Both the position numbers and the translations under genes were made by a program. DNA of 64,000 nucleotides from Phoronis australis. Lineage: Eukaryota > Animalia > Phoronida. The notes under the pieces are model-generated. The model did not search any database and was not told the origin of the DNA. It saw only the letters and a program-made list of their open reading frames with translations. Each line of letters begins with the position of its first letter. The stretch's first letter is position 1. Below, piece after piece: positions 1 through 64,000 of this stretch. The DNA lies in the NCBI GenBank assembly GCA_002633005.1, contig NMRA01000049.1, positions 511,189 through 575,188 on the forward strand, in the 5' to 3' direction.

Positions 1-50
1 TACTCGCATACTTTACCCCGGAATTTTGGAAGATTGCTCAATTATTTTAG

Positions 51-350
51 AGATTTGTCTTCGGAAAAACTTGATGCTGTGAAAGACAAGGATAGGTCCG
101 TAAGTGGGAGTTCGACGTTGAAGAAGAGAATGGGAAAAAAGCCTTCCCTGCCAGAACACTGGACAGATGCATCTGTCAATGGCGGTGGTGATCGGCTATA
201 TGAAACAGTACAAACGACCGAGTCGCTACCTATCTCTGCTGACATTAAAAAACGTGGCAAAGAGTCTAGGAAAAAGAGAATATCTGGCTTGTTCAGGTCT
301 AAAAGTACTCCTGACCTCACCACACATTATGACCTCGCTCAGTTTTATAG
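51..350 (+). CDS. SHANK: Shank internal exon (linker upstream of PDZ), phase 2-2, 300 nt
   Basis: Acceptor ttattttag|51 and donor 350|gtaaag. Open frame DLSSEKL...RSKSTPDLTTHYDLAQFY joins in frame (AG|T=Ser) to the PDZ exon at 2790. Confidence 0.75.
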
Positions 351-539
351 GTAAAGTATCCCGGGTTGTCTATACACAGACCAACGTGGTTGTAACTCTT
401 ATGCTGTTGTTACCTTTCACATCAGCTGTTAAAACTGATTGTAGTTTTAGTCGCTAGTTGTTGGGTGTTATTGCCTTCCGATTCACTCGTTAGTATGTGG
501 GTGCACCATTGTTTCCAGCGCCTCCTAGCTGAGTTATAA

Positions 540-680
540 CGTTTAGAACTGCTGTGTTCTCATTGAGTTTCAACGGGATAACCCCTCACTAAACCACGCT
601 ACAGTTACAACTTAGAACTGCTGCGTTCGCACTGATTTAAAACGATAATAGCCTCTCACTAAAGCGCGCTACAGTCAAAA
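540..680. repeat. Two diverged tandem units of about 70 nt
   Basis: TTAGAACTGCTG.GTTC...CCTCACTAAA.C.CGCTACAGT occurs twice. Confidence 0.75.
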
Positions 681-1871
681 CTTTAAAACCAGTTTTAAAG
701 TGTTCAGACTGCGAGTTATAACTTTTAGAACAGGTTTAAAAGCAGTAACCGCTTTGGTGTGAATGGCACTGTACATTGGTGTTGTGTTAGCGATGGGCCA
801 TGTTCCGTTGGTATAACTGAACTGCTTTCTATTGGTCCTGTGTATGGCAATTCTTGTGATCGACAGGAGTGTAATGAATGAGTGGGTAATTACAGGGTTG
901 CCAGTTGGTGAATGGCAGTTCATGAGTGAGGAACACTGATTAGCCTCTCACAGAAATATGGGCCTGGAATGATCTGGTCAAGTTTTAAGTTTTGTTATTG
1001 AGTTCGATAAAACCTCGTCAATTTAGAGCTCAGTGTGACAGATAGGTGGAATTCGTTGTATTTTTTCATGACACATGGTACCAAGATAGCACTTTGCTAT
1101 ATGCAAGCTCTGTGACACAGCTATTAACAGACAATGTTTTCAAGAAATCATGGGCATTCACAACAATGGTAGAAGCTTGTGAAAAGTTAAAAAAATGATT
1201 TTTTTTGATTGTTTTTGTCTAAAATTGGTGAGATTTTATCACAGTTAAATATTCCCTGTTTGTTCCTGAGAAGGGAAAGTAGCTCAGTCTGCAATGAATG
1301 AATATTGTGATACTGATTGAAGGGTACTGGAAAAATTGTACAGGATATTATAAGACAGAGGCACCTGTGTTGTTATGGATTCCAGGTAAATTTGGCTGCC
1401 TGGAGAATGAAACATTCAGGGGAGTCGGGGGGGAGAGCGTGACCATTGTCATGTCAGCTGAATTACTGATGCTACTCCAGCAGTGAATACCATCTTTTTT
1501 TCTCTTTTAGGACATGTTTACCACTGTGTCCTATCTGAGAACAGTTATTTAATTGATCTTCTTCAAAACCTTTTTGGCTATAGTTGACTCAGAAATGTGG
1601 CTTAAATGGTATTGTAGGTGTGGACGTCCAAACTGTTCATTGCATCAGTTTAAATGCACTCCGTTAATTCTTTTTTATTTGAAACATTTGAGTCATTTCT
1701 TAGAAATAATATATTTCGAGTTCTTCTCCTTCACGAGATAGCACTCATTTATCTTTCTGTGGGTGATTTTTGTAGACTTTGAACCGTGAAGTGTTTTTAT
1801 CAGCAACTTATCTCTTGTTGATAGTTGGTTAAAGCTATTTATAGTCAACGGAGTTAAAGTCAGTTACAGAT

Positions 1872-1965
1872 ACTCACAGGGGTCCTGCGTTTTGAGAACC
1901 AGTTACCTCCATCTACTGAATTACGGGCATCAAACTGGTTCTCAAAGTCCAGGATCCCTGCAAGT
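1872..1965. repeat. Tiny hairpin element (GAGAACCAGTT core family)
   Basis: CAGGGGTCCTG..TTTGAGAACCAGTT...AACTGGTTCTCAAA..CAGGATCCCTG; close relative at 33351. Confidence 0.8.
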
Positions 1966-2789
1966 TACTATGGCCGTCATTGGGGTTTTCTGCCTGTTGA
2001 TTTGTGACATTTTCTTTATTTACTTCAAAATTTCTTTAATGCCGACTTAGAGAACTACAGAAACAAGCTCGTAGAGAGCATATCGGGAAACTCTACCCAG
2101 GATCATTTGTTTAGATATGCTTACCTTGTCTGTGGAACAGAGAATTTCAATTGGCACTTTTCTGCTGGTCTGTGTCATTAATAATCATCTCTCATTTCCT
2201 GGGTTACCTGCATGCCCAGATGGTATTAACATAGTTCCTCACTTATTAACACAGCTCAATGTCTCATAAACTCAGTTCAACAAATCACAATTTAACACAC
2301 CTTGCTTATAACCATATATGGTTCACTGCCGGCCAAACACAGTGCCAGACTCTCAGAACGCACCCCAAAACACAAACCTCAGCTGAATGCCCAACAAAAA
2401 GCTAACACTCCCCGTGTGACTCCGGCCACGATCACTGAGTGAGTTAAAGCCTTGTTTTTCAAGTCTGGCACCCTGTTTGGCTGTCTGTGAGCCCTGTTTG
2501 CGAGTCTGAGCATGAGTAAATGAGTCGGTGAACTGAGTTTGTCTGGTCCGTGACTCGTGTTTTTCAGTGAGCAGCTATGTTCAGCAGCCATGTTGTTCGA
2601 GTAGCCTGTTTTCTTGGGTTGTGGCACCAGTGGTGCCCCCATTGTGCATGTTTGTCATCTCAGTGTCATGACTTGAAGACTGGAAATCATCGATTATTCA
2701 TATTTTTAATTTGTAAGAGTTAGCTGTATTTACATGAACCAGAGCAGTGATGGGAGAGACATGGTGAAAAGATTTTGGTATCATTTTAG

Positions 2790-2863
2790 TGAGAACTCTA
2801 CAATATGTGTGGTCCTTCAACGTGGTAGAAGTGGTTATGGCTTTGTCCTCAGGGGAGCTCGTT
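2790..2863 (+). CDS. SHANK: Shank PDZ exon 1 (carboxylate-binding loop)
   Basis: tcattttag|T GAG AAC...; encodes ENSTICVVLQRGRSGYGFVLRGAR, matching Shank GFGFVLRGAK; donor T|gtaagt. Not in the ORF track. Confidence 0.93.
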
Positions 2864-3038
2864 GTAAGTATTAATGGTTTAGTCAAACTTAATGTTTTGA
2901 TTGCATAAAAATGTCGCTAAGCTGGAAGTGTGACACGTCTTTGAGGCCAGGTGTACAAAGTTCTGAGTTCACTGTGGACGTGATTTTGCACATTGAGACT
3001 TAAAAATAGTCTATTCATCATTGAATATTCTGAAGTTA

Positions 3039-6000
3039 AGTTGTATATGCCATGTGTTTGACACTTTGTAATCATCAAATTGAGTTGTTGATGAAACAAT
3101 TAATATCATTATGTTTTTTATTGTCTAAGTTGTTTCAAAACTGTATTGCCATTAGTCGAAGTTGTATATCCCATGTTTGACTTTTTGTAATCATCAAATT
3201 GAGTTTTTGATAAAACAGTTGGTTTCATTATTATGTTTTTTATTTTCCAAGTCCTTTCAAAACTGTATTGCTGTTGATCATTTCAGCCAGTCATATCATT
3301 GTTTCAAGCTGTAGACCTAAGTGTAAATCTTGTGCTATGGTTCTAGTGGTGAACTAATTTTGATCATTATTCCAACCCTCAAGCTATAATGGTCAGTGAA
3401 CAAAAGCAATCAGAATAACGGTAATCCTCCGCTTATTTGACTCAAAAATAATTGAGAGAATGGCATTTTTTATTTTCAGTGGCTAATTATCTTTCTTCAA
3501 TTAATGGGAACTTTAACAATTGTTTTATGACATCTGCACACTGCAAACCGTGCTTGTAATTGACTAAAATATTCTTAATCTTTACTTTTCACTAGAAGGT
3601 TAAGAATCAAGAATTTCATTTGTCTGCCATATTGTGAGCTAAATAAGTGAAGAATTCCCCTAACCAAATACGCATTGGATGATTGACTGATGACAATGCT
3701 TGTCTGACTAACTGTCACTCATGTCACCTGAAGGCATAACTGCAAGTCTTCACCTATTCAGCTCACAATATGGTGGATAAATGAATCTTGTTGTCAAAGA
3801 TTAAGAAAATGTCAGCCTATTGGGGTGTTTGATTAAGTTTCTATTATTTGTGACCAGTCAGTCAACCTCAGAAAAATAGAAAACAATTATTTTTTGTGCA
3901 AAATAAGTGAAGACTTTTACAGCCACTGAGGTTTTCAAAGCAATCCATTGTTATTCCAATCTAACGGCAGCGGCGTTGCCATTTAAGGAAAGTATCACAT
4001 GAAAGTGAGTGTTGTTACGTACTAGAAGAAAATTATTTCTAAATGATGTATTACTGTGATTATGTTCTTTTCTCTAGTGTCCTGTGATCTATTGTGAAGC
4101 TTCATTACAGCTCTCTTGAGTGCCCAAGAGTATAATATTTTCAAACTAGCCACTTTGAAATTTGTGTACTGTGACTCATTGATGTGTTTTAGGAATAATC
4201 AGTGCCATTTAGTATAAGTGCCAATGTGAGTGGTTTGCGAAGATTAAAGACCTAAATAGTACCAATTAGGTCTGTCGGAAATCGTCATTTTTATTAAGTG
4301 ACATAAATCATGGCTGTGAATGTTCCCGTTGAATGAATTTGTGACAAATTTAGTATTTTTATATGTTTGCCTCTGTATCAGAGTAATGCTTGACAGATTT
4401 TCAGGGAAATTTGGCAAATAGGTTTCTATTAAGATGACATCACTTGACAATTTGAGGACAAATTTGTGATATTTTGTGCCGCTTAATGGCCATTTATATT
4501 TTTACGAGCCTGTTTTTGGCGTTCGCCCCAGTCTTTCAAATCACACTGGCTGAGGAACATAGAACATTTGCAGTTAGGTTCCTTTTTTGGAAAACCATGT
4601 CCGATATTGATTTTTGCATTCAGATTACTGTGGCACCCCCTAGCAGCAATTTTTTGCATAAGTAGCCTCCTTAACTCTGCAGGATTTTCTTGATATTAGG
4701 CGAGCGTTTTTCTATGAATATGTCAACAGATAACCATGATTTTTGGATGGACCTGACTACCATTGTTCCTTCAGTGTTCCTAGTCTGACACGAGCACAAC
4801 TGATGTTGTGGCATCTCCTTGTGGCATTTTTTGTATCTACTGTATCTCGTAAATCCCTTGTAAGGTATTTATAAAATTAGGTAAGGGTGTATTCCCTATG
4901 AACTTGACAATGGATGATAACTCTTGAATCGAACCGACCACCGCTGTGCATCCTAGTGGCAATGTGAGTCTTGTAAGTTTGCCGTATTCCTTTATGGATT
5001 TTCATGAAAGTAGCCAAATAATTTTCTGTTAGGAACACGATGACACCTTCCCATTTTCAAGTAGGTTTGAAGTATTGTACACCATCTANCGCGGTTCCTA
5101 AAGTTTGCGAACATGAGAAGAAAAGAAAGTGACAAAGTGTTCAAGTATTACATTTTGAAGTTAATCGATGACCCGTTACAATAATTTGTTACTGGTATCA
5201 TAATTCACATTGCTAAACCGCGGTCTCTGAGGCCGTCGTTGCACTCAATGTTATCATCGATCTTAATCTAAAAGGTCGGGGATTCGCGTTTCCTATTAGC
5301 ACAGGGCGGTAATCACCAATTGGCAAAAGTAGGGGATGGGCGGTTAACCGAGCAGTGGGCGGTTAATTGGAAAGCTTCAAAAATAGCAGGGGGGCGGTTA
5401 ACCGAGCAGTGGGCGGTTAAATCGAAATTCACCTAAAGTAGGGGGTGGGCGGTTAACTGAGCATGGGCGTTAACCCGAACGATTACGGTAAGTTGTATGT
5501 GCCATGTGTTTGACACTTTGTAATCATCAAATTGAGTTGTTGATGAAACAATTGGCATCATTATTATGTTTTTTATTTTCCAAGTTGTTTCAAACCTGTA
5601 TTGCTATTGATCATTTCAGCCGATCATATCATTGTTTCAAGCTGTAGACCTAAGTGTAAATCTTGTGCTATGGTTCTAGTGGTGAACTAATTTTGATCAT
5701 TTTCCAACCCTCAAGCTATAATGGTCAGTGAACAAAAGCAATCAGAATTACGGTTATCCTCCGGTAATCCTCCGCTTATTTGGCTCAAAAATAATTGAGA
5801 GAATGGCAATTTTTTATTTTCAGTGGCTAATTACCTTTCTTCAATTAATGGGAACTTAAACAAATGTTGTTTTATGACATCCGCACACTGCAAACCATGC
5901 TTGTAATTGACTAAAATATTCTTAATCTCTACTTTTCCAGAGAAGTTTAAGAATCAGAATTTCATTAGTCTGCCATATTGTGAGCAAAATAAGTGAAGAA

Positions 6001-7445
6001 TTCCCCTAACCAAATACACATTGGATGATTGACTGATGACAATGCTTGTCTGACTAACTGTCACTCATGTCACCTGAAGGCATAACTGCAAGTCTTCACC
6101 TATTCAGCTCACAATATGGTGGATAAATGAATCTTTTTGTCAAAGATTGAGAAAATGTCAGCCTATTGGGGTGTTTGATTAAGTTTCTATTATTTGTGAC
6201 TAGTCAGTCAACCTCTGAAAAATAGAAAACGATTATTTTTTTGTGCAAAATAAGTGAAGACTTGTACAGCCACTGAGGTTTTCAATAGCAATCCATTGTT
6301 ATTCCAATCTAACGGCAGCGGCGTTGCCATTTAAGGAAAGTACCACATGAAAGTGAGTGTTGTTACGTACTAGAAGAAAATTATTTCTAAATGATGTATT
6401 ACTGTGATTATGTTCTTTTCTCTAGTGTCCTGTGATCTATTGTGAAGCTTCATTACAGCTCTCCTGAGTGCCCAAGAGTATAATATTTTCAAACTAGCCA
6501 CTTTGAAATTTGTGTACTGTGACTCATTGATGTGTTTCAGGAATAATCAGTGCCATTTAGTATAAGTGCCAATGTGAGTGGTTTGCGAAGATTAAAGACC
6601 TAAACAGTACCAATTAGGTCTGTCGGAAATCGTCATTTTTATTAAGTGACATAAATCATGGCTGTGAATGTTCCCGTTGAATGAATTTGTGACAAATTTA
6701 GTATTTTTTTATGTTTGCCTCTGTATCAGAGTAATGCTTGACAGATTTTCAGGGAAATTTGGCAAATAGGTTTCTATTAAGATGACATCACTTGACCATT
6801 TGAGGACAAATTTGTGATATTTTGTGCCGCTTAATGGCCATTTATATTTTTACGAGCCTGTTTTTGGCGTTCACCCGTCTTTCAAATCACACTGGCTGAG
6901 GAACATAGAACATTTGCACTTAGGTTCCTTTTTTGGAAAACCATGTCCGATATTGATTTTTGCATTCAGATTACTGTGGCACCCCCTAGTAGCAATTTTT
7001 TGCATAAGTAGCCGTACCTCCTTAACTCTTTGCAGAATTTTTGTGAAATTAGGCAAGCGTTTTCCTATGAATATGGCAACAGATAACCATGACTTTTGGA
7101 TGGACCTGACTACCATTGTTCCTCCAGTGTTCCTATGCTAACACGAGCACAACTGATGTTGTGGCATCTCCTTGTGGCATTTTTTATGTCAACTGTATCT
7201 CGTAAATCCCTTGTAAGGTATTTGTAAAATTAAGTAAGGGTGTATTCCCTATGAACTTGACAATGGATGATAACTCTTTTGAATGGAACTGACCACCGCT
7301 GTGCATCCTAGTGGCAATGTGAGTTTTGTACATTTGCTGTATTCCTTTATGGATTTTCATGAAAGTAGCCAATATAATTTTCTGTTAGGAACGCGATGAA
7401 ACCTTCCCATTTTCAAATGGGTTTGAAATATTGTACACCATCTAG
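3039..7445. repeat. About 2 kb direct duplication (3039-5088 vs 5491-7444) across an N join; probable uncollapsed haplotypes
   Basis: Copies are nearly identical with scattered substitutions and indels; copy 1 stops exactly at the N. Confidence 0.9.
5090..5488. mobile_element. Right-hand part of a CCGTA-TIR/TA transposon (left part lost in the gap at 5089)
   Basis: Ends ...CGATTACGG|TA and has repeated subterminal GGGCGGTTAACCGAGCAGT units at about 5338-5475. Confidence 0.75.
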
Positions 7446-7535
7446 TGGCCATTTTAGGATACTAATAAACACCAAGAAGCACCATAGTTTGAGTGTAATT
7501 GTGAGCACATTTCAACATTTTGCACTGCTCTGGTT
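6940..7535 (+). mobile_element. Degenerate copy of the same HINE-like family (5' boundary approximate; second haplotype copy near 4600-5088)
   Basis: Shares CCTTCCCATTTT...CCATCTAGTGGCCATTTT...AATAAAC...AATTGTGAGCACATTTCAAC with the 3' end of copy B. Confidence 0.6.
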
Positions 7536-7571
7536 TTTACTTGACCTATGTCAGTGTTTCTGATTTTTTAG

Positions 7572-7705
7572 CCAGCCAGTCGAGTTCATCCACTCTGGAG
7601 TTTATCCCATCTCCGGACTTCCCTGCGCTCCAGTATCTGGATGTGGTGGAAAAAAACGGAATGGCTGACAAAGCCGGACTAAGAAAGGGTGACTTTGTTC
7701 TGGAG
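7572..7705 (+). CDS. SHANK: Shank PDZ exon 2
   Basis: tttttag|CC AGC...; encodes SQSSSSTLEFIPSPDFPALQYLDVVEKNGMADKAGLRKGDFVLE (Shank signature F.P.P.FPALQYL...AGLR.GDF..E); donor gtatgt. Confidence 0.95.
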
Positions 7706-8440
7706 GTATGTTTTTATACTGGGCATTCAGTCTCAAACGAGGTCATAAATCTGAACAGTTATTGCTGTCGCCAGATCATTCGTCTCCTTAACTAATAAAC
7801 ATTCCCTGTTTACTCTACTCGAACAAGTTAAATTCTGCGTTCTTCGTCCTAGTGATGTGCTTTATGGTTACACTAAATTTTGTTACTGCGTTCAACAACC
7901 TACAGTAATTCCTAAATTGTTTTGCAAAAACAGTTCTTGCAAAAAGTCTTTAGTTCCATCGAAGGATGACTACAGCAGTGGCAGATTTAGAGAGAGGGGT
8001 TGAGACATTTAGGGGGCTACCTCCCTAAAATTCTCCCAGATTCCTCTTGGCAGTTTGGGGGTGCGAATGCCTGATGGGCAAAATCCTGGCTAATACTCTG
8101 TCCTGGCTTCCCTTACTCAAAATGCTGGATTCGCCCGTGTACTGTGCTAAAGATTCATAATCAAAATATTCCTCACCTGTCTAATTTGCCACTATTGCAT
8201 GTTAAACAGTACAGTCAAGTCCAGTAATGTAGGAATTCAGTTGATGTTAACTAACTGGTTCCACTTTTCTGCCATTTTCACACCATCTTGTAGAAATTAT
8301 TACAAAATTCCTATAAGTTGTCCAGCTCTGCTGTCACAGTCCTTCAATAATGACCATTGTGCCATTCATTGGTTCTTCCACATGTTTGTAATTGAGTGTA
8401 GTGCGCTTCATTATATCATCGATAAAACGTTGTTTCGCAG

Positions 8441-8609
8441 ATAAATGGCGAAAATGTTGTGCGCGCACCACACGAACATGCCGTGAAGTTGATTAAAACA
8501 TCTAAAGACACACTTGCCATGAAAGTAGTTCGCGTCAAGTCGGCCCATGATGGTATCTGGACAGTAGAGCACGTGGATGACATAGGGCAGACGAAACAGA
8601 AAAAAAGAG
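8441..8609 (+). CDS. SHANK: Shank PDZ exon 3
   Basis: tttcgcag|ATA AAT GGC...; encodes INGENVVRAPHEHAVKLIKTSKDTLAMKVVRVK...QKKR; donor G|gtaacc. Confidence 0.95.
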
Positions 8610-9739
8610 GTAACCAGTTAATACTATGAAACAGTACGCCCTATAGGTGTTATGTAGTAACAGTTCTGGAATTATCGGTCACAGGTTCATTACTAGTGTC
8701 CAAAAATGGAATTCAGATTCACTTGAATGAATGTGATATTCAATTTTTTGTGTCATATGTCAACAGTAAAATACGGAAACCAATGCTAATTTGAATTGCC
8801 GAGTCTTTATCGTGACGTGTTGCTGTCTGGTTAAAACAGAAAAGTACATTTCATGCGATGTTTATAACTTGAAGTTAAACTGTAATTCCAGAATAAAAAA
8901 CTAAACTGCTTCAGTGTCGTATGTTACTTTATTGTTGTATAGCTCATGAAGGACTCCCTGTGTTGTATTATGTAGTGTTTAATGCATTTGTTCCGCAGGC
9001 TCTGAAGCGAATTCTTCTCGTGCCGTCAGTTTCCGCATTGTTAGGAGTATGTATTGTCTCGCTTCTTCTGGTCACCCGGCTTTGGTTTCGGACACGTGTC
9101 AAGCACACAAATGGCCAGATGTTATCTAGATGGTGTACTTTTAAGCAGGATTCACACGGGCATTTAATAACGTTTTAATTAGAAAGTCGATGTGTAATTA
9201 ACTTTATCCGTTAAAATTGACTGAAACGCTTTGAGTCGTGTTCAACTTTAAACACTGTACGTCTTTATCATTTGTTTACAACAGTTAATTGTTGGTGCCG
9301 ATTATCCACAAACTTTTGAGTACACCAGTCATATTAGGTCTGGCCAGTGTAAGCCTGTGACAGCTTCATGAGTTATTTCTCCTGTTAGGGAACTGTCACA
9401 CCCCTGTTACACCCCTGTCACACCAATGTAGTTCACACTTTTCGCTCAGTAGGCTAAAATTCGCTGCTATCAAAACACTTAAAATAAACCGTGTGAGACC
9501 CTCCACGGACAGTCATGTTGGAGCCAGGTTTTTAGCGAACATTTTGTTTTGGTCCTTATTCCCCAGCCTAGGAGGGGCTGGAATGTTCTGAGACCTACCT
9601 TGGTGTGACAAGACTCTTACATTTATTTATTGAAACCTGTTTAGGCCAAAAAAGTATAGCTGGTTCTGGTCTTACCCCACCTTGTTTTTAGACCTTTGCT
9701 CTTTGACTAAAAGAAAAAAGCACCCACTTGCATCAGTTT

Positions 9740-10441
9740 TTATGCGCCCGCATATTTATATGTGGATGCATTATGCAGTCATCTCCGTCCGGGCAGCGTT
9801 CGTCCGGCATCTGGCATCCGCTGCTGTATCTCCAAAACCGATTGACGTATGTTCATGAAATTTTGCACATGTGTTCCTTTCATGGATGGGACGGCACAAG
9901 CTAACATTCGAATGGATCCGGCTACCGGTGTGCCCCCTAGTGGCAATTTTAGTTTTTTTACGTTTTCCTATGAATATTCAAATTTGGCGTACGGCTTCTG
10001 TTAGTGAGATGACACTATCTTTCCATTTTCAGATGGATTCGACGTAGTTTGCGCCACCTAGTGGCCATTGTTTTGTTTTGTGCCCATAGTTGTATCTCCT
10101 AAACCCACTGGAGGAGCTTTATTATATTTAGTAAGTGTATTTATATGAAGCGAACAACTGACAATGACGACTTTCAGGCGGATTCAATGAACACTGTGCC
10201 CCCTAATGGCAATTTCATTTTATTCTGTTTTCCTTTGTTTCTCTGAAGTTCCTTGGTGGATTTCTATGAAATTTGGAATTTTGTGTATTGGTTTCTATTA
10301 AAGAAGAATGACATGTTCCGGACGGATTGTATGTTTTTGCGCCATCTAGTGCCCATTTTATGACACAAATATGCAACCCTAAAAGCACACCATTTGCGAT
10401 GCATTCGTGGGTACATTTCAAGGCTCCGCGTTGCTCTTGTT
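9740..10441 (+). mobile_element. Helentron-associated (HINE/DINE-1-like) non-autonomous element, copy A
   Basis: 5' TTATGCGCCC subTIR with hairpin, GTCC microsatellite remnant, internal repeats and 3' ...GCTCCGCGTTGCTCTTGT; homologous to 20504-21581. Confidence 0.75.
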
Positions 10442-11100
10442 GCTAAGGTGTTTGCATGTTTTTTTTTTGAAAATCTGCACAAGGGCACATAAGCAAGGGT
10501 GAGCAGGGTTTAAAGCATCATGATTTACCAAACGATTCATAATTACCTGCAATTGATGAACTCTGGACAGCATTTGAAAAGTTCTCAGCCACTCAAATTG
10601 CAATGGACCATTTGAAGGAGATCGCCGTTGTGGTGGGACAAAGTACCGTTATGCTTGCTACTTGTTACTTCATCCTCCTTAGCTTCGATTCTTGTCTTTT
10701 TTTGTGGCACCTTCCTCCATCAGCGCTGCAACACTGTTGCGGTGCCATCCGACGTGGACCCCCCCCCAAAGCTACTCCACTGCTTCAATCAGCCTTTTTC
10801 ATTTCATGATTCCATGCAAGATATTAATTTTTTTATTTCTTCATGCAAAATACTGAGCATTATGTATGGCAATCTGTATAAATTTGGATAACTAAGCAGG
10901 CATCTTTGAGGCAGTCGCATAAACAAATGGCGATTGAAAGTAGCAGTTTAAATGTCCGATGCACGGAGGTGCCTTGACTGCAACTTATGAAGCTTGCGTG
11001 TGTACGCAGCGTCAATCTTGCCCCAATGACAGCTAAGTTGTTGAACTCACTCAAGGGAGGTGTTCCATGGCCATGGGCCGTCTTGTGTTGGGGTTAAGTC

Positions 11101-11210
11101 CACTAAAACTTCCTGGATGGCAGCTTTAGGATGACGTGATATCGGCTATAAGCCGCACTAAAACTTCCTGGATGGCAGCTTTAGGATGACGTGATATCGG
11201 CTATAAGCCG
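11101..11210. repeat. Perfect 55-nt tandem duplication
   Basis: CACTAAAACTTCCTGGATGG...CGGCTATAAGCCG occurs twice. Confidence 0.95.
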
Positions 11211-12169
11211 CAATTCATCAAACACTATTCTGAGGGTGACTGGATCTTTTTGTTGGCAAACTGTGCTGTTCTATTTTTAATCGCCATGTTGCAACACGCT
11301 GGGTTATGACATCATTTCCTCATTGGCTTCTGTCAATGGAGATGAAAAAGATCTAATTTTTGAAGCACTGGCTCGAGTACCCCGTAGTCGACTGACCACC
11401 GAGTAAAAATGTCACTCCTCGGGTGGATTTTTGGAAAAGTGAGCAACTAAAAATACTGCACCCACGATTCCATTTTCAAAAAAAAAATAGACTAGAACCA
11501 ACTATTCTTTTTTGCTTTACCTTATCAATCCTGAAATTCTACTTTTATAAGTAATGGTGATCTTTGGTTGATTTGGTAATCTCTTGATTTTAATTTCACC
11601 AATCTAAGTGGGGTCCGTTTCATAATTTATGTTATGACTTCAGTGTGCCATTGTGTGTCAAGCTCAATTGTTGTCCAGTGAAAAGTGTGCCTTAGGAGAT
11701 GACACCAACTGATGTGTCTACATTTGTGATCAGGACATTGTATCAGATCAAAAGAAAAATGCTAAATGCATAGAAAAGTATTCAACTGTGCACCATAACT
11801 GTAGTTGTTTTAATGGTGTTGTATATTTAGTTTTAGATGGGTTTGTATAATGGTTCATGAAGAATGTTTATAGCGACATTACACCCATGCTTTCTGTCCA
11901 AAAACTTTTGATTTACGCCACTAACTTTTATGAGAATGATTGTGTCGTATTTCTGGACTTGGGCAGAACTGAGTTTGTTATGGCATCAGACCAGGCTTAA
12001 TGAGTCTCAGGTCACAACGTGGACTTTTCCGCTTGCACTCGACATTTGGATGCAGTGGATTTGTCTAGGCAAATTATTGCAACTAATTTCACTTATGGCA
12101 AGAAGGTGTATTAAGGTGCCTGGGAATTAGAAAATTGCTTTGGACACAAAAACAGGGTTTTTAGCTGGT

Positions 12170-12288
12170 TTAAGTGACCACAGACTCACCCAAACAGTCT
12201 GTCGCTCTTAAGTGACCACAGACTCACACAAACAGTTCGTCGCTCTTAAGTGACCACAGACTCAAACAAATAGTCCGTCGCTCTTAAG
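12170..12288. repeat. 38-nt minisatellite, three units
   Basis: TTAAGTGACCACAGACTCA..CAAA.AGT..GTCGCTC occurs three times contiguously. Confidence 0.92.
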
Positions 12289-12694
12289 CTACCAATGCTC
12301 AATTCTTAACTTAACCTCATTCATCCTGTCTTGAATTGTTGTGTCCGAATAAGCCCGCAGCTCAAGACATATGTAATGGCTACATGGGCCCTTTTGGAAT
12401 AAGCTATTCTTGGGTTGCAGGCCACCCTCCAATAAACTGCAAAACATTTTCTTGAGTCACTGATGGTTTGAGGTTCTTGTTGATTATGGATTTAGAATCC
12501 TGGTAAAGAGTATTATGAGACTGATTTTATTCCTCCCAGAATTCCCCCGAGTACTACCATGAGATACGGACATGCGCAAAGCGGACCATTCCACGGACTT
12601 ATCTTCTAGAGGAAGACGTGTTTTTCCTTNGAGAGTAAAGGCCTCAAAATGCAGGTTTAAAAAGTGGAATGTTATTGTGTATGTTATTAATTTA

Positions 12695-14198
12695 CCGTAT
12701 TCGTCCGAATAAGCGCCCAGGGTGCTTAGAAAAATTCGTTTGGGGGGTGGGGGCGCTTATAGCCTAAGGTGGTTGAAACCCAGTCTCCAAAATGGGTGAA
12801 ATCGTAAGCTTTTTTAAAAGGATTCATCAAATTTATTCTCTGTGACGCACCTGTAACCTATGACAGACTTTCTACAGAATTGTAGCACATTGCTATCAAA
12901 CTTCATTGATAAATTTCGATCAAGTTTCAGAAAATCGTGCTGAAATCCCACGGCAAAAACTTACTGACTGATGTGGCCTAATGCCTTGTGATTGCCCATA
13001 GGTAATTTGAATTCTCAATAAAAATACAGTTTCGAATAAACAAATTACCTGAAGTCCTCATTAAGTTTTCAAAATAGCGTCCTTAAGATTTTTAACTGCA
13101 TATTCAGTCCAAGTCTACGCTATTTAGATCGTATGCCCCGCAACACAAGAAAAATCTTTGGACGAACACACTTTGTTGTCACGTGATGTTCAGTGACGTA
13201 AAGTTCATCCGCATCTGTGTGAGTGAGCGAGCGCGTGCGTCATGAGAGTTCATTTGCCAGAGTAAATGCGATGTAACGATCTAGGTGTGCATTGTAACTG
13301 AAGAAATTTACGCAAACAGCATCAAGCAGAACGTGTGTTATCTAGCACTTGTTGATCTTAGCTGCTTAAATACGTTCGAGAATTGTCTCATTAAAGCCGA
13401 TATTAAATGTCATTGAGTCGCCGGGTGACTGGATGCGTGACAGTCTAACAGTTATTTTCCAGGAGATTCGGGAGTGTAAGGGTGCAGGAGTGTTCAATAT
13501 CAGTGGGTCATTTGGACATTAAAAACACCAATTACGAATATTTAGTAATTCCTCCTAAAATAACGCATACGTTTTATACGGCATTAGAAACTTTTGGAAA
13601 TTAGTGCCAATATTTATTTCTTGCCAACTTTAATGCTATGTACCCGTTTCATGAAAAGATAGTTCTCGAAGACTAATGTCTTGGATGACATTGAGTACTT
13701 GTATGTAGCCTGCACTTCCTGGCTATGTGCTTTTAACAAAGGTCAAGTTTTTATTAGTCTTCGATTCGTGGTTTACATTGTGTACAAAGAAATTTGAATT
13801 CCTGTTGAGGGAGAAGATCTGTGTGGGAAAGATACAATACAATCCCTCTGACAAGTACGCTGTGTCCGTTCTGAAAGGCCAGACCATAATGGGACAAGTT
13901 CCTCACAAGATTAGCAGAACTTCTGCGTTCTTTTTGAAGCACAGCGGAAGTTTGAAGTTCCTAGTCACGGCCAAATACCGACATAGTGGCGAGGCTCGTC
14001 GTCTACAAATTCTGCGCACATTGATTTTTTCAGGACTGTCTGACCTTATTGATAAATTGAAGATGTTACTGTAGAATTTTAGAACTTAAGATATTTTACG
14101 CATGAACACGTTCATGGGCTGGGCGCTTACCGTTAGCGAAGTCTGAAAACGCGTGGGGGCTCTTATAGGGTCATGGGTGCTTATTAGGGCAAATACGG
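12695..14198. mobile_element. Non-autonomous TA-flanked DNA transposon (CCGTA TIR, Tc1/mariner-pogo-like), 1.5 kb, in a Shank intron
   Basis: Left TIR CCGTATTCGTCCGAATAAGCGCCC versus right (reverse complement) CCGTATTTGCCCTAATAAGCACCC, 20/24 matches. TA on both sides; subterminal GGGCGCTTA-type repeats. Confidence 0.88.
13761..14074 (+). pseudogene. Decayed stand-alone HIRAN-like domain gene inside the transposon
   Basis: Across two frameshifts and one stop it reads SIRGLH/VYKEI*IPVEGEDL.../NPSDKYAVSVLKGQTIMGQVPHKISRTSAFFLKHSGSL..VT...LQI...LIFSG...IDKLK. This fits the HIRAN pattern (E..N..D..AV.V...G.VP) as recognised by eye. Confidence 0.72.
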
Positions 14199-14310
14199 TA
14201 TTACAATTTGGTGACTAAATATTGTTGTTGCTTGGGAGAGAGCTTTATCAAAGCAGAGGTAGCTGTTGTGTGAAAATTGTATGATTTTGGGCACTTTCTG
14301 TTTCGTGTAG

Positions 14311-14400
14311 CACCAGCTCCACCCAAGAGAGACCCACGTACCAGTCTGTCTGTTGGTCGTGGGCGGGCAAGGTCGATGATTGACGGCTTAGCTCAACTGG
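14311..14400 (+). CDS. SHANK: Shank post-PDZ exon
   Basis: tcgtgtag|CA CCA...; encodes APAPPKRDPRTSLSVGRGRARSMIDGLAQL, matching the conserved Shank PPPPKR.P.T.L...R..SM block; donor G|gtaggt; phase 1-1. Confidence 0.93.
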
Positions 14401-14770
14401 GTAGGTCATCGAGGTCATTTGGTGTGTCTGCTACTCAGTTGCTTGCGACCTTTGCACTTCAAGCGAATGTTTAAGAATCATGGTAGATTGCAGCCTGTTT
14501 CGGATTGGGTAGAGTGAATGATGTCAGTTGATGCTGTTAGAATCTTTTTGTTTGTTTTTATCCAGGTTATGGTTTTAATGAATGAGTTACAGATTTCCCT
14601 GGTGATTGAGTTCTGTTAAGTTCTGGCGTGGTATTATTTTGGGTGCCATATTGCTTCGCATGATACGCTGTTGAATATTTCTTTACCTCTCTCTACCTTT
14701 CTCGTGTGAACTTGCTATTATGCGCTTGCACATTTACAACTACATTCAATTTCTTCTTTTTCCATATTGG

Positions 14771-14864
14771 CTGTGGTTTGACATAGCATTATGTATGATT
14801 GATTCACATATCAGTTGCCTGTGGTTTGACATAGCATTATGTATGATTGATTCACATATCAGTT
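14771..14864. repeat. 48-nt tandem duplication
   Basis: CTGTGGTTTGACATAGCATTATGTATGATTGATTCACATATCAGTT occurs twice. Confidence 0.93.
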
Positions 14865-15946
14865 TCCTTGAATATTGTTTCTGTTGAGGTTTATGGAATG
14901 TATTCTTGCATGACACGCCAAGGTTTCATCACCGTATGACTTAGTCCAGCCAGCTATACCAAGAAACAGCAGCTTGCCTTGCTTCCTTTGCAGTTGTTGG
15001 CTGTCTTGGATTACATTTTGCATGAAACTTACAGGTTTCTTCAAGATTTGACGTAACAGCCGTGACATGCGACTTCGTGTGAGGCTTCTGCAGTTTTTGC
15101 TTGCTTGAAATTTCCTTTGTGAGATTCAGACATGTTTGATACTAATACTGGTCATACCCGTTGTTGCCAGCTTTTTATAATGTATCTTTATTTATTTGTT
15201 AAGGCGGTAAGACATGGGACAAGGTGTTATGTTATTGTTGAATGTGTAATTTTCAGTTTCTGGGTTATGGATTAGCAACAATTCAGATTCAGTTGAAATG
15301 CTTTGTGTTGCGTTACATGCAGTGGGCTTGCGAACTGCTGGTACATAAGGTCATGTGAGACTTATGGAGAAGTCAGTTTTTAGCTTAATATCTACAAAAC
15401 TACATTATCTAACTATGTATATTAAGTAATTACCGAGTATCTGAAATTCAAATGCCTGTACAATTTAATTTCTTATTTTATATCAATGACCGTTAATCGG
15501 GGCAGGCCATGTCTGTGCTTTTGTTAAAATTTACCAAGAAAGAAAAAAAGGAAAAGTTTGTTGCTAAACAACGATATGAATAACTTAATCAAACTATTGT
15601 TTGATATAATGCTCAAGATGAAATCTCATAAATTATGTATTTGTTTTTGTTTTTTTGGCAACTTTTGATCTTTTCCAAATCCTAAGTCGCAATTTTTAAT
15701 GGCCCTTCACACCACAGCGTAACAATTTAAAAACCATTGCAATGCCATTTTGGATAAAGTACAGCACCTGAAAGTTTCAACGATATCCGATAATCTGTCA
15801 CTGAGATGCAAAGCTCCGAACTCGTCTAATCTTCAGACATTTCTCTGCAGTCTCACATATCCTTAAAACTAAATTAGGAGTCTATACTGTGACCTGTGCT
15901 CAATGGTCTGTCTGTCCAATCAAAATCGTTTATTATTTTGTTGTAG

Positions 15947-16187
15947 AGCAAACATTGGCTCACTACGACTCCGATGGACTGTCGCTACATAGCAGCAATT
16001 CGTACGAGAGTCTCAACAATACCGACAAGCACAAGACGGCGTCCATTCGCAGTCGTCCGAGCTCACAAAAGATCAGCACTCAGGAGTTGGAGGACCTGTT
16101 TGCTCGCCAGGGGTCATCCCAACACGCCACGACGGGTCAAACATATTCTCAGCGAGACAAACCCACGATAGCTGTTCCTGTTCCCAA
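15947..16187 (+). CDS. SHANK: Shank exon
   Basis: ttgttgtag|AG CAA...; encodes EQTLAHYD...KTASIRSRPSSQKISTQELEDLFARQG...PVP; donor AA|gtaaga; phases fit both neighbours. Confidence 0.9.
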
Positions 16188-16804
16188 GTAAGATAAACAA
16201 AGTCTTTGTTGCTCTTTTGAACCGAAGTAATATATAAGTTACGTGATAAAGATGAGCATTTCTTGTTTATGTATAGGTTTGTAAAAATTTCCAATTTCTG
16301 CCTTTTTGTGGTATAGTCTGACAATACTGTGTAAACCACTCTTTTTTGCAACATAGGCACTGTCATATAGTAGGCTCACACTCATTACACTTCAAAAGAA
16401 CTCTACTGTCTGTGGTGACATCTCTAGGATCAGAAATGAAGCAATGCATAGACACCACAGGTGCATGGAGGGTGAAGTCTAAGAAATTTCAACAACAATC
16501 GCAATGTAAATTCTTCTTGGAAGGTGCATTACATGCCCCTTTCAACTAGATGTGTTAGTTGGATTTCACTTTGTCATGAATTTTACTTTTTCGTTACCAT
16601 GATGGTTTACTTGTAAGGTAAAGTTGTCACAAAAACAACATGTGACTGTGGTAAAAAATAGGACATGACAATTTTGGCACTTATATTTTGCCCAAATTAG
16701 AGAGAATTTTTACGGTGCTTGCCTACATTAAAATTATCTTTATTTATACCATGCTTGCCTACGGTAAGTTAGTCCCAACTGAAGGACCATAATCTATTTT
16801 ACAG

Positions 16805-19800
16805 ATATGCCAGCCCTGCTCAGATGAGAGCTCAAAAGTACAAGCATAAGAGGAAGGCGGCCAACTCTCTTGGTGTGTCCAACTCTCTCAGCACTCCAAA
16901 CCTTGGCAATGTGGACGAGGTCTCCATTGACGACTCTGACTCTCTGTCTAGTCTCAGCACGGACAGGGGCATCGTGATCATGAACAATCCAAGTCAGACC
17001 AATGGTCGGCGCATCAGCCTGGACTCCCAGAACAGCTCAAGTTCTCAGATGAGCGACAATATCGTGATTCCACCCCCTCCCAGTTACCCACCACCCTTGC
17101 CCCCTAAGGAGGAGCCCACACGGGAAGTGATGCGGATACAGCCGGGAACTGATGCAGTCTATGCCAATGTCTCTCAAGAGGTGCTGCCAGTGGTCGAGTC
17201 AAGTTTCCGACCTGGTCGAGTGGCACAACTGCACACGCCTAAAACTGTGACGCAGGACCAAGTGATGGTGCATCAGAAGAACAACAGCTTCGATATGCGC
17301 TTGGCCCAGCATCAGCAACGCGACCAACAACAGATGTCTACGGAGCACATACGCACCACTTCATTGCCGGACCACACCAGAATTGTCACCGGCAATGTTC
17401 ACCAGATGGCAGCAAAGTTTGAGCATAATACGAATGCGTCGCGTGTCGTGGAGGATGAACGGCACACATTTCCTCAAGCAGCACATCCTGTTCAGTCGGG
17501 ACCCACTCCCTCTCTTCAGTTGGCAAAAGGTGTCACTTTTGCTGATGACAGGGTGTTTGAGAATGCTGCGCAGTTCATGAAGGAGCACCCAAACGCCACA
17601 ATGCTGGTAACAGCAGAGATAAATGTAGACAGTGTTGACAATACGAACAGACAAGCTAGCGTTAATGGACCTCCATCTGGTCAGTTTTTCACTCCTGCTC
17701 CTGACTACGATGAGCCATCGCCTGATTATGATAAAAGTCAAGAATTTGATATAGATGAGCTTCAGAAGCTCGTGTCCGAGAACAAAGCCATAACTGACAG
17801 CTGGGCAAAGGCTAGTGGTGTACACAGCAGTAGTACCAGCTCTGATCAGAGTAAGACACCATCCCCACTTGCCAGTAATGTAAATATACCGCGAGAATTG
17901 GGGAATAACCAAATTATGCCACCGCCACCAACGGAGCCCCCTCCAAGTGTTCCGGGCAAGTCATTTGTCAAGCATTCGAAGCCCACACCTCCACCACCAG
18001 TCAGGAAAAGTGCAGTTCTTCAGCGAAACGTCAGCGCTGAGTCGGCATCTAGCACGCAAAGCCAGGAGCAAAAGGAAACTTTGATTATCCCGAAGCCGCC
18101 GTCTTTCAGTCCACCTGTACCAAGAGGGAGTGTTCCAGTTGGAATGGAAGGATCCTTGCCAGCACCACCAGCTCCTCCGCCACCAAAGATAAACCATACT
18201 GTTGGTGCCAGGCAGAGTCAGTCGCTGCCTTCACCGCATATGGGAATGGGTGCAGTTAAGATGAAAATTGGCAGTGGCCAACAAACGCAGACCAATAGTG
18301 AAATTGAGAAGCCATCAAGCAACTCAGCTCTTCAAGATGCTTTGCAGACAGCTGTTGCTAAAAGACAACTGAAAAGTGTGACTCTTGAGGCACGTAGTAA
18401 AGAGAATGAGAAAGAGACCAATGCGCCGTTGTATGAGAACGATTTGTTGGCTGCTGTCGCCAAACGGCAGGCGCGTTTGAAGGACACTAGTGGCTCGATG
18501 GTGGTGCGTAATATGGAGAAGTCCATTGAAGAACGCAAGAAGCAGAATGCTGTGGTGGCTAGCAGCGATCCGGCTGCAGCTCTCGCGGCTGCAGTAGCCA
18601 AGAGGAGAAGCCTCATAGATTCCGGCGCCACAGATGGCCTCCATGAGAAGATCGAGAAGAACGTAGCCAAGAGCAGGAAGATAAGCACACGATTTGGCAA
18701 ACCTGTTGAACAAAATTCCACTAATGAAAAATTTGACAAGGATCAAACTTCGGGCACAAAAGAGGAGATAGAGAGTGACAAAACTGTTGATAATTGTGCC
18801 GTCAGTCCTAAGGGACAGTCAGAATCTCCTGTAAACACAATAAAAAAATCACCACCCGCTATTGTTGCTAAAACTGTGCATTCCCGTAGTAGTGCGCACT
18901 CAGATGGTAAATCGAAAGTGAGCGTGGTTGAGAAATCAAACACTAAACAAGATGTTTCCAAGTCTCACAGTGCTATAACTTCTGTACAGCAAGAAACATC
19001 TGCTGTTGAAAACGCTGTCGGCAAAATTTCACCTACTCATAAGAAAGTTGAAGTGAAATCGGGGCAAAGTACTTCGCCTGACAAAAGTAGCAAATCAGAC
19101 GGCAAGGCTGGTTTTACTGCCAAGGCCAGTGAAAAGCTGGAATGGTTGAAACAACGCAGATTGTCGCAAACACCCGATAGAGCAGATGTTGAAAAAGCAA
19201 AGGCTGAAATTTCAAAGAATGGTAACCTTGAAACAAACGGTGATCAAAAGAAATCATCAGTTGAAAAGCAAATTTCTGTTGAGATAAAGGGTGCAACCAC
19301 GGATCAATCGTCGACGGATTCGTCAAGTGTGCGGAACACGGCGGATGAGTTGGCTAACATGCTGAATAGTGTTAACAGTAAAATAAGTCAGTTGTCGCCA
19401 AAATCTAGTGACAAAATCAAAACAAATGACAGCGCCAAACAAAATGAAAATGGCATAGCTGTTAAAGATAAAACGCGTGTTAAAACGGAAGCTAATGTTA
19501 GGGAAAAATCACCGCCGAAATTGAAAAATGCTTGTGTGGCGATTCCACCTCCTCTTGGTTTGTTTGATGATCCAACCATGGTCGAAACGAATATTGACGA
19601 GGATGTGGATGTTGACTTGCTTCCTCCTCCACCCCCTGACTTTGTCGCCGACGGTTCAGACTCTGCGTCTCACAGAGCAATCACCGACGCTCTTCCCCCA
19701 CCTCCTCCCTTGGCATTCTCCCACAATGCTTTTCTTCAGTCCAATGACGATGCTGTTAGCCTGATGTCGGCTGTGTCTACGCTGTCTACATTATCCAGTG

Positions 19801-20384
19801 ACATGGGAGGTAATGAGCAAGGGCAACAAACGTTACCGTTGCACGAATACTCCTCCGTGGATTTGTTCTGTGCTGACAAGTCGGACAAATACAAACCACT
19901 GGCAAATGTACCGCCTCCACCTCCGGCAGAGTTCGGAGATGATAATCCCAGCATCTCATCTGGTTATGGTAGTGTTATTATGAGCGACGCTGAACATTTC
20001 TATGAAGAACTGGGGTGTCGTGAGGTCCTACCTCCACCGCCAAGTTTTGACGCTCCCTGGGCACCGTCCAAACAGAACTTGAAAACTGTCATTCATGTCG
20101 GGGAGGATAAATCTGAGATCATTTCATCACCGTCTGTTGAAAAATCACAACAGATGACGTTTAAAAATAAAGCGATTCATCACTGGACTTGTTGCGATGT
20201 TGGTGATTGGTTGGACAGTTTGAACTTGTCTGAATATAAGGCGGCATTTGTGGAGAATATGATAGACGGGGAAAATCTGTCCAAGCTGACGCGCGATGAG
20301 TATTGTGAGCTTGGAGTGACGAGATTAGGCCACCGAATGAACATGGAACGTGCAATAAAACAATACCAAGGTGTGAGATTATGA
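16805..20384 (+). CDS. SHANK: Shank terminal coding exon: proline-rich region plus C-terminal SAM domain
   Basis: ttttacag|A TAT GCC... runs into the 1186-aa ORF. Contains several PPxxF motifs, an SAVSTLSTLSSD block resembling the vertebrate Shank serine-rich block, and the SAM domain W...DVGDWLDSLNLSEYK..F....IDG..L..L.......LGVTRLGHRMNMERAIK. Stop TGA. Confidence 0.96.
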
Positions 20385-20503
20385 GAGTTGTGCCTGGCTA
20401 AAGTACATCTGGAATACATGTGCGTAGTTCTAAGACACTGAATCAGTCCATTGTACGGTACAACACAAAAGTAATCAGACAAAATACGGTTTCCCCTTCA
20501 TTA

Positions 20504-21581
20504 TTATGCGCCCACATATTTATATGTGGACGCATTATGCCGTCATCTCTGTCCGTCCGTCCGTCCGTCCGGGCGGCGTCCGTCCGGCGTCCGGCGTTCG
20601 CTGCTCTATCTCCAAAACCCTTTGACATACGTTCATGAAATTTGGCACATATGTTCCATTCATGAATGGGACGGCATGTGCGAACTTTCGGACGGATCCG
20701 ACTACCGGTGTGCCCCCTAGTGGCAATTTTAGTTTTTTACGCTTACCTTTGTATCTTCAAAAGTATTGAACGGATTTTCATGAAATTTGGTATGTAGGCA
20801 CCTATTAGTGAGATGACGCTATCCTACTGTTTTCAGATGGATTCGACGTAGTTTGCGCCACCTAGTGGCCATTTTTACTGTTTTCGAGTCTGTATTTTTG
20901 CGTCCACCCCTCTATCAACCAAACCGCTCAAAGGATGATTGTGAAAATTGGCGTGTATGTGCTTACTATAAGGAAGACAGCTGACAATGATTTTCAGACG
21001 ATTTGGACTACTGTGGCGCCTCCTAGTGGCAGTTTTGTTTTTTTGCGCCCATGGCTGTATCTCCCAAACCGTTTGCAGGATCTTTACTAAATTTAGCAAG
21101 TGTATTTATGTGATGTTGACAACGGACGATGACGACTTTAGGATGATTCTGATTACCGGTATGCCTCTAGTGGCAATTTTAGTATTTGCCTCTAGTGGCA
21201 ATTTTAGTATTTTACATTGACCTCTGTATTTTCATAGGTCTTTAGGTGTATACTTTGTGTTACTTCGTGACTGTGAAGGAAAAGTTCCAAGTAGAAATTT
21301 GTTTCTGGCATTCTAATGCTGTGCTAATCTCGTATGTTGGTAAATTTGTTTTTAATTCTATGTTTCTGTGGTGCTTTAAGCAACTGGTGTATAGGATGTG
21401 CTTGTATTATGAAGATTACTCACATTTTGCCCCTAGCCTATTGAGGAGACAATGACCATGCCTTTCCATTTTGCAAAGTATGCCCTCTACTGGCCACTTT
21501 ATGGTACCAATAAACAACCCTAGAAGGATACCGTATGCGGTGCAATTGTGGGCGCATTTCAACGCTCCGCGTTGCTCTTGT
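20504..21581 (+). mobile_element. Helentron-associated (HINE/DINE-1-like) element, copy B, just downstream of the Shank stop codon
   Basis: 5' ATGCGCCCACA and its inverse TGTGGGCGCAT near the 3' end; 5' hairpin CCACATA-ttta-TATGTGG; (GTCC)n; 3' stem-loop CAACGC-tcc-GCGTTG; internal units of about 150 nt. Confidence 0.8.
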
Positions 21582-23520
21582 GGTTAATTCTGTTAACAGC
21601 AAATTGGTAATAACTGTTATGACAGTGTAGTTCTAATTACAGAATGGCTTATCCACCTTGCTAATTTTCCCATTAATCCCTAGTCATTCTCAATGTAGAA
21701 GAAAGATTGTAACAATGTATTCGATTTCCGCCCAGCCGCCATTACAGGGAATTCTGGGTTCATAGTTCTGGCTTGTACTATTCCTGTGCATTGTTATCAA
21801 ATACTGACACTATCGTTTCTGTGATACTTTGAAGTAAAAACTTATTTTATTTTCTGCTTGTGACCTTATTCAAAAATTTCAAACAGTTTAAGCAAGGTTT
21901 CCTTCTTGAGTTTGACCATAGCTTGAATAAAAAGCGTACCTCTCCGGTAAGTGGTGGGGTACAGGTCAAAGCTAACTAATCTTGGCCTGATCCTATTTTT
22001 AATTCTTTTTCTTGACCAATGAATGCAGTATTTGTTTCAGTCAGTTATATTCTCATCACATATTTGAGATTTCAGACATGGTTATGTATCTGATAACATT
22101 TCAATCTGCAATTAGGAAGAAAAAGTGGAGTTGACGGGTGATTTTGTACACTCTCCAGTGTAAGCCGGGACTAACTACTGTTTGGTAGATTATGTTGTGT
22201 AAGGGTCTACTTTGGTCTTAATTCATCGATAGGTATTGCATGATGTGTTTCTCCTGAAGTATTATTTTGATAGCATTTGTGTGCAATGATCAGGCAATTA
22301 TAATTATATGTTAATTATAATATTCATTATTGTTATCCCATTATTGTTAATTATCGTGTTACTGTGGAGAAAGGGAACAAGTGGAATTATTGGCAAGGAA
22401 AGTGTTCGTTCCATGGATCAGGGAAGCGAAATAATTCTTCAGTATTGATTGAAAAATTTCACTTCCAACTCTTGCACCATTCTGCCCGTCACCAAATAGG
22501 TGCTGTGGAACTATTTTCTTTGTTCAAATAATAAATTACTTAGTGGGGTATACCATGTTGGCCTGTGTGGCAGCTCTGTGGAGTGAAATTAGAAACTATT
22601 GTCTTTAAACACTTTCTAGGGTATTGGAACAATTATCAACACCCGTTCTTGGGCATTACAATCTCTGGTTACATTTTCGACTCAATGAGCGATGAGCTTG
22701 CAACTGTTTTTCCCGTGACGGAGTTGCCTTGATCACGCTAAAATTGCGAGTGCTCCGGTCAATCTTTATGAAGACCAATGTAGTCCGCTAAAACTAACAT
22801 TACTGCTTTGTGTATTATAATTGAACAAGCATCATGCAGTATTACAGGAGCGTTGTTGTCGAGCCAAGTGCCTGTACCAAACAACCAATGAAATCACTGG
22901 TATTGGATACAAAAATGTGTGGAGCGTACTAGTATCCTGATAAACCAAAAATCTCGACTGCCGCATACGAGTAATCCAGACTTGATTACTTTTTGTTGCT
23001 TGAATGCTGCATGTTTTGTGCATATTGTACATGTGTGCAAACCTTGAACTTTATTTTCTATAGATTATTGTTTGCCTTTGGACATTGATCTGCCTTTTTG
23101 CTGAAGGAAAATGTTTTTTACTCGTTTGTGAGATGGTGCAAAAGGTTGTCTACAGTCATGTAGCAGAAGTTATGGCATGGAGTTTGTTTTGATGCATGGC
23201 AAGAGTTGTTTTCTAGCTGGGAGTGTTAAATTGTGATTCGTATTGTTATTGTTCTATTTATTATCATCACCATGGAAACGTCTTCTTAAATACGGCATAT
23301 TTTTAATGGTGGAATACAATGTTTTGTTATCCAGTTGAGCTTGTTTTGAATTGAATTTGTTAAGTAACAGTGTCAGTTTAATTGAAAGAATTTCTCATTG
23401 AGATAAAAGGACACTCGCTCTCATCTGAAAAGCTGGGACAAAAATCTTCATCTGTGAAGGCCATGCTGAGGTGCTGTCGGTTCTTGTAATAGAGATCAAT
23501 GTGCAACAAGCCTGAACAAA

Positions 23521-23548
23521 TACATGCATACATACATACATACATACA

Positions 23549-23577
<29 letters not shown>
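23521..23577. repeat. (TACA)n microsatellite
   Basis: Read directly. Confidence 0.97.
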
Positions 23578-23579
<2 letters not shown>

Positions 23580-26500
23580 CCGATACTGGAAGAAGTAATT
23601 TCCTTCATTAAAGTACGCACCCGATATTGAAACATAAAAACACCATTTCACATAATTTCAACATGTATTGGTATCATTAAAATAAGCAAAGACATGAATC
23701 TGATCATTGCGAGGACACCTATTGGTCACTGCATAATCTAATTTAACGCACGTGTCTAGAAATTATAAAGAAAATGTTAGAAAAAAAGTTACAGTAACAA
23801 AAACCTTAGAAAATCACCGCCGAAGTATTGATAAACAAGGTCACACGTGCATTTGGCAAAACAAAGCCGACGTCACATTTGAACTCCATGGGTTTAGGAA
23901 AACTGTAGATTTACAAAAAATATAAATGAGACAATGTTAACCTCAATAACCAAATTGGGAGAGGCTAGTATCCTGGTCCCTAATATGCCTTCGAACAAAA
24001 CTGCAGTAGCAAACGGCCTAAGTAGACGGGATACTGCCAGATGCACTATGTTAAGGTTATCAGAGACTAGAAAAATCCGCCAAACCTTGGCTCAAATTCC
24101 CAACATCATAACACAGATCAGGTACATGTCTGTGTTCTGCGCCATACAACAACGTTCGGAACCCTTTTTAGGGTGCTCCATTTTGGCATGACGACTACCA
24201 AAAATGGGACGAACTGATTTCCTTCAAAAATCAAAAAGTTGCAAGAAATGAAAATAAAAGGATAATTAATTAAGAAAATTGTAACAAAGTTTTAGAGGTT
24301 TCATCTCGAACATACAGTATCGGACAAATTTTGATTACTAATACCATGGTTTTGCTATGACTGTACCTTTCCTTATTTCAAATCATTACGAAGACAAGGT
24401 CACGTGATCAGTTTATGTCAGATTGGTATAAACAAAAAGCTGTAAATGTTCAGGTTTTCTACTTCCCGAAAATGTATACTTTTCTTGAGTTAAATTCTTC
24501 CTTTGGCAAGTGCACAGACTTCTCAACAAGGTCTCTCGTAACCTTAAAATACAACAACAGCCACGCCACCTGTTGGCGGCTGAGCTGGTGCAACACCATA
24601 ACAGCGTGAAAGCCTGCTACATCAAATAAATAACATTCAATCACCTTTAAAAAAATAAAACTGTGTTGGAATGGTTGGTTGGACGGATAGAAGTCTACAT
24701 AAACAATGATGTTGCAATAAATGTTCTTGTACACGCGTCGTCAAACAGCACTTTACAATGCACCAGTAAAAACACGCCCTCGAAAAGACTAACCGGAACA
24801 TTATAAAGCAATGTTTAACACCTTGCAATTAATAACACACATAAACATTGTTAATTGACAAGCTAAAATTGATCTTTCTAAAGTTAAGAGCCAGTTGCCC
24901 CATGGCCAACAAAGTAAAGCGAAACCTATGAGGCAATAGGAATACGAGGAAATTTTGTAAGCAATCGTGTTGAAAACCAATTGGCTGTTCCAGGGAATCG
25001 TCTCCACTTAAAAATACTTGAAAACAAGAATTACATTGAAATGACAAGGGAGACAAATTTCAGTTTTCAGCTACAATAACTTCTCATCTCTCTATGGCTA
25101 TCTCAGCCTTTTCTTCAACATGAAGTTCCATACAACGAGTTCAAACGAGAGGTGCTACAAAACTAATACATACAATATCTTCAAACCACTCCTCATGAAC
25201 TCATTGCCTTTAAACATGCTACATGCAGTACCTTCAAACCAAGCCTACAAATTCACTAACAATCTGCAAACACCACTTCGTTTGCCTTTACAATCGTTCA
25301 CATTTCTGTCAAACAATTTTGCACAAAACTATAATTACGTAATCAGCCGGGTTACCAAGTGAGTGTTAGAGCGAGTCATATCGTCACCCTTTCCACTTTC
25401 AACCTAGGAAAATAGTGCCCAGTGAGTGCTGACCTAGTGTTGTACCTGTCTGACAGATTAAACTGGTGAATTATTGAAAAAGTGTTCTGAAAATATTCGG
25501 CGATTCAGAGAAAAAGCAAGAAAAAGTAGACCTACACTTACTGTGACAATCACTGCACAAACATGACCTCGTCGCGTGAAACGGGGATGGGCATTATGAC
25601 TTACACAGGACTTGGCAACTTGACTACAAACCATAGGACAACCGGATGAATATAGGGGTTATTTAGGGGTTATTTGCAGCCAATGCGTAACTGTAGAGAT
25701 TACAAGATTTATTTCTCAACGAATTTGATGTCTTTGAAGGATTTGAGACAAAATTGTGAAAAATTAGTTGCAATGTACTAATCATCCAAAGACATTATTA
25801 AAGACATTAAATTTGAATTTGCTGATCTTCAAGTGACTTAATATTAAAAGTATCTGCACACCTTGAAAATGACCATGGTCATTATAAGTAACAGCAGCCA
25901 CTTCGTACGGTCAGTTTTCACAGAACTTCCCCCACACTCTGCAGTGATGGGAGCATATTTTGTTCAAAATCCATCAATAAAGCCAAATTAATCTCAGTTC
26001 TGATTGAAACTTAGCTCTCCATATTCACACGAATGCCGCAAATAACCCAACTAAGAGGCCAGAAGGTGAAAACTAGTGAAATATGCTTCTTTGGGGAAAA
26101 GACTGACCTTATTGGCCACACACCAAACAAACTGAACAGTGTACACATTACACTGGCGCAAAGCACATCATCCAAGCCAACTACCTAGTATCTAACAGTG
26201 AGCAAGCAGCTATCACAAATAACAAAGTAACACGCCCAACAGTCGCCGTTTTAGATTCTAAAACCAGTTAGCACTCATCTGCCACAATGCACAGTTTGTC
26301 ATCAGGCATAGCATTCAAGACTGATAAAATCAACTCCCAAACACTAGGATAGCCAGCAACATTACAATAAAAAAAAAAATTGCATCACATCAATCAGTTT
26401 CGCGACACTACGGTGTACTGTGTTTACATGACAACTTTGGCCGGGAACAAACTAACACCACAGCGAGGTCCCACTTGAATGACATTTCCAGATCTCATCA

Positions 26501-27130
26501 GAAGCCTATTTATGTGTGCACAGATTTAACAGACAGAAAATTGTTTTTACGACATTTTCAAGTCCCAAACACAGGTTTTCAACTCAATCGCCCCAGAGAA
26601 CTGTTCCTGTATAAAAAGGCATTGAATAGCCAGCAATCAGATTCTAAGGGAAAGAAACAGTAACCCTAATTCTGACACACCTTATATATCATGAGCCAAA
26701 AAGCACAATGACTCTGGGCTGAGTGAGATGAGAGATACTACACAATGACTCTCGTCTGAAATTGTTCGAAAAGTAGTACTCTATTGAATGGATGCTCTGT
26801 GCAGAGCGAAAATATCGCCAAGTGAACAACAAAGGGCGCATCAGTCAGTGGATAACTTGTATAAAGCCGGATGCTTGAAAATAGTCCACCGTTTCTTAGA
26901 GCTGTAGACTATACACACCAATCAATCTCAGTTGATGGATATAGGCTCGAGCAAACTAGTTTGGGTGTTATTCATTGGCTAACTAGAAGTGCAAAAAACA
27001 ATCGTCAGCGTACTTTCAAAGCGTCACGTGAAGAGCGCATGAGAAGTACGCTGTCACATAAATTTCGTATGATTGAAAAATCCTATTGCAATAAATACCC
27101 AATATTACTATTAGCACACAGTGGCGACAC

Positions 27131-27232
27131 CTAGCTGGATGCCGCTGAATCAGTCTTTTCACTGTCTTTGGTCTCATCATCCCAATCGTTGTCTTTGTCA
27201 TCAGATGGCGTCGTTGATTCCAGTTCGAAGTT
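27131..27232 (-). CDS. RABL2: RABL2 last coding exon (acidic tail, no CAAX)
   Basis: ttttatccatag|; encodes NFELESTTPSDDKDNDWDDETKDSEKTDSAASS followed by stop. Lack of prenylation cysteines is typical of RABL2. Confidence 0.9.
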   Translation of the reverse strand, partial: NFELESTTPSDDKDNDWDDETKDSEKTDSAASS

Positions 27233-27830
27233 CTATGGATAAAAAGAAAAGGACATAAGTGATTGTAAACCATTCTGTCTTCATTTCAGTTGGCTAGGTG
27301 ACAACAAAAAGTATTTAGTATTTTACTGGGAATTTAGCTCGTGACTGACGTACAGTGTCTGTCAACGACCACTATTGAATAAAAGTTTTTGCAAAAGGAA
27401 GCCACTGTTACTATTCATATTATTTTCTGAATTATCCATGAGACAATAAACTTTTCATTTTCAATGATTTTTTTCACATAAAAAAAACAAACAAAAATTA
27501 TAGTTCGTAATTGTTCCCAACTATGACTCAAATACACAACCTATTTATCCTATGGCATTTTATGTTGCTGATCCCAGGTTTCATTACCATTTTGAATGGT
27601 ATTGAATTGCCTGGAAATAAAACTACTGCAGATTTTACAAGTTTACACAAACTTGTTAATTTTTCCAACGATAACGTCTATTTTTAATCAACTTTTTACG
27701 AAGCAGGCAGTAATGTGGTTACGGCTTGTCTAGACAGCAATTAATTTTTTTCCGATTGTTGTAAGAGAATACAAGAACAGGCGAATCAACTCACAGACTG
27801 ATTGACATACCTGTCTTATTGACAATTGTT

Positions 27831-27921
27831 GGATATATACGTGCCCGCATTTTGAGAACCAGTTTGAGGCTCATTATTAAACATAGAAAACTGGTTCTCG
27901 AAATCTGGGCACGTTATATCC
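27831..27921. repeat. Tiny hairpin element (GAGAACCAGTT core family)
   Basis: ACGTGCCC..TTTTGAGAACCAGTTT...AAACTGGTTCTCGAAAT..GGGCACGT. Confidence 0.8.
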
Positions 27922-28444
27922 GACTAACCATCTTATTTGCCAAACTTGGTTCCCGCAACTTAGAGATTTTGATTATTTTCTTTTCCAGAACTTTTCATGT
28001 AGGAAAACTATTTTGTGGTTATCCATCTCAAGTGAGATCTATGCTTGTCCAATGCTTTGCGGCATATACTGCAGCCAGCAAAACATTGGTTAAACATTGG
28101 TATCAAACATGAAGAGCACGTGAAATAATTCCTAAACAAATCTGGGTAACTCAGAGGCGCCATCTGTTAGAAATTACAAATAGTCAATTCACAGACACAT
28201 AAAAAAAAACTCAATTACTGTTAGCGCATCATCTAGCAATAACAAATAGTCAGATCTGCGAAATCAGCGAGCCAAGTGCAATTTTATAGCGGTAAGTGGT
28301 CGCAATCAAAAGTTCCTTGTCTTGGAAGGAACACCGGCATACAGCCACTTTAAAGAACACTGGAGCTATGCGTGACTGTAGCAAAGGGTCGTCAAACGTT
28401 ATGTGACCAGAGCTTAATATGTAATGATATGCATTTCATTGTAC

Positions 28445-28528
28445 CTCGAGTTCTCGCATCACTTCGTCCATAAAATCTGTCGAGTTCTCCTTGTAGGCCA
28501 CGGCTTTCTTAATGGCCTCACGGAAACA
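28445..28528 (-). CDS. RABL2: RABL2 exon 7
   Basis: cctttcag|; encodes CFREAIKKAVAYKENSTDFMDEVMRELE; donor gtacaa. Confidence 0.95.
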
Positions 28529-29189
28529 CTGAAAGGCAGGGGATAAAATTACAGAAACAGATGACTTATTAATATTTTATTCATACAAAATGTACAGAAT
28601 GGCATACTCGATATTCACTACGTGGTGCTATTAAAGAAAGTCCCTCTATTTTAACATCGGAATACACGGAGAGCAGACGGCTCTTCATAAGCATGAAAGC
28701 GTCCACGAGATGAGGATCCTATGTGATGAGCTGAAAAGCACCATCTATTGGCAGAACCCTAACACTAATGACACCAAGTGGATTTAAAATTCCTCATAAC
28801 TTACATGTGACAAAGGTGAAAGTGAAATATTGAAATTAGAATCCGGATCACGCACATCACATGATTTACAATGAACAAGCAGGCTTGAACAAGGCCAAGT
28901 ACAAAGTAACAGGCAATAATCACGTATAGGGGGTCCCACATTTTGAGAATCAGTATGATGTCCGTTATTCGGAAGAGGAAGCTGCTTCTCAAAATCCTGG
29001 GCCCCTGCAAGTGACCGTTACACAGTAACACATTTCGAAACTGCCAAGATCTAGCAAGCATATCCATGACAGGGGGCCTGTTTTTTTCATACGACTAACC
29101 AAACAACAAAATACACTCGACTGATGGAGCAGACAGTGAACTGCGTTTACTAGTCTTGTGGCGTGTGATCCCCCAGCCAATAAGATTAC

Positions 29190-29287
29190 CTTCACCACGT
29201 TGGTTCCATCCGACGCTGACACAAAATAGAAAGGCATTTTGTATTTCTTCGCAAAGTTGAAAGACTTTTTGGTTATGCTATAGTCGG
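29190..29287 (-). CDS. RABL2: RABL2 exon 6
   Basis: ttttccag|; encodes (A)DYSITKKSFNFAKKYKMPFYFVSASDGTNVVK with the G5 motif; donor gtaatc. Confidence 0.96.
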
Positions 29288-30004
29288 CTGGAAAACAATA
29301 AGTCAGAAAATAATGGAATTACATTTAGCTAGCTGTTGACACACTAAGCACCAAGGACTGGCTGAAAAAGTCTTTGATATAAAACAGATTTTTCGTACCA
29401 AATACATTAAGCACACATGTACAATTATCAGTTAATGGTGAACTACCAATATCAACTCCAAACTCAATGCAAATTTCTAGAGTTCAATATCAGTAGTCAA
29501 CACCGTCTTTTCTCTAGCCTTAACAGCTCCACTGGGGGTATTTATATATGTTACAAAAATGTACACTGAACTGGTGTGACCTACATCAAAATGTGGCTTC
29601 CCAAACAGAGCATCACCATAAATCCTCCAAAGCAATCATGACTAAATACTAACATGTGTTCTGGTGTGACCTAATTATTAGTGACACCTATTGTCCAGTT
29701 GAATAACCTAACTAGTCATTTAAGCAAACTAGTTAACTCCAAGAAATTTTGTTATGAAACGAATTTCGTTAGATATTCACCAATTTCAAATTCTCTTTCA
29801 GAAAGCAATAAACTATTGTTTTGTTCTTCACCAATAAACCAAACTTTTTCATAATCAGTCAATCTCTGAACTAACGATTTTTTACATAAGATATTCTAAA
29901 ATTAATAGGTCTGACCAATCAAGTGTGATAAGTTTGTACCAAGTCATTCTTATCAGATGCATAAGAGAATGGGTTCAGTGAAACCAAAGAACGAGTTGTT
30001 ATAC

Positions 30005-30116
30005 CGTCTATTTTGTTGGCGGCACATAAGACTGGTATCTCGGATCTGTATTCTCTCAGTTCCTTGAGCCAGTTTGGTAGATTCTTGTACGTTATTTTTC
30101 GTGTTATATCGAAGAC
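30005..30116 (-). CDS. RABL2: RABL2 exon 5
   Basis: atttcag|; encodes VFDITRKITYKNLPNWLKELREYRSEIPVLCAANKID with the G4 NKID motif; donor G|gtataa. Confidence 0.96.
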
Positions 30117-32802
30117 CTGAAATAAGACGGATAATAACCGTAAGAACTAGTGGTGTGTGAATTGGAAAATTGTTCAGAATCGAACAATATTTAGCCATTT
30201 TCGATTTGAGGCTCGATTCTGAATGGATCATAAAGCTGCAGACGTGAAAAAATGGCTGCCATATGATAAGGGATTGAGCAATGCAAACCATTCTAATCAA
30301 TGCTTCAAATACACTTGATTACTTTTGAGACCTGATGTTAACAAATACAGATATTTTTGTTTGATGTTAGTCATCATAATGGGTTTTGAATTTTAATCAA
30401 TGGCAACAGTTCTGTCGATAACATTATACTGTACTTGGATTGAGACATCTTTGTTTTACATGTGTGCAAAAACACACTTACTTGGTGACATTTAATCTTA
30501 ATAATCCTGGTACTTTTAATTTATGCCAAATGTTTTTTTTTTTAACAAAAATATTTAGTTAAAGTTACAAAGTCATCAAAATAATACAAACAAAATATAG
30601 TTTGAATGAGATCAAGTTCCATCCTGGTTATAAGAACAATGAACAAAAACCCTACGAAGAAGAATTTCATATCACCACCACAACATACATTACATGAAAC
30701 ATCATCTCTTTACAACATCTGACAAGAAAGTTCCATTTTGTTTTGCACTGAAGGAAGCCATGTTTGTTCCACAGTCACCAACCATAATCAGATGTTTTGA
30801 TCCGGAAAAGAATATGTCTAATGAGCTCAACTTAAATGGTTAAACTGCATTACGAGCTCAAGATTAGTGTGTTCAACACACGATTTGCGCAAACGAATTC
30901 ATAATCAAAATTTGCTCTATGACTATTCAATTTAAATCTCTAGCTTGAACTCAATTTCCATCATGTGCAAACTTCAATTATACAGTCATCTGAAATAAAA
31001 ATGTACTGCAGGATTGATTTAACACACGACACTTCTGGTTATTGACTGTCTTCATCCCGTTATTTTCATATGTTCGGAACAAAACTCTTCACTCAACGGA
31101 ACATTGATGAAGTAAGAGTATGGTGTTTAATCAATTCTGCATATCGGAAAACTTGCGCCCGAAGTACAGCCATCTTGAGTTCTCAGAAACTCAAAGAGAA
31201 CAGGAAACATCAAAGGGAAATTATTAAGTTGGAGTTGAAGATGAGTTCAAAGAATGGGTGTGCGGATTTTAGTCTCAAAAATTGACTGCACAAAAAGCTA
31301 CGAAAACACAAAAATTAAGTTCAGAGTTCCTCTGGACTACATGATATGTGTTAGAATTGTTAAGACTGCAAAGGCTAAGTGTGCTAAGTGTTTAAACTAA
31401 ATTTTATAGAATCGGCAGCTTCTTTGGGAATTGCAGACATACGTAGTTAGTGTTTTGAGGTTGGTGGAACGAAGGTTACGCACAACCCTAGACAAATGGC
31501 CAAAATTTGGCTAACTTCAGGAAATCATATCTCAAAAATGGCTGATTGGATTCATTTTCAGATACTATGCTTCACAACGCTGTTAGAAATTCTTTTTAAA
31601 TGTTTCACTTTTGCACGAGAGATCACCAAACATAGGACTTTTATGATTTTTGTGAAAAAACGAAGTTGCATGAAATAAAACAAACGTAACAGTATTTTTG
31701 AGATCTCACCTTGAACATTTATAACAAATAGAATTTGATCATGTTATTGATACCGCTGTTTTGCTATCAATGTACCTTTCTTTTTTGATAAATTTTACTA
31801 AAAATACATAATCAAGTGACATAATTGATAACAGAATGGTAAAAAGGCAAAAATCAAATTCTACAGACTTTCTACTTTCACAAAATAACGCTTTTACCGA
31901 CTCAGTTAAAATCTACAGTCTTATACACATTTGACTCAATGCCCAGACGTGTCAATAAGGTTGTACATCACCTTAATAGCAATGAGAAGAAATATTCAAC
32001 AAATCATCAACACACAATTTTGTGTTTTTGTAGTCAATTTGTGTAAAACGCTTTACTTTAATGAGCTAAAATATCACATGATCAAAATGTCACGTAGCAA
32101 CGGTCACGTCCGTGACATTACTGAACAGTTTTATGTTGGAATCATTCAGAGGTGCTTAAGGAGAAATATATCATTTAGTTTACCTAGGTGATTAATACCT
32201 CGACAAAAAGTAGTCCGCATAAATAATGCTTTTAATCAAACTTCAGTTGAATCTGGGACTAAGTTCGTTCATAATTTTGCCCGACTGATGACTGACTGAA
32301 AGCAGATTACAAAGGATTTTCCGGTGGCAAGTACTTTGAATGCAACTTTCAGATATAAAAATACCATAATCCTTTACCACATCATTAGACTCTGCTGACG
32401 GCTTAGAGCTGTTGACTGAGATTAGAACAACACAGACACATGCATACCACATTTAATACATAAGCCAACACTGGAGCATATTCTATTAGTGATACTGAAG
32501 CGCTAAAATGTGCAAGTAAACTAGTTCACTTCTTGGGAGTTTGGCCGGTGGAGCAAGCAGTCCCTAACCTGCCTCGTGACATGAGCGGTGTTGTGGTGAT
32601 TTTTGTTCTATCGAGAGAGACCTAACTGGCTGGAACAGACCATCACCGTGATGATGCCCGGTACAGTCTGACTAGTCCCTCACTTCTCGTTAACATTTTG
32701 AGAAAGCGAATTATTCTGAAAGATTACTATTTCGCGGCCGCTAAGCCATTAAGAGTATAAAGTGTAACCTCAACATGAGGCTTTAAAATTTGTGAAACTC
32801 AC

Positions 32803-32882
32803 TAGAATACACGCTTGTGCTTGATGGTAGTATGAAGGGTGCATACTACTGAACCTCTCCTGACCAGCTGTGTCCCAGAAAT
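32803..32882 (-). CDS. RABL2: RABL2 exon 4
   Basis: tttacag|AT TTC TGG...; encodes (D)FWDTAGQERFSSMHPSYYHQAQACIL with the G3 motif; donor gtgagt. Confidence 0.96.
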
Positions 32883-33350
32883 CTGTAAACAAACGAGGCA
32901 AAGTGAGATTAGTTATGGTTTTAAGATTCAACTTGCAATTTTCAGGCGTTATGAAAAACCAAATACAACTGATTGTTACATTTGACTAATACAAAACTCA
33001 CAAACGCATAATTATTTATAACCATCATGGAAAATGTTGTATGCAAAAAGAACGAGGCAAACGATGATGGGTCGACTGGATTTTTTTTAGGAAAATAAGA
33101 GTGAATAGTGTTAAATAAAGTGTGCATTTGCAAATCAGAAATTACTATTAGCCAATTAAGCACTAGTTTATATATCAAATGCGATTCAAATGTCACCTAA
33201 AGTATTCTATGAGAGGACAAATTACAAATTACTCAACTCTGCTTTAAAATCAATAATCGCATACTAGAGAAACAAAATAGGCGTAGTGCAACATTTTAAT
33301 TTTGCTTACACAGAAGTATCTAAACTTTGCACAAACCAATTGCGATAGCA

Positions 33351-33446
33351 GTCACTGACAGGGGTCCTGCATTTCGAGAACCAGTTTTCTCCACTGAATA
33401 ACAGCCATCCAACTGGTTCTCAAAATACGGGATCCCTGTAAGTGAC
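33351..33446. repeat. Tiny hairpin element (GAGAACCAGTT core family)
   Basis: GTCACTGACAGGGGTCC...GAGAACCAGTT...AACTGGTTCTC...GGATCCCTGTAAGTGAC. Confidence 0.8.
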
Positions 33447-33695
33447 AAGTGCCCCAAGTGCCCTATAGAGTCAGAAGTAAGCAGACAAGAATGATTTGAT
33501 AGAATACTGGGGTATTTCAGATTTAATCACTCTTTTCCTGGCCCTAATCACTCATTGCACACAACAATCTCCATGTGGGGTTTTAGCATACACTGTTTTC
33601 ATACATCTTGTTGCTATATCGCAATACAAACACCATGACTGTCTTACAGAGTGAAAAAAGTCATAACTTTATGTGAACATAGACACGATAGACAN

Positions 33696-33713
33696 GACAG
33701 CTGCTGAGGTTGA
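33696..33713 (-). CDS. RABL2: RABL2 exon 3, truncated by assembly gap (N at 33695)
   Basis: TTCCTTGAC branch point then cactgtccag|T CAA CCT CAG CAG CTG TC = (Y)QPQQLS, then N. The expected TYALTL...VD remainder is absent. Confidence 0.88.
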
Positions 33714-34111
33714 CTGGACAGTGGTCAAGGAACATGCACTACTGTACTTGAAGAACAAGATAACAAAATTAAGCAAGCACCCATGTTGTATCTCACTCCA
33801 ATGTGGCATCAATCTGTACATAAGAACATGGAACCCCAATCTATTTGCACACCCCAAGGAGGAGCCCTGCTCTAATCGTTCAGTTTACATTATAAAGTTA
33901 CACACCTTGGAGAGGAACTCCACTCATTTCATACTCTCTAATATGTATACCTTGATCTGCAAGCCCACTCAAATTGTACAGAACCCCCCTGCCATTTCTA
34001 CACCCCAATGAGGAACCCTCATCAATTGCAAACTCAATGTAAAACGACAAAATCTCACCAATTTTGGACGTAAGTAATTGAAATAAGTTGAAACTATGTG
34101 TAAAAGGATAC
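33714..34111 (-). other. U12-type (minor spliceosome) GT-AG intron in RABL2
   Basis: 5' splice site GTATCCTTTT; branch point TTCCTTGAC with the branch A about 12 nt before the 3' splice site; no polypyrimidine tract. Confidence 0.93.
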
Positions 34112-34141
34112 TATCCGTCCATTAAAAACCGCTCTACCAGT
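34112..34141 (-). CDS. RABL2: RABL2 exon 2 (30 nt)
   Basis: ttttcag|A CTG GTA GAG CGG TTT TTA ATG GAC GGA TA| encodes LVERFLMDG(Y); followed by the U12 donor GTATCCTTTT. Confidence 0.93.
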
Positions 34142-36879
34142 CTGAAAATAGAAAAAGAGAATTGCTTAAAGGTACAAGCACATCACAGCATGGTAAAATG
34201 GCATAACACTCACTCAATCATGGACTTATAACTAATTTTAGACTGGGGATTGCCGTCACGAACTCACCCAATGTCTCATTCTTCAAACAGAGGTACTGGG
34301 AAGTAGTGTGTTGCTCGGGACGGTAGTCCTCAGTTTGTTGTGTCTTTGTGGCCTTAATTTGTATACTTTTTAATTTCCATGTCATGTTTTTAGCTCAATT
34401 ATTAACTTATCAAGACCTGTATAGTTCGATAGCAGCCCTTCACTAACACAAACTTGATTGAAAACGCGACCATACTTCCTGTTGGACATCTTGATCTACA
34501 CCCACTCACACACTCTGCCAATGGACATTACAATCAAACAAGTTAAAATAGTAGCTCTCTATTTCGTGAGCACATGTCTCATCCAGGGGTGCTTGGTAGA
34601 ATGAACATTGTGGAAGTAAAATGAACATTGTGGAAGTAAAATGAACGGTGAAATAAACAGTGACAGCAGGTAGAATGGCGTACAAGTAGAAACCCACAAG
34701 CCTAACAGAACAGAGCCAGCGTGCGAAAAACACTTGTGAGCTGCTCATTCAGCACAAGTTTTTCACAAATGATCAATTGTGTATAGTACTTTATTTTAAT
34801 AATTTTAATAATACTGGTACACTTTAGTCATAAATCTCTCCTTGCATTTTAATTTTATCTTGCTATTTCTGACTTTTCCCACTTGCAAATCAGTGGATTC
34901 ACTAAAGAAGTTCCCCTCTCTTTTAAAAAGTTTAAATAAATAAACTAATAGTCTGACTCTGTTCTTATGAAAACCCCAAGTATTTTGAACTAACAGGAGT
35001 CCAAATTTGGACTGCAAAATAAGAACTCTTCAACTTGTCTAAAGTACAATTAACAGCTTTTTCCTAAAATTTCAAATATGCTCACTGTTACTTGCAGTCC
35101 TCTCACTACGAAAACTGCACCGAAATGAAGCCTACTCCACCATAAGTGTTTTTGCAACTGTGACAAAAATGCCTACTTTGTTAATTACGGACGCTTTTAA
35201 AATAGAAACACAATCCAATAAACATGCCACTAGTAATTTTCAACATTGACGTCCAAATAGGGTGAGACCGACGAAACCCCGAAGTGTACTGTGACGGGAC
35301 GTTCGTAACTTTACGCTTATTGTTATTCTTATTTAGTTGCAAATGTTCAGTTATTCTTATGCTAATGTCTTTGTTGCGTCTCACGTGGGCATGTGGGCGC
35401 GACTGTATGTGTCGGGCACTTCGCTAGCGACAGGCTTAGGAGAAGGGTGTTTCCTTCCTTTGCCTTCATGAAAATTGATCGTTACCATCTGCAATTGAAC
35501 TGAAACTATGCCTGATGAGATGAAATACACATGTTTGATGTTCAGTGGAGACTTGCTCTGTTACAGTACATAAGGCTTCCAAAAGGCGGATGGAGAGGGT
35601 GTAGGACCACCGATCTAGTGGTAGTGGATTCTGAACACAAGGAGTGTTGCTGAGGGCAAAATCCAGGTACTATGCTGTTGCTTAGATCCATAGCTAAGAG
35701 GCAGGCCTGTTCCAATCAATGTGCTCGACGACAAACAGAAACGTACAGAGGGTTATGAGATCACTCATCCATCTGCCAGACTTTCCGGGAGGAGGCAGCA
35801 CAGATGGGGACCTGTCTATGATTTGTTAGGGCTAAATACACTATGAAGTATCAGGGTGACCTGGACTATGTAAAGAACGTATTTACAATGAGATATCTAA
35901 ATACCTAATGGAAAAGTGAATTCTATCCCTTACATAATTACAACTTCACCCACTAGTGACTGTCACTTATCTAGAATATACCTAGTAGGCACTGTGCTGT
36001 GTCTCGTTGACCCAATACACTAGTCATGCACTTGAGGTGAAAAATCTTCACTAGTGGAATGGTTTTCACGGTGAATTCAATCTAGACGCCTTTCACTTGC
36101 GTGATTTTGCATGACCTTGTTTTTACACGGGTATCTAGCAAAAAATGAAACACACCCAGGCCCACACTCACTTTGAGAGTGAGGGTGAGCACTGATTCAA
36201 CTAGCAGCACCGGCTAACAACGTCTATGACTTAACCATTATCACAGTCTCAGCTGTTCCCAGCAGAGACAGTAGTCATCCTATAAGCCCTCCCTTATGCC
36301 AGAGGCTTTTTGGCAAATTATGCCTTATACTGAAAGAACCATTAAAGTCATGTTCCCACAAGAACTTTTTGGCTTTTGCGCATAGAGGGGTAATGATCAG
36401 ATACAACTGTAGTGGACCACGTTCCAGTGAATCTATGGCAGGGACATCACCCGGAAGTTACATCACATCCGTAGAGCAGCAGTTCGGAGTTGCCGCCGTG
36501 AAGACTGAGGGTTCAGACGTGCTATTGTTGTGTGTGTGTGACTTGGAATAGTCACTGTGTACATACGTGTGTATCTATATTAGCTTGCGTTCAGTAGTTT
36601 GTAGAGTTCAGAGGGGACTGAGGGAAGCTGAACTGAGATAAGCCGTTATAGTAGTTTTAGAAATACTGGCTTCGTACTTGGGACTCGAAAGAGACAAGAC
36701 GTGCCTAAAATCGCTCCAGACGCATCATCATATCTTGTTTTACTGTGTTCGGAACCAGTGTTTATTCCAGTTAGGTAAGCTGTCTTCTATTCACCTAATA
36801 TACCAGAATAACGTGGTAAGGGCGGCACACAACATTTTGGTGGTGGCGGTGGGATTCCACTCCCAGGGCACACAACACA

Positions 36880-36954
36880 ACATGCCCGAATTACGAGAAC
36901 CAGTTTTCTCCAGTGAATTACGGGCATCAAACTGGCTCTCAAAAACAGGCATGT
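36880..36954. repeat. Tiny hairpin element (GAGAACCAGTT core family)
   Basis: ACATGCC..GAGAACCAGTTT...AAACTGGCTCTC..GGCATGT; loop TGAATTACGGGCATC identical to the 1872 copy. Confidence 0.75.
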
Positions 36955-37431
36955 AGTATTCAACTGTTGCCCATAAGAGAGACAACTTAGCCTTAGGTAG
37001 GTCGGTGATGTCTTGAACTCGTATCCACTGGTAGTGGTACGAGCCGTGCAAAAATGGTCAGTTGCCAAATTAGGCAACTAAACAATGGATTAGACAATCA
37101 ATGGCCCCCTAAAGTGACCCTCTGTGCATAAAAGGTACAATGACCACCATCTCTAGCTGGCCCCACGCCCCAGTAAGACGGTGAGGCTCCGTCTTTACTG
37201 ATAACTGTGGCCACCTACACTTGTAAAGACTGTGGTCAAAGTAACAGCAATATGACATTGATGATTAATTAAGGCATAATTATCTGAAAATATTCCGGCA
37301 TATGGAAGGCCTGTGGAATGGCCGCCGTCCCAATTGCGGTCAGTTGAGACGGTGATCTATCTAGTATCTTCTTGCTACGATTACGAATACGATACGGATA
37401 TTACGATTACGTGTTCATTCATGGTATACCG

Positions 37432-38331
37432 TAGGCAATGACCATCGCCTCTGTTGGCCCGAACCAGAGGCGATGTAAAGGCTATAGGCGCTCTGTACGC
37501 CGGAAGCTTTTCGGCGAATTATGCCTCGCACCGACTAAACCATCAAAGTCACGTTGTTATAACTACCTTTTGCGCATAGACGAACACCTTAGGAGGTTGT
37601 CAATGAAAGTTCTTCCAACTCGAACAAATACTCCCGTTATGAAACTTTTTCTTCGAGCAGTCCCTATTTCAGTTCCCAAAATCGTGAAATCAAAATTTTC
37701 ATTTTTTTAACCAGGCCGAAGGTCAGAAGTTGCGGACCTACCGGCGAACTTTGAAAGCTGAAGTTCCCGCCCTTCGCGTACGTGCTGCCGGGAACCAGCC
37801 GTGCATATGCCGTGTTGTTAAACATTAAAATGTCAAATATGTGCACAAAGACTTTTAAATGTCATATCAACAGCATTTATTTTTATCAAATACAAACAAT
37901 AATTCATTGAAATACAATCAGTTTCAAGTAACGCCAATTAAAGACAAGTATAAGTGGTGGCATTTTGGAAACGAACATTTGACTGACAAGACCGCAATGG
38001 CTCACCTTTGGCCTATTTAAAAATTATTGAGGTTATGAAGTCACATCACCTAGCGAGCGCGGTAAAAGTTGGAGCGTGCGCAGTACAAAAATTTTGATTT
38101 CACGATTTTGGGAACTGAAATAGGGACTGATCGAAGAAAAAGTTTCATAATGGGAGTATTTGTTCGAGTTGGAAGGACTTAAACACATTGACAACCTCCT
38201 AAGGTGTTCCTCGGTGCGAGGCATAATTCGCCGAAAAGCTTCTGGCGTACAGAGCGCCTATAGCCTCTACATCGCCTCTGGTTCGGGCCAACAGAGGCGA
38301 TGGTCATTGACATTGCCTAGGAGTGGGACTA
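37432..38331. mobile_element. Foldback/Mutator-like non-autonomous element with long TIRs in RABL2 intron 1
   Basis: Arms about 37436-37699 and 38086-38309 are near-perfect inverted repeats (left arm has an extra block of about 45 nt). A 9-bp direct repeat GGTATACCG flanks it at 37423 and 38332. Confidence 0.85.
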
Positions 38332-38454
38332 GGTATACCGATGGCGATACTTCCAGTGATGAGTGAGTCACAAACGCAATCTTCAATCTCAGTCTCACCA
38401 ACAAGCAAAATTACAAAATCTCACACTTCTGACAAATGTATAAGAAATTATTAC

Positions 38455-38552
38455 TTTGACTTTCCCACAGCACTGTCTCCGAGGCATATTACTTTAACTT
38501 TGGTCTCACTGCCATCATCGGCTTCATAGTCGGGTTCTAAACTATCCGCCAT
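38455..38552 (-). CDS. RABL2: RABL2 coding exon 1
   Basis: aaaATGGCG start; encodes MADSLEPDYEADDGSETKVKVICLGDSAVGKS(K) with the RABL2-type P-loop CLGDSAVGKS; donor gtaata. Confidence 0.95.
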
Positions 38553-39081
38553 TTTCACCTGAAATATGTGACCTCGGAAGTAAAACCCATTCCAAAGGCA
38601 AATGTTTCAAAAATTTTCTCAAACTAATAATTTAGAAAATATATGATAAAACCTTTAAACGAATTGCACCTTTGAAAATATTTTTTAGCAAGTTTTTTCT
38701 TTAATTCTTAAAACTCAATTTTTATTACTTGCCATTTACTAACTTTTGCCTATGCTGCATTAACCTCTGATGAATTGAGGTCAGACTTGTCAAGGAGAAG
38801 AAGCTGGCGGGAACTAATTTTCAAGACTAATAATCCCGCATTATTTCCGGATTTATTTGTCCGAGATTTATATCATGGTTGTGTCTTGACAGCATCCACG
38901 ATAAATAGTTGAAGCGAAAGTTGAGAAGGTTGCACTTTGAACAGAAAAGATTTAATTGAATGAGTTACACCATTGAGGCTAGGGTGTACCCCTTGCTACT
39001 TGACTCTAACTAGTCCTAGTGGATTAAAATTTTGCGAATATAAACATTTGATTCGTGTCTTGAGGAAGATTCACTGAAGAC
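38553..39081. promoter_or_regulatory. Probable bidirectional promoter and 5' UTR region between RABL2 (-) and gene 3 (+)
   Basis: Divergent ATGs 530 nt apart. ETS-like CGGAAGT near 38575 and a YY1-like AAAATGGCGG over the RABL2 start codon. Confidence 0.55.
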
Positions 39082-39139
39082 ATGTCTGGACCAATTGGAT
39101 TCGAGTTACATGCACAACCTTCAAACAACAGCTCCATCG
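39082..39139 (+). CDS. Gene 3, putative alternative first exon A
   Basis: Encodes MSGPIGFELHAQPSNNSSI + G|gtaagt (consensus donor, phase 1); contains PIGF. Confidence 0.65.
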
Positions 39140-39617
39140 GTAAGTCTTTGTAAAAAGAAAGGATATATATCATTAAAAATTCTCAGTAGTAAAATTTTGG
39201 TACTGTCTATGCCATGCCATGCCCATGGATGATGAATGCAAGCTTTCAGCATGTTTCTGTGAAATGAAAACCGATTTAAAAAACACTACAAGGCTGGCAT
39301 CAGAACATTTTCAAACTCCTCTTTTAAAGATTGCTTGCACAAGGGTCACTATATGTATTTAAATTTTTCTTAAGTGTGAAATATAATTTTTGAAACGGAT
39401 ATTGATACTGCTATGCAATGGGAGTAAACTATTGGATGTATAGCCTACATTGAGTGGTATTAGTCACTCGCAGGTGTACGGTACAAGATTTTGTTTTTCA
39501 CTGAATAGGGAACATCAAACTGAGTGGTACCCATGTAACTGACTAGTTCCTATTGTGTAATGCTTTAAATTTTAACATTTTTTAAAACTTTATAATTGCA
39601 TGACTAGATCGAAATTC

Positions 39618-39760
39618 GGTAAAAGTGGAGTAAACTGGTCCCATTTGAAAATGGCTACCGAGAACCAGTTTTCACTCAGGAAGGGCAATATGCGTTATGT
39701 TGAGTGAAACTGGTTCCCGGTAGCCATTTTGAAGAGGGACCCATTTACTCCACTTTTACC
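39618..39760. repeat. 143-nt hairpin/MITE with GAGAACCAGTT core
   Basis: GGTAAAAGTGGAGTAAA...AAAATGGCTACCGAGAACCAGTTT pairs with AAACTGGTTCCCGGTAGCCATTTT...TTTACTCCACTTTTACC. Confidence 0.85.
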
Positions 39761-42700
39761 CAACATTCAGCCAAATACCTCAACAACTGCTTTCTCACGT
39801 AATAATTTGGGACGTAGGATTGCGACCATTTGGTAGAACTAACTGAAGTCATTGCCTGTAACCTCATGATTAAACAGGCTTAACACTCTGCTCCATGCTA
39901 CTATGGGTTTAGTGCCTTACTTGTAACTAACTAGAGGTTAGACAGTGTTGGTGGGCTTTTAGCTCTACTACCTAAAGGTTTCACTACACCACTCGGGTTG
40001 TGGGGTTGAATTTGCCTGTAGGCTGATACACAGCGGTAGCATTTACATGTGAAAAAATTTTGTGGTATTTGCTGAACGGTTATCTGTGATTGTTTACATG
40101 ATGATTTTCTGGCCATTACGGTTGAAGTTTACAACAAAACAAAACCGGATCTTCAACTGGTAAGAACCAAGGATATGAGTATTTATTACTCCCACTGAAA
40201 AACACACGGGTGGTCGCCACACCGGGCCAAAGCCCCTGATCCATCATACTGGTATGCAAAACGATTCAGATCCTTTGTACGTGAGTGTACACCACGCTAT
40301 CTTTCTTGGTTCCTGAGAGAATGCCGTGGATTTTGGCATCCTGTCGAAGACCGATTAAAACCTTGCAACTCCCCTCTGCCCACATTGCCGGAATAAAACA
40401 AAAACACTTCACGTTTTGTGCTTCAAAGCAATGACATGAAGTGTGCATGCATTTGGTTGAACCACGTTCTGTATCTGAAAGTTGTCCCAGTGGTTTGTTG
40501 CAGCTGTCACGTTTTGTTTGGTGTTTTACTCGGCTTTTGCCTAGTAAACTCTACAATTTTTAGCAGGTTATAAAGGGCTGATTAAAGTTGGTATTTTACT
40601 TGGTATATTGAAATGACAATCTAAAAAATCAGAATGGTAATTAAAAGGTCCATGTGTAAACAGGTCTTGTGTTATTCCAATAATATCATTTTAATATTAG
40701 TGATTTCGAAAAGAAAAAATACCAGTATTAATTGTGAGGTTAGTCAATGGTTGACTTTGATATTTTCAGGATTGCTGCTTCTTGTCACTTTTTCAATTCT
40801 TGCCAGTTAATTAAAGTATATTACAAATATGTCATTTGACCAGGTTTTCAGTATAATTAATTCAGCATTTTGTACATTTAATTTTAATAATAAAACTTTT
40901 ACTTTTTGTAAAATCTCCATCCATTGGCCTTGCGATGAAGTATTTTCTTCATCCGAATTCAGATCAGGAGGTGTGCGAACCCCCTGGTCAGTCACTTTTA
41001 CACTGCTGTAGTGAAGGAATCTCCCTTGTCCGACCACACAGGACTAAAGTTGCGGACAGTCAGAGGCTGCTCGGGTACCCTTGTCCTTTATGTATTTTGC
41101 TCTAGGCCTTTCTAGGCCTAACTCAACTGGGTGTTGTTCATAAATAAGAAATGTACCGGTTTGATGGCAGCTTTTCAGTAAATGGCTTCCAGATGCAGCA
41201 TTTTACACATTTAAGAAAATGAATTTTAAAAAGATTTTTCCCAAATTTTATTTGTCTACAGTAAATGGGCTTGCAGTGAAGCTGGTCTGTCATAGGCTGT
41301 TGAAGTTTTTAAGCTCCTTGATGCCCCTAGATCCGTGATTATGTAACACCTTGCTTAAAATTCAGTGCATGTGTTCAGATTTATGGGTATTGTCATCAGG
41401 GAGTGTCCATATGTCTTCATGAAGTTCTGTGCCCCAGGTTGTGCATAAACCAGTCCACAGCTGTTGTTGATATTGCTGAAAGGTATGTGTGTCAACTGTA
41501 GGAATGCAAAGGTTTTGGAATGGCGCAAATTTTTGCCCAGAAAACTCTGTTGCTGAAACGAAATTCTGTAGAACGGAAGTGTTAGCAGTAGGCATACTTT
41601 AGTGTTGTGAACCTTGAAGACATGCTGAAATGTGCAGTGTCACGAGGTGCTGATAGAGTATTTTGCGTGCAAATGTGCAATGCCACCTGAGATTTTAAAA
41701 CAGTGAATTTGTATTCGTTCTTTGAATTATTTGAAAGAAATTGCATTACGAGGTAATTTGTCTTTGCTCAATTTGCCCCTCTCTCGATGAACAGAATTTG
41801 AAGTTAAGTCCAACAGATATCTATTTTTGCAATGTCAAATGTTCAGGGTTCACATTGGTTTACTGGCAGCCGATGTTCTAAGCGTATCATGTATGTTATA
41901 CAAAACCACTTCCAAACTCATTAATGAGTAATCATTAAGTTTTACAAAACAGTGATTGTTATGAAATTGAAACCTCACCTATGTCGTTCTCCAGCAACCT
42001 GGGGTTAATTGAGGATTTCAACAATAGGGCATCCAAAATGTATTTCCCAATTTCTCAGGGAGTGCGACTACGTTTTTTATGGTTCAAAGTCTAATTCATG
42101 TTATAATGTGGTATGTTACTATGGAGATATGGGTCAGCATTGAGAGTTATTGTTACAGTTCTTACATCACAACTTTTTATTCTCCTTGGACAGACCACTG
42201 GGACCACCCCCTCCCCTCTGCCCCCTCAAGGCTGTTGGCAAATTAAAAGAGTTACTCATAATGGCTTGCTCGTGTACTTTACTTGGGCATCCGAATGCTC
42301 ACAGGGCGTCAAATGGTGGCCATGGCATTCTACCTAGCCTTGGGTGTCTAAATTTGTCCCTTTGGAGGCCCAACATATGAAAGCCTGCGACTGCTACGGC
42401 ACACATGTTATTTTGTACAGCACTTGAATTGATAGAGCCGATCATCTGTGTTTTGCTGAATAGTATTTTTTGTGTCATAAAAATTCAATGTGGTGTATTA
42501 ATCAATAATGCTTATCGAGCTTCTTCTCGGCTATACTAACATGTAGTAAACTAATACCTAACGGGCCTGCCAACATCCATAGTCAAATGCCCATTAACGG
42601 GGTTATAGGTATGATTCATACAACTTCAGATCAACACCTTTGCCAGAATGCCATTTACCTTCCTTGTTCAGTCATTTTGGATATTTAGCATTGAATAGGA

Positions 42701-44662
42701 CTGATATATAAGGGGCTGTAACGATATTTTTTATTTTGGTAATTCTTAAATGTTAAACTCAATTGAAATATTTCAGTGTTGTGAATAATTTTGGTAGAAA
42801 ATCAAGGTTGCTGATGGTCATGTATTGTCGGAGTGTTTGTTGCTCAAAGATTACCTGTTCATAGTGGGGAAACTGATTCTCATTGAACAATTCATAGAAC
42901 TGAATTGGAGATCATCACGGTATTTTACAGACCCTTTTGAGATTGTTTAAATTGCTCCAGGTTGTTATGACACTTCTGTTTGTCAAAGATTTTCTACTCC
43001 AGCATTGCCCAACTATCTTTATCTAGGTCACTGTGCATTCTTGTCATAGGATTCCTCCTACATACTCAAGCAACACACCCATCTGATATGAGCATCACTT
43101 GAGGTGTGTACTATACTGTTCCCTATTCAAATTTATTCTGTCCTGCCCCTTTCTCTGTCTCCAACTGCTATCCCCAGGACACTGTGGTTTGAGTTTACAC
43201 TACTGCCACACTTCCCAAGTCCACTGCCTTTGGAATTTTTATGGTTTCCAGACTGACCTCTTCTGTAGACTGTTTGAACTGACTATGGTGTTGGTCATTC
43301 TGATCTGTTGTGGGCAGTGTTCATTCTCATGAACATTCATCACAGTTGGTCTAGAGCAGATACATCATGAAAAGTTATTTTTGTAAAATCTCTGTAATTT
43401 TGGATGAAAACAATTGCAAAATTGGCATTTTTTCATTTCCAAATGGCTTGTCCACGATCAGGGTGATTTTTGGACACCAAATTCACCAAATTTTTTAAAA
43501 TTTGATGTAGGCGTACCAACGCATTATAAATTTGTAGCTTTGACTGTCCTGAACAGTTCGTGAACACTTGTTTTAAGCATTCAAACCGAATATTGTGTGA
43601 ATAATCAACTATTTAAGCGATACGGTAATATTAATGTATGGGCATCTACAGATGATACAAAGCAAGTATTTACTCAGATTTCTTGATCTCAAACAAGACA
43701 ATACCTTTTAATAAAGTCTTGGTATTTATTTTATTATACTGGTAATTGCAACATGAACTTTATACCATGGTTAAACATTGTTGCCATGGAGTGTCCTTGT
43801 TTAGTCTAAGGAGGCTACAAAATGTCTAGGGACACTACATTCATGGATGGTACTTACTTATTGTCAACTCCAGAGATATAGTTATCATTAATTGACTTGT
43901 GTGAATAAAGTGTATCCGGAAGCATATTCCATGAGATGAAACACTGACTGAGTTACAGCAACTGGTAGTTAACATGTTTATAGAGAGATCTAGGGACGCT
44001 ACACTTTTGGAATGGACTAAGTCTACATTTCATGTGTTCAAAATCCACATTTTAGAGTCAACGCTTAGGGTGTATTTCAATTATTCCATCTTTATATGTG
44101 ACAGTCACTATCAGAAAGCAAACTTTTAAGAGTTCCTAGGTCTCCACGTATTATTTTATTGTGGTATGAACTAAATAGAAACAAAGATAAATTGTAAAAT
44201 ATATAACGAAAAATATTGTTGATTCAGCGTGCAATATCTTTGGTTCCAGCCATCAGATTACAATTTGGTTTTGCGCAATAAAAATCTGCAAGAATTGAGC
44301 ATTTTAAAAGGTTTTCCTATGATGCTATATTTCTAAATGCATAATTATAATTGCTATCTTCCTAAAATGGACACGTATAACATCACAAAATGCAATGTTT
44401 CTGGTAACTTGTAGCGCTTTAAAATTTCTGAGGCCAATATAATTATCCCTTGGAAGAATTCATTGACAATAGTACAATACACGTATGTGGACATAAATAC
44501 ACAGAAACACCCCATAACCTGACTAATTGCAATTACCGGTATACCCTGATTGTGGACAAGCCGAGTTGAATGCCCAGTTTCTCAAAACGTTGTTCTATGG
44601 CAGGAATGGTATACAAGTTGAGACTGATAAGGTCTTTATTGTGTGATACTTTTATAAAACAG

Positions 44663-44735
44663 GAGGAAATAGTTCGGCCTGGCGGACTGAGTGCCTTCTG
44701 TTCACAAGGTCGTGGGTTCGAATCCTACTGGACAC
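44663..44735 (+). mobile_element. tRNA-derived SINE head or decayed tRNA-like sequence
   Basis: A-box-like TAGTTCGGCCTGG and a perfect B-box/T-arm GTGGGTTCGAATCCTAC; no convincing anticodon or acceptor stem. Confidence 0.5.
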
Positions 44736-44767
44736 ACTGCTAGACCTTTGAGTCTCTATCTCCTCAG

Positions 44768-46292
44768 CTCTGTCTTCATTTGTGTATCCCTCTTATGTGT
44801 TTTACATGCGTTCATTAATGAAATAAAAATGGTTTCTGGTGTTTGGTGCAACGGGCCTGACTGAGCGGCCTGTGCGCATGTGATACGACATGTATCAGAC
44901 CACCTGCACTATATTTTTATAAAAAAGAAAAAAAAAACAAATTTCAATTGTCTGCCATATGGTGTCCTGAAATGGCAAGATTTTATTGCATCAGTACCAT
45001 TTTATTTTTGAAAACTAACACCGGATGTTTGCAGACAGTCCAGTTTTCCTCTTTAGAGTTTCTTACGGTAGTTCCAAAACTTATAGCGAAGTTTTCTTTT
45101 AGTCGTTCTTTAGTTTTGTTTCGTATGTCTCTGAATTGCATTCTCAGTAGCACCAGTGACTGTATGCGCAGTTACCTGTCAGGTGTATTGGGATCCTCAG
45201 TAACACTCGTGTACAAAGTTATCTGTCAGGTGAGATTGATTCGCACTGGCTTTTGACTTCTTCACATCTTCAAGGTCTTCATACTCACAAGTTCTAACAA
45301 TTTTCTTTTGGATTAATGTTAGGGGTTGACCTCCACTGCATTGTAGCAAGTGTAGTATTTGGCCTCTGCCTATCATTGTTAGAAGCTAACTATTATTATA
45401 AATTTCTTTATTTAGAAATTGCCTAATATAATTGCCCCTGTAGATTACTATAAGCTAATTGTCTCTCATCCAACAAATCATGTGGGAGATAGAGTGAAAT
45501 ACATTGGCTAATTCTATGATAACCACTCCAGCNCTCTGTCTTCATTTGTGTATCCCTCTTATGTGTTTTACATGCGTTCATTAATGAAATAAAAATGGTT
45601 TCTGGTGTTTGGTGCAACAGGCCTGACTGAGCGGCCTGTGCGCATGTGATACGACATGTATCAGACCACCTACACTATATTTTTATAAAAAAGAAAAAAA
45701 ACAAATTTCAGTTGTCTGCCATATGGTGTCCTGAAATGGCAAGATTTTATTGCATCAGTACCATTTTATTTTTGAAAACTAACACCGGATGTTTGCAGAC
45801 AGTTCAGTTTTCCTCTTTAGAGTTTTTTACGGTAGTTCCAAAACTTATAATGAAATTTTCTTTTAGTCGTTCTTTAGTTTTGCTTCGTATGTCTCTGAAT
45901 TGCATTCTCAGTAGCACCAGTGACTGTATGCGCAGTTACCTGTCAGGTGTATTGGGATCCTCAGTAACACTCGTGAACAAAGTTATCTGTCAGGGGTGAT
46001 TGATTCGCACGGGCTTTTGGCTTCTTCACATCTTCAAGGTCTACATACTCACAAGTTCTCACAATTTTCTTTTGGATTAATGTCAGGGGTTGACCTCCAC
46101 TGCATTGTAGCAAGTGTAGTATTTGGCCTCTGCCTATCATTGTTAGAAGCTAACTATTATTCATTTCTTTATTTAGAAATTGCCTAATATAATTGCCCCG
46201 GTAGATTACAATAAGCTAATTGTCTCTCAACCAACAAATCATGTGGGAGATAGAGTGAAATACATTGGCTAATTCTATGATAACCACTCCAG
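44768..46292. repeat. About 760 bp direct duplication centred on N45533; probable uncollapsed haplotypes
   Basis: 44768-45532 is nearly identical to 45534-46292 and the junction is exactly the N. Confidence 0.9.
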
Positions 46293-46483
46293 CTATGATT
46301 AATTTCACGCTTATCAGGGCGAGGTTCTCCATTTTACCTGCACGTAGTGGCATTCCGTTCTGACTGATATCCACAGAGGTGAAGGGCTTACTGACTGGGA
46401 GATGCCTGTGGAGTACTTGTAGTCATTGTATGTTCATGAACCAAATTTATTAGATTGTTAAGGAGTCCTGGACAGCCTCAAAG

Positions 46484-46580
46484 ATGGATCGCAATGCTCA
46501 GGCTGGGAGTACAAGTGACATTCCTATTGGGTTTAACATTGCCTATGGACCAGTAATGAACAATCCCAGCTATGGCATTG
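46484..46580 (+). CDS. Gene 3, putative alternative first exon B
   Basis: aagATGG context; encodes MDRNAQAGSTSDIPIGFNIAYGPVMNNPSYGI + G|gtaagt (phase 1); contains PIGF and an NPSY also present in exon C. Confidence 0.68.
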
Positions 46581-49500
46581 GTAAGTATCAACACGGTGGG
46601 GGTACTCCCATAGAAGAAGTGCACAGAAAGTGACACTTAAGTGGGTGACTTTTTCACGACTAGTTTCTTTGTTAAAGGTATCATTTCTGGCAAAAGAAGA
46701 TTTGGAACTGACAAAGGCTCATTTTTTCAACTGTAAAGATCTGCAAAAAGGCTCTTAACGAATTTTTCGTAACTTGTAGCAAAATTTGTACTGATTTTGA
46801 CACGGGCCCTCTTCTGGTATTTGTCCAGACTTAATGAGTTTAAAACACAGCTGTTGAAGGATCTCCACAAAACTGAGGGTTAGGCTTATGGAATACGCCC
46901 CACCAAAGGGCAGTGTTCATGGAAAAAAACTGTGAAAGAGCTCCCTACAAATGGGTCCCTTTTCTAATCCACTCTCTAGTCTGAACGGGAGGAGAACTCT
47001 GGAATTTCCAGCAGCTCCCGGTCAAAATTATAATGCAGTACCCTCCTCCCAGTGTCAGGTATTACCTAAGGTGTGATAGTGGTCACCAGAGTAACAAGAC
47101 TATAAATGTGCTGCTTTTTCTATCATGCTTACACTGAAAGGGGAGTGCCTCCTAAATCACGCCTACGCTGTGAGTTGCCGTGGAACAACTAGACCATGAG
47201 CATCTTGTCCCTGTTCATCCGAGCATCGATTCTATACATCGCATCCACACTAAACATCGTACACCTTGCGACAAGTATAGCACAAATATGTATGTATAGG
47301 ACAGTGGAAGCGCAAGCGCAAGCGCACTGCTAGTAACTCCTGCCACCTACAACACTATGGCGTGCACTGTGACACGTGACTCTCAAACATGTTACTCCTC
47401 CTCTGTAAGGTGTGGTAAGCTTTCGCACACAAGATGCCTAGGCGCAGATAGTGCCAACGCCACTACTAAATCAACTTGTTCATGTAAAAATTCTTCAGTT
47501 TGGGAATTACAGCTCAACGTGACACAGACTGGTGAAATCACTCATTTACTACAAAAATAACTTTCCAAGAAAATTTACTTTGCTATTACCATGGTTTCTA
47601 TGGCGTAGCTATACTATTACCAAACAACATTTGGTAAAATTTCAAGCATTTGCAACAATGTGGTAAGCCTCTGCAAAAATAGCAATGTGGCGATTTTAGC
47701 AATTATTTTTGTCCTGTATTGAAGCGATTTTTAATGGTATAGCACTTAAACATGAGGTAACGTTAATTTGATGGTACAGAAAATAAAATGTCACTTGTCT
47801 ACCATATTGTGGTGAGATTTTCCATAATTGTTCTTTTGGATGCTGTTTCCAGGGGTGAATGGTTTGTTTGCATTCAGGAGGTCAAAAATCCACATTTATT
47901 CAGGGCAAGATTATCTTGTTGATTCACAATTAAACATGGATCTCAAGTGCCTAGGATGTGCCATCTGGCTAGTGGGAAGTCTTTAATCTTTGCATAAAAT
48001 TAGTTGCCTGGCAACATAAGAAATCAATTAAAGCCATATCGATGCTGGACACCTAGCTTGAGGACAAGTCGCATTTGGGAACTTGGCGAAAATCCCTGGT
48101 CACCAAGCAAAATCTGAGGTCACCAAGTCGGAGGTTACCAAACCTGATGTTGAAGTCATCGCCAAAAAAGGTCATGCTGTACTCCGTTCTCGGAAACTTG
48201 AGCATACCTCTTATATTTCTATCGTAAAAAATATGCAACATTTAATCTTTGACTTAATTCCTCCTGCCAGCGAAGATAGAACGCAGTCATTTGCAATACA
48301 CTGGAGGTGTATGTTTCACCGATCTTGCCCGATTTTTGTCAAAGTTTTCCGACTTCTGTCTACTTCCTGTTGTAATTTATGCGCATGTTTGATGTGTGCT
48401 GACTGCTGTGGTGGCAAACGTTACTGATTTCACAAAATAAACGGAACCATTATGAACCAAAGGTATTGATTCTAGGAAAACTTAGTAATTTAATGTTTGG
48501 ATTTCAACACAAACTTTGAAAAGAATTTCAGGGGAATTAGTGGCTGACTTTAATACTCGCAGTGACGACTTCATGGCGACTCCATGGCGACTTGGGATTT
48601 TTCCCTGGCAACCTGCAGGTTGCCAAATCGAGCACTGCACATAGACCACGGTCCTTAAAAATGTGTGTTTGTCTCGAGTTGGGTGTTCCCAATTTTGGAT
48701 AGTTTGAAAAGTAGGAGTTGATTTTATTGTCGCTGTGGTTAGATTTGGCTCTGCTTGCTACCTTGGCATGAAGTCCGGTTTAGAGTTAATGATCTAACAA
48801 TTCCTGGTGTAAATGTTTTCAAGCAAAATCTAATTTTGGATTAGAGGGCCTATAATGCCAGCAGGTGAGGAACACCTAACATGAGCATTTGCGAGTTGTC
48901 ATGGCACAAGTTATCAGGGCGTGAGTTGCTCCACTTCAGCAGTGGCATATACAAGATATTTTCGCAAACTGGATCAGGACGGGAGTCAAATATACAATGA
49001 AAGTGTACACGTGTTTGGATAAGCAATGGCGTACATCCAAAACAATGTGGTCACCTGCACAATGAAAGATGTCCCCTACCGCCTTGTCCCAGTTGGCAGA
49101 AATTTATCCTGTGTTACTTGCTGTACCTCTCAAACCAGTAACAAAAATAGCCAAGCAGTATTTTACACACATACTACTTGCATCTGTTCCGAGCAGCTGC
49201 TCTGTGTAAAATGCTGCTGTCAGACTTAACTTGTGGTTCCACTGCCCATAGTCTACCCAGTTGTGTATTATGCAATATATTGTAGTGCAACTGGGCTCAG
49301 CTATTCATGAGAGTACAGACATATACAAGTGAACTCCAGCTTAAAGTACATGCTGGTTTACTTACAGAGTTTGATTGTGCAAGACTTAAATTGGAATGAC
49401 TTACAGGGACAGGTGGGGATAGGTGGGACCTTACAGGTCTGCATATGCAGCCAAGGAGTATAAAACTATTGATTTTAACTCATTATATGTTTTTGAAAGT

Positions 49501-50074
49501 AGAAAGCTCGCAGAATGTTATTTGTGTTTTATTTACTAATCTGTTATTAATTATTGGGTCACGTGGTATATTGAAGGTATACTGATTGCTAAACAGTGGT
49601 ATCAGTTATCAATAGCATGCTCAATTTTTTTTATTTTATTTCAATTAGAAATTCAAGGTGAGGTCTCAAAAACACTGCTACAAGTTTCTAAAATATTATT
49701 TCGTTTTTCGTTTTTGTACTATTTTAAACTTTTTTCATGAAAATCACTAATAATCTCATGCAAAAGCAGAATTTAAAAATAATTCCTTATTTTGTTTTTG
49801 AAAACATTGCGTAAAGCACACTTTGTGAGATGTGATGTTTCGAAGTTAGCCAATTTATTTTAGTTCTGTCCGAACACCGACTTACCCTAGAACCTTGTGC
49901 TTTTCTGCAACTTACCCTACTAAGTGGAGCATCCACACACGCACGCATGCTCGCACGCATGCTTACACACTTATCCGATAACTAGCGCAAGACAAAGTTG
50001 TTGCTCTGTGCGCAACAGTGAAGATCTGATGTGAATACGGGGTACAAAAGCAGACTTGTCTCACCATTTGTATG

Positions 50075-50564
50075 CAGGCCTTTATACAGCGTACGTCCTG
50101 GGCGTCCATATGGATGCCCTAGCACTAATCTGGAGGCTCTGGCAAGGATGCCCAATGTATCATTTGGACGCCCACTGTCAATAGGAACCTTTCAAGTTTG
50201 GACTCTGTAATGAATACTAGGAAGACTCTGAAGGCTTACAGTGGGGGGCTATTTTTTCAAAGCAGGAAGAAATATACAATGTATATACAAAGTATATACA
50301 ATGTTGCTATGCTCACACTTGGTTGATAGCATTGTAAAAGTCTTGGTCTACATTTTTTTAGTAAAAATGCTCACTACAGAAGGCTGTTTTGTAAATTTGG
50401 ATGTAAAAACCTTGGTTTATGCATTGTTTTTGTAAAAAAATCTGTGTGTTTGGGGTGATTGCTGGGGATACGTGGGGGGTTTTCGCGTTGGAATCATGGA
50501 CGCCCTGGAATATTTGGAACCCCACTTTGGACACCGTATTTTCGAAATCCTGGATAAAGGCCTG
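50075..50564. mobile_element. hAT-like MITE
   Basis: TIR CAGGCCTTTATACAG versus reverse complement CAGGCCTTTATCCAG; 8-bp flanks TTTGTATG and TATGTATG (7/8). Confidence 0.65.
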
Positions 50565-51855
50565 TATGTATGTCTGTTGATTACTTCTGCCTTGCACCAA
50601 CCTTTTGGTTAGAAGTAAGGTGTCTCAAGTGGGGCAAGCTGGACTAGTTTTTAGCCTCGTCTACTCACAGCCTGCCCTATAACAACTTAACTAATAACTG
50701 GGGTAAGGCGGAAGTTGTCTTCTTTGTATATGCAACTGAAGCTGATAATTACTTCCGCCCTACACCACTTTTGCCACTTAAGTAGCATCCAGATAGCCTC
50801 CAAGCCTAGCAACAACTCTTCTAGTTGTAACTTGTTCCAGGGCAAGTCTGTGTGTGGACAACGCATTACACCGCGTAACCATTAAAATGACACTAGTTAA
50901 TGTGCAACAGCTGACAATGGGTTGAGACAGAGCAATGGGTGTTATCTTCTCACTGTGTTACTAGTTTCTGTATTTCTGAACAGAAGGTGGCAAGGCAGTA
51001 TCACCACCAGCCCTTTCTGTTGCGCATTCATCATAAAATTTATAATAGCTGGGCCCAGACATTGGGCAAACTGGCATGATGATGCAACCAAAGGTGTAAA
51101 TGGAATTTGACATGTAGCATGAATTATCACTTTGGTTTTAGATTGTTATCTTGTTCTATGTCAAGCTCCTTTAAATGCAAATTGGTATCAAACCTCTTGT
51201 GTAACACTGATAATAGACAACCAAATTTAAGTGCCATTCGCAGGCAGACTTGCCCTTGAACAAGTTACTCCTGGAACAAGTTGTTTCCAGGTTTGGAGGC
51301 TGTGTGTTTTAAACTAGTGTAACTTAACCCACTTGTGACAACTTACTCCACCTTAGGTGGGGTGACCAATGTTCTAGGGTAACTTGTGCCACTTCTAATC
51401 GCTATGTGGCTGCAAAACTGGGGCAAGGCAGAAGTAAGCACGCAGCGACATCTTACGCCTTGCCCTAGTTATTGGATATGTGTGGGTGTGTGGGTGTGGG
51501 TGCATAAGCCAAACATAGGAATTGACCCAGTAGAGTATTTGCGCTATATCGGTTTTGAATCTGCGTATATTGCAAAATATTGCCCCACTCCTTGGATGGG
51601 GAAGTGTAGGACTACGCAAACAACCAGATGGTTTCCAACCTCTAATTTGTGATGTATTCAGAAGCAGTTCAATTTAGCAGCATGCTTATCTCTTGGGACT
51701 TATCTTCTAGAGGCATTCCATGGTAACTGCAGCATTTGGGCTCAATGTCATTAGACATTTATAATCAGTTTCTACATGGAATTGCAAGGCCATTGTCTCC
51801 AGGTGTAGGATCGAGAATTGGATTGTGTACATCCTCATCTATGTTTAAGTGCCGT

Positions 51856-51905
51856 CCACGCACACGCACACACACACACACACACGCACACACACACACA
51901 CACAC
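51856..51905. repeat. (CA)n microsatellite, imperfect
   Basis: Read directly. Confidence 0.95.
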
Positions 51906-53096
51906 TTAACCTTAAACAAGTTACTCAGGAACTGGTTGTCTCTTGGTTAAGGCTGCCTGGATGTTTTTTTTTTCATAAAAGACCAGTGGCAATAAATTAT
52001 TGCTTAATACTATTTCAAGTTTTGTACCACATAAACCATAAAAAATATTTTGAAATATTGTTGCATGCTGGCAACAATGTTTGAAGCACTTGAAAAATAA
52101 AAAGGGCAATTTTGGCAATTATTTTTCAAGGCTTGGAATTAAATTTCCTCTTTAAGAAATGTCCTCTTTTTTGTTTCAATTTCCTCTTATTTGATTTCCA
52201 GTTTCCTCTTTTATTATCTCTTTTTTATCATTACTTTTACTTTATTCATGCAAAAAGATATTTCACTTAAATTTTACATCACAAAAATATTTGTATCACG
52301 CAAGCCTATTTATTTGTTGAATGATACATCACCTGAAAAATTTTTCTCTTTTTGTCATTGGTCATTTCAAGCCCTGTTTTTTTACAATAGCGGTGAGTAA
52401 AAACTGCTGTTGACTTTGGATTACCGTCAATTTCCAATTGAATGTAGACATGCTTCCTTTGTTGTACTCTATTCCATGGCTAATGAGAGTACTGATAAAG
52501 CCAATATCTGTCATTATGTTCTGGTTTGAACGAGCCCCTATGGGATTTCAAGTGCATTCAAACATTCTGAATCCTGTTATTGGGTGCTGGTAAAATCAAG
52601 AAAAATGATTACCAAGTTCATTGATGGGCTTCTGACGTTGTAAATCCCACTGTTTCTGAAATTATAGTCAGTTATTGTCAGTTGGTACCAGAATGTGTAA
52701 TTTTATGTACATCCTAAATTCTTGAAGTTTTTATGTTTACCTTTGAGAGTATGTTTGCTGAACTTTTACTCATTTACTCATTATATGTGCAACTATAACT
52801 GCCCAGTTGCATTTAGATGTGTAATGGAACTAGAGCAGTTGATCGAGAGCAACTTGCTCTACGTGTACGTCTTCCGCGGTATCAATTTGCTCTGTGCCAG
52901 TCATGTTTACACACACTCTTACGCTGGATCATCTGTTCCTCGTTAGTTGCTCCATGACAATTGTCTCCCATGTAAACGCTACTATTTTGTGTCTTAAATT
53001 GGTGAGATTTTATCTTAGTTTCTGTAGGCCACTGCCTTTTGGCTAAAGTGCTGTCCTCACACAAGCTTACCTTAGTGAGTATTGTCCAGACGTTAA

Positions 53097-53768
53097 ACTA
53101 GCACAACTTACCCCAGTGGTGACAACTTATTCCACATTATTGAGGTGGGGTAACTTGTTCTGGGGGTAACCTGCACCACTTGTAATCGCTATTTGGTTGC
53201 CAAAGTGGGGTAGGGGTAGTACCGGGATTTTCCGTAGATAAGCCCATGGGCTTGTATTCGGAAAATGAAAAATTTCAGATGTTTTAGTAACACCAAATAA
53301 ACGCCCGGGAATTTATTCGGAAAAGGGGGATGTTTAAACGGAAAGTCACAGGTTTCTTGACTTTGACACTTAAAATGTGTTTTGAAATTCTATGTTAATG
53401 CAGTAGTTCGTTATCACTGTGTTCATTTTTGTAAATGATAGATGCTACACAAAACTGAACTTGTGACTAAAAGTTGGCTTTTAAGAGGAAATTTTCCAAA
53501 TAAACACCCCAGTCTATCTGGACACTTGACACCTCAAGTTGTTACACCAAGTAAAAGCCCATGGAGGTTTCATTGGAGTGGGCTTATCTACGGAAAACCC
53601 TGGTAATCATCAGCTACGTTTGCATTTATACAAACAGTTTTCTTTTGCGCCGCCATTCTCTCATTAGGTGTTCATTGTCACTCACAGAGCGACAACTTCC
53701 GCCTTGCCCTAGTTATCGGACTTATGTGTGTGGACGCTTCACTTAAAAGTGGGGTAAGTTGCACTAGT
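53097..53768. mobile_element. TIR repeat (ACTAGTGCAACTTACCCCA ends) hosting the nested MITE; related copies near 49905-50010 (inverted), 50625-50840 and 51313-51485
   Basis: ACTAGCACAACTTACCCCA ... TGGGGTAAGTTGCACTAGT inverted ends; internal sequence aligns by eye with the copy at 51313. Confidence 0.7.
53222..53603. mobile_element. MITE with 25-bp TIRs and TA target duplication, nested in another repeat
   Basis: CCGGGATTTTCCGTAGATAAGCCCA versus reverse complement CCAGGGTTTTCCGTAGATAAGCCCA; TA on both sides. Confidence 0.88.
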
Positions 53769-54394
53769 GGCCGGACTTAACAATAGGCATGCTTCTCTAT
53801 CTGAGATGATCTTGTGTATTAGTGGGTGTTGTCTATCAATATAACCAGGTCGTTGCTAGGCTGATATCAGAAGGTTGGAAGGCTTGGTCTTAGGTTGATG
53901 CAATAAATTAGCCAGGTCAATCAAGAGGTTTTTTACTAGATTTTACTCAAATATGTTTGGCAGGACGTGATTTTTTACTGGTTAATACATAAGAGCGCAC
54001 TTATGTCTAGGTTGTATATCAAAGATATTTCAGTCTACATCTCGGGTAGTTGTTTCCTTATTTTCCCATGTTATGGCACTGTTAACACATAGTCAGGGAT
54101 GTTCCAAGTTTATGGACTGAAATGTCTAGTACCTTATTTTTAGGCCATTTCTGCATACTCCCATATGTAAGATATTCCCAGGATGTATCGTATACTTTGT
54201 GAGTGACAATTTTATAAATAATTCAGGTGAAAATGAAATGGGACATATCACAAGAATATTAAAAGTATGATTGCAAAATGGACAAATATGTATCTTGATC
54301 GACATAACGATGAAATCTCACCAATTCGAGACGCAGCAAGGCGTTTGCGTGAAATTTTATCTTTTCATTTTTTCCACAACATGAATAGTTTTCT

Positions 54395-54540
54395 GTGTTC
54401 AAGTTGAGTACCACGGCTATCGCCGAGGGAATAGTTTGGAAAAGTGTCGTCATCCTTGATAATGCTAGAAGCCCTTGAAAAATGAAAAAGTGCAAATTTA
54501 GCAATTATTTTTGTCCGAAACTGGTTAGATTTTACGGAAA
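54395..54540 (+). repeat. Old interspersed repeat; diverged copies near 1130-1245, 52012-52130, 59830-59895, 63755-63900, and inverted near 34040 and 60960
   Basis: Recurrent AAAAAGTGCAA..TT.GCAAT.ATTTTTGTCC.AAA.TGGTGAGATTTTA motif. Confidence 0.7.
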
Positions 54541-56908
54541 TCCATTAATGTTCAAAAGAACTCAATATTGCGCTTGTTTATTTTTACTAAATTTGGCTTG
54601 GTACCAAAATCTAAAATGTCTTCATCAATTTTGTGTTGGATGGCTCAGTGAAGTGGGGTTCTGGAGGGAGTTGTCTTGAAGCATGGTCACAAGTAACTGG
54701 AGGGCACCTATTGTAAAAATTGGTGTATTTCATGGTGCTTGAGTGCCATGAATTCTCAAATCAGTCCTTAAATTGTTATTTTGATTTTGATAAATTGTCT
54801 AATAATTGGATTTATTGTCTGTTGGCCTAATTTTTACTGGTGATATTTTTGGCATTTTTGTAAAATTTTCTGTTACAGACCAGGTGTTTTGTCTAGTCAC
54901 ACTCACAGTTAAACAGTAGGTGAGAGACTGAATTCTCAAGAATGATTAGTAAGTTCAACATGTCCACTTGGTCAATTAAACTGTAGTGAGGCCATAATGT
55001 TCAATCCAGTCAAGTTTGTGGTGTGTCACCCCATTGCAGGCTGTCATATGCTGGCTGCACTAGCTGTGATGTTCTGTGAAATCTAATGGCTATCACTGCT
55101 TGTTGAATTCATGTTGCAATGCATACACTCCAGGAGTATTGATTAGTCAGACTGACTCTGGCAGTTGTGCAACACTGGGGCAGTCAAAGCAAACAATGGA
55201 ATGTGATTTATGTTTTGTTATTGCTGAAGAAATATCTTATGTGTTGTTAGTTTTGTTATCTACACATCATGCTGAAAACATTCATGAGAAAGATAGTGGT
55301 CTAAGTTGCAAAAAATAGCCCAGCTCAGTGTGTCCTGTGGTAAATGCACTTTGTCTTGTCCGAAATGTTTTCCCCAAACTAGACATTTGCAAAATCAGCG
55401 GTGAAGAAAGTAGTGTCATTGGTCCATTGGACATAGACAAAGTAGATCTCATGTGTAGTCACAGCTTGTTACAAATTTTTACCAAAAGATTTGGAAATAA
55501 TGCCTGATAACTAAATGGTTTTCATAGTTAGCGGCATAATCATTTTCCAATATGACGACAACATGTTGAAAATTGGTGGGAGACTAGATGATGACAGAGT
55601 ATGTTTTGTGTAAACGTGCAGCGCCACCTACAGTTTCTATGTTAATTGGATAGAGGTTTTGAAACAGTGTAATTTCATAGCGTTTTTAAAAATTCTTTGC
55701 TCTTACTATGTCATGAAATCACCATTGTTTTGGAGTGAGCGTGAGCTTCAAATGATTCAGGTAAAGTAAAAAACTTTTGCTGAATGTTCTTGAATGAAGC
55801 AATTCGTGTTTCTTCTTCGGAAACGGAATTTGAAATTGGATCGAACAGAAGTTATTTTTGTACCTTTGCAATGCCGAGGAGTTGTATGTTGTCTTAAGGG
55901 ACTGTTTTGAAATATTAGACATGCTATTGATTCAAAGTTCTTTCTTTCATAAAAAAATATTTAGACTAAAACTGTAGACTTGACAGGCTTATTGTGAAGC
56001 ACGATGCTTGTGTGGTATGTGTTTTCATGAACTTTGACATCTGGCCTTTAATCTTTCATCTTTGACCTGAGTGAAAATGCTCCCACAGGTAATCACTGTT
56101 TACTCAAACATAACCAAAAATCACAGGGGAGACCATTAGACCTTTGGTGTGTTTTTAAGTGTGACCTTATAATAGGTTTATTTTTAGGCAATAGACAGAA
56201 AATCTCAGAAAGCTGCATTTATGTGTTTAGTATCACCTGTTGATGTGTTTTATGCATTTAGCTAATATCTGCATTGCTGTATTTGGAATTATCAAACTTT
56301 CCCACAGCCTCTCCCTGCGGTATGCTGTTCAGGAATTGTGTTCTGTCATAGGTGTGGACCTGATGCATTCATGTGTAAACTTAATCTGAAGTTATGCTGT
56401 CTGTGTGCTGGGACACTCCACCTAGTTATATTGTTTGTGGACAACCTGGTTATAGTTCACCTTTATTCATTTCCATTCAACTTGTATGACTGGTTGACAA
56501 GAGCTACTGGGAGTTTGGTTTCACTTCCTGGATGTGTGAACCCAGGTGTTCTGCCTGTGCAACTTTCTCTGGGAAATCCAGATTTCTTGTGCTGTTTGTC
56601 AACTGAGTGATACCAGTGTACCCGGAGTATTACTGTTTGCTGTCTGTCCCGCCTAGGACCCTCTGTTTCTCCAAGGCTAAGTGAACAGGATTTGACATCC
56701 ATGGAGGCTTGAATTATGCAATCCACCTTTAAGTGTCACTGGTGACCCTGCAGTTGGATTGTGCAAGAGGTTTAATATCAGACAATACCTGTACCTCTGT
56801 GTCCTGTAAACCTCAGCAATTACCTGTAGCAGAGGAGCGCTCTTGCTGGGTTGAACTTGTTGGATTTTTCTTTTAACTTTGATTGGAGTATCAAGACTGT
56901 GAATCACC

Positions 56909-57269
56909 ATGTCAGGTCATGAAATGAAAGAGATCGTCGTTGTCGATGATACTACTAAGGGGACTGTCATCAAACTTGGTGGTGATCACGATGACCCTTC
57001 AGGACCTGTTATCACCAGTCATCCTATATCAAAAACTAAAAGTGGGCCACCAACTTTTACCCCACCCCCTCCCCCAAAAGACGCGCCACCCCCTCTAGAG
57101 GAAGATGTGAAAGTTAACGGGGATGTTCACCCGAAACCTGTGACAGTCGAGGATGTGCATCTGAAAAACAATTACCCTCCCACAGTCAATGGGTTGGCTC
57201 CGATAGGGTTCGAAGGTCAAGACAACCCATCCTATGTCATAGAAGAAAATCCTCCGCTCGCTCCCATTG
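56909..57269 (+). CDS. Gene 3, putative alternative first exon C (proline-rich N-terminus)
   Basis: caccATG context; 120 codons MSGHEMKEIVVV...PPPPPK...LAPIGFEGQDNPSYVIEENPPLAPI + G|gttggt (phase 1). Confidence 0.8.
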
Positions 57270-57589
57270 GTTGGTATAATTGTTGTTGCAATGCATTGGG
57301 CACTGTTTTAATGATGGGAGTAACAGTGTTTTCACCAGGCTTTTTGAGCACGGCGCCTTTCCACAGGAGTCCGCACTCGTATTTTGATGCCTCCTCGCTT
57401 AAATATCGACTACCGTGTTCAAACTGTGAGCCGTGTTCATTGTTTGATAGTCACATTAGAATTGTAATGGCAGTATTGGCGGAAGTTTCACTGTAGTGCT
57501 CACTGCCACAAAAGTTTTCCAGTTTAAAGCTTCTGTTTGTAGACATGATTAAAAATTATTAAACTTTTTTACCTGTTTTTTCATTGAAG

Positions 57590-57724
57590 GGTTTGAAGGT
57601 GTTACTTCTGTGCCCTCCTCAGAACCGCTGTACCCCAGGTTGGATGGGCCTGGATCAAACGCGACCCCTGCGGAAGTAGACATGACTTCTCTGTCTGACG
57701 TCAATCCGACGGCTTCAGAAGCTG
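57590..57724 (+). CDS. Gene 3 shared second exon
   Basis: gttttttcattgaag|GG TTT GAA...; encodes (G)FEGVTSVPSSEPLYPRLDGPGSNATPAEVDMTSLSDVNPTASEA; donor G|gtaagt; 135 nt, phase 1-1. Confidence 0.8.
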
Positions 57725-58664
57725 GTAAGTTTGAGGTGGTATATTGAGTTTTGTTGGTTGTCTATCTTGAGCCATTTGGTTTAAGCTGTCTCAACAGATG
57801 GCAGCAGGGCAATGTCTTGTAGTCTATTAAACACTTCCATGGAAGTTTATACACATTTTCCATTAGACTTCAGTGTTTACTGAAGGAATGTAGCGAGTCC
57901 AGAGATCTGGAATATTAGGCCTAGAGCTGGGTTGCATGAATAATCGCTCTTCACAATTTAGATTTTTGTGTGAAATCAATAACCTGCTGGTAAAGGATTC
58001 CACTGGCGAATCGAATCTAGAATGCCGTAAGGATGGGAAAGACCCAACCACAATGTCAGAAAGATTAATGTCCAAGTAGCCGCTAAAACAGCATCCAGTC
58101 CTTTCCATTGTGTTTTGTCCGTAGGAAAGCTTTTGAAGTTGTGGTATTCGATATTGTTATTATCCAACGATGAAGTTTGAGCACAGCCACTTTTGGGGCT
58201 TATTCACAATGTAAAATGCACCAGAAGCAAGTGCTGATACACTCTTCTCGTTCTCTGCGTTCGTATTATTGCTGGGCTAAGCACCCAGTTAAAGAATGGG
58301 ACTACGGGCTTGAAAATGTTGAAAATTCCTGCTTTCTGGGGGCAACTTAGTCGTTTTGCATCTCAAGATGTGTTTTTGTGGGAAATGTTCGTAATTTGTT
58401 TATAATCACAAGTGTGAGTGAGGTACAGATGAAATGAACACTGAGGACCAGCATTTTACTTTGCATTTTTCCTTCAATGAATTAATTTCCAGAATAGAAA
58501 TGAGCCTTGGTAATACCACAGCATATTGGATAACGTTTGCAATTTTCACATTTGCTAGACCTGTTTAATAATTATTTTTCTATACACTTATACTTGAAAA
58601 CCATTACTTTGTTCCACCGTGTTTTATTTTTTTCTTGAGATACAATTTTTCACCATTTCATAAG

Positions 58665-58745
58665 CAAAACATCCGGTGGACTCCAAATTTAGAAATGCAG
58701 CGTACGATAGCACTGGAGACTCCATTAATTCCAGTGCTGGGCCCG
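58665..58745 (+). CDS. Gene 3 candidate internal exon
   Basis: tttcataag|CA AAA...; open frame (A)KHPVDSKFRNAAYDSTGDSINSSAGP; donor G|gtaagt; 81 nt, phase 1-1. Confidence 0.6.
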
Positions 58746-61004
58746 GTAAGTGAGCTCTGGACAGATGCCTGTTCAACTACAGCTTGGCTTACAGGCTGAA
58801 ACATGGTTCAGTGGCATCTGAATTGCATTTGGAAATCCACCCCCCAGATTTGTCAAATGTTTGATATACGTATTTTTATTGACCCGGAGGTGTGGAAAAG
58901 CATTGGAAAAGTCTGTTATTTCTGACTAGTCCTGTGAAATCAAGAAAAAGTGAAATATTCTGTCGTCACTTGCTTGCAAGCATACCAAAAATTCAGTTTT
59001 TTGAAGATATCAACTTTTGCTGTTTGTGTCTTGACTTGTTCTCTCTTAATACTGCTGCTGCTGACAACTGAATTATGATTTCTGACCTCTGTATTTTCAT
59101 TACATTTCAACAAAATGTGAAAGTGATTAAAAATTAATCATTTATCTCGCCTGATGTTTGATGATTGTCTCTTATTAGTATTCCAAAGTTCTAATGAGTT
59201 ACCGTATCGTAAAACCCAAATCTCTGCAGAGTTTTATTTTATCACGGGATTTTTGCACGCATGTTCAGCTGAAGCTAATGAAAAACAAGATGGTGGTCGA
59301 CTATACTAGTGATAAGATCTGTTCTCACTCCGCTGTCTTGCGATTTTGGATTGTGGCCATGCATTTTGCTGTCGCGGAACCATGTTTCACATGAAACTAT
59401 TGCTTGTGGGTAAGGTTACTTATCAAGTGCCTGGATTACTTGCTACCAGCGCTTTATTGTCCCAATTGGAACGGTAAGTGTGGCGTATCCGCTGGCATCG
59501 TTATACATGCACCCTTCCAGTCTGTAGGACCGCATCATCACTGCACCCTGTTATTCTCCTGTGAACTATTAAAGCCCTCTGCTTTGATTTTTTGATTCAT
59601 GCTCGACAGTGCGTATTGAAATGTCATTCATGATACCATTGGTGAGCAGTGTTATGAACTTTTGTCACGTCATCCGTAACCTCATAGGTTAACATCTCGC
59701 CAATTTAGGACACATCATTGCTGACACGTGAAATATTTATTTTTTCATTTTTTTTGTGAAAGATAAGTAACACCAAATCAATGCTGTGCCATGTTACAGC
59801 TACTTTCTGAGATCATTCTGAGAAGTTTTGAAAAATAAAAAGATCAATTTTGACAATAATTTTTGTCCAAAATCGGCGAGATTTTACCATAACTTACAGT
59901 TTACCTTGAGCTGTATTTCACTCCTGTTTAGCGGTGAACGTTGAATCCATATCGTGATTAACACTCACTCAACCGATCTTGACTTATTGTCCAGTGAGCT
60001 GCCTTCCCAAGTCACAGGCATTGCATACATTACACGCACAATTTTTGAAAAAGCAGTTTTTAAGATGCTTTCGTCAAGCTCTGATGGTTTCCATGTTCTT
60101 GTTGGTCGTGGAAATGGGAATTCCATCACGGTAAGGAGAGCTAGTAGATCAATTTTATGATAGTAAACTGCCTAATTCGATTTTCCTGTTTCATACAGCT
60201 AAACAGGGCGAAATGTCGCATCAATGGTGATGAGAAAGATACTAAATGAACAAAAACAGCACTAGTCCTGGTATCCAACAGGTGCAAAAATTTACAAGAA
60301 ACGATGGACTGTTTTACAAAGCAACACTGTATCAAGTGTAAAAGTTGAGGAATATCATTACTCATAATGAAAATCTCATGTTTAACCGAGGCTTTAAATT
60401 TTCGTTTAGAAAAAAATCAATTTGAAAAGGTGTGACTAGGTATAGGTATTAAAATCTTTCTCACTGTCTTGTGATCCTCAGAATCATTTGGTCTAATAAT
60501 TAGTTGATGTTCTACAGTCTGTCAAACTGTTTGGTGGCTGTGAAATAACGCTGTGGCTTCGTGGCTGGCGGTCAAATCACGTGCAAGGACTAGTGGGGCA
60601 TCTGTGATTGGCTGGAATTTTTTTAGAATTTCATATCACATCAGTCTCTATCCAATCACGTGTTTTCATGCTGTTCCGTACACATGATTTGACCACCCGT
60701 CATTTTGTTTACGGGGTCCAACATTGGATACAGGGTATTTATTGACAATGGTATTTTTGTGTTAATGAGTTTGGCTTCTGCTAATTATTCCTATGTCTTG
60801 ATTTTAGAAACACATTGTGTCCTTGGGTACAATGAGATTAGAACTTAACAGAAATTGCTGAGTTTCACTACCCTGTGAAACCCATCAACTGCCTGTATCA
60901 AATGTTTTTACTGATCTTGAAACTGACTTTGAGACTGCTCTGTTTTGTTTATGCATTACGGTAAAAATTCTGCAATTTGGGACAAAAATAACTGCCAAAG
61001 TTAC

Positions 61005-61132
61005 CAGGGCTGTAGTGGGGCGTAGGCGCAGCCAACCACTTTTTAGCAGCACTGCAAGTTACGTTCAGTGCTCAAGGTGATACAGTGGGCTTTTGGTGCC
61101 TACTTACCTCTAATTTTACCACTACAGCACTG
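61005..61132. mobile_element. Short hAT-like MITE inserted in an older repeat
   Basis: TIR CAGGGCTGTAGTGG versus reverse complement CAGTGCTGTAGTGG; 8-bp flanks AAAGTTAC and AAAGTTGC (7/8). Confidence 0.72.
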
Positions 61133-62026
61133 AAAGTTGCCATATTTCAGAGGCTTCCCACACTTCTGTAAGCACTGGAAATTTTACCATATGTTGTTTC
61201 AATTTTGGTTATAGCTATTGCATACAAACCATGCTGAAAGCAAAATAAATTTACCTGAAAAGTTATTTTAGTTGAGAAATTTGATGAAATGAAATTTTAA
61301 TTACCTTTGCGCCATATTGTGTCCCAAACGGAATTTTTACCTCAAACCTCGTTAACACTACAACTTTTGGACTAAAAGCACGCTGCTACTTTAAAAAAGC
61401 AACGACACATCTCACCATCATTGATCTCAATTAACCTCACGCTGGATGCTGGTTGTCACTCCTTAAGTTTTCATTACTGACTAATACGGGTAGTTCTGTA
61501 ATAATGAATTCAGTAGATATTCCACATCTAGCACACAAGAACAACAGGCGTCACCTATTGGCAAAACAGTCACCCGTGCAGCCAATGTATTGTTTTTTGA
61601 AAGGCTGCACAAAGGCAAATGAGCAAAGGAAAGCAAGGTTTGAAACGCCATGATTTGTGAAGCGATAAATTAAAAAAATCTTACATTCTTTTAGCTAATT
61701 ACAGTTGAATTTGCTTTTTGATATGCGGGCAAATAAAAAATACCTCACCACTAACTTGATTTAAAAAATCTAAGGCTAGAACCAACTCTGCCTTTTTGAC
61801 CTTTACTGTTGATTTTGTGATTACAAATTTTGACCCAATATAATTTCTCATGGAGAAGTGCCTGGCAAGAGTGAGAACCAAGATGGCCGAATCTCCTGGA
61901 CTACCTGAGTATGATGAAGTCACACTTTCAATCCCTATGCGCTAGTAGACAATGCACTGCACTGCACTGGACTCTTCACTCTACTGGACACCATGCTATA
62001 ACAGAAACTAAATACTACACTCACGG

Positions 62027-62095
62027 TATCGGACGATATGCTGTGTTGGACGATATGCTGTGTTGGACGATATGCTGTATCGGACTATATGCTGT
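62027..62095. repeat. 17-nt minisatellite, about four units
   Basis: GGACGATATGCTGTGTT-type unit repeated. Confidence 0.9.
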
Positions 62096-62966
62096 AACAG
62101 ACCCTACATTATACCTAAAATTACGCTGTATCGGATGCTGTGCTGTATCCTATACTCCTGCCCATTCAATAACATGAAAGACTTCAGTGAAATTGAGCAT
62201 CAGTGACATCTTTACTAAAAATTTTCAAAAAAATCTTTTACGGTATTCTCACACCCAAAATAATTTACCAACATCAATATTTTACCGTTCTGTTAATTCG
62301 TACATGGTCTCATAAGGTCAAGAACACGAAGTAGCTTACGGGGAGACCAAGAAAACGGCATAAAAATGCAAAATCTTGTTTCATGATCATGCATGCCAAA
62401 ATTGCCCTTTCACGGGTCAAAAACCATGCTAATTTGGAGAATCAGTTCTGCGCAGAAGTTTTGTCTCAGGATAGTGATAATCCTAGTAATCCATATGTCT
62501 TTGGGGATTTGAAATCCTGCTCTGCATCTCCTGGTCCTTACATGAACATGCCTTAACTCTTAATTGAATTTAGGATTGACAATTCTATTCAATTCGTACA
62601 GTAGTTGCTGCGAATTGTTTAACTTTCTGTTCGTTTTTGCATGGGCCTTATGAGATTTCCAGCCATTCTGCTTATTTAACACATCCCCACCTCATGAAAT
62701 AACTAATTATTTAATTTTATGCTTAATTTTGGAGTGATTACTGTATGAGCTTATTCACCTTTGTAACTTTAAATTCATTTAAAAATTACATTTCTTTTAA
62801 GTCAACAACGACACATTTTTAGTTAACACTTTTCTTAATGCTGATTACAATTTTCACATCGGTCATTTTCAAAATAACGATTCATTTGCCTACTTGGTTT
62901 GGTGCTTGCTTGGTGCGACTGCATCCTAACCTCCAGTTTTAGAGAGTGCTGTTTGCTGGTTTGTAG

Positions 62967-63029
62967 GTTTCGGCGCGTCTCATAAGGAGACCGAGGGTGT
63001 GGCTCTGCTTGGTGTCAAGAAAAGATCAG
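62967..63029 (+). CDS. Gene 3 candidate internal exon
   Basis: ggtttgtag|GT TTC...; open frame (G)FGASHKETEGVALLGVKKRS; weaker donor G|gtttaa; 63 nt, phase 1-1; GC-richer than its flanks. Confidence 0.45.
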
Positions 63030-64000
63030 GTTTAATTCTCACTTAACTCGCACATTGTGCATAGTTAACTCCCCTGTCTGTGTGGTGCTGTGCATGTGGT
63101 GATTCATAACGACGTCGTTCATTTTAATGTCACGTGTCGCTTGTAGAAGTACTAACAACTTCGTAAAGAAAAAAATGATACCTGGCTGTTTGACGCAAAC
63201 TATCATTGGATATCTTCGTAGTGAACATACTGAGTTTGTTTATGGAGTTGGTACTTCTACTCGAAGTTGTATGATTGTTCTTTTGATTCTTTAAAGATTT
63301 CCTCCTGTCTTATTTCATACGCGGTATTGCATATCTAATGTAGTTTTGACTAAATGTTTTTTATTTTCATTTCTAGATTGTAATTTTAATTGAAACTATG
63401 AAAAAAGAGATTGCTGCATATGTCTGTTACAAGTTTGGCCCTTCGTGATTTTGAATGAAATGATGTTAGCTTAGAACTGTGTTTGAGTTTACCTGTGGAT
63501 AAACTGACTTCAACAAAAAAATCTCTGAGCTTGAGTAATCTCACTGTTGTTCAATGCTTTTTGACATCTTAAAAATTGGAGGAGCAGTTTGCATGGCTTT
63601 CGGTTATAACACTTAAAATTTAACAATCAAATCCTTCTCCACTATGGTTTTAGTTCAGCCTGTATCACTCATAGTAAAATCTTTCTAATTTTGGACAAAA
63701 TATGACGAACAAGTGAAAATTTATTTTCTATCTTTTCATATATGGTGCTTTACCATGTTCAAGTTGTGTACTGTAGCTAGCAACAGAAAATATTTTGAAC
63801 TGTTGTGGTTATTCACAATAATGTTAGAAACCCTTTGAAATTTTTAAAAAGTGCAATGTTGGCAATAATTTTTGTCCGAAATTGGTGAGATTTTAACGTA
63901 TTTCTACAACAGCTTCAAATTTCAGGTGGTGGAAATGATTCCATGGCCACGCCTCTAAATTCCAATTGCGATTCATAATCCTGCACAAGAAATCATCCGT

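Follow-up and report, generated by a model that had tools for sequence, protein, structure and literature searches.

A Phoronis australis gene whose 5' part lies within the 64-kb stretch of DNA analysed here (the window) is very likely an invertebrate anoctamin (TMEM16, ANO1-7 type), a calcium-activated channel or scramblase. Three alternative exons of this gene each encode an N-terminal tail with the short motif PIGFE or a close variant, and each forms a second copy by joining to the same downstream exon. We consider PIGFE very probably a selected binding motif.

The coding part of exon A lies at 39082..39139 of the plus strand (58 nt, 19 codons plus 1 nt) and has an internal PIGFE at 39091. 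That of exon B, at 46484..46580 (plus strand; 97 nt, 32 codons plus 1 nt), has an internal PIGFN at 46523, and that of exon C, at 56909..57269 (plus strand; 361 nt, 120 codons plus 1 nt), an internal PIGFE at 57200. Exon C is proline-rich. All three end in phase 1 with an isoleucine codon plus G, followed by the donors GTAAGT, GTAAGT and GTTGGT, respectively. Because the shared exon D (57590..57724, plus strand; 135 nt, phase 1-1) starts GG TTT GAA and completes IGFEG over the junction, the joins read SIGFEG, GIGFEG and PIGFEG. An earlier note on this DNA had given the same coordinates, reading frames, donors, internal PIGF copies and joined sequences, and re-reading the sequence confirmed each of them. 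It had also pointed to NPSY in exons B and C and NNSS in exon A; these are present, but NPSY is not supported as a kept element, having no conserved position, and NxxY/F is scattered through the tails of 9 of 22 relatives (a count made with no control).

RNA reads span all three of the proposed junctions to position 57590: 24 from exon A, 6 from exon B and 14 from exon C. By run, in three runs from one study, these were 8, 10 and 6 reads for A to D (likeness 90), 0, 1 and 5 for B to D (likeness 97), and 4, 1 and 9 for C to D (likeness 97), all of them from a single strand. The counts vary between runs (chi-square p 0.02), and because the numbers are small and exon A was counted at a different likeness threshold from B and C, we make no claim about tissues. 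The runs had been picked by species label (n=4); the fourth, which consists of contigs and whose RNA nature is a guess, has zero depth over the exons. An in-frame stop lies 3-11 codons upstream of each ATG, and sense reads cover 400 nt or more ahead of the exon C ATG, with read variants at 56505-56900. None of the 12 joints listed at likeness 97 enters B or C (71 loose ends stand outside that listing); at likeness 90, 15 of 60 joints were listed. Exons A, B and C are likely to be alternative first exons of one gene.

Upstream of exon A, in head-to-head orientation and with the two ATGs 530 nt apart, is a minus-strand GTPase gene that we take, from motif likeness, to be RABL2. Its first coding exon is at 38454..38552 (minus strand), further exons extend down to about 28440, and the exon at 32773-32985 has a Pfam Roc/Ras match. 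Exon A is a likely first exon with a promoter region common to it and the RABL2-like gene. Among 78 metagenome RABL2 loci, many of them short or non-animal, two (L021 and L037) have an anoctamin gene 5' of RABL2; other loci have other neighbours, and a PIGF exon was found 5' of RABL2 in none of the 78. In L021 and L037 the two genes run in the same direction, whereas here they are head-to-head, so that an inversion must be assumed. The anoctamin lead came from these loci and was set before any anoctamin tail had been inspected.

The earlier note had considered a membrane protein plausible and held that its family could not be named with the conserved body beyond the window. The body does lie outside, past base 64000: the 64-kb window contains no anoctamin core exon or anoctamin-like match, and no read or contig joins exon D to an anoctamin domain. 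Naming the family proved possible all the same, and the very likely assignment to the anoctamins agrees with a membrane protein. Exons A, C and D, and the downstream exon F, match the tails of proteins with Anoctamin (PF04547) and dimerisation (PF16178) domains; exon B does so weakly and exon E does not. When a profile built from 19 foreign anoctamin tails was scanned over 18,515 six-frame pieces, exon C ranked first, A second and D third, with B eighth and below the motif-matrix cut-off; the E-values (0.17, 0.67 and 7.6 for C, A and D, and 38 for B) are not significant alone. Compared with shuffled sequences, exon D matches the Branchiostoma and Owenia anoctamin tails with z of 7.1 and 6.0 (0 of 300 shuffles each). 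Two Branchiostoma N-termini (XP_078664179.1 and XP_078664187.1), which like Owenia fusiformis CAH1799994.1 bear PIGFE-type motifs in the tail, turn identical at GFEG, and the partial Owenia model starts there; all of these models break at the same point as the gene here, before GFEG.

Downstream of exon D are two optional cassettes, linked by 27 reads from D to E, 5 from E to F and 7 from D to F. Exon E (58665..58745, plus strand; 81 nt, phase 1-1) contains NxxY and has no match among the tails of the 22 relatives. Exon F (62967..63029, plus strand), whose start is shown by reads and whose end is predicted from the frame, begins with Gly-Phe and contains ExxxLL; its donor at 63029 is weak. Exon F matches an anoctamin cassette of Littorina (GVALLG) with a z of 5.8 (0 of 300 shuffles), and, by eye, the loose end of reads beyond exon D is similar to a cassette of Mytilus (VELxTG). 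The LYPxL of the shared exon and the ExxxLL of the exon at 62967, both previously remarked upon, are where they were said to be, and the optional exons would supply sorting signals.

Direct searches brought up no relative. Exon C against longer proteins gave 748 candidates with none at E<=10, and exon D gave four candidates and no relative; exon C had 594 pattern matches in metagenome contigs, none of which was confirmed. Two ESM Atlas searches found no relative, and a Pfam search of exons C and D found no domain. The sole phmmer match of exon D (P0001) was rejected: this repeat protein is bacterial, has SpaA-type domains and builds up its score over seven repeats. The N-termini of calpains, annexins, scramblases (PLSCR) and type II proteases had also been considered, and were dropped once the anoctamin tails matched.

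Within the six frames of the window PIGF occurs four times, in the three exons and once on the minus strand; 30 Markov simulations averaged 0.47 occurrences, and a single one of them had as many as 4. Shuffling each exon's own residues gave p of 0.0014, 0.0014 and 0.0020, calculated post hoc. The three copies are encoded by different synonymous codons, and exons A, B and C share no DNA match longer than 11-22 nt. The copy in exon B is the most divergent. A more accurate form of the motif is (A/P)PIGFE, the residue that follows Phe being acidic and conserved. The two copies in each isoform are 16, 18 or 21 residues apart, Phe to Phe, and promoter choice would set both this spacing and the length of the tail.

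Conservation was assessed in 22 hand-picked lineage representatives annotated as anoctamin-4-like, all from automatic gene models. [ILV]GF is present in 18 of the 22 tails, including those of a sponge, annelids, molluscs and amphioxus, with 34 copies in total; 2000 shuffles gave a mean of 1.1 and at most 7. Glu or Asp follows in 32 of the 34 copies, and Pro stands at -3 in 24. An LYPx[LIVM]-like motif, a pattern that was widened after the sequences had been inspected, occurs in nine tails against 0.14 expected and is absent from the other 13; acidic dileucine-like motifs occur in five (no control). Because [ILV]GF, LYP and the break point recur in annotated anoctamin tails, we regard the motif as ancient and selected, and its retention from sponge to amphioxus upholds the suggestion of selection made from the Phoronis sequence. 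The idea that every isoform keeps a pair of motifs stands for all three isoforms here but not family-wide: among the relatives' isoform models listed, the tail is readable in 106, and of these 76 carry at least two copies, 22 a single copy and 8 no copy. Across these models a tail has between 0 and 3 copies, at no fixed spacing.

The closest known systems are the annotated anoctamin-4-like proteins of Branchiostoma and Owenia named above, together with those of Mytilus coruscus (CAC5402857.1), Littorina saxatilis (XP_070190140.1) and Corticium candelabrum (XP_062511484.1). As here, such proteins have PIGFE-type motifs and an LYP motif in the N-terminal tail and many alternative N-terminal exons. 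All three likely first exons of Phoronis carry an internal and a junction copy, whereas the second Branchiostoma start has the junction copy only, and in several isoforms from molluscs there is a single copy or no copy. In the Mytilus model, residues 1-90 have a pLDDT of 25-31 (AlphaFold2 monomer, 39-sequence alignment), and the motif-bearing tail is predicted to be disordered and cytosolic, with LYPxL in the region of predicted disorder in this relative. We found no functional study of these proteins in the literature, no report of a PIGFE or IGFE motif in anoctamins among the matches listed (supplementary alignments were outside the search), and, among the matches listed, none linking PIGF, LYPxL, ALG-2 and ALIX in this way.

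What might bind such a tail? With somewhat less than even confidence, we propose that the disordered tail, with its pair of PIGFE motifs and LYPxL, recruits an ALG-2-type calcium adaptor and ALIX. We put at even chances the part of this proposal in which LYPxL binds the ALIX V domain, for which LYPXnL is the motif described (syntenin, EIAV p9 and PAR1) in PMC5037681; exon D has LYPxL in a single copy, and in relatives the last position is often Val, Ile or Met. Binding of PIGFE to a penta-EF-hand protein such as ALG-2, which would depend on calcium and use ALG-2 pocket 3, is suggested more tentatively. PMC4346919 gives hydrophobic-Gly-Phe as the core of the ALG-2 type-2 motif, with human ALG-2 requiring a Pro four residues before the Phe (P3A abolished binding) and either Pro or a hydrophobic residue at -5, and reports the Sec31 type-2 motif only from higher vertebrates. 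The core (hydrophobic or Pro, Gly, Phe/Trp) is present in all six copies here and, by the definition of the search, in 34 of 34 copies of the relatives; both motifs also have a large side chain after the core and a proline-rich disordered setting. PIGFE differs in its conserved Pro at -3 instead of -4 and its acidic +1 residue: Pro at -4 is found in 0 of 6 copies here, a hydrophobic residue at -5 in 2 of 6, and among the relatives' copies the full human motif in 6 of 34, with Pro at -4 missing in 26. PIGFE may work like the type-2 motif without being a member of it. These departures count against the ALG-2/ALIX proposal, as do the 13 tails lacking LYPx[LIVM] and the 30 isoform models with fewer than two copies.

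The same anoctamin could instead use PIGFE as a real docking motif for some other trafficking or scaffold partner, such as an adaptor for coats or cargo, whether or not LYPxL binds ALIX; we give this reading serious weight, though short of an even chance. The positions that are key for human ALG-2 in PMC4346919 are not the Pro at -3 and Glu at +1 conserved here, and the ExxxLL and NxxY of the optional exons, with the dileucine-like motifs of relatives, would suit an adaptor; no result points to such a partner, however, and a proline-rich context beside LYPxL is the pairing expected for the ALG-2/ALIX route. PIGFE could also dock within the anoctamin, on the cytosolic domain of either its own or the partner subunit, and tune gating or dimer assembly; we consider such self-docking improbable. 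N-terminal splice segments do alter the properties of vertebrate TMEM16 proteins (PMC8835819), and the motif tracks one orthologous group across animals in a quick tree that follows animal groups, yet the Mytilus monomer leaves residues 1-90 unplaced (weak evidence, given the small alignment), and a variable copy number with free spacing is easier to square with an external partner than with a single fixed site. When the Mytilus tail (1-70) and body (92-910) were modelled as a complex, both runs scored 0.00, with the controls unfolded, which gives no verdict.

That another membrane protein gained the same motifs independently would fit a body outside the window, the failure of exons C and D to find relatives directly, and a RABL2 orientation unlike that of the two metagenome loci. 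It would leave to coincidence four separate tail matches (PIGFE in the first exons, the GFEG-then-LYP break point, GVALLG and VELxTG) as well as the adjacency to RABL2, and is very improbable. Duplication has shaped the tail, because exons D and F are alike in opening with a phase-1 Gly-Phe, and tandem units resembling exon D are present in Lamellibrachia. That the shared motifs are nothing but neutral leftovers of such old exon duplications, with no binding role, is more improbable still, since the copies use different synonymous codons and have no common flanking DNA, and the motif is retained from sponge to amphioxus within otherwise unalignable sequence.

In profile comparison the motif-bearing relatives score 1037 bits with ANO6, 1001 with ANO1 and 226 with ANO10, and by sequence score they belong with ANO1-7, not ANO8/10. 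Structurally, the invertebrate group is closest to TMEM16A/ANO1, TMEM16B/ANO2 and TMEM16F/ANO6 (PDB 5nl2, 6p46). Because the relatives' match to mouse ANO6 and ANO1 begins past the tail, the profiles detect no vertebrate counterpart of the motif region. Alternative promoters, together with cassette exons for the N-terminal part, are already known from vertebrate TMEM16 genes as well (PMC8835819). By itself, the alternative-promoter layout is ordinary for the family.

To our knowledge, TMEM16 cytosolic tails are missing from structures and are regarded as unconserved. A motif of five residues that is kept, up to three times per tail, from sponge to amphioxus would be the mark of a binding site. 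ALIX, ALG-2 and ESCRT act in calcium-triggered membrane repair, according to PMC5037681, which names the membrane anchor of ALG-2 at wounds as an open question. Were ALG-2 and ALIX the partners, a rise in calcium would open the channel or scramblase and at the same time bring ALG-2, ALIX and ESCRT-III together on its tail, with vesicle shedding, wound sealing or channel removal as the outcome. The broadest form of this proposal, which we hold to be possible but unlikely, is that the ancestral animal anoctamin already carried an ESCRT-recruiting tail, in which PIGFE with an ALG-2-type protein and LYPxL with ALIX couple scrambling to shedding or repair by one calcium signal; PIGFE would then define a new class of ligand for penta-EF-hand proteins, retained from sponge to amphioxus and of such importance in this animal that each of the three promoters would supply its own copy and complete a second across an ancient junction. 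Such partners would give a direct physical link from a calcium-activated scramblase to ESCRT-driven shedding and make the anoctamin tail a candidate anchor for ALG-2 at wounds. If the partner is another protein, PIGFE would still be an undescribed ancient trafficking motif.

The earlier note's description of three short exons on the + strand, A (39082-39139), B (46484-46580) and C (56909-57269), is borne out in the sequence: each has a phase-1 donor and an internal PIGF, and each rebuilds IGFEG when joined to the shared exon D (57590-57724). An in-frame stop lies 3-11 codons 5' of each ATG. The RNA junctions it proposed, 39139>57590, 46580>57590 and 57269>57590, are all present in reads from three runs of a single study, about a fifth of each run having been used and aligned to the region. 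A>D was spanned by 8, 10 and 6 reads in the three runs (among 15 of 60 junctions listed), B>D by 0, 1 and 5, and C>D by 4, 1 and 9 (all 12 junctions of that alignment being listed); all are GT-AG and on a single strand. Exon D was joined to cassette E (58665-58745) by 27 reads and to cassette F (from 62967) by 7, E was joined to F by 5, and 14 reads of one run left D for sequence outside the window. No junction into exon B or C was among those listed, and sense reads reach at least 400 nt 5' of the exon C ATG; both observations are compatible with B and C being first exons.

Read variants fell in 10 codons of exons B-E, 7 of them silent and the other 3 in exon C, and none of the 10 was a PIGF or IGFE codon. 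At 57239-57240 in exon C, 16 of 16 reads from the three runs carry two neighbouring base changes relative to the window, turning Ile to Gly right behind NPSYV. Transcribed intronic repeats (47500-54900 and 61098-61133) attract most aligned reads from elsewhere in the genome; the segments 44861-45256 and 45631-45999 form a nearly identical tandem pair; and a short ATG-initiated frame with LPEY (61853-61948, +) in the E-F intron has no junction supporting exon status.

Across the window's six reading frames there are 4 PIGF copies, whereas 30 Markov simulations averaged 0.47 and a single one of them also had 4. Post hoc shuffles of each exon's own residues gave p values of 0.0014-0.0020 for exons A, B and C. 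Because synonymous codons differ among the three PIGF copies, and the longest DNA matches among the three exons are 11-22 nt, their likeness lies at the protein level. Exon F likewise starts with Gly-Phe in phase 1 (62967-62972), and therefore E>F gives PGF and D>F gives AGF, possibly a third, weaker copy of the motif.

Direct homologue searches with exons C and D found no family. The likely anoctamin gene (39082 onward, +, exons A-F) is preceded by a SHANK-like gene (1-20384, +), whose very large last exon is a proline-rich open frame of 1203 codons (16773-20384, +) ending in a SAM domain with best PDB matches to SHANK2 and SHANK3, and by a GTPase (28439-38552, -) that we take to be RABL2-like. 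The first coding exon of the latter is head-to-head with exon A; the two ATGs are 530 nt apart (38552-39082), the bin 38300-38963 is covered by reads of both directions, and the interval is likely a bidirectional promoter. A scan of 25 of 64 metagenome parts, using the RABL2 exon as query, gave 78 loci. In two of these, L021 and L037, RABL2 has an anoctamin of like direction as its immediate 5' neighbour, and four of the RABL2 exons in the window have L021 counterparts at 77-82% identity. None of the 78 loci shows a PIGF exon 5' of RABL2, and the neighbours differ in the others: in other animals some of them look, by eye, like a SAND-domain/DEAF1-type gene 5' of RABL2 (L003, L012), a septin (L024, L052), and eIF5A and a Y-box protein (L013). 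Human ANO1 lies near SHANK2. In vertebrates ACR is flanked by SHANK3 and RABL2B, as stated in part of PMC13762310. Because of that vertebrate neighbourhood and the anoctamins adjoining RABL2 in L021 and L037, the gene order looks like an old animal cluster with one inversion.

With one L021 anoctamin exon as query, 808 matches were found among 841 candidates; 39 of the best 120 listed were 700 residues or longer, and 22 representatives were hand-picked for tail comparison, one per genus or unnamed lineage. [ILV]GF is present in the N-tail of 18 of the 22, with 34 copies in all, where 2000 shuffles averaged 1.1 and never exceeded 7, and carriers include the sponge Corticium, the annelids Owenia and Lamellibrachia, bivalves, gastropods and Branchiostoma. 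The four lacking it are Babylonia, which has the motif in another isoform, two very short tails and one long-branch beetle protein. Over the 34 copies the motif reads (A/P)-P-I-G-F-E, with Pro at -3 in 24, Ile at -2 in 30 and Glu/Asp at +1 in 32. [LMIY]YPx[LIVM], a pattern widened after the sequences had been seen, occurs in 9 of 22 tails (0.14 expected). Aligned by itself, exon D matches the tails of Branchiostoma (z 7.1) and Owenia (z 6.0; 0/300 shuffles each), and exon F matches a cassette of Littorina (z 5.8, 0/300 shuffles); exon E had no match among the 22 tails. Among 18,515 six-frame pieces from the window and the 78 loci, a profile from 19 foreign tails ranked C, A and D first, second and third, at weak E-values of 0.17, 0.67 and 7.6, and B eighth; the motif matrix gave C 27.4 and A 25.0, against 12.1 for the piece after them and below 10 for B. 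A quick tree of 29 rows follows animal groups, with the L021 anoctamin among them. By profile and structural matching, the group is closest to mouse ANO6 and ANO1 and far from ANO10.

Two Branchiostoma N-termini differ up to Leu/Val and are identical from GFEG onward, and a partial Owenia model starts at GFEG. Seen in protein models rather than DNA, these breaks fit the intron position of the A/B/C>D junction, which these comparisons indicate is old. Molluscs have their motifs inside exons and in a different order. The tail could be read in 106 of the 110 listed members of the cluster; 76 of these had two or more copies, 22 one and 8 none. The claim that every isoform keeps a motif pair thus stands for exons A, B and C and fails for the family, in which the pair is the common state.

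In an AlphaFold2 model of a Mytilus relative (mean pLDDT 71.6), residues 1-90 score 25-31, so the motifs lie in a predicted disordered cytosolic tail, where short conserved motifs would most simply be docking sites. The V domain of ALIX recognises LYPXnL, and in calcium-triggered shedding and wound repair ALIX works together with ALG-2 and ESCRT-III (part of PMC5037681); the hydrophobic-Gly-Phe core resembles the ALG-2 type-2 motif (part of PMC4346919). On these grounds we tentatively put forward ALIX together with an ALG-2-type adaptor as the likeliest partners of the anoctamin tail, with rather less than even confidence. The tail motif does not conform to the human type-2 motif, which requires Pro at -4 (PMC4346919, same part): that Pro is found in 0 of 6 Phoronis australis copies, and the complete motif fits 6 of 34 relatives' copies. 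Docking of an adaptor other than ALG-2 comes close behind in likelihood, and binding to the channel itself is less probable. That the ALG-2/ALIX link to the tail holds, we consider doubtful.

Alternative promoters and N-terminal cassettes have been described for TMEM16A, TMEM16B and TMEM16F (part of PMC8835819). A family-wide evolution paper treats vertebrate sites and excludes several N-terminal stretches, and the part available to us names no PIGFE-type motif (PMC2974728); the literature searched (main texts, few subscription journals) contained no description of such an anoctamin tail motif. The gene is real and expressed, and is likely an anoctamin with three promoters, which would add a member to a known family. 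The alternative-promoter arrangement is of a known kind, the short tail motif is ancient and one for which we found no description, and Phoronis australis stands out in that all three starts supply the internal copy.
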